29,954 bases of DNA from assembly GCA_031459535.1 (NCBI GenBank), contig JAVKIJ010000035.1, positions 1 to 29,954 on the forward strand, written 5' to 3'. Made by a program: the position numbers and the translations under genes. Origin of the DNA: Candidatus Fervidifonticultor quintus. GTDB lineage: Bacteria; Sysuimicrobiota; Sysuimicrobiia; Sysuimicrobiales; Humicultoraceae. This document shows, piece by piece, positions 1 to 29,954 of this stretch (the first letter of the stretch is position 1; the number at the start of each line of letters is the position of its first letter). The notes under the pieces are model-generated. The model ran no database searches and was not told where the DNA came from. It worked only from the letters and a program-made list of their open reading frames with translations.

Positions 1-893
1 TGGCCGCCCTGCCCAGGTCCATCGCCATTCTGGGCGCCGGGGCCATCGGGGTGGAGTTCGCCAGCCTGTTTGGGGCGCTGGGCAGCGAGGTGACCCTCAT
101 CGAGCTGCTGCCGACGCTGCTCCCGCTGGAGGACCAGGAGATCGGCAAGACGCTGGAGCGGCTGTTCGTGCGCAGGGGCGTGAAAGTACACACCGGTGCC
201 ACCGCCACGTCGGTCACGGTTCGGGGTGACGGCGTAACTCTCGCAGTGGCTTCCGGCGAGGAACAGGTAACCGTTGATGCCGAGTACCTGCTGATCGCGG
301 TGGGCCGCGGACCGCTCAGCGAGGGGCTGGGGCTCGAGGAGGTGGGCGTGGCCACCGAGCGCGGTGCCGTCACCGTCGACGCCCACTTCCGCACGACGAT
401 TCCCAACATCTTCGCCGTGGGAGACGTCATCGGCGGGCCGTACCGGCTCGCACACGTGGCCGCCGATGAGGCCGTCCATGCCGTGGAGACCATGGCGGGG
501 GCCGAGGCTGTCCCCATGAACTACATGGCCGTGCCGCGGCCCACGTTTTCCATCCCGCAGGTGGCGACCATGGGGTTGTCGGAGGAGCAGGCCGCCGCCC
601 AGGGGTACACCGTCCGGGTAGGCCGCTTCAACTTCGCCGCCAACGGCAAGGCCGCCATCGAGGGCGAGCGCGACGGGTTCGTGAAGATCGTCACCGACGG
701 CCGCACCGGGGAGATTCTGGGCATCCACATGATCGGCCCCATGGTGACCGAGCTGCTGGCCGAGGGCGTCGTGACCAAGTATATTGAAGGCACCGTGGCC
801 GAACTGGGGACGTCGGTCCACGCGCATCCCACGCTGTCGGAAGCCATGAAGCAGGCGGCCCTGGACGCCATGGGAAGGGTGCTGGACGCGTAG
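1..893 (+). CDS. lpdA: Dihydrolipoamide dehydrogenase (E3), 5'-truncated by the window edge
   Basis: Frame is open from position 3 (AALPRSIAILGAGAIGVEFA, NAD-binding motif). Contains AVGD and the C-terminal HAHPTLSE catalytic motif. Precedes E1/E2 genes. Confidence 0.95.
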   Translation, partial: AALPRSIAILGAGAIGVEFASLFGALGSEVTLIELLPTLLPLEDQEIGKTLERLFVRRGVKVHTGATATSVTVRGDGVTLAVASGEEQVTVDAEYLLIAVGRGPLSEGLGLEEVGVATERGAVTVDAHFRTTIPNIFAVGDVIGGPYRLAHVAADEAVHAVETMAGAEAVPMNYMAVPRPTFSIPQVATMGLSEEQAAAQGYTVRVGRFNFAANGKAAIEGERDGFVKIVTDGRTGEILGIHMIGPMVTELLAEGVVTKYIEGTVAELGTSVHAHPTLSEAMKQAALDAMGRVLDA

Positions 894-937
894 CGGGCAT
901 CGAGGCGCCAGGGCCGGATCCTTGGGGGCGGGATTCA

Positions 938-1954
938 ATGGCGGCACGAGAGATGCAGGTCCACGCAGCGCGGCACGAGGCGCTGGGGCTCTCTGCAGAC
1001 GATCTGCTGGAGATGTACTACCGCATCGCGCTGGCCCGGGCCATTGATGAGCGCATGTGGGTCCTCCAGCGCGCCGGCTTGGTGCCATTCGTCATCTCAG
1101 GGCAGGGGCACGAGGGCGCGCAGGTCGGCGTGATGTGGGCCACCGACCGGACGCGGGACTGGTTCGTGCCGTACTACCGGTCGCTGGCGGCGGTCCTGGT
1201 CCAGGGCATGACCGCCCGGGAGTTGATGCTGGGGCTGTTCGCCCGCGCCGCCGACCCCAGCAGTGGCGGCCGGCAGATGCCGGCCCACTGGGGGCATAAC
1301 GGCCGGCGAATCTTTACCACCAGCAGCCCGGTGGCCACCCAGTACCTGCATGCTGTTGGCATCGCCTACGCGGCCAAGCTGCGCGGGACCGGAGAGCTGG
1401 TCGTCACCTCGATGGGCGAGGGGAGCACGAGCCAGGGTGACTGGCACGAGGCCATGAACTTCGCCGGCATCCACAAACTGCCCGTCATCTTCGTCGTCGA
1501 GAACAACCGGTATGCGATCTCTGTGCCGCTCCGCCTCCAGATGGCCACGGCCAGCGTGGCCGTCCGCGCCGCTGGCTACGGGTTTCCCGGTGTGATCACG
1601 GACGGTTCCGATGTGCTGGCGGTTTATGCCGAGGCGCAGGCCGCAGTGCGGCGGGCCCGGGCCGGGGAAGGCCCGACGCTCATCGAGTGCCGCGTCGAGC
1701 GCCTGACGGCCCACTCCTCCGAGGACCGCCAGGAGAAGTATCGGCCGACCGCCGATCTGGAAGCGTCGCGGAGCAAAGACCCGCTGGTGGTCTTCAAGCA
1801 CTATCTGGAACAGGCAGGGCTGCTGGACGAGGCCCGATACGTGGAGATTCACGCCAGGATCAGGGCCGAGGTCAACGACGCCACGGAGTACGCCGAGTCG
1901 CAGCCGATGCCCGACCCGGCCACCGTGGCGCGCCACGTCTATTTCGAGGGCTAG
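938..1954 (+). CDS. bkdA1: 2-oxoacid dehydrogenase E1 alpha, probably branched-chain (BkdAA-like)
   Basis: FVISGQGHE, DPSSGGRQMPAHWG, TPP motif GEGSTSQGD...NN and HSSED loop resemble Bacillus BCKDH E1a. Confidence 0.88.
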   Translation: MAAREMQVHAARHEALGLSADDLLEMYYRIALARAIDERMWVLQRAGLVPFVISGQGHEGAQVGVMWATDRTRDWFVPYYRSLAAVLVQGMTARELMLGLFARAADPSSGGRQMPAHWGHNGRRIFTTSSPVATQYLHAVGIAYAAKLRGTGELVVTSMGEGSTSQGDWHEAMNFAGIHKLPVIFVVENNRYAISVPLRLQMATASVAVRAAGYGFPGVITDGSDVLAVYAEAQAAVRRARAGEGPTLIECRVERLTAHSSEDRQEKYRPTADLEASRSKDPLVVFKHYLEQAGLLDEARYVEIHARIRAEVNDATEYAESQPMPDPATVARHVYFEG

Positions 1955-1958
1955 GGCC

Positions 1959-2948
1959 ATGCCGGAGCTGCGCTACCTGGACGCGATCCGCCTGGCCATG
2001 TATGAAGAGATGCGGCGGGACCCACGGGTGCTGGTGCTCGGCGAAGACGTGGGGATCAAAGGCGGCGTCTTCGGCGCCACCGACGGCTTCTACGCCGAGT
2101 TCGGGGAGGCCCGGGTCCTGGACACGCCGCTGGCCGAGTCGTCCATTGTGGGGGTGGCGATCGGCATGGCCGCCAACGGTCTGGTGCCCGTGGCTGAGAT
2201 CCAGTTCTCCGACTTCATCCACCCCGCGTACAATCAATTGGTGAGCGAGGCCGCGCGCATTCGCTACCGGAGTAACGGTGCGTTCGCCTGTCCTCTGGTC
2301 GTCCGTGCGCCGTACGGCGGCGGCGTCGAAGTACACGGCGGCCTGTACCACTCCCAGAGCATCGAAGCTACGTTCGCCCACGTGCCGGGTCTAAAAGTCG
2401 TGACCCCGGGGACGGCGTACGACGCCAAGGGGCTGCTGAAGGCGGCCATCCGCGATCCGGACCCAGTGCTGTTCCTGGAGCACAAGCGCCTCTATCGCTC
2501 CATCCGCGGCGAGGTACCCGAAGACGACTATGTGGTGCCCATCGGCCCGGCCGCGATCCGGAGGGAGGGAACCACCCTCTCGGTCTTTGCGTACGGCCAG
2601 ATGTTGCACGAGGCCCTGCGGGCGGCGGGAGAGGTGGCCGCCGACGGCATCGATGCCGAAGTCGTGGACCTGCGGACGCTGAAGCCCCTGGATGTGGAGA
2701 CGGTCCTGGCCTCGGTGCGGAAGACCAGCAAGGCCATGGTGGTCTATGAGGACAACCGGTTCCTGGGATTTGGGGCCGAGGTCGCAGCTCTCATCGCCGA
2801 AGAGGCGTTCGACGCCCTGGACGGGCCCGTTGTCCGTGTGGCGGGCCTGGACGTGCCGGCGGTGCCATATGCCGACACCCTGGCCGCCGCCTTCATGCCC
2901 AGTGCCGCCAAGATCGCCGACGCCATGAGGCGCCTGGCAGCCTATTGA
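1959..2948 (+). CDS. bkdA2: 2-oxoacid dehydrogenase E1 beta
   Basis: GEDVG.KGGVF, DTPLAES, AEIQFSDF, HGGLYHSQS, FLEHK, DLRTLKPLD. Confidence 0.9.
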   Translation: MPELRYLDAIRLAMYEEMRRDPRVLVLGEDVGIKGGVFGATDGFYAEFGEARVLDTPLAESSIVGVAIGMAANGLVPVAEIQFSDFIHPAYNQLVSEAARIRYRSNGAFACPLVVRAPYGGGVEVHGGLYHSQSIEATFAHVPGLKVVTPGTAYDAKGLLKAAIRDPDPVLFLEHKRLYRSIRGEVPEDDYVVPIGPAAIRREGTTLSVFAYGQMLHEALRAAGEVAADGIDAEVVDLRTLKPLDVETVLASVRKTSKAMVVYEDNRFLGFGAEVAALIAEEAFDALDGPVVRVAGLDVPAVPYADTLAAAFMPSAAKIADAMRRLAAY

Positions 2949-2965
2949 GGTGTCGTGAGCCTACC

Positions 2966-4123
2966 ATGCCGGTCGAGATCAGGCTTCCCCAACTCGGCGA
3001 GAGCATCCACGAGGGCACGGTGGCTCGGTGGCTCAAGCGGCCAGGTGATCGCGTGGAGAAGTATGAGCCGTTGGCCGAGATCACTACGGACAAGGTCAAT
3101 GTGGAGATGCCGTCGCCACTGGCCGGTGTGCTGGTCGAGCTGCTCGTGCCCGAGGGCGAGACGCGGCCGGTCGGGGCGCCCATCGCGCTCATCGAGACCG
3201 GGGCGTCGCCGGAGACGGCAGGAATCGGCGAAGCCCCCGCGGCCCAAGGCACCGTGCCCGTCGTGGCTCCTGCAGTGCGGCCCCCTGCGCGAGTGCGTCT
3301 GTCACCGCTGGTCCGCAAGCTGGCAGAGGAGCACGGCCTGCCGGAGAGCGTGCTGGAGACGCTGACCGGCAGCGGCGCTGGTGGCCGCATCACCAAGGAC
3401 GACGTGCTGCGTTACCTGGCCTCCGCCGGCCGGGCGGGGGAGGAAGTGGTGAAGCTCTCCCCGATTCGCCGCACCATCGCCCAGCGCATGGCCCAGAGCA
3501 AGCGCGAGATTCCCCACGCCTACGGCGTGATCGAGGTGGACATGCAGGCGGTGGTGGCCTGGCGAGAGGCGCACAAGGAGGCGTGGCGTGCCCGGGAAGG
3601 GGCGCCGCTCACCTACACGGCGTTTTTCGTGCGGGCAGCCTGCGAGGCGCTGCGGGCCCACCCGATCGTGAACTCGTCGTGGACCGACGAGGGCATCCTG
3701 GTGCGCAAGCGGATCAACATCGGCATCGGGATCGCCGTCCCCGACGGGCTGGTGGTGCCGGTCATCCGCCACGCGGATCAGCTGAGCCTGGCCGGCGTGG
3801 CCCGCGCCCTGGACGATTTGACGGCGCGGGCCCGGGCGGGGCGTCTGGGTCTCGACGACATCCAGGGTGGCACCTTCACCATCACCAACCCGGGCGTCTT
3901 CGGGTCGATCTGGTCCATGCCGATCATCCTGCCCGGGCAGGCCGCGATCCTGGCCACCGATGCCATCATCAAGCGGGCCGTGGTGCGAGATGATGCCATC
4001 GCCATCCGACCCATCATGCACCTGGGGCTCTCGTTCGATCACCGAATCTTCGATGGCGCGACCGCCATGCAGTTCCTCAATGTCATGAAGGCATGGTTCG
4101 AGGATTACCGCGATGGCCGTTGA
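2966..4123 (+). CDS. bkdB: Dihydrolipoamide acyltransferase E2 with one lipoyl domain
   Basis: ATG at 2966. Lipoyl motif TDKVNVE, E3-binding SPLVRKLA...GSGAGGRITKDD, catalytic GTFTITN and DHRIFDG. Confidence 0.9.
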   Translation: MPVEIRLPQLGESIHEGTVARWLKRPGDRVEKYEPLAEITTDKVNVEMPSPLAGVLVELLVPEGETRPVGAPIALIETGASPETAGIGEAPAAQGTVPVVAPAVRPPARVRLSPLVRKLAEEHGLPESVLETLTGSGAGGRITKDDVLRYLASAGRAGEEVVKLSPIRRTIAQRMAQSKREIPHAYGVIEVDMQAVVAWREAHKEAWRAREGAPLTYTAFFVRAACEALRAHPIVNSSWTDEGILVRKRINIGIGIAVPDGLVVPVIRHADQLSLAGVARALDDLTARARAGRLGLDDIQGGTFTITNPGVFGSIWSMPIILPGQAAILATDAIIKRAVVRDDAIAIRPIMHLGLSFDHRIFDGATAMQFLNVMKAWFEDYRDGR

Positions 4124-5012
4124 CACCCGCCGCCCGGAGTGGTTGAAGGTTCGCCTGCCGTACGGGCCCAACTACGTGGATCTCAAGGATATCATGCGCG
4201 ACCACCAGATGCACACGGTGTGCGAGGAGGCGCGCTGCCCCAACATCGGCGAGTGCTGGGATCGCCGGACCGCCACGTTTCTGATCCTGGGGAACGTGTG
4301 CACGCGCACGTGCCGCTACTGCGCCATCGCCCACGGCCTGCCCAGCGAGCTGGACCTCCAAGAACCGCAGCGCGTGGCCGACGCGGCCGTCGCCATGGGG
4401 CTGCGGCACGTGGTGATCACCTCGGTCAACCGGGACGACCAGGCCGATGGCGGTGCTGCCATCTACGCCGAGACCATCCGCCAGATTCACTGCCGCCTCC
4501 CGGCGTGCACCGTCGAGGTGCTCGTTCCAGACTTCAAGGGTGATCCCCACAGCCTGCGCGTGGTGCTCGAGGCCAACCCAGAGATCCTCGGGCACAACAT
4601 CGAGAGCCCGCGGCGGGTGTTCAAGATCGTCCGTCACGGCGGCAACTACGACCGCTCTCTGGAACTGCTCCGGCGGTCGAAGGAGTGGGGTTACACCTCC
4701 TTCACGAAGAGCGGCATCATCCTGGGGATGGGCGAGACCACAGACGAGGTGCTCGAGACGATGGACGATCTGCGGGCCGTGGATGTGGACGTCCTCACGC
4801 TGGGACAGTACCTGCGGCCCGGGCCCGACTATCACCCAATCGACCGGTACTACACCCCAGACGAGTTCGCCTACTTGAAGGCCCAAGGCCTCCGTCGCGG
4901 CTTCAAGTACGTGGAGTCCGGGCCGCTGGTGCGATCCTCATACCGCGCCGACATCCAGGCGCAGGCCGTGCGCGCCTACCGCGCGCGGTTCGGCGCCAAT
5001 CCCCAGACCTAG
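4113..5012 (+). CDS. lipA: Lipoyl synthase (radical SAM)
   Basis: CEEARCPNIGEC auxiliary-cluster motif, CTRTCRYC radical SAM motif, C-terminal RSSY. Confidence 0.97.
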   Translation: MAVDTRRPEWLKVRLPYGPNYVDLKDIMRDHQMHTVCEEARCPNIGECWDRRTATFLILGNVCTRTCRYCAIAHGLPSELDLQEPQRVADAAVAMGLRHVVITSVNRDDQADGGAAIYAETIRQIHCRLPACTVEVLVPDFKGDPHSLRVVLEANPEILGHNIESPRRVFKIVRHGGNYDRSLELLRRSKEWGYTSFTKSGIILGMGETTDEVLETMDDLRAVDVDVLTLGQYLRPGPDYHPIDRYYTPDEFAYLKAQGLRRGFKYVESGPLVRSSYRADIQAQAVRAYRARFGANPQT

Positions 5013-6040
5013 TCGCTGCCGCCTCCGAGCCCGGGAGGGCTCGGCGCCTGCTCGCGGCGCTCTGCCAGAGCGGACGAGTGCCCGGGAAACAGCGATACGT
5101 CCGGGTTGATGTACCGCGCGGCGTTGTTGACCGCGGTGGCGGCTTCGCCGAACCCGGTCACGATCAGCTTGAGCTTGCCCGGGTACTCCACCACGTCTCC
5201 GGCCGCGTAGATGCCCGGGAGGTTGGTCTCCATGCGGGTGTTGACGACAATCGAGTCGCCCTGGAGCGCAAGTCCCCACGTGGCAATCGCGCCCAGATTG
5301 CTGGTCACCCCCAGGAAGGCCAGGACCGCGTCCACCGGAAGGATTTCTTCCTCGCCGGTCTTGGTGTGCACCACAACGGCTTCGCGCACGGTACCGTCGC
5401 CGCGCAGTGCCTTCAGCTCACAGAAGACCTTCACGGTGACCGGCGAGGCCTGTAGCTTCCTGACCGAGTTCACGTGGGCGCGGAAGGTATCGCGCCGGTG
5501 GATCAGCGTCACGTGCCGCGCCACCGGCAGCAGGTCCAGCGCCCAGTCCAGGGCGCTGTCGCCGCCGCCGACCACGAGCAGTCGCTTGCCCTGGAAGTCG
5601 TCCTTGCGGCGCACGGCGTAGAACAGGCCGCGGCCGGCATACCGATCCAGTTCCGGCCGGCCATAGGTCTTGGGCGTGAAGGCGCCGATGCCGGCGGTGA
5701 TGATCACGACCCGCGTGTGATGGATGCCGCTGGTTCCCACCAGGCGACACGTCCCGTCGCCGAGCCGCTCGAAGGATCGAAGCTCCTCATTGAGGAACAC
5801 CTCGGGCTGGTACTGCATCGCCTGCTCCACCAGGTTGGCCACCAGGTCCTTGCCGAGGACCCTGGGGAACCCGGGCACATCGTAGATGTACTTGTCGGGA
5901 TACAACGCGGTGACCTGACCTCCCAGATCGGGCTGGCTGTCCACGATCCTGACGGTGAGGCCGCGGAAGCCCGCGTAGTACGCCGCGAAGAGACCCGAGG
6001 GGCCGCCACCGATGATGGTGATGTCGCAGATGCGGTCCAT
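5009..6040 (-). CDS. Thioredoxin-reductase-type ferredoxin--NADP+ reductase (YumC-like)
   Basis: ATG at 6040 with upstream GGAGG. IIGGGPSG, GGGDSALDWA, HRRDTFRAH, AGD..YPGKLKLI..GFGEA, PGHSS. No redox CxxC. Confidence 0.88.
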   Translation of the reverse strand: MDRICDITIIGGGPSGLFAAYYAGFRGLTVRIVDSQPDLGGQVTALYPDKYIYDVPGFPRVLGKDLVANLVEQAMQYQPEVFLNEELRSFERLGDGTCRLVGTSGIHHTRVVIITAGIGAFTPKTYGRPELDRYAGRGLFYAVRRKDDFQGKRLLVVGGGDSALDWALDLLPVARHVTLIHRRDTFRAHVNSVRKLQASPVTVKVFCELKALRGDGTVREAVVVHTKTGEEEILPVDAVLAFLGVTSNLGAIATWGLALQGDSIVVNTRMETNLPGIYAAGDVVEYPGKLKLIVTGFGEAATAVNNAARYINPDVSLFPGHSSALAERREQAPSPPGLGGGSD

Positions 6041-6091
6041 CTGTACGCCTCCGGTACGCAGACGCCGCGCCGTGCGCGGGAATCGTGACCC

Positions 6092-6142
6092 ATGATAGCA
6101 TCCGGCAGTCTTGTTGACACCTGCCAGAGGCCGTGGCAGTTT
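6092..6142. promoter_or_regulatory. Candidate overlapping divergent sigma70-type promoters
   Basis: + strand: TTGACA (6114-6119), N17, CAGTTT with an upstream TG, toward moeB. - strand: TGcTATCAT extended -10 (6100-6092) toward the FNR gene. Confidence 0.55.
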
Positions 6143-6192
6143 GGGAATATGGCCGTCGGGCGGGCCGTCGCATTGCAATAGGGGGATCGGGC

Positions 6193-7371
6193 ATGGCTGT
6201 GGGGATTCAGCACGACGCGGCGCCGCTGCTCAGCAAGGACCAGCTCACCCGCTACTCGCGCCAGGTGATCCTGGAAGAAGTAGGGGTAGGCGGGCAACGC
6301 CGCCTGCTGGAAGGCAAGGTGCTGGTCGTCGGCGCCGGCGGGCTCGGTTCGCCGTCCTCGCTCTACCTGGCCGCGGCAGGTGTGGGACGCCTCGGCATCG
6401 TGGACGGCGACCGGGTGGAGCTCTCCAATTTGCACCGGCAGATCCTCCACTTTACCCATGACATCGGTCGCCCCAAGACCCAGTCGGCGCGCCGCACGCT
6501 CGAAGACGTGAACCCGGACGTCACCGTGGTCCCCTACCAGACCACGCTGACCTCGGAGAACGCCCTGGAGATCATCGAGCCCTACGACGTGGTGGTAAAC
6601 GGCAGCGACAACTTCCCCACCCGTTACCTGGTCAACGATGCGTGCGTCATGCTGGGCAAGCCCCTGGTGGACGCCAGCATCCTCAAGTGGGAGGGACAGG
6701 CGACCACATTCGTGCCCGGCCGGGGGTGCTACCGCTGCCTGTTCCCCACCCCGCCACCGCCCGGATCGGTTCCGTCCTGCGCGGAAGGCGGCGTGATCGG
6801 CGCCGTGGCCGGGTTCATGGGTTCACTGCAGGCCATCGAGGCCCTCAAGATCCTGCTGGGGGCGGGCCAGACGTTGGTCAACAGACTCCTCATCGTCGAT
6901 CTGTTGGCCGGCGAGGTGCGCGCGTTGCGCTGGTACCGCAATCCGGACTGTCCGGTCTGCGGGGATCATCCCACCATTACCGCGCTCATCGACTACGAGG
7001 CCTTCTGCGGGCTGCCGTCCCGGACGCACGCGCCGGCCTCGGCCCCTTCCACCGTACCCGAGATCGACGCCGACGAGGCCAGGCGCCTGGTCGAGGGCGG
7101 CGCCCAGCTCATCGACGTGCGCGAGCCCTGGGAATGGGCCATCTCCCACATCCCGGGCGCCGTCCTGATTCCCATGGGGGACATCCCGGCTCGCACGTCG
7201 GAGATCGACCCCAACCGCCCCGTCGTCGTCCACTGCGCCATCGGCGCGCGGAGTGCTAAGGTGGTGGAGACGCTGCTGCGGGCGGGCTACACCAGGGTCT
7301 TCAACCTCGCCGGTGGCATTCTTGAGTGGGCGAACCGGCAATTCCCGACGGAGAGCGGCGACCGGCACTAG
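6193..7371 (+). CDS. moeB: MoeB/MoeZ-type sulfur-carrier adenylyltransferase with C-terminal rhodanese
   Basis: RYSRQ, GAGGLGS, DGDRVELSNLHRQ, DNFPTRY, CYRC and CPVC Zn pairs, PSCAEGG, rhodanese DVREPWE...HCAIGARS. Confidence 0.93.
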   Translation: MAVGIQHDAAPLLSKDQLTRYSRQVILEEVGVGGQRRLLEGKVLVVGAGGLGSPSSLYLAAAGVGRLGIVDGDRVELSNLHRQILHFTHDIGRPKTQSARRTLEDVNPDVTVVPYQTTLTSENALEIIEPYDVVVNGSDNFPTRYLVNDACVMLGKPLVDASILKWEGQATTFVPGRGCYRCLFPTPPPPGSVPSCAEGGVIGAVAGFMGSLQAIEALKILLGAGQTLVNRLLIVDLLAGEVRALRWYRNPDCPVCGDHPTITALIDYEAFCGLPSRTHAPASAPSTVPEIDADEARRLVEGGAQLIDVREPWEWAISHIPGAVLIPMGDIPARTSEIDPNRPVVVHCAIGARSAKVVETLLRAGYTRVFNLAGGILEWANRQFPTESGDRH

Positions 7372-7390
7372 CGCCGTCCGCAAAGCCAGC

Positions 7391-8425
7391 ATGCGACAAG
7401 CCATCTTGCGAGGACCTCGGGAGCTCGACCTGATCGAGCTCCCGGTCCCCACCCCAGGACCGGGCGAAGTGGTGGTCCGCATTCGAGCGGCCCTCACCTG
7501 CGGGACCGATCTCAAGACCTATCGCCGTGGGCACCCTCGGCTGGCGTTCGGGCCGTTCGGGCATGAAGGGACCGGGGACATCGCCAGCGTCGGCGAAGGG
7601 GTGGACGGCTTCGGCCCAGGCGAGCCCGTAGTCTTCGTCCCCACCGCAGGCTGCCAGCGGTGCGAGGCATGCCGGCGCGGGCGCGATAATCTGTGCGAGA
7701 CGCAGTTCGAGGAGATCGCACTCGGGGCCTACGGCGATTACCTGCGGCTGCCTCCCCGCATCGTGCGGCAGCACCTGTTTCCCAAGCCAGCGCGGCTCTC
7801 GTACATCGAAGCGGCGTTCCTCGAGCCGCTGGCGTGCGTCGTGCACGGTTGGTCGCGCCTGGGGGCCCCGGACCGGGGAGTCGTGGCCGTGGTGGGCCTG
7901 GGGCCCATCGGGTTGCTCCACCTCCAAGAGGCGCGGCGTCGCGGGCTCCAGGCGATCGCCGTCGGACGCCGGGCCGAGGCGCTGGCGCGGGCCCGCCAGG
8001 CGGGCGCCCACGCGGTGGTCAACGCCGCGGAAACCGACGTCGGCGCGGCGCTGCGCGGACTGACAGGCAGCGGGCCCGATGTGGTCATCGAGTGCACGGG
8101 CTCCCTGGACATCTGGCGCGCTGCTCCCGAATGGGCAGCCCCGGGCGGCCGGGTCCTGCTGTTCGGCGGCCTCCCCGGCGGCAGCGAGCCCGGGTTCGAT
8201 GCCACCCGTCTCCACTACAGCGAGATCGACCTGATCAGCGCCTTCCACTATCGGACCTCTGATGTCCGCGAGGCCCTGGACCTGCTCGCCGCCGGCGGCG
8301 TCAGGCCCGCCGATCTCATCACCGGGGTGCGGTCGCTCTCGGGCATCCGGGAGGTCTTCCACGACCTGGACCGCGGCGCCGGCCTCAAGTATGGCGTGCT
8401 GCCCGACGGCGACGCATGGCTATAG
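7391..8425 (+). CDS. Zn-dependent MDR dehydrogenase (sorbitol/polyol DH-like), predicted NADP(H) preference
   Basis: CGTD, GHE, CxxCxxCx7C structural Zn, LEPLAC, GLGPIG followed by VGRR. Confidence 0.88.
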   Translation: MRQAILRGPRELDLIELPVPTPGPGEVVVRIRAALTCGTDLKTYRRGHPRLAFGPFGHEGTGDIASVGEGVDGFGPGEPVVFVPTAGCQRCEACRRGRDNLCETQFEEIALGAYGDYLRLPPRIVRQHLFPKPARLSYIEAAFLEPLACVVHGWSRLGAPDRGVVAVVGLGPIGLLHLQEARRRGLQAIAVGRRAEALARARQAGAHAVVNAAETDVGAALRGLTGSGPDVVIECTGSLDIWRAAPEWAAPGGRVLLFGGLPGGSEPGFDATRLHYSEIDLISAFHYRTSDVREALDLLAAGGVRPADLITGVRSLSGIREVFHDLDRGAGLKYGVLPDGDAWL

Positions 8426-9453
8426 CTCGCCCGCACACTTCCCGGGCCGTGGTCTTCCGTGCCCCTGGCGAGCTGCGTGCGGAAGAGATCGCGCTCCCTG
8501 CGCCGGGCCCCGGCGAGTTGCTGCTGCGCATCACGGCCTGCGGGCTGTGTCCCGGCGAGGTCATGGACTGGTACATCGCCCGCAAGGCCCCCGTGGCCAT
8601 GGGTCACGAGGCCGTGGGTGTCGTGGCCGCCGGCGGCGCCGGTGCGCCGTTCGAGGTCGGTGACCGGGTGTTCGTGCACCACCATGCGCCCTGCCTCGCG
8701 TGCCGCGCATGCCGGCGCGGCGACTACGTGCACTGCGCGGCCTGGCGGTCGCGGCAGTTGATTCCGGGCGGACTGGCCACGTACGCCATCGCGGGAGCGG
8801 AGGCCGCGGCGCGGGACGCGCTGAGGCTACCCGCCGATCTGACCGACGAGGCCGCCATTTTCATCGAGCCGCTTGCCTGCGTGGTGAAGTCCGTGCGGCG
8901 GGCGCGGCTGCGACCCGAGGATCGGGTGCTCGTGCTGGGTTGTGGTGTCATGGGGCTGCTGCACCTGATGGTGCTGCGCACGCGCAGCGAGCCGTCGCTG
9001 ATCATGGCAGCGGATCGCGTCTCCGCCCGGTTGGAGGTTGCGGCGCGGTTTGCCGATGTGGTGGCCGATGTGACCGCGACCCCCCTGGATGAGGCCGTGC
9101 GGCGCGCCACCGGCGCCGACGGCGCCGACGTGGTGATCGTCGGGCCCGGGACCGTGGAGGCGCTGGAGGCTGCGGCCGGCGCCGTGGCGCCGGGCGGCAC
9201 CCTGGTGGTGTTCGCGCCCACGCCCCCGGAGGCGCGCTGGCCGCTGGATGTCCACCAGGTGTTCTTCCGGGAGACCACCATCGTCCCCACGTACTCGGCG
9301 GGCCCCGACGACGTGCGCGAGGCCGTCCGGCTCCTCGGCTGCGGACTGCCGGTGACCGAGTTGATCACCCACCGTCTGCCGCTGGACCAGGCAGCGCTGG
9401 GCTACGATCTCGTGCGGACCGCCTCAGCGCTAAAGGTTGTGGTCGTCCCGTGA
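8416..9453 (+). CDS. Zn-dependent MDR dehydrogenase (L-iditol DH-like), predicted NAD(H) preference
   Basis: CGLCPGE, GHE, HHHAPCLACRACRRGDYVHC, IEPLAC, GCGVMG followed by AADR. Confidence 0.88.
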   Translation: MAIARPHTSRAVVFRAPGELRAEEIALPAPGPGELLLRITACGLCPGEVMDWYIARKAPVAMGHEAVGVVAAGGAGAPFEVGDRVFVHHHAPCLACRACRRGDYVHCAAWRSRQLIPGGLATYAIAGAEAAARDALRLPADLTDEAAIFIEPLACVVKSVRRARLRPEDRVLVLGCGVMGLLHLMVLRTRSEPSLIMAADRVSARLEVAARFADVVADVTATPLDEAVRRATGADGADVVIVGPGTVEALEAAAGAVAPGGTLVVFAPTPPEARWPLDVHQVFFRETTIVPTYSAGPDDVREAVRLLGCGLPVTELITHRLPLDQAALGYDLVRTASALKVVVVP

Positions 9454-9893
9454 GGGGGCCGCACATCGCCCGATTCGACCCGGCGCGGTTTCGGTGGCGG
9501 GGCGTACCCGCCAAACCGTACAAGGGCGAGGCGGCGGGGCCGCTGCGGTGGAAAGGGGTGGAGCGCTTCGTGCTCGTGGGCGCATCGGGTGAACCCACCG
9601 CGTTCCACCTGCGCTACTTCGAGATCGCACCGGGCGGATTCTCGTCGTTCGAGAGGCATCGGCATGCGCACGCGGTGCTCGTGGTGCGGGGCCACGGTCG
9701 GGTGCGGTTGGGTGAGATCGAGCGGCGTGTGGGTCCGATGGACTTCGTCTACATTCCACCCCGCATGCCCCACCAGTTCAGGGCTGGCCGGGAGCCGTTT
9801 GGATTCCTCTGCCCCGTGGATGCGGTCCGCGACCGGCCGCGGCCCGCGCGGAGTGATCAGCTTGCGCGGCGTCCCAGAGGCAGGTACAATTGA
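9450..9893 (+). CDS. Cupin (TM1459 / MTXu-5P methylsulfurylase-like)
   Basis: GTGA overlap with the upstream gene. FRWxGV...YK, LRYFEIAPGGFSSFERHRHAHAV, PHQF, FGFLCPVDAVRDRP. Confidence 0.85.
   Translation: MRGPHIARFDPARFRWRGVPAKPYKGEAAGPLRWKGVERFVLVGASGEPTAFHLRYFEIAPGGFSSFERHRHAHAVLVVRGHGRVRLGEIERRVGPMDFVYIPPRMPHQFRAGREPFGFLCPVDAVRDRPRPARSDQLARRPRGRYN
9862..9890 (+). promoter_or_regulatory. Sigma70-type promoter for iscA-nfu
   Basis: TTGCGC (9862-9867), 17 bp spacer, TACAAT (9885-9890), 35 nt upstream of ATG 9926. Confidence 0.65.
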
Positions 9894-9925
9894 ACACGCA
9901 ATTGGTCAAGAATCTGGGGGGCGAC

Positions 9926-10297
9926 ATGATTACCATCACCGCTTCGGCCGCGGCCAAGCTGTCGGAGCTCATCAGGCAGCAGGATGACCCGGGAAGCCGG
10001 CTGCGGCTCTTCATCACCAAGGGTGGGTGCCACGGCTATACCTACGGCATGGCGTTCGACCCCCACCCGCGGGAAGGTGACCAGGTGGTCAGCCAGCACG
10101 GGATCGAGCTGGTCGTCGACCCGTTCAGCAGCCGACTGCTAGAGGGCGCGCAGATTGACTACGTGCAGTCGGCCTTTGGCGAGGGCTTCACGGTCCGCAA
10201 CCCGAACGCGATCGAGACCTGCGGGTGCGGGCATTCGTTCCAGAGCAGGGACCGCTCCGGCGAGCCGGACCCCTGCGATGAGGCGACGCGGCACTAG
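9926..10297 (+). CDS. iscA: A-type Fe-S carrier (IscA/SufA/ErpA, HesB family)
   Basis: ITITASAA, GGCHGYTY, IDYV...GF...NPNA..TCGCGHSF. G-rich RBS before ATG 9926. Confidence 0.93.
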   Translation: MITITASAAAKLSELIRQQDDPGSRLRLFITKGGCHGYTYGMAFDPHPREGDQVVSQHGIELVVDPFSSRLLEGAQIDYVQSAFGEGFTVRNPNAIETCGCGHSFQSRDRSGEPDPCDEATRH

Positions 10298-10314
10298 GGA
10301 CGGAGGAGAGACGA

Positions 10315-10581
10315 ATGACCGACCAGACAGGAGTGGTGCAGGAACCCGGCGCCGATCTGCGCCGGCGGGTCGAGAAAGTGCTCGATACCATCCGGCCCTA
10401 TGTGCAGGGCGACGGTGGGGACATCGAGCTCGTCGATGTCGCCGATGGGATCGTCCAACTGCGCCTAGCCGGCGCCTGCGTGGGATGCATGCACGCCATG
10501 ATGACGCTGCAGGCCGGGATCGAGCGGATGTTGAAGCAAGAAATCCCGGAGATCCGCGTGGTGGAGGCGGTCCCCTTCTAG
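10315..10581 (+). CDS. Nfu/NifU C-terminal domain Fe-S carrier
   Basis: IRPYVQGDGGDIELV...GACVGC..TL..GIE. GGAGGAG RBS. Confidence 0.93.
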   Translation: MTDQTGVVQEPGADLRRRVEKVLDTIRPYVQGDGGDIELVDVADGIVQLRLAGACVGCMHAMMTLQAGIERMLKQEIPEIRVVEAVPF

Positions 10582-10605
10582 CCGGTTTATCTCGACCGCA
10601 CGTCC

Positions 10606-10642
10606 GGGCCCCCCATGGCGCGCATGCGGGGCCCTTTCTGTT
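10606..10642 (+). terminator. Rho-independent terminator after nfu
   Basis: Stem GGGCCCC-C-CATG / CATG-C-GGGGCCC (one mismatch) with a 5-nt loop, followed by TTTCTGTT. Confidence 0.65.
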
Positions 10643-10683
10643 GGCCGCCAGGTGCGGCGGATCTTTTGAGAGGGCCGGCAGCG

Positions 10684-12141
10684 ATGACCGAGTGGACGCA
10701 CCTCCTCAAGAAGATCGATGACTACCGCTGGGAGATTCCGACGTCGTACAAGCCCGGAATGCGCGTGCCCGGTCTCATCTTTGCCGACGAGCGCATGCTG
10801 CGCACCATGGGTGAGGAGCAGGCGTTCGATCAGGTAGCCAACGTGGCGACCCTGCCCGGCATCGTGGGTCGGTCGCTGGCGATGCCGGACATTCACTGGG
10901 GCTACGGGTTCCCCGTCGGCGGCGTGGCGGCCTTCGACGTCGAGGACGGGATCATTTCGCCGGGCGGCATCGGCTTCGATGTGAACTGCGGTGTGCGCCT
11001 GTTGCGCACGGACCTGGCCGAGGCGGATGTGCTGCCCAGGCTCGAGGACCTGGTCGAGGTCCTCTTCCGCGCCGTGCCTTCGGGGGTCGGCATCGGGGGT
11101 CGTATCAAGGTCGGGATGGGCGAGATGGACAGGGTGCTGGCGGCGGGGGCGCGCTGGGCGGTCTCAGAGGGATACGGCACCGCGGCCGACCTGGAGGTGA
11201 TTGAAGCCGGGGGAGCCCTGGAGGGCGCCGATCCCGCAGCCGTGAGCCACGAAGCCAAGCAGCGCGGCCGCGGGCAGATCGGTACCCTGGGTTCGGGCAA
11301 TCACTTCCTCGAGGTCCAGCTCGTAGACCACATCTACGACCCGGCCGTCGCCCGGGCGATGGGCATCGAGGAGCGAGGGCAGGTTGTGGTCTTCATCCAC
11401 ACCGGGTCACGGGGTCTGGGCCACCAGGTGTGCACAGACTATTTGCGGATCAGCGAGCGGGTCGGTCGGCAGCACGGGATCCACCTGGTGGACCGCCAGC
11501 TGGCGTGCATGCCCCTGCGGTCGCCAGAGGGGCAGCGGTACTTCGGCGCCATGGCCGCGGCGGCGAACTTCGCCTGGGCCAACCGGCAGTTGATCACGCA
11601 CTGGGTACGGGAAGGGTTCCAGCGCGTGTTCGGGAGGTCGTGGGAACACCTGGGGATCCGGCTCGTCTACGACGTGGCGCACAACATCGGCAAGATCGAG
11701 GAGTACGAGGTGGACGGCCAGCGACGGCGGCTGTGCGTGCACCGCAAGGGCGCCACGCGTGCGTTCCCGGCGGGGCATCCGGAGGTGCCAGCCTGCTACC
11801 GCCACGTCGGCCAGCCCGTGTTCGTCCCGGGCGACATGGGACGGTACTCGTTCGTCGCGGTGGGCGCCGAAGGCGCCATGCGCGAGGCGTTCGGCTCGAC
11901 TTGCCACGGCGCCGGACGGGTGTTGGGACGCAAGGCGGCCGTTCGCGCGCTGGCCGGCCGCGATATTGCCGAGGAGCTGCGGCGTGCCGGTATCCTGGTG
12001 AGGGCGCACGACCGCAGCCTGCTCGCCGAGGAGGCTTCGACCGCGTACAAGGACGTTGCCGATGTGGTCGGCGTCTGCCATGCCGCCGGCCTGAGCCGGC
12101 GTGTGGCGCGGATGCGGCCTATCGGCGTCGTCAAGGGATAG
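10684..12141 (+). CDS. rtcB: RNA 2',3'-cyclic phosphate/5'-OH ligase RtcB, long archaeal-like form
   Basis: MPDIHWGYGFPVGGV, GFDVNCG, GTLGSGNHFLE, HTGSRG, YDVAHN, HRKGAT, PGDMG, STCHGAGR, AYKD. Confidence 0.96.
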   Translation: MTEWTHLLKKIDDYRWEIPTSYKPGMRVPGLIFADERMLRTMGEEQAFDQVANVATLPGIVGRSLAMPDIHWGYGFPVGGVAAFDVEDGIISPGGIGFDVNCGVRLLRTDLAEADVLPRLEDLVEVLFRAVPSGVGIGGRIKVGMGEMDRVLAAGARWAVSEGYGTAADLEVIEAGGALEGADPAAVSHEAKQRGRGQIGTLGSGNHFLEVQLVDHIYDPAVARAMGIEERGQVVVFIHTGSRGLGHQVCTDYLRISERVGRQHGIHLVDRQLACMPLRSPEGQRYFGAMAAAANFAWANRQLITHWVREGFQRVFGRSWEHLGIRLVYDVAHNIGKIEEYEVDGQRRRLCVHRKGATRAFPAGHPEVPACYRHVGQPVFVPGDMGRYSFVAVGAEGAMREAFGSTCHGAGRVLGRKAAVRALAGRDIAEELRRAGILVRAHDRSLLAEEASTAYKDVADVVGVCHAAGLSRRVARMRPIGVVKG

Positions 12142-12162
12142 AGGAGCGCGCAGGAGGAGCCG

Positions 12163-13323
12163 GTGCAGACCCTGACCAGCGACGAACAGCGACTGCTGTA
12201 CGAGACCATGGGGGAGTTCGCAAGAACCGAGCTGCGGCCGCACGCGGCTCAGTGGGACCGCGAGGGGCGGTTTCCCACCGAACTGATCCCCCGCCTGGCG
12301 GACCTGGGTCTGCTGGGCATGACGGTCCCCGTCGAGTACGGCGGCGCGGGGCTCTCGACGCTGGCGATGGCCACCGCCATCGCCGCGCTCGCCTGGGGCG
12401 ATGGGGGCATCGCGCTGGCGGTGGCAGCGCACAACTCCCTCTGCGCCGGCCACATCGTCGCCTTCGGTGATGCGGAGCAGCGGCGTCGGTTCCTGCCGCG
12501 GCTGGCCGCCGGCGAGGCCATGGGCTGCTGGTGCCTGACCGAGCCCGGCGCGGGCAGCGATGCGGCGTCGATCGCGACCCGGGCCGAACGCCGGGGCGAG
12601 GGGTGGCGTCTCAACGGCACCAAGGCCTTCGTGACCAACGCGACAGTGGGCGGGATCTACGTGGTGATGGCGCAGACGTCTCCCGGCGCCGGCCGCACCG
12701 GCATCACCGCGTTCATCGTCGAACGAGGCACACCCGGCATGGAGATCGGCCCCAAGGAGGACAAGCTCGGCGTGCGCAGCAGCGACACCGCCGAGGTGCG
12801 CTTCGTCGACTGCGAGGTGTCCGATCGGCAGCGGCTTGGCGCGGTGGGCGAGGGGTACCGGCAGGCGATGCGGGTGCTGGAGCGCGGCCGCATTGGCATC
12901 GCTGCCATGTCGGTGGGTCTGGGGCGTGCGGCACTGGACGCCAGCATGGACTATGCGCAGCAGCGGGTGGCCTACGGTAAACCCATCGCCGAGCTCCAGG
13001 CGATTCAGTTCATGCTGGCCGACATGGCCACCGAACTGGACGCCGCCTGGCTCCTGGTGGAGCACGCCGCCCAACTGGCCGATGAAGGCGCCCCGTTCCG
13101 TCAGGAGGCTTCCATGGCCAAACTGTACGCATCGGAAGCCGCGACCCGGGCGGCGGCCCGGGCCGTGCAGATCCACGGCGGCTACGGCTTCATGAAGGCC
13201 TACCCCGTGGAACGGTTCTATCGCGATGTGAAGCTGTGTGAGATCGGCGAGGGCACCAGCGAGGTGCAGCGTGCGATCATCTCGCGGAGCATCCTGGAAG
13301 CCGCCGGGAGTGGTGGGGCGTGA
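12163..13323 (+). CDS. Acyl-CoA dehydrogenase (short/branched-chain type)
   Basis: CLTEPGAGSD, GTKAFVTN, KLGVRSSDT, GRIGIAA, IHGGYGF, EIGEGTSEVQR. AGGAGG RBS. Confidence 0.93.
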   Translation: MQTLTSDEQRLLYETMGEFARTELRPHAAQWDREGRFPTELIPRLADLGLLGMTVPVEYGGAGLSTLAMATAIAALAWGDGGIALAVAAHNSLCAGHIVAFGDAEQRRRFLPRLAAGEAMGCWCLTEPGAGSDAASIATRAERRGEGWRLNGTKAFVTNATVGGIYVVMAQTSPGAGRTGITAFIVERGTPGMEIGPKEDKLGVRSSDTAEVRFVDCEVSDRQRLGAVGEGYRQAMRVLERGRIGIAAMSVGLGRAALDASMDYAQQRVAYGKPIAELQAIQFMLADMATELDAAWLLVEHAAQLADEGAPFRQEASMAKLYASEAATRAAARAVQIHGGYGFMKAYPVERFYRDVKLCEIGEGTSEVQRAIISRSILEAAGSGGA

Positions 13324-15167
13324 GCGGTCCCAGCCACCCCTTCCTGGCCCGCATCGCCGAGCGACCGCTGGTGGCCGACGGCGCCATGGGCACCATGCTG
13401 TACGCCCGCGGCGTGTCATTCGACCACTGTTTTGAGGCTCAGAACCTGAACCGCCCCGACCTCGTCCGTGGCATCCACGCGGCCTATCTGAATGCGGGCG
13501 CCGAGCTGCTCGAGACCAACACCTTCGGCGCCAACCGCTTCAAGCTGGCCGCGTGGGGACTGGACGACCAGGTGGAAGCCATCAACGGCGCGGGCGTCCG
13601 TCTGGCCCGCGAGGCGATCGCAGTGATGGACCGCCCGGCCTGGGTTGCCGGATCCATTGGGCCGCTGGGCCGTCAGATGGCACCCATCGGCGCGCTGACC
13701 GAGGGCGAAGCCGCCGCGGCCTTTACCCAACAGGCGCAGGCCCTGGCTGGCGCCGACCTGCTCATTCTCGAGACGTTCGCCGACCTGAACGAGATGGTGA
13801 CCGCGGTGCGTGCGGTCCGGGCCGCGGTGGCGCTGCCGATCATCGCGCAGATGACCTTCGCCCAGGACGGCCGCACCCTGCTGGGTTACACGCCCGAGGA
13901 GATCGTGGCCCGCCTGGAGCCCCTGGGTGTGGCGGTCATCGGTGCCAACTGCAGCGTGGGGCCCCACGGCGTGGCCGAGGTCCTGGAACGTATGGCCGCC
14001 GTGACCCGGACTCCCCTGTCGGCGATGCCGAATGCCGGCCTGCCGGCCTACATCGGCGGCCGGTTTGCGTACATGTCGTCGCCGGCCTACATGGCCGAGC
14101 GCGCGGTCGCGCTGGTCGAGGCCGGGGTCTCCATCGTCGGCGGGTGCTGCGGCACCACGCCCGAACACATCGCGGCGATCCACCAGGCCGTCGCCGGTCG
14201 TCGGCCGGGCCGATCGCGTCCGAGGGCGACACTGGCGGCGCCGCCGCCACCGCCGCCAGCGCCTGTCAGTGAGCCTCCCAGCACGCTGGCGCAGAAGTTG
14301 GGGCGCCGGTTCGTTCTCACCGTGGAGGTCGCCCCGCCCCGGGGCGCCAACGACGCCGAGGAGCTCGAGAATTGCCGGCGGCTCCGTGCGGCGGGCGTGG
14401 ACGCGGTCGATGTATCCGACAACCCGCTGGCGCGCCTGCGGATGAGCCCGTGGGCCACCGCCGCGCGCATTCAGCGCGAGGTCGGCCTGGAGACGATCCT
14501 GCATTTCACCACCCGAGACCGCAACCTGATCCGGCTGCAGTCCGACCTGCTGGCGGTGCACGCCCTGGGGATCCGCAATGTTCTGGCGCTTCGGGGCGAT
14601 CACCCGCAGACCGGGGACTACCCACAGGCCACCGCCGTCTCCGACGTCCAGCCCTCGGGTCTGGTCCGGATGATCAAGCAGTTCAACCAGGGTCGTGATC
14701 TGGCCGGGAACGCCATCGGCGAGCCGACGCGCTTTCTCGTCGGCATCGCGCTCAACCTGGCGGCACAAGATGCGGCGCGGGAGCTGCGCGCGTTGGACCG
14801 GAAGCTGGCCGCAGGCGGGGATTTCATCTGCACCATGCCCATCTTCGATCCCGAAACCCTGCAGGCATTCCTGGCGCGCTACGGCAAGCCTCCGGTACCG
14901 TTGCTCGTGGGGATCCTGCCGTTGTATGGCGCCAGGCACGCCGAGTTCCTCCACAACGAGCTGCCCGGCATGGTGGTGCCCGATGGCATCCGGGCACAGA
15001 TGCGCGAGGCGTCCGACGGGCGCGAACTGGGGCTCCGCCTGGCCCGCGATCTGATCCAGGCAATCCGGGATCAGGCCGACGGCGCGTATCTCATTCCGTC
15101 GTTTGGCCGCTACGACCGCATCATCACCCTGGTGCGCGAGGTGCGCGCCGGGCTGCCGGCACGGTAG
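13320..15167 (+). CDS. yitJ: Bifunctional homocysteine S-methyltransferase / methylenetetrahydrofolate reductase (YitJ-like)
   Basis: N-domain DGAMGT, TNTFGAN, GANCSVG, GGCCGTTPEHI. Pro-rich linker. MTHFR domain EVAPPRG, HFTTRDRN, LRGD. Confidence 0.9.
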   Translation: MSGPSHPFLARIAERPLVADGAMGTMLYARGVSFDHCFEAQNLNRPDLVRGIHAAYLNAGAELLETNTFGANRFKLAAWGLDDQVEAINGAGVRLAREAIAVMDRPAWVAGSIGPLGRQMAPIGALTEGEAAAAFTQQAQALAGADLLILETFADLNEMVTAVRAVRAAVALPIIAQMTFAQDGRTLLGYTPEEIVARLEPLGVAVIGANCSVGPHGVAEVLERMAAVTRTPLSAMPNAGLPAYIGGRFAYMSSPAYMAERAVALVEAGVSIVGGCCGTTPEHIAAIHQAVAGRRPGRSRPRATLAAPPPPPPAPVSEPPSTLAQKLGRRFVLTVEVAPPRGANDAEELENCRRLRAAGVDAVDVSDNPLARLRMSPWATAARIQREVGLETILHFTTRDRNLIRLQSDLLAVHALGIRNVLALRGDHPQTGDYPQATAVSDVQPSGLVRMIKQFNQGRDLAGNAIGEPTRFLVGIALNLAAQDAARELRALDRKLAAGGDFICTMPIFDPETLQAFLARYGKPPVPLLVGILPLYGARHAEFLHNELPGMVVPDGIRAQMREASDGRELGLRLARDLIQAIRDQADGAYLIPSFGRYDRIITLVREVRAGLPAR

Positions 15168-15872
15168 GTGCCCATGGAGCGCGAACTCCGTGTCGAGGGC
15201 CACCGCCTGATCCGCGCGCCGCTGCACCGCGTCTGGCAGTTGCTCAGCCGCCTGGAGTCGCATCCCCGCTATACCGGCCTGTGGCTCAGTGCCGACCTGC
15301 TGGAGAGGTCGCAGAACTCGGCCGTGGTGGAGTTCCGGGGTTTCTTCGGCGGCCTGCCGGTTGTCTCGGTGCAGCGGATCACCCTGCGCCCCCCGGGGCG
15401 AATCGAATTCAAGCAGATCCGCGGCACGTTGCGGGCCCTCGCCGGCCAGTACGTGCTCCGGGAGGTTGACGGCGACACCGACATGCACGCGCAGCTCGCC
15501 GTGGACGCCGGCATCGTGCTGTTCTCGGAGACTGCGGTGCAGCAGATTCTGGCCGGGCACATTGATGTGACCCTGAGCAGGGTCAAGGCGTCGGCCGAGC
15601 GCGATCTGGTCCGGGTCCAGACCAGACGGGCCGCCTCGGCCAGTCCCGAGGAGCAGGTGGCTGCGGCAGGCGGACCGAGCCGGCAGACCGATGCCGGCGA
15701 GGTGGAGGCTGAGGCCTCCGCAGGCGAGCCCGAAGGTGAGAAGCAGACCGCCCCAGCCGGGGCCTCAGCGCCGGCCGGGGGCGCACCGGCACCTCCGGCC
15801 CGCGGCCGGCGTCGCCGTCGCCGGCGGCACCGTCGCGGGAGCGGGCTGGGGCCGCCCGCCGCGCAAGGATGA
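15168..15872 (+). CDS. SRPBCC/START-like (Coq10/RatA/polyketide-cyclase-like) protein with a disordered acidic then Arg-rich tail
   Basis: IRAPLHRVWQLLSRLESHPRY SRPBCC-like start, beta-strand core, tail ending RGRRRRRRRHRR. Start is GTG 15168 or ATG 15174. Confidence 0.7.
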   Translation: MPMERELRVEGHRLIRAPLHRVWQLLSRLESHPRYTGLWLSADLLERSQNSAVVEFRGFFGGLPVVSVQRITLRPPGRIEFKQIRGTLRALAGQYVLREVDGDTDMHAQLAVDAGIVLFSETAVQQILAGHIDVTLSRVKASAERDLVRVQTRRAASASPEEQVAAAGGPSRQTDAGEVEAEASAGEPEGEKQTAPAGASAPAGGAPAPPARGRRRRRRRHRRGSGLGPPAAQG

Positions 15873-15873
15873 G

Positions 15874-15890
15874 TGCTACACTAAAGTGTA
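15874..15890 (+). promoter_or_regulatory. Extended -10 element within a perfect palindrome upstream of mrp
   Basis: TGcTACACT. TACACT-AA-AGTGTA inverted repeat at 15877-15890. GGAGGAGG RBS at 15896-15903. Confidence 0.55.
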
Positions 15891-15909
15891 CGGTCGGAGG
15901 AGGAATGAG

Positions 15910-17049
15910 ATGCCACGCCGTCAGAACGCACCGACCCGCGACCAGGTCCTCGCCGCGCTTCGCGACGTGGAGGATCCCGAGCTGCGCAAGAGCCTCGTCG
16001 ACCTGGAGATGGTACGCGAGGTCACCGTGCGTGACGGCCATGTGAGTGTCGATGCCCTGCTGACCATCAGCGGGTGCCCGCTGCGCGAGACCATCGAAGC
16101 ATCCATCGCCGAGCGGGTGAAGGCACTGCCTGGGGTGACCGGCGTCTCGGTGAATCTGGGTGTGATGAGCCAGGAGCAGCGGCAGGCCCTGATCCAGCGG
16201 CTGCGAGGTGGCGAGATGCATCCCGACAGGCAGCCGGCGTTCCTCACCGCCGACTCGCCCACGCGGGTGATCGTAGTGGCCAGCGGCAAGGGCGGGGTGG
16301 GCAAGTCCACGGTGACCGCCAACCTGGCGATGGCCATGGCGGTGGATGGCCGTCAGGTCGGCGTCATCGATGCGGACGTCTACGGGTTCTCAATCCCAAG
16401 GATGCTCGGGATCGCCGGTCAGCCGACCGCCGTGGACCAGATGCTCATCCCCCTGGAACGAGACGGCATCCGGGTCATGTCCATCGGGTTCCTGGTGCCC
16501 GACGAAGGAGAGGCGGTGGTCTGGCGGGGCCCGATGCTGCACAAGGCGCTCCTGACCTTTATCCAGGAGGTCCACTGGGGCGACGACCTCGAGTACCTGT
16601 TCATCGATCTGCCCCCAGGCACCGGCGATGTGTCCTTGACCATCGCCCAGACGCTGCCGCGGGCCAGCATGCTGATTGTGACGACCCCGCAGCCGGCGGC
16701 CGCAGCCGTGGCCCAGCGCGCGGCGAAGATGGCCGAAAAGGTGAACATGGACGTCGTGGGTGTGATCGAGAATATGTCAGGTTTCGCGGCGACGCCCGGT
16801 GGCCCCACGATTGACGTGTTCGGGCGAGGCGGAGGACGACGCCTGGCCGAACAACTGGGCGTGCCACTGTTGGGCGAGATTCCCATTGACGTGGCCATTC
16901 GCGAGGGCAGCGACTCTGGCCAGCCCGTGGTCGTCGCCCACCCGCAGTCGCCGGCGGCAGTGGTCCTCCGCGACATCGCCCGGCGGTTGGCCGAACTGCT
17001 ACCGGTCGTCGTCCATACCCGGGGCGGTGGCCCCTGGCGCCGTGACTAG
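15910..17049 (+). CDS. mrp: Mrp/ApbC/NBP35-family P-loop ATPase with N-terminal DUF59 domain, lacking CxxC
   Basis: DPEL...LTISGCPL, ASGKGGVGKST, DADVYG, VWRGPM, DLPPGTGD, VTTPQ, ENMS. Confidence 0.92.
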   Translation: MPRRQNAPTRDQVLAALRDVEDPELRKSLVDLEMVREVTVRDGHVSVDALLTISGCPLRETIEASIAERVKALPGVTGVSVNLGVMSQEQRQALIQRLRGGEMHPDRQPAFLTADSPTRVIVVASGKGGVGKSTVTANLAMAMAVDGRQVGVIDADVYGFSIPRMLGIAGQPTAVDQMLIPLERDGIRVMSIGFLVPDEGEAVVWRGPMLHKALLTFIQEVHWGDDLEYLFIDLPPGTGDVSLTIAQTLPRASMLIVTTPQPAAAAVAQRAAKMAEKVNMDVVGVIENMSGFAATPGGPTIDVFGRGGGRRLAEQLGVPLLGEIPIDVAIREGSDSGQPVVVAHPQSPAAVVLRDIARRLAELLPVVVHTRGGGPWRRD

Positions 17050-17692
17050 CCTGCGGTCGGCGGTTGCGGCCGTCGCGGTCGTCGTGTGCCTTGCAAGCGC
17101 GTCCGCGGCCCAGGCGCAGGGCACAGCGGCCGAGTGGCCGACGCTCGTGCGGCGCTACGAAGCGCAGGTGAGCCGGACGCCGGCCGATCCCGTGACGCGC
17201 TTCTCGCTGGCCATGCTCTACGCGCGGGACGGCCGGCTGTTGGACGGCTACAGGCAACTCCAGGAGGCCGATCAGGCCGCGGGCCAGGCCCGGCGGGCGG
17301 AGCTGGTACGCCAGATCGCCAAAGAGGCCGAGAGTCTGATCCGGAAAAACCCCGGGGATCTGCTCGCCCGCTATCGTCTGGCGTTCGCGCGGTATTTCAT
17401 GAGCGACCCGGCGGCTGCGGCGGCGGAGTTCGAACGGATCGTCGCCCTCGATCCCCGCAACGACTGGGGCTTCGGCTACCTCGGCCAGGCGTATGCCGCG
17501 GCGGGGCAGGAGGAGCGGGCCATCGCCGGCTGGCAGCGAGGCCTGGCGGTCAATCCCAACAATGCGGTGATCCACTACGTCCTCGGCCTGATGTACACCA
17601 AGCGGAACGACAAGAAGAAGGCCGCCGCGCACTTCGCCGCGGCCTACCGGGATCGGACGCTCTACGAGTACGTCACCGGGAACCGGCGGTGA
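17042..17692 (+). CDS. Secreted tetratricopeptide-repeat protein
   Basis: GTG at 17042. Signal-peptide-like AVAAVAVVVCLASASAAQA. TPR-like repeats (ALDPRNDWGFGYLGQAY, AVNPNNAVIHYVLGLMY). Confidence 0.8.
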   Translation: MTSLRSAVAAVAVVVCLASASAAQAQGTAAEWPTLVRRYEAQVSRTPADPVTRFSLAMLYARDGRLLDGYRQLQEADQAAGQARRAELVRQIAKEAESLIRKNPGDLLARYRLAFARYFMSDPAAAAAEFERIVALDPRNDWGFGYLGQAYAAAGQEERAIAGWQRGLAVNPNNAVIHYVLGLMYTKRNDKKKAAAHFAAAYRDRTLYEYVTGNRR

Positions 17693-18525
17693 GATCGGGC
17701 TGCAGGCACCTGGGCTTCGCGGCCGCGGTGGTGGCTACGCTGGCCTGGATGGCGACCGCCACCGCAGCGGCGCCGGCGCCGCCGTCAGCCCCGGCCCGGG
17801 CGGCTCGGGTGGAGATCAGCGCCGACGCCGTGACCGTGGACGCGGCCACCCGCGTGGTGAGGGCCACCGGCCGGGTCGCGGTCAGCGACGGCAGCACCAC
17901 GGCCAGCGCCGGCCGCGCCACGCTCTACCACCGCGAGGGCCGCGTCGTGCTGTCGGGGGACGCCCGGGTCCGAGCGCCTCAGGGTGACCTGGAGGGCCAG
18001 GAGATCACCGTCCTCTACACGCCGGCCCGGATCACCCTGGTCGTTGCGCGGGGATCGGCCACTCTCGATGCCGAGGGCGTGCTCACCTCGGCCCGGACCA
18101 TCACCATCGATCTGCAACGCGATGTGCTCCGTGCCGAGCCGGAGGTCACGCTGTTCACCCTCCCGGACGTGGTCGCCCGCGGGAGCCGCCTGACGTACGA
18201 CCGCCGGCGCCGCCTGGTGGTGCTGGAGGGACGGGCACGCGTCCAGAACCGCGACGGCTTCCTCGAGGCCGACCGGCTCGAGGGAGACCGGCGATGGGAG
18301 ATGGCGGTGGCCACGGGCGGCGTGCGTGGGGCGTTCCGTGATATCGAGGTGCGCAGCCGCAGCGGCGAGGTATTCTATGGGGAGAAGAGAGCCGTGTTCG
18401 TCGGTGAGGTCCAGCTCACGCAGCCGGGCCGGCGCCTCACGAGCGACCGGATCACCGTCTGGTACGGGGCCGGCCGTATCGTCGCAGAAGGCCAAACCTC
18501 GGTCCGGCTCGAACCACAACCCTAG
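17689..18525 (+). CDS. LptA/OstA-family beta-jellyroll periplasmic protein, probably two tandem units
   Basis: GTGA overlap and signal peptide. VEISADAVTVD...ATGRVAV, VLSGDARV, VVLEGRARV, VFVGEVQL, LTSDRITV repeats. Confidence 0.75.
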   Translation: MRSGCRHLGFAAAVVATLAWMATATAAAPAPPSAPARAARVEISADAVTVDAATRVVRATGRVAVSDGSTTASAGRATLYHREGRVVLSGDARVRAPQGDLEGQEITVLYTPARITLVVARGSATLDAEGVLTSARTITIDLQRDVLRAEPEVTLFTLPDVVARGSRLTYDRRRRLVVLEGRARVQNRDGFLEADRLEGDRRWEMAVATGGVRGAFRDIEVRSRSGEVFYGEKRAVFVGEVQLTQPGRRLTSDRITVWYGAGRIVAEGQTSVRLEPQP

Positions 18526-18576
18526 GATCGCCGTCCGGACGGGCTGGGCCGCGGCGGCGTTGGAGGAGGTAAGCAT

Positions 18577-19488
18577 ATGGTCATAGAGCGCGTCAGGCGA
18601 CCGAGTCTGGAATCGGTGCCGCTCGCGCAGGGCAAGCGCGCGCGGCTCTACCGCCTGCTCTACGAGCACGGTCCCGGGCACGGCACCATGCTCGTGCTGC
18701 CGGTGGACCAGGGCATGGAGCACGGCCCGGTGGACTTCCTGCCTAACCCGCCCAGCGAGAATCCGGACTTTCAGATCCGTCTGGCCATCGAGGGCGGGTA
18801 CTCGGCCATCGCCTTCCACTACGGCATCGCCGCCCGATACCTGGCGCCCTATGCCGGCAAGATTCCGCTGATCTTGAAGATCAACGGGAAGACCGACATC
18901 CCACCGGCGGATCGGGCGTTCTCCGGCCTGACCGGCCGCGTGGAGGACGCCGTACGCCTGGGTGCCGATGCCGTGGGCTACACCCTGTATGTGGGCTCGC
19001 CCCGGCAGGACGAAGACTTCAGGCAGCTCACCGAGGTGCGGGCCGAGTGCGATCGCTACGGCATGCCCCTCATCGTGTGGTCGTATCCCCGCGGTGAGGC
19101 CATCGAGAAGAAGGGCGGCCGCGACAGCTTGTACGCCGTGGACTACGCCGCGCGCGTGGCGACCGAGCTCGGTGCCGATGTGGTGAAGCTCAACGTCCCC
19201 ACGTTCGACCAGAAGGCCAGGGAGAGCTCGCCGAAGCCCTACAACGAGATGGTGCTCGAGTACCGGGCGGCGGTGGACAAGGTGGTGCGCAGCGCCGGGC
19301 AGACGTTCGTGCTGTTCTCCGGCGGCAGCAAGATCGGCGACCAGGACCTGCTGGAGAAGGCCCGTCTGGTCATGGAGGCCGGCGCCACAGGCCTGATCTT
19401 CGGTCGTAACATGTGGCAGCGCCCGATGGCTGACGCACTGCGGCTGACAGCGGAGATCAAGCGGTTGATGCTTGCCACGGTGGCATGA
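18577..19488 (+). CDS. Class I (DhnA/FbaB-type) aldolase, probably fructose-bisphosphate aldolase
   Basis: DQGMEHGP, KINGKT, YTLYVGS, WSYPRG, ELGADVVK (Schiff-base Lys), SGG.K, GRNMWQ. GGAGGAGG RBS. Confidence 0.88.
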   Translation: MVIERVRRPSLESVPLAQGKRARLYRLLYEHGPGHGTMLVLPVDQGMEHGPVDFLPNPPSENPDFQIRLAIEGGYSAIAFHYGIAARYLAPYAGKIPLILKINGKTDIPPADRAFSGLTGRVEDAVRLGADAVGYTLYVGSPRQDEDFRQLTEVRAECDRYGMPLIVWSYPRGEAIEKKGGRDSLYAVDYAARVATELGADVVKLNVPTFDQKARESSPKPYNEMVLEYRAAVDKVVRSAGQTFVLFSGGSKIGDQDLLEKARLVMEAGATGLIFGRNMWQRPMADALRLTAEIKRLMLATVA

Positions 19489-19510
19489 ACGTGGCGGTGC
19501 GGGGCACGAG

Positions 19511-20626
19511 GTGAGGACCCGTCGTCCGTCGGCGGTCCGGACCTCACTCGCGCCCCTCCAGGCACTGGTTGACAACCCTCTGCCGGCGGAAATTCCCGGC
19601 AGATTCGTGGGCCTGATCGGCGCGCAGCCGTCGGTCTACTCGCGCAGTCCCCAGATTTGGAGGCCGGCGCTGGGGTACCTCGGGCTCGACGCGGAGTATC
19701 TTGCGCTCGACGTGCCCGGTGATCGGCTGGGCGACGTCCTGGCCGCTCTCCGTTCCATGCCGGCCTGCCTGGGCGCCAACGTCACGGTACCGTACAAAGA
19801 GGCCGCAATTCCCCACCTCGATGAGCTTGAGCCGGCGGCAGAGGCCATCGGCGCGGTGAACACCATCGTGCGCACCGGCGACGGGCGGCTGGTCGGCGCC
19901 AACACCGACGGCGTGGGCCTGGTGGCGGCGCTGCTCTGCGAGGGTGAGGGCGGCCCGCTGGTCGACGCGCTCTATGGGTTGACCGTGCTCTTGATCGGCG
20001 CTGGCGGCGCGGCGCGCGCCGCGGCGGTGGCCCTGGCGCCGCTACTGGGCACCGGGGAGCTGCTAGTGACGGATCGGACGCCCGAGCGGGCGGCAGAGGT
20101 GGTATCGCGCGCGGCCGCCAGCGGCCGCGCGCGAGCCGTGCCCGACGAGGAGCTGGAGACCATCTTGCCCGCAGTCGGGCTGGTGATCAACGCGTCGGTG
20201 AGGGGTCAGAGCGGCATCCGCAAGGGCTCGGGGGGTTGGACCTGCCTAGAGCCCTACTCGGCCCTGGCGCCCGCATCGCCGGCTGTGCTGCCGCCGATGG
20301 CCGAATCGGTGTTCGAACGGGAGTGGGCCGCGCGCGCCGCCTCAGACATCGAGGCCAACCACACCCGCTCGCGGGCCCGGATGCGGCTGCTCCCGCCCGA
20401 GGCTGCGGTGTTCGACATGGTATACGCCCCGCCGGTGACCACCACCATCCGCCATGCCCGGGAGGTCGGGCTGCGGGCGGCCGGTGGACGCTGGATGATG
20501 ATCGTGCAGGCAGCCGAGGCGTGCGTGTCCCACATCTGCGGCCGCCTCGTCGCCGCTCGGGGACTCGACCGCGAGGTGGCCCGGCGCGACGTGCGTCAGG
20601 TGATGGCGGCGGCCTGGCCGCCATAG
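19511..20626 (+). CDS. Shikimate/quinate dehydrogenase-family protein (AroE-like) with a large insertion
   Basis: SRSP, GANVTVPYKE, GAVNTI, NTDGVG, GAGGAARA, DMVYAP..T, QAAEA. Start uncertain (GTG 19511). Confidence 0.8.
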   Translation: MRTRRPSAVRTSLAPLQALVDNPLPAEIPGRFVGLIGAQPSVYSRSPQIWRPALGYLGLDAEYLALDVPGDRLGDVLAALRSMPACLGANVTVPYKEAAIPHLDELEPAAEAIGAVNTIVRTGDGRLVGANTDGVGLVAALLCEGEGGPLVDALYGLTVLLIGAGGAARAAAVALAPLLGTGELLVTDRTPERAAEVVSRAAASGRARAVPDEELETILPAVGLVINASVRGQSGIRKGSGGWTCLEPYSALAPASPAVLPPMAESVFEREWAARAASDIEANHTRSRARMRLLPPEAAVFDMVYAPPVTTTIRHAREVGLRAAGGRWMMIVQAAEACVSHICGRLVAARGLDREVARRDVRQVMAAAWPP

Positions 20627-20636
20627 GGGCGACGCG

Positions 20637-21665
20637 ATGCGTGCCGTCCGTATCCATCGGCACGGCGGACCCGAGGAGTTGGTGCTGGAGGATGCCCCAG
20701 AACCGACGGTGGGCCCCACCGACGTGCTCGTCTCGATCCGCGCCGTGGCCCTGAACCACATCGATCTCTGGGTGCGCGGGGGGCTACCTCGCCTGCGTCT
20801 GACGTTCCCCCACATTCTGGGCGCCGACGTCGCCGGCGTGGTCGCCGCGGTGGGCGAAGCGGTGCGAGGCGTGCAGCCGGGCGACGAGGTCATCCTCTCG
20901 CCAGGCGTCTCGTGCGGTCAGTGCGCTGCGTGTACGGCAGGCGACGATACCCTCTGCGAGACCTACTCCATTCTCGGGGAGCACATCCCGGGTGGGTACG
21001 CGGAGCGGATCGCGGTGCCCGGCATCAACGTGCTGCCCAAACCGGCGCGGCTCTCGTTCGAGGAGGCCGCTGCGGTGCCGCTGGTGTTCCTCACCGCGTG
21101 GAACATGCTGGTAACCCACGGACGTATCACCGCGCAAGACACCGTATTGATCTGGGGGGCGGGTAGCGGGGTGGGCAGTGCCGCGGTGCAGATCGCGCGC
21201 ATGCACGGCGCGACAGTGATCGCCACCGCAGGCGCACCGTGGAAACTGGAACGGACCCGGGAACTGGGCGCCGACCATGTGATCAACCATGCCCGGCAGA
21301 ACGTCTACGAGGAAGTAAGGGCCCTGACGGGTCGGCGCGGCGTGGACATCGTGGTGGATCACGTGGGCGCGGCGACATGGGAGACCAGCCTCAAGTCCCT
21401 GGCAAAGGGCGGGCGGTTGGTGACCTGTGGCGCCACCGCAGGCGCAGAGGCCACCACCGACATCCGTTACATCTACGCCCGCCAGCTCGCGATCCTCGGC
21501 ACGTGGCTGGGCGCCAAGCGGGAGATGCGCCAGGTCCTGCGGCACGTGGAGGCCGGGCGGCTCCGCCCTGTGATCCACACCGTGATGCCCCTGGCCCAGG
21601 CCGCTGACGCGCATGGCATCATGGAGCGGCGCGAGCACTTCGGCAAGATCGTGCTGGTGGTGTGA
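20637..21665 (+). CDS. MDR-family zinc-binding oxidoreductase (quinone/enoyl reductase-like)
   Basis: LNHIDLW and GAD replace the catalytic Zn ligands. Structural CGQCAAC..C is retained. GAGSGVG, HFGKIVL. Confidence 0.88.
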   Translation: MRAVRIHRHGGPEELVLEDAPEPTVGPTDVLVSIRAVALNHIDLWVRGGLPRLRLTFPHILGADVAGVVAAVGEAVRGVQPGDEVILSPGVSCGQCAACTAGDDTLCETYSILGEHIPGGYAERIAVPGINVLPKPARLSFEEAAAVPLVFLTAWNMLVTHGRITAQDTVLIWGAGSGVGSAAVQIARMHGATVIATAGAPWKLERTRELGADHVINHARQNVYEEVRALTGRRGVDIVVDHVGAATWETSLKSLAKGGRLVTCGATAGAEATTDIRYIYARQLAILGTWLGAKREMRQVLRHVEAGRLRPVIHTVMPLAQAADAHGIMERREHFGKIVLVV

Positions 21666-21676
21666 CCGGAGGGTGT

Positions 21677-22363
21677 CTACGCCGGTGAGGCGTCGTCCTG
21701 GCGGATCCACTCGCTCCCGTCGGCCCAGACCTCTTTCTTCCAGATGGGCACGGTCTGCTTGAGTGTGTCGATGGCGAACCGGCCAGCCTCGAAGGCCTCG
21801 CGGCGGTGGGGGGCTGCTACGGCGATGGCCACGCTGATCTCGCCGATCGCGAGCGTGCCCAGGCGGTGCACCATCGCGATGCGCACGCCCCAGCGTGCGG
21901 CGGCATGCGCCGCGATGCGGGCCATCTCCCGCCGGGCCAGGGTGTCGTACGCCTCATACTCGAGGTGGTGGACGTCTCGGCCGCGTGAGTGCCGGCGCAC
22001 CGTCCCCAGGAAGACGACGACGGCGCCGGCGCCCGGATGCCGGACGGCGGCCAGCAAGGCGTCCAGGCTGATGGGGTCCCGAACCAGGTCGATGAGGGGC
22101 TCGGTCACCTGGGGCATCTGGCCGCCGCTGACCGGCGCGATCAGGGCCACGCGGTCGCCGTCGCGCAGGGCGCGGTCGCCGGGAGAGACCGTGTCGTTGA
22201 CCGCAACCGCAGTCGGCGCGGTCACCGTGAGGAGCGCCGGGTGGTGCTCGGCGAGCAGGCGCCAGACCTCTCCGGCGGTGGTGCCCTCAGGGACCCACAG
22301 GGTCGTGGTAGGGGAGCCGACGGCTTCCCTGTGCGCGGCGAAGAGGTGAACGGTAATGTGCAT
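21677..22363 (-). CDS. moaX: Fused molybdopterin synthase MoaD-MoaE (MoaX-type)
   Basis: LFA, AVND, DGDRVALIAPVSGG (MoaD), then GAVVVFLGTVR, LEYEAY, HRLG, APHRREAF, PIWKKE (MoaE). Confidence 0.92.
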   Translation of the reverse strand: MHITVHLFAAHREAVGSPTTTLWVPEGTTAGEVWRLLAEHHPALLTVTAPTAVAVNDTVSPGDRALRDGDRVALIAPVSGGQMPQVTEPLIDLVRDPISLDALLAAVRHPGAGAVVVFLGTVRRHSRGRDVHHLEYEAYDTLARREMARIAAHAAARWGVRIAMVHRLGTLAIGEISVAIAVAAPHRREAFEAGRFAIDTLKQTVPIWKKEVWADGSEWIRQDDASPA

Positions 22364-23252
22364 GGCCCCGACTGTGGAAACTCAGGCGCATCGTAACACG
22401 CAGGGTGCGCGCCGGCAAGCGAGCGCACCGGCCCTCCGTCGCCGTCGCGCGCTGCGCGTGGCCGGGGTGGTGCTGGTCGCGTTGGGCCTGCTGCTGGGTC
22501 TGCCGCAGCCGCCGGCAGATGCGGCGTTCATCGGTCCCGACCAGGAGATCCGCATCGGCCGGCAGGCCGCCGAGCAGCTCGAGGCCGAGGTGGGGTTGGC
22601 CGCCGACACCGCACAGGCGGCGCGCCTGGCGGCCATCGGCCGGCGCATCACGGCCGTCTCGGATCGGCCCGGGCTGCCCTACACCTTCAAAGTACTACGT
22701 GGCAGGGAAGTCAACGCCATCTCGCTGCCGGGCGGCTTCATTTACGCCACCGAGGGCTTGATACGGTTCGCGCAGTCGGACGACGAGCTGGCCTTCGTGA
22801 TGGCACACGAGGTGGGTCACGTGGCCGCGCGACACCATGTGGCCATGATCGAACGGCACTTCCTGATGGGCCTGCTGGCCGGCCTGCTCCTGGGGCGAGA
22901 CGCGACCGCCGCGCAGATCGGCGAGATCCTGCGGTTCCTGCTCTCGCGGGGGTTCTCCCGCGAGAACGAGTTCGCCGCCGACCGCCTGGGCGTGCGCTAC
23001 GCCCACCGCGCCGGCTTCGATGCCTCGGCGGGCCTGGGATTCATGCAACGTTTGCGGGTGGCCGAGGGCCGCGACCCGAGCCAGGTCGAGGTCTTGCTGC
23101 GGACGCACCCGGCGCTGACCGATCGGATCCAGCGGGTCCGCGAGGAACTCCGCGACCTCGGATACCGCGCGGAAGGCCACGGGCATCCGCAGCGGGCTCG
23201 CACGGACAGGCGAATCTTGCAGGGGTCGGCGCGGGTGCCAGGGAGGACATGA
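22362..23252 (+). CDS. Exported M48-family Zn metallopeptidase (start uncertain)
   Basis: Basic then hydrophobic signal segment. QEIRIG, VNAISLPGG, HEVGH, FSRENEFAAD, THP. Confidence 0.88.
   Translation: MAPTVETQAHRNTQGARRQASAPALRRRRALRVAGVVLVALGLLLGLPQPPADAAFIGPDQEIRIGRQAAEQLEAEVGLAADTAQAARLAAIGRRITAVSDRPGLPYTFKVLRGREVNAISLPGGFIYATEGLIRFAQSDDELAFVMAHEVGHVAARHHVAMIERHFLMGLLAGLLLGRDATAAQIGEILRFLLSRGFSRENEFAADRLGVRYAHRAGFDASAGLGFMQRLRVAEGRDPSQVEVLLRTHPALTDRIQRVREELRDLGYRAEGHGHPQRARTDRRILQGSARVPGRT
22390..22398 (-). promoter_or_regulatory. Candidate extended -10 for moaD-moaE
   Basis: The minus strand reads TGtTACGAT about 26 nt upstream of the ATG. Confidence 0.4.
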
Positions 23253-23764
23253 GCAGGATGCTGGATCCTGTGCAACTGAACGAGCACCTGCGGGGGCTGG
23301 CCCGGCGCTACGCAGAGGTTCTGCAGGAGCGACTCGGGCCATCGTTGATTTCGGTGGTGCTCTTTGGCTCCGTGGCCCGTGGTGAGGCGGGCGTGCAGTC
23401 AGACATCGACCTGCTGGTGATCGCGTCCGATCTTCCACAGGGCCGACTGGCGCGCCAGGACTTGGTCAGCGACGCTGATACTCGGTTGGACCCGGAGCTT
23501 TGCGATCTCAGACAGCAGGGAGTCTTGGTGGACTTCAGTCCGATCCTGAAGACCCCGTCAGAGACGCTGCGGCTGCCCCCGATGTTCCTGGACCTGGTGG
23601 ATGACGCCGTCGTCCTCTACGACCGCGACGGGTTTTTCCCGGGCGTGCTGGCCCGCCTGCGCGCCTCCTTGGCCCGCCTCGGGGCTCGCCGGGTGCGGCG
23701 GGGCGCGCTGCGGTACTGGGAGCTGAAGCCGGACTACAGGCCTGGGGAGATCTTCGAGCTGTGA
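23249..23764 (+). CDS. Minimal nucleotidyltransferase (MNT) domain protein
   Basis: LFGSVARGEAGVQSDID matches GSX10DXD. ATGA overlap with the M48 stop. Confidence 0.88.
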   Translation: MSRMLDPVQLNEHLRGLARRYAEVLQERLGPSLISVVLFGSVARGEAGVQSDIDLLVIASDLPQGRLARQDLVSDADTRLDPELCDLRQQGVLVDFSPILKTPSETLRLPPMFLDLVDDAVVLYDRDGFFPGVLARLRASLARLGARRVRRGALRYWELKPDYRPGEIFEL

Positions 23765-24186
23765 CCAACCGGGAGATGGCCGACGGCTACCTCACCCAGG
23801 CGGGCGAGATCCTCGTCGAAGCGCGCGGTGCCCTGAAGCGAGGGGTCTGGAACCTCGTGGTTCGCAGATGTCAGGAGGTCGTGGAGCTGGCGCTCAAAGC
23901 CGCCCTCCGCCTTACGGGGGTCGAGGTGCCGCGCGTGCACGATGTGGGCGTCATCCTGCGCGATCACAGCATGAAGTTTCCGGAGCCCTTTCGGGAGGAG
24001 ATCGACCGCATGGCGTCCATCTCGCGCCGGCTGCGCCGGGAGCGTGAGGCGAGTTTCTACGGCGATGATGAGACCGGCGCACCCCCACAGAGGCTGTACA
24101 CGAAGGACGACGCGCAACGGGCCTTCCAGGACGCCGCCTTCGTCCTCGAACGATGCCGCCAGCTGGCCCAGGGGGCGCAGCGCTGA
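23761..24186 (+). CDS. HEPN domain protein
   Basis: Helical. CQEVVELALKAAL, PRVHDVG, REASFYGD, YTKDDA. GTGA-coupled to the MNT gene. Confidence 0.85.
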   Translation: MTNREMADGYLTQAGEILVEARGALKRGVWNLVVRRCQEVVELALKAALRLTGVEVPRVHDVGVILRDHSMKFPEPFREEIDRMASISRRLRREREASFYGDDETGAPPQRLYTKDDAQRAFQDAAFVLERCRQLAQGAQR

Positions 24187-24212
24187 TGCGGATGGGGCTC
24201 CGCTAGCCACCT

Positions 24213-25112
24213 GTGCGCATCCGTGACCCCTACGCCTCACCGGGCGCCTGGCGCAAGGCGCAGCTGCACTGCCACACACGCCGCTCCGATGGGCGCTTTG
24301 AACCCGCGGACCTGGCCCGGCGCTACCGCGACGTGGGCTATGCGTTTGTGTGCTTCACCGATCACGACACCGTCACGCGCTGTGACGACGTGAACGATGC
24401 CGAATTCCTGGCGCTGCCCGGCGTGGAGGAGACGGTGGTGCGGGGCATACCGCCCCTGGGACCGCACCTGGGCCGGCTCCTGGTGGACGAGGTGCTCGGT
24501 CAAGGAACGGCGGAACAGCGCGTCGCGGCCACGCTCGCGGCCGGCGGCGTGCCGTGCCTGCACCACCCGTCGTGGACGGGTAACCTGTGGACCGGTGCCT
24601 GGAGCGCCCGGGCCATGGCCTCGCTGCCGGGGCCGTTCCTCGTGGAGATCTGGAATCCTCACTCCCGACCGGAGGAGGATGCGCGGCGGTGGCTGTGGGC
24701 GGTGCGCGCCCACGGGCCCGAGGTCTTCGTGGGGGCCGCAGCCGGCGACGACTGCCACCGCGCGTCGCAGTTCGATCGCGCGTGGGTGGTGGTGAAGGTG
24801 CCTGCCGTCAGTGCAGTTGCGTTGCGAGAGGCGCTCCTGGCCGGGGCGTTCTACGCCAGTACCGGGGTCGAAGCCGAGTTCGGCGCCGTGGACGGGGCGA
24901 TCACGGTGCGCGCCGACGCCGACGAGGTCCGGGTCACGGACGCCGCCGGCCGAGTGCGCGCCACCATCCGCGGCGGCAGTGGGAGGTACATCCCGGCGGG
25001 CGACGAGGGGTTCGTTCACCTGGAGTGCCGGGCCGGCGACCACCGCGCGTGGAGCCAGGTCTTCTGGGTCGGTTCGATTCCCACCGGAAGACTGGCGCGG
25101 GCGAGATCATGA
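24213..25112 (+). CDS. PHP-family metallohydrolase (CehA/McbA-like)
   Basis: LHCHTRRSDG, FTDHD, HHP, EIWN, GDDCH, ALLAGAFYASTG. Confidence 0.85.
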   Translation: MRIRDPYASPGAWRKAQLHCHTRRSDGRFEPADLARRYRDVGYAFVCFTDHDTVTRCDDVNDAEFLALPGVEETVVRGIPPLGPHLGRLLVDEVLGQGTAEQRVAATLAAGGVPCLHHPSWTGNLWTGAWSARAMASLPGPFLVEIWNPHSRPEEDARRWLWAVRAHGPEVFVGAAAGDDCHRASQFDRAWVVVKVPAVSAVALREALLAGAFYASTGVEAEFGAVDGAITVRADADEVRVTDAAGRVRATIRGGSGRYIPAGDEGFVHLECRAGDHRAWSQVFWVGSIPTGRLARARS

Positions 25113-25116
25113 GAGC

Positions 25117-26652
25117 ATGATGCGCAACCGGCTGGAGATCACCGGCCAGGCGCTGATCCGCAATGGATTGCTCAATATTGCCGGCCAGGGGCTTCCGTTT
25201 CTCTTCGGTCTGTTGAGCATGCCCGTTGTCGTGCACGGCCTGGGGGCCGAGCGACTCGGCTTGCTGATCTTCACCTGGACACTCCTCGGGGTGCTCGGTA
25301 TCGCCGATCTGGGGCTGGGTCCGGCCGTCACCAAACATGTGGCCGAGGCGCTGGGGCGGGGCGATCACGGCGCCATCCCCGGCATCCTCTGGTGGGCCGC
25401 GCTGGGTCAGGTGGTGCTGGGTGGCATGGCGGCGCTGCTCCTGGCCTCGGGGGCAGGGATGCTGGTGCGAGAGATGCTCCACGTGTCACCCGCCTTGCAT
25501 GAGGAGGCCACTGGCGCCTTTCGCTTGGCAGCGCTCACGTTTCCCATTGTCTTAGTGTCGACCTCGTTTCGTAGTGCGCTGGAAGCGGCTCAGCGGTTCG
25601 ACGTGGCCGCGGCGTACAAAGCCGCATCGGGTTCGGCCACCTTCCTGATCCCCATGTTGGGGACCCTGGTGAGCACGGATCTGGTGGGGATCATGGCGGC
25701 GTTGTTGGTGGCGCGGCTGCTGCTCTTGGCGGTTCTGGTGAGGGTGGCAGTGCGGTCTCTTCCCGCAAGGCCCACACGGCATGCCATGCACGCTGCAATC
25801 CTGCCACGGCTCTTGGTGTTCGGCGGATGGGTGACCATCTCCGGCCTGGCCGGACTGGTGCTCACCTATACTGATCGGTTCATCATCGGCGGCAGGCTTG
25901 CCATGAGTGCCCTGGCCTACTACAGCGTCCCGCAGGAGATGATCGCGCGGCTTACTGTGATCTCTGCCAGCGCGGTGGCGGTTCTGTTTCCCGCGTTCAG
26001 CGCGCTAGGTGGTGCTGGTGATCTGGGAGGGCTACAGCGGTTGTTCTACCGGTCGGCGAAGTACATGGTCCTGACCGTCCTCCCCGCATTTGGCTTGATC
26101 GCGGTGGTCGCCCCGGACATTCTGCGCGTCTGGCTCGGCCCTGATCTGGCAGGGCGCAGCGCCGCGGTCTTGAGAATCCTCGCTGTCGGCGCAGGTGTGC
26201 AGACGCTTGGCGTCATACCTTACACGCTGCTGCAGGGCCTGGGGCGCTCGGACCTGACCGCGAAGATTCATCTCATCGAGGCTCCTGCCTATGTGGCTGT
26301 GCTGGCTATCCTGGTGGGTGCAGCTGGCATCGTCGGTGCAGCGGCGGCTTGGTCTGGAAGAATGGTCATCGAGACCATTCTGCTGTATCTGGCGGCGGGC
26401 CGCATACGCGGCGGCTTGGGCGACGCGCCACGGGATGCACGGTGCATGGCCGGCGGTGCCATCGTCTTGTGCGGTGCCTCGGCAGTGGTGTACGTGCTCC
26501 CGCTGCCAGTGGCCCAGCGGGCCGTGCTCCTGACCATCGTGGTCGTCCTGTTCGGACGATGGGTCTGGCGCGTCGCGCTGGATGCGGAGGAACGAGAGGG
26601 AATTGCGCGGATGATCGCGGCCTGGAGGTCGGCGTGGCCAAGGCCCCGATGA
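25117..26652 (+). CDS. wzx: Wzx-type polysaccharide flippase
   Basis: Many TM segments. LIRNGLLN, LGAERLG, DLGLG.A, TDRFIIG, YYS, LFPAFS, GIVGAAAAW. Confidence 0.88.
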   Translation: MMRNRLEITGQALIRNGLLNIAGQGLPFLFGLLSMPVVVHGLGAERLGLLIFTWTLLGVLGIADLGLGPAVTKHVAEALGRGDHGAIPGILWWAALGQVVLGGMAALLLASGAGMLVREMLHVSPALHEEATGAFRLAALTFPIVLVSTSFRSALEAAQRFDVAAAYKAASGSATFLIPMLGTLVSTDLVGIMAALLVARLLLLAVLVRVAVRSLPARPTRHAMHAAILPRLLVFGGWVTISGLAGLVLTYTDRFIIGGRLAMSALAYYSVPQEMIARLTVISASAVAVLFPAFSALGGAGDLGGLQRLFYRSAKYMVLTVLPAFGLIAVVAPDILRVWLGPDLAGRSAAVLRILAVGAGVQTLGVIPYTLLQGLGRSDLTAKIHLIEAPAYVAVLAILVGAAGIVGAAAAWSGRMVIETILLYLAAGRIRGGLGDAPRDARCMAGGAIVLCGASAVVYVLPLPVAQRAVLLTIVVVLFGRWVWRVALDAEEREGIARMIAAWRSAWPRPR

Positions 26653-26655
26653 GCG

Positions 26656-27597
26656 ATGGCCGTTCACCCGTTAGATGTCATGGGCACTGATCCCTCGCCG
26701 GTGAAGAGGCGGCTGGAGGAGGTGCGCGGTCAGCGGGACTTCTTCAGGCCCTCCACCCGGAGAGACCGGTTACAGCACCATCCGGTGCAGACCCTCGTCG
26801 CTACCGCGTTCAGCCGGGCGAAGCGCTTCACGAACGGGAAGATTTGCGCGCGGGTGCGAGCGAGGACATTCTGGGGCGACGTTATGCACGTACTGCTGCC
26901 AGAGGGATCACCGATCTATTACTGGGGGTTGATTGACGGTGAGGAGTTCAACCTCACCTGCTTCATGGTGGACCGGCTCGGCATCGGGCAGACCGTCATC
27001 GACGTCGGCGCCCACTTCGGGTACTATACCCTGCTGGCGTCGGCGCTGGTGGGTGAGACTGGCGGCGTCCATGCTTTCGAACCTACGCCGAGGACGTTCA
27101 GCATTCTGGCGGCGAATACCTCGGGTCGCCAGGGAGCGATCGTCCACCAGAAAGCCATGTGGAAGGCCGAACAGACCCTCATGCTGGTCGACTTTGGACC
27201 GCAGGCGGGCGCGTTCAACACGCTCCTGAGCCGGCAGGAAGATGCGCGCCGGAACATTCTCGAGCGGTATGGCAGGACGGCCTCGGTGCTGCCCGTGGAG
27301 GCCACGACGTTGGACGCCTACTGTCGAGAGCGGGGAGTGCGACCCTCGTTCATCAAAATTGACGCCGAGGGGGCGGAGTACCAGATCGTGCTGGGGGCCA
27401 CGACGGTGCTACGGTGTCAACCGGTGCTGTCTGTGGAGATCTGGGGTCGAGAAGGCCGACTCAACAATGCCGAGCGGATCATGGGGCTGCTCCGTGACTT
27501 CTCGTACGAGCCCTGCTCCTTGCGGCAGGGCCGCCTCACTGCGTATCGCTTCGATCCGGAGCGCGACTTCGTCAACGTGGTCTTTGGGCCACGGTGA
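26656..27597 (+). CDS. FkbM-family SAM-dependent methyltransferase
   Basis: DVGAHFGYYTL, VHAFEP, TTLD, FIKIDAEGAE. Confidence 0.9.
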   Translation: MAVHPLDVMGTDPSPVKRRLEEVRGQRDFFRPSTRRDRLQHHPVQTLVATAFSRAKRFTNGKICARVRARTFWGDVMHVLLPEGSPIYYWGLIDGEEFNLTCFMVDRLGIGQTVIDVGAHFGYYTLLASALVGETGGVHAFEPTPRTFSILAANTSGRQGAIVHQKAMWKAEQTLMLVDFGPQAGAFNTLLSRQEDARRNILERYGRTASVLPVEATTLDAYCRERGVRPSFIKIDAEGAEYQIVLGATTVLRCQPVLSVEIWGREGRLNNAERIMGLLRDFSYEPCSLRQGRLTAYRFDPERDFVNVVFGPR

Positions 27598-28454
27598 ACC
27601 CCATGGCAGCGCCACTGGCCTCCGTGGTCATGCCGGTCCACAATGCGGTGGCCACCGTGGAGGCAGCCGTCAGAAGCCTGCTGCGCCAGACCTATGCCGA
27701 TCTGGAGATCATCGTGGTTGACGACGGGTCCACAGACGACTCGGCTGGCGTCGTCGAGCGCGTCGGTGGCCAAGGCGTGCGCGTGATTCGAGCACTGCAC
27801 CGGGGTGTCGTCGCCGCCCGCAACACGGGGTGCCGTCTTGCCCGCGGGCGGTACCTGGCGTGCTTGGACGCCGATGATGTGGCCCACGAACGCCGGCTGG
27901 CCGCGCAGGTCGAATACCTGACGCGGCATCCGGACGTGGGGCTGCTGGGTACATGGGCGCAGTTTGAGGACGAGACGGGGAGGACATGGCGGTTCGAGCC
28001 GCCCACCGCCGATCGAGCGCTGCGCCGCTATCTGCTGCGGGACAACCCCTTCGTTCACAGCTCGGTCATGTTCCGCCGGGAGGCGTACGAGGCCGCCGGC
28101 GGCTATCCCGACGGCCCTGACGAGGACTACCGGCTCTGGGTCCGGATCGCGCGATCCTGGCAGCTCGGCATCCTTCCCGAAGTGCTTGTGACACACCGCA
28201 TCCGTCGCGGCAGCTACAGCCGCGCCAGAGGCAGGCGCCAGGCACTGTGGAACAGGCTGGCCGTCCAGTGGGAGGCGGCGAGGACGCTGGGGCCGTGGCA
28301 TGCGGCCCTTCCGGCGCTCGCTGCCACTATCGGTGTCGCGGCCGTCGCCGCGCTGGGAAGTTGCCCGGACGCAGTGCTGAGGCGTGCCGCCGTGGCGGGG
28401 GCCACCCGCTGGCGGGGCGTTCGTGAGGTTCGCGGCGAGGACCGAAGGTTCTAG
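27594..28454 (+). CDS. Glycosyltransferase family 2
   Basis: SVVMPVHN, VDDGSTD, ARNTG, LDADD, HSSVMFR, EDY.LW. Confidence 0.92.
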   Translation: MNPMAAPLASVVMPVHNAVATVEAAVRSLLRQTYADLEIIVVDDGSTDDSAGVVERVGGQGVRVIRALHRGVVAARNTGCRLARGRYLACLDADDVAHERRLAAQVEYLTRHPDVGLLGTWAQFEDETGRTWRFEPPTADRALRRYLLRDNPFVHSSVMFRREAYEAAGGYPDGPDEDYRLWVRIARSWQLGILPEVLVTHRIRRGSYSRARGRRQALWNRLAVQWEAARTLGPWHAALPALAATIGVAAVAALGSCPDAVLRRAAVAGATRWRGVREVRGEDRRF

Positions 28455-28459
28455 AAGCC

Positions 28460-29575
28460 ATGCGGCGCTATCTCTCGCATCCTGGGTACTACGGGCGCCG
28501 GGTGCTCCTGCGCGCCGTCGAACGGATCACCGGGCGCCTGCACCTGGAGACCCACCTGGATCGTCTCCTCATCGAGGGCGCGGTCTCGCTCCAGGGGCGC
28601 CCCGCGTCCGCCGATACGGGTCCCGGGCGGGGGCTGCGGCTCCTCTACGTGGCCCAGAAGTTCGACTACGGAAATGTGAGCCGCGGCTATAGCTATGAGG
28701 AGAACCACTTCTTGCCCGCGCTGGTCGCGCTGGGCTTCGATCTGATCCGGTTCGACTCGCTGACCCTGCTGCGGCGCCTGGGCCGCCGGCGTGCCAGCGA
28801 GCTGCTCGTCGAACTGGCGTTCCGGACGAAGCCCGACCTGGCCTTCTTCGTCCTGTTCAGGGATGACGTTGACGCCGACGCCGTGGACGAACTGCGCCGC
28901 CTGGGTTGCCTGACCTTCAATTGGTTCGCGGATGACCACTGGCGGTTCGAGGGCTTTTCCAGCCGCTGGGCGCCCCACTTCTCATGGGCGATCACCACAG
29001 ACCCGCGGGCCGTGTCCCGGTATCGCGACCGGGGCATCGTGAACGTGGTTCGGTCCCAGTGGGGGGTCAACCACCGGCTCTACCGGCCGCTGGGCCGGCC
29101 GCGGCGCTACTCCGTGACGTTCATCGGCCAGCCCCACGGCAACCGCCGCCAGGTGCTGGACGCGCTGCGCCGCGCCGGGTTCCCGGTCGAGGCGTGGGGG
29201 TACGGCTGGCCGCGCGGCAAGCTGTCGACCCGACAGGCTGTCGAGGTTATCAACCAGTCAACGATCAACCTCAACCTGTCCAACGCCAGCACCGGCGAGG
29301 TTGGGCAGATCAAAGGCCGTGACTTCGAGGTGCCCGCGTGCCGGGGGTTGCTGCTCACGCAGCCTGTCGAGGCGCTGGACGACTACTTCGTGCCCGGCGT
29401 CGAGGTCTTGACGCACGGCGACCTGGAGGATCTCGTGGCAAAGATCCGGTGGGTCCTCGCCCATCCCGTAGAGGCAGATCGGATCCGGGAAGCCGGATAC
29501 CGTCGCGTCTTGCGCGACCACACTTACGAGCGCAGATTTACCGAGATCTTCCGACAGGCCGGCGTATTCCCGTAA
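28460..29575 (+). CDS. CgeB-like GT-B glycosyltransferase
   Basis: NWFADDHW, VTFIGQPHGNR, SxINLN, IKGRDFEVPAC, GYRRVLRDHTYERR. Confidence 0.85.
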   Translation: MRRYLSHPGYYGRRVLLRAVERITGRLHLETHLDRLLIEGAVSLQGRPASADTGPGRGLRLLYVAQKFDYGNVSRGYSYEENHFLPALVALGFDLIRFDSLTLLRRLGRRRASELLVELAFRTKPDLAFFVLFRDDVDADAVDELRRLGCLTFNWFADDHWRFEGFSSRWAPHFSWAITTDPRAVSRYRDRGIVNVVRSQWGVNHRLYRPLGRPRRYSVTFIGQPHGNRRQVLDALRRAGFPVEAWGYGWPRGKLSTRQAVEVINQSTINLNLSNASTGEVGQIKGRDFEVPACRGLLLTQPVEALDDYFVPGVEVLTHGDLEDLVAKIRWVLAHPVEADRIREAGYRRVLRDHTYERRFTEIFRQAGVFP

Positions 29576-29954
29576 GGTCAGCGGACAGCAGCTCCGTCAG
29601 CTCATCCGCGATGTGCTGCGCCCCGCCTGGCGGACCCATGCGCTGCCGGCCCACCGCCCCGCGCCGCTCCCGCTCTGCCGGATCGTGCAACAGGCGTACG
29701 ACCGCCGCCGCCGCCTCGCCCCAGTGCCGCGTCGGCACCAGCGCGTCTCCCAGCAGACGGTGCTGCATGCCGAGGAACGCGCGCCCGAACTGGGCGCTGT
29801 GACCGGGAAAGGCCACGACCGGCCGGCCCAGACCCGCGGCCTGCTCGTGGGCGGTGCCGGCCATGCCCAGGATCACCCACGCGCGCGCCACCGCATCGGC
29901 GAACGCCCGTGTGAGTTTCGTGCGGGCCCGCCCCAGCGTCAGGTCGCCGTCGGC
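29538..29954 (-). CDS. Lipid-A-disaccharide-synthase-related GT-B protein, C-terminal part (5' end outside the window)
   Basis: Frame is open to the window edge. FADAV...GMAGTAHEQAAGLGRPVVAFPG..AQF, RMGPPGGA..IA. Confidence 0.75.
   Translation of the reverse strand, partial: ADGDLTLGRARTKLTRAFADAVARAWVILGMAGTAHEQAAGLGRPVVAFPGHSAQFGRAFLGMQHRLLGDALVPTRHWGEAAAAVVRLLHDPAERERRGAVGRQRMGPPGGAQHIADELTELLSADLTGIRRPVGRSR

Follow-up and report, generated by a model that had tools for sequence, protein, structure and literature searches.

Our analysis revealed a conserved module of three consecutive genes, encoding two zinc-dependent medium-chain dehydrogenases (MDR-A and MDR-B) and a cupin of the Rru_A2000 methylsulfurylase family, in a Ca. 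Sysuimicrobiota MAG (88.85% complete). We tentatively read the trio as a version of the MTA-isoprenoid shunt, from 5'-methylthioadenosine (MTA) to DXP, that operates independently of a RuBisCO-like protein (RLP), a reading that is quite possible although we stop short of calling it probable. As such, it may be a previously undescribed route from SAM by-products to DXP in bacteria without the usual DXP synthase (Dxs). Homology of the cupin, conservation of the trio, a split in cofactor motifs, and the presence and absence of pathway genes are the basis in hand.

In the proposed route, MtnP and MtnA, which are encoded elsewhere in the genome, would convert MTA to 5-methylthio-D-ribulose-1-phosphate (hereafter MTRu-1P). 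MDR-A would then use NADPH to reduce the C2 carbonyl, giving 5-methylthio-D-arabitol-1-phosphate, and MDR-B would use NAD+ to oxidise C4, giving 1-methylthio-D-xylulose-5-phosphate (hereafter MTXu-5P), the compound made by the RuBisCO-like isomerase in Rhodospirillum rubrum. With a thiol co-substrate, the cupin would take off the methylthio group, leaving DXP and a methanethiol equivalent as end products. The chemistry of the arabitol-1-P-type intermediate and the D-threo product is self-consistent on paper. A first-pass annotation of this DNA had suggested such an RLP-independent shunt, and the cupin family, the presence of mtnA and mtnP, the missing RLP, and the conserved trio all speak for it; on the other side, linkage to mtn genes did not materialise, and we infer which substrates the dehydrogenases act on and in what order, as well as the stereochemistry and this particular cupin's activity.

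Gene layout and conservation of the module

The window (the whole 29,954-nucleotide stretch of DNA that was analysed) was annotated with a GC3-weighted gene caller; a longest-ORF caller chose antisense ORFs in this 70% GC DNA. The three frames of the module (Table 1) have a GC3 of 0.81–0.87 versus ~0.70 overall, and their neighbours are alike in this respect. The initial description of three translationally coupled genes was correct in its coordinates and in both overlaps, which span 10 bases between MDR-A and MDR-B (8416–8425, ATGgctaTAG) and 4 bases between MDR-B and the cupin (9450–9453, GTGA). Pfam likewise recovered the two zinc dehydrogenases and the cupin named there, with ADH_N and ADH_zinc_N in each of the former and Cupin_2 once.

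Table 1 Features of the module and its surroundings in the window.
Feature	Coordinates	Strand	Description
lipA	4113-5012		near the trio
ThiF/MoeZ-type adenylyltransferase with rhodanese domain	6133..7371	+	ThiF and Rhodanese domains
MDR-A	7391..8425	+	344 aa; Zn-dependent medium-chain dehydrogenase, polyol/threonine-DH-like, predicted NADP(H)-type
MDR-B	8416..9453	+	345 aa; second Zn-dependent medium-chain dehydrogenase, predicted NAD(H)-type
Cupin	9450..9893	+	147 aa; GTG start; Cupin_2; Rru_A2000 family
IscA/ErpA-type Fe-S carrier	9926..10297	+	Fe-S_biosyn domain
NifU-like domain protein	10315..10581	+	NifU domain
YitJ-type homocysteine methyltransferase/MTHFR gene	13320-15167		near the trio

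Upstream, the ThiF/MoeZ-type gene ends 19 bases before MDR-A. Downstream, the IscA/ErpA-type gene more likely starts at ATG 9926, behind a GGGGG run, than at the listed TTG 9890, and a weak terminator-like hairpin (10644–10660) lies 3' of the NifU-like gene, in a scan that found 2 such hairpins versus 2.4 expected. Promoter and terminator scanning of the window stayed at chance level, and an Rfam search of the window found no riboswitch and no other RNA. Contigs from an RNA library of the same hot-spring study span all three gene junctions with 0–1 differences, though DNA carry-over is possible; 3 of 30 bins were without an RNA contig.

To type loci from other organisms, we merged blastp matches on gene calls with a laxer tblastn, a strict-bit tblastn having missed distant MDR-B genes, for the best 80 of at least 570 cupin loci. 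These came from species genomes, and most of the genomes compared were MAGs. An MDR-A and/or MDR-B orthologue lies beside the cupin at 62 of these best 80 loci, and these 62 carry at least seven different phylum labels. Such an arrangement is far from what chance would give, and the trio is kept together across phyla as the first-pass reading needed it to be. Both dehydrogenases were found at 42 loci, MDR-B alone at 14, and MDR-A alone at 6; another 4 of the best 80 carry an RLP and 14 carry neither (4 of these being incomplete loci). MDR-B immediately precedes the cupin at 56 of the best 80 (the 42 with MDR-A and the 14 without), and MDR-A stands two genes before it at 42 of the 80. Titles of the MDR-linked loci name Sysuimicrobiota/Armatimonadota, Bacillota, Acidobacteriota, Nitrospirota, Planctomycetota, Binatota, Chloroflexota, and Bacteroidota. 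Where a locus has one dehydrogenase, the missing partner occurs elsewhere in the genome (an MDR-A-like gene in 5/5, MDR-B in 4/5), and among five genomes whose cupin locus has neither, two hold a tandem A-B pair away from the cupin and a third has an MDR-B-like match alone.

The surroundings of the module vary. At 30 of the best 80 loci, each of the window's phylum type, a ThiF/MoeZ-type gene sits no more than 10 kb from the cupin; an IscA/ErpA-type gene does so at 24 of the same 80. The positions of lipA and the YitJ-type gene, cited earlier as fitting neighbours, were confirmed, but this neighbourhood is synteny in one phylum only. At Binatota-type loci, the module adjoins the hopanoid gene hpnH (378 bits, cut-off 225). 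In two phyla, genes of Fe-S assembly adjoin the MDR-A/B pair (IscA/NifU in the window, SufS-SufU-SufT in Chloroflexota), which could point to another role of the pair. In Binatota and Gemmataceae, the MDR-A-like genes that lie apart from the cupin have uninformative neighbours (CoA-transferase, CinA, RecA, cytochrome oxidase).

Cupin family, cofactor motifs, and exclusion of RLPs

The window's cupin belongs to the Rru_A2000 methylsulfurylase family, with a catalytic activity that is predicted from this membership. In a phmmer search of the PDB, it matched 3ibm (E = 5.9e-30), 3kgz (2.9e-28), and 3jzv, annotated 'Rru_A2000' (4.9e-27, covering residues 12–136 of 147), versus only 4.7e-06 for the next cupin family, TM1459; this comparison upholds the earlier call of a methylsulfurylase-type cupin. 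Passages on the R. rubrum pathway identify Rru_A2000 as its MTXu-5P methylsulfurylase (PMC4334135, PMC4958253). Ten residues (E68, H70, H72, H74, H108, Q109, C121, D124, R127, and D128), which include the putative metal-site histidines and the Cys/Arg-Asp motif, are invariant among 19 cupin homologues and have the same identity at the aligned positions of all three solved chains, and the motifs HxHxH, HQF, and FGFLC..DA.RD show no variation in the 19. Four natural fusions of a cupin with RuBisCO_large (526–531 aa) have a cupin part 50–54% identical to the window's, and a quickly built tree (81 cupins) nests the RLP-linked ones among the MDR-linked ones, with weak support for the inner forks. 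A second copy of the cupin was also seen, whose 324-aa partner gave a weak R2-like oxidase match.

MDR-A and MDR-B are ~32% identical, and both have the domains, catalytic Cys-His-Glu, structural-zinc cysteines, and GxGxxG of the zinc MDR polyol/threonine-dehydrogenase branch. Neither reaches an NCBIfam equivalog (those compared include threonine dehydrogenase, galactitol-1-P 5-dehydrogenase, IolM, and idonate dehydrogenase; cut-offs 376–550), the best scores being 112 bits for MDR-A, against a cut-off of 376, and 116 bits for MDR-B. The closest solved relatives are sorbitol-dehydrogenase-like for MDR-A (116–131 bits) and threonine/sorbitol dehydrogenases for MDR-B (104–107 bits). MDR-A orthologues keep the catalytic Cys/His/Glu, the EP-motif Glu, and the four structural-zinc Cys in 47/47; among MDR-B orthologues, 48/48 retain His-Glu, the EP Glu, and the four structural Cys, and 42/48 retain the first Cys. 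At the end of beta2, MDR-A orthologues have Gly (40/47) followed by Arg-Arg (37/47), and MDR-B orthologues have Asp (42/48) or Glu (6/48). By a motif rule of thumb, MDR-A is predicted to be NADP-type (Gly-Arg-Arg) and MDR-B NAD-type (Asp/Glu), a split that would suit a redox-neutral carbonyl shift by reduction and subsequent oxidation.

The lack of an RLP first noted for the window extends to its whole genome, where the RuBisCO/RLP domain (PF00016) has no match at 88.85% completeness. This domain occurs in 1 of 25 genomes of the window's own family, and a RuBisCO-family gene is absent from 41 of the 49 genomes with the closest cupins; the other 8 of the 49 combine the trio with a RuBisCO-family gene that is not linked to it. 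An RLP was detected next to the cupin at the four RLP loci, so the search was able to find such genes, and the corresponding genomes gave no match to MDR-A (0/4) or MDR-B (0/4) at E 1e-25. MDR-linked and RLP-linked cupin genomes are mutually exclusive in this small sample (four RLP-linked), in keeping with the anti-correlation that the first-pass annotation had anticipated.

MTA salvage, DXP supply, and competing explanations

The proposed route requires MtnA and MtnP, and both genes were found in the window's genome: mtnA scores 431 bits to TIGR00512 (cut-off 279), and mtnP, truncated by the end of contig C87, is represented by its N-terminal 143 aa (183 bits over 118 residues). Among the 49 genomes with the closest cupins, 46 have mtnA. 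The expectation that these genes would also co-occur in the neighbourhood failed, as neither mtnA nor mtnP comes closer than 10 kb to the cupin at any of the 80 loci (best 80 of at least 570). Both are unlinked to the cupin in the window's genome, and likewise in R. rubrum, judging by the locus tags given in published excerpts.

The window's genome encodes Dxr, and neither a family model nor tblastn with same-phylum Dxs found a Dxs in it (88.85% complete), the Dxs-like matches being a split transketolase only. Across the window's phylum, 2 of 73 genomes have a Dxs above its cut-off, and Dxr was found in 71 of the 73; in two sets of cupin genomes, Dxs passes its cut-off in 8/49 and 12/29, and Dxr is found in 45/49. 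However, neither Dxs nor the cupin is present in 21 of the phylum's 73 genomes (16 of them also lack MDR-B), and 20 of these 21 have Dxr. Another source of DXP must therefore exist, the module is not the sole route there, and the absence of Dxs in this phylum may be unrelated to the module, which is likewise seen in lineages that do have Dxs (Planctomycetota, Nitrospirota, and Thermaerobacter).

These genomes, which imply that unrecognised enzymes of DXP supply exist in the phylum, bear on an explanation that we regard as unlikely but still a serious contender: that the cupin is a true methylsulfurylase, MTXu-5P comes from an unrecognised isomerase, and the MDRs, as polyol, threonine, or other secondary-alcohol dehydrogenases, have another job in that operon, such as indirect recycling of a thiol/disulfide co-substrate or the conversion of DXP-derived or unrelated sugars. 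Both MDRs score as generic threonine/sorbitol-dehydrogenase-like proteins, and a gene for a nickel-pincer-type isomerase lies two genes before mtnP, as this explanation would have it. It is harder to reconcile with the fixed order of MDR-A, MDR-B, and cupin under so many phylum labels, with the co-occurrence of the three genome-wide even when unlinked, with the lack of MDR matches in the four genomes with RLP-linked cupins, or with the NADP/NAD split, which suits a two-step isomerisation.

It is improbable that the trio belongs to a route of the DHAP-shunt type, in which a class II aldolase would split MTRu-1P into DHAP and 2-(methylthio)acetaldehyde with no DXP formed, the MDRs would interconvert 2-(methylthio)acetaldehyde and 2-(methylthio)ethanol, and the cupin would free methanethiol from the alpha-thio aldehyde. 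The window's genome does have a class II aldolase (on contig C111; 165 bits to Aldolase_II), which fits no curated subfamily (133 bits to a generic aldolase model, cut-off 267; 67 bits to MtnB, cut-off 137), and the cupin chemistry would presumably require only an alpha-methylthio carbonyl. In addition, a passage on Rhodopseudomonas palustris describes its enzymes for aerobic conversion of 2-(methylthio)ethanol to methanethiol, an alcohol dehydrogenase included, as unidentified (PMC5893883). However, the aldolase gene is unlinked to the trio, adjoining instead a creatininase-family gene and a UPF0261-like gene, and the MDRs are of the polyol/threonine-dehydrogenase type rather than the simple primary-alcohol type. 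A single aldehyde reduction needs no two MDRs with opposite cofactor motifs, and the resemblance of the cupin to RLP-fused cupins connects it to an enzyme whose product is a C5 phosphate. Such a route would also leave the link to Dxs-less MEP genomes and to hpnH unexplained.

We give similarly little credence to a cupin whose function has shifted, perhaps to the metal-dependent isomerisation or epimerisation of a sugar phosphate supplied by the MDRs, as part of a sugar or sugar-alcohol pathway of another kind. In favour of such a shift, cupins have a very wide range of functions, this one is claimed by no curated NCBIfam family (best score 19 bits), and 16 cupins with no MDR-B beside them form a well-supported clade of their own in the 81-cupin tree, which implies that the family has diversified. 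Against it, the columns shared with Rru_A2000 (HxHxH, HQF, FGFLC, and RDRP) are invariant in the 19 homologues, RLP-linked and RLP-fused cupins are as similar to the window's cupin as MDR-linked ones from other phyla, and mtnA accompanies nearly all of the closest cupins.

Relation to known routes and implications

D-arabitol-phosphate dehydrogenase, GatD, and TarJ have the MDR fold, a catalytic zinc, and sugar-phosphate substrates, and the first of these converts arabitol-1-P to xylulose-5-P. Without the substituent, the step proposed for MDR-B would be this reaction; the GatD model gives the window's MDRs only 68–78 bits (cut-off 550). The MTA-isoprenoid shunt of R. rubrum and R. palustris consists of MtnP, MtnA, a DeepYkr RLP (Rru_A1998/RPA2169), and a cupin (Rru_A2000/RPA2170). 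The window's genome has MtnP, MtnA, and the cupin family in common with it, and the proposed end products are alike, but this shunt has an RLP gene where the module has two zinc dehydrogenases. The carbonyl shift of the proposed route would be driven by redox chemistry (NADPH in, NADH out) and stereospecific, whereas the RLP catalyses a 1,3-proton transfer, described in a passage of PMC5893883 as yielding a 3:1 xylulose:ribulose mixture.

Other routes overlap with the proposed one in part. The DHAP shunt (MtnP/MtnK, MtnA, and the Ald2 aldolase), which also handles 5'-deoxyadenosine, shares MtnP, MtnA, and a ribulose-1-P intermediate with it, but cleaves the C5 skeleton and needs no cupin, whereas the proposed route would keep the C5 skeleton intact. 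Dxs supplies Dxr with the same product as the proposed module would, through unrelated enzymes and substrates.

A broader and more speculative possibility, which we consider doubtful, is that lineages without Dxs (Sysuimicrobiota, Binatota, and some Acidobacteriota, Bacillota, and Chloroflexota) use the MDR-A/B pair as a general 'carbonyl transposase' acting on 5-substituted ribulose-1-phosphates. The pair would convert 5-deoxyribulose-1-P, derived from the radical-SAM by-product 5'-deoxyadenosine, directly to DXP, and the MTA-derived analogue to DXP with the help of the cupin, so that the DXP needed for isoprenoids, thiamin, and pyridoxal would come mainly or solely from the ribose of used SAM. 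This would account for the recurrent placement of A-B pairs beside Fe-S/radical-SAM genes and for pairs without a cupin.

The origin of DXP is a wider question among bacteria with an MEP pathway. The relevant passage of a survey lists 181 species with all MEP enzymes but Dxs, four of them with a cupin and without an RLP, and leaves their DXP route open (PMC10663253). Rhodothermus marinus, a cultured thermophile, is likewise reported, in an excerpt of a preprint, to lack dxs and to have a DXP source of unknown origin (bioRxiv 10.1101/2021.05.17.444423); no Rhodothermus-named protein appears among the best 120 of 523 matches to the L054 cupin, a result that is uninformative about that genome. 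If our reading is true, an MDR pair replacing the RuBisCO-like isomerase would offer a concrete three-enzyme hypothesis for Dxs-less MEP bacteria, and a clean case of non-orthologous displacement in which redox chemistry stands in for proton-transfer isomerisation. Small and soluble, and thermostable by virtue of its origin, the module is directly testable, and it could serve Dxs-independent terpenoid engineering. In our best reading, the trio encodes a variant of the known MTA-isoprenoid shunt that bears on the origin of DXP in Dxs-less MEP bacteria, and it would establish a new link between the salvage of SAM by-products and isoprenoid supply.

The dehydrogenase and cupin genes and their surroundings

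The first-pass annotation had described two Zn medium-chain dehydrogenases (MDR-A and MDR-B) and a cupin as three coupled genes, and the ORFs, overlaps and Pfam domains bear this out. MDR-A and MDR-B overlap by 10 bases (ATGgctaTAG), MDR-B and the cupin by 4 bases (GTGA), and the two dehydrogenases are ~32% identical. A ThiF/MoeZ-rhodanese gene ends 19 bases upstream of the MDR-A start, IscA-like and NifU-like genes lie 3' of the cupin, and domain annotation confirms lipA and a YitJ-type gene farther away within the window. Contigs from a metatranscriptome (run X4), belonging to a hot-spring study shared with the best DNA holders, covered 27 of 30 bins of positions 6100-10700; the A/B, B/cupin and cupin/IscA junctions were bridged by RNA-library contigs with 0-1 differences, where DNA carry-over is possible.

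Features of the window discussed in the text
Feature	Position	Strand	Domains or content
2-oxoacid dehydrogenase set	1-4123		E3 fragment, E1 alpha, E1 beta, E2
MDR-A	7391-8425	same as other two of the trio	ADH_N + ADH_zinc_N
MDR-B	8416-9453	same as other two of the trio	ADH_N + ADH_zinc_N
Cupin	9450-9893	same as other two of the trio	Cupin_2
Aldolase gene pair	18577-20626		DeoC/LacD-family aldolase, then directly shikimate-dehydrogenase domain
Third MDR dehydrogenase	20637-21665		follows shikimate-dehydrogenase-domain gene

The 2-oxoacid dehydrogenase set is complete and directly precedes lipA; an R. marinus model paper (bioRxiv 10.1101/2021.05.17.444423) reports that mutant pyruvate dehydrogenase E1 can rescue Dxs loss in E. 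coli. The pairing of aldolase and shikimate-dehydrogenase-domain genes is reminiscent of the alternative, archaeal-type way into the shikimate pathway.

Family assignment of the cupin

Among all solved structures, the window cupin had three cupin matches (E 5.9e-30, 2.9e-28 and 4.9e-27), the last deposited as 'Rru_A2000' (the R. rubrum MTXu-5P methylsulfurylase), whereas the next-best family, TM1459, reached only E 4.7e-06. The R. palustris counterpart of Rru_A2000 has genetic and metabolite support (PMC4334135, PMC4958253, PMC5893883). The HxHxH, HQF and FGFLC..DA.RD columns are invariant across 19 cupin homologues and are also present in solved chains. A search for longer proteins found four cupin-RuBisCO_large fusions (P0240-P0243, 526-531 aa), whose cupin part is 50-54% identical to the window cupin, which is equally distant from MDR-linked cupins of other phyla; no MDR-cupin fusion was seen in that search, which is weak evidence. 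A quick tree of 81 cupins, in which many inner forks are open, placed members linked to RuBisCO-like proteins (RLPs) among MDR-linked ones. From structure matches, motifs, fusions and tree together, we file the window cupin in the methylsulfurylase family, as the first-pass annotation had proposed, and it is probably also a methylsulfurylase in function.

Many stand-alone cupins of the family (P0072, P0075, P0078 and P0094 among them) are named 'ribulose-bisphosphate carboxylase large chain' at source, probably through annotation transfer from fusions like P0240-P0243. The tree also held a separate, well-supported clade of 16, composed of second copies and cupins without adjacent MDR-B. To this clade belongs a second cupin found ~8.7 kb upstream of the trio in some Sysuimicrobiota genomes (L049:39-1521, L065, L061); the protein encoded just before it (324 aa) falls in no Pfam family, and its only hit is a weak one to an R2-like oxidase.

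Conservation of the module and its relation to RuBisCO-like proteins

We scanned one genome per species, confirmed 570 cupin relatives, and sorted the best 80 loci after gene calling, clustering and typing, counting partners up to 4.5 kb from the cupin. Both dehydrogenase genes accompanied the cupin in 42 of these loci (nearly always ordered A-B-cupin), MDR-B only in 14, MDR-A only in 6 and a RuBisCO-like gene (PF00016) in 4; the remaining 14 had neither partner, 4 of them being cut close to the cupin. Record titles of MDR-linked loci span Sysuimicrobiota/Armatimonadota, Bacillota, Acidobacteriota, Nitrospirota, Planctomycetota, Binatota, Chloroflexota and one Bacteroidota-labelled MAG; the trio is conserved together across several phyla, as had been anticipated. 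Missing partners were often encoded elsewhere: a single MDR-A-like gene in 5/5 MDR-B-only genomes (39-41% identity), an MDR-B orthologue in 4/5 MDR-A-only genomes (47-55% identity), and, among five genomes with neither, a tandem A-B pair behind sufS-sufU-sufT in two and an MDR-B-like match alone in one other. The two tandem-pair genomes, both Chloroflexota/Dehalococcoidia (L112:4032-8187, L113:3933-8084), have the order sufS-sufU-sufT-MDR-A-MDR-B, with the cupin elsewhere.

Three loci from Dxs-less Binatota-type genomes (L053:1-4542, L077:7877-10417, L052) read hpnH (adenosyl-hopene transferase, 378 bits), MDR-B, cupin; L053, the only one annotated further, has a bifunctional transaldolase/phosphoglucose isomerase (PGI) gene 3' of the cupin. 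Within the best 80 of 570 loci, a gene for spermidine synthase, which produces MTA, lay within 10 kb in 12, all from one Sysuimicrobiota group; mtnA and mtnP lay within 10 kb of the cupin in none, a weak point of the shunt proposed below.

In keeping with the expected anti-correlation with RLPs, MDR-A and MDR-B had no match at E 1e-25 in the four genomes with an RLP-linked cupin, which represent ~2 independent lineages because three are closely related, and all four of which have Dxs (DXP synthase). A RuBisCO-family gene was absent from 41 of the 49 genomes holding loci L016-L065 and present in the other 8. None was found by a PF00016 search of the window's own genome (88.85% complete), which extends the absence of an RLP claimed for the window.

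DXP supply and a possible dehydrogenase route

That genome, a 3.1 Mb MAG of Ca. Sysuimicrobiota (CSP1-3) in which the window is contig C68, encodes Dxr, the enzyme using DXP (439 bits), and both salvage genes on which the proposal had relied: mtnA (431 bits) and an MTA phosphorylase gene cut by a contig end. Directly before the latter (L111:2817-5452, end of contig C87) are genes for a nickel-pincer-cofactor-dependent isomerase (group 22; 481 bits, cut-off 400) and a Sir2-type deacylase. Dxs was found neither with the family model nor with a same-phylum Dxs as query, both searches returning only split transketolase and E1 beta subunits.

Across 73 Sysuimicrobiota genomes at least 85% complete, Dxs exceeded the cut-off in 2, both lacking the cupin, and Dxr was present in 71, mtnA in 70, a RuBisCO-family gene in 11, the cupin in 50 and an MDR-B-like gene in 55. 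By hand count, cupin and MDR-B occurred together in 48, neither in 16, the cupin alone in 2 and an MDR-B-like gene only in 7; five matches in these seven are probably paralogues, being only 39-41% identical, and one is fragmentary, lying at the edge of its contig. Dxs and cupin were both absent from 21 genomes, 20 of which have Dxr, so the module alone cannot explain the phylum-wide lack of Dxs, and a DXP source so far unrecognised must exist in Sysuimicrobiota.

Among cupin genomes generally, Dxs exceeded the cut-off in 8/49 and 12/29, or 20 of 77 distinct genomes (G029 is in both sets); Dxr occurred in 45 and mtnA in 46 of the 49. Many of these 49 also belong to the phylum sample, so the two counts are not independent, nor are related genomes within them; three unpublished genomes (G014, G061, G066) enter only as one unit each in the counts and as locus L029. 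Genomes with an MDR-linked cupin but no Dxs occur, for example, among Binatota, Blastocatellia, Limnochordales and further Bacillota MAGs; those with Dxs include Gemmataceae, Nitrospirota and Thermaerobacter. Cupin-only, Dxs-less genomes are reported without explanation in PMC10663253, and the R. marinus paper (bioRxiv 10.1101/2021.05.17.444423) states the DXP source as unknown. The words isoprenoid, MEP, dxs and methylthioadenosine are absent from the main text of the Sysuimicrobiota description, and the literature searched yielded no description of a dehydrogenase-based RLP bypass.

Both dehydrogenases are polyol/threonine-dehydrogenase-like, with conserved zinc ligands (47 MDR-A and 48 MDR-B sequences), and neither reaches a curated equivalog among the NCBIfam models. 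The second Rossmann strand ends in Gly (40/47) followed by Arg-Arg (37/47) in MDR-A, and in Asp or Glu (48/48) in MDR-B. By the usual rule, MDR-A would prefer NADP(H) and MDR-B NAD(H), the split that a reduce-then-oxidise carbonyl transposition would use. Reduction of 5-methylthio-D-ribulose-1-P at C2 would give the D-arabino alcohol, and oxidation at C4 would then lead to the D-threo (xylulose) compound without affecting C3, an outcome argued earlier that works on paper; arabitol-phosphate dehydrogenase is a precedent for such chemistry.

The A-B pair recurs beside Fe-S assembly genes, where it could have some other role; this placement could also fit salvage of 5'-deoxyadenosine, a radical-SAM by-product. 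The best-supported explanation, which we advance tentatively from gene content and sequence, is that MDR-A and MDR-B jointly stand in for the RuBisCO-like MTRu-1P (5-methylthioribulose-1-P) isomerase and that the cupin then makes DXP. The proposed shunt would vary an established pathway rather than constitute a new type of system.
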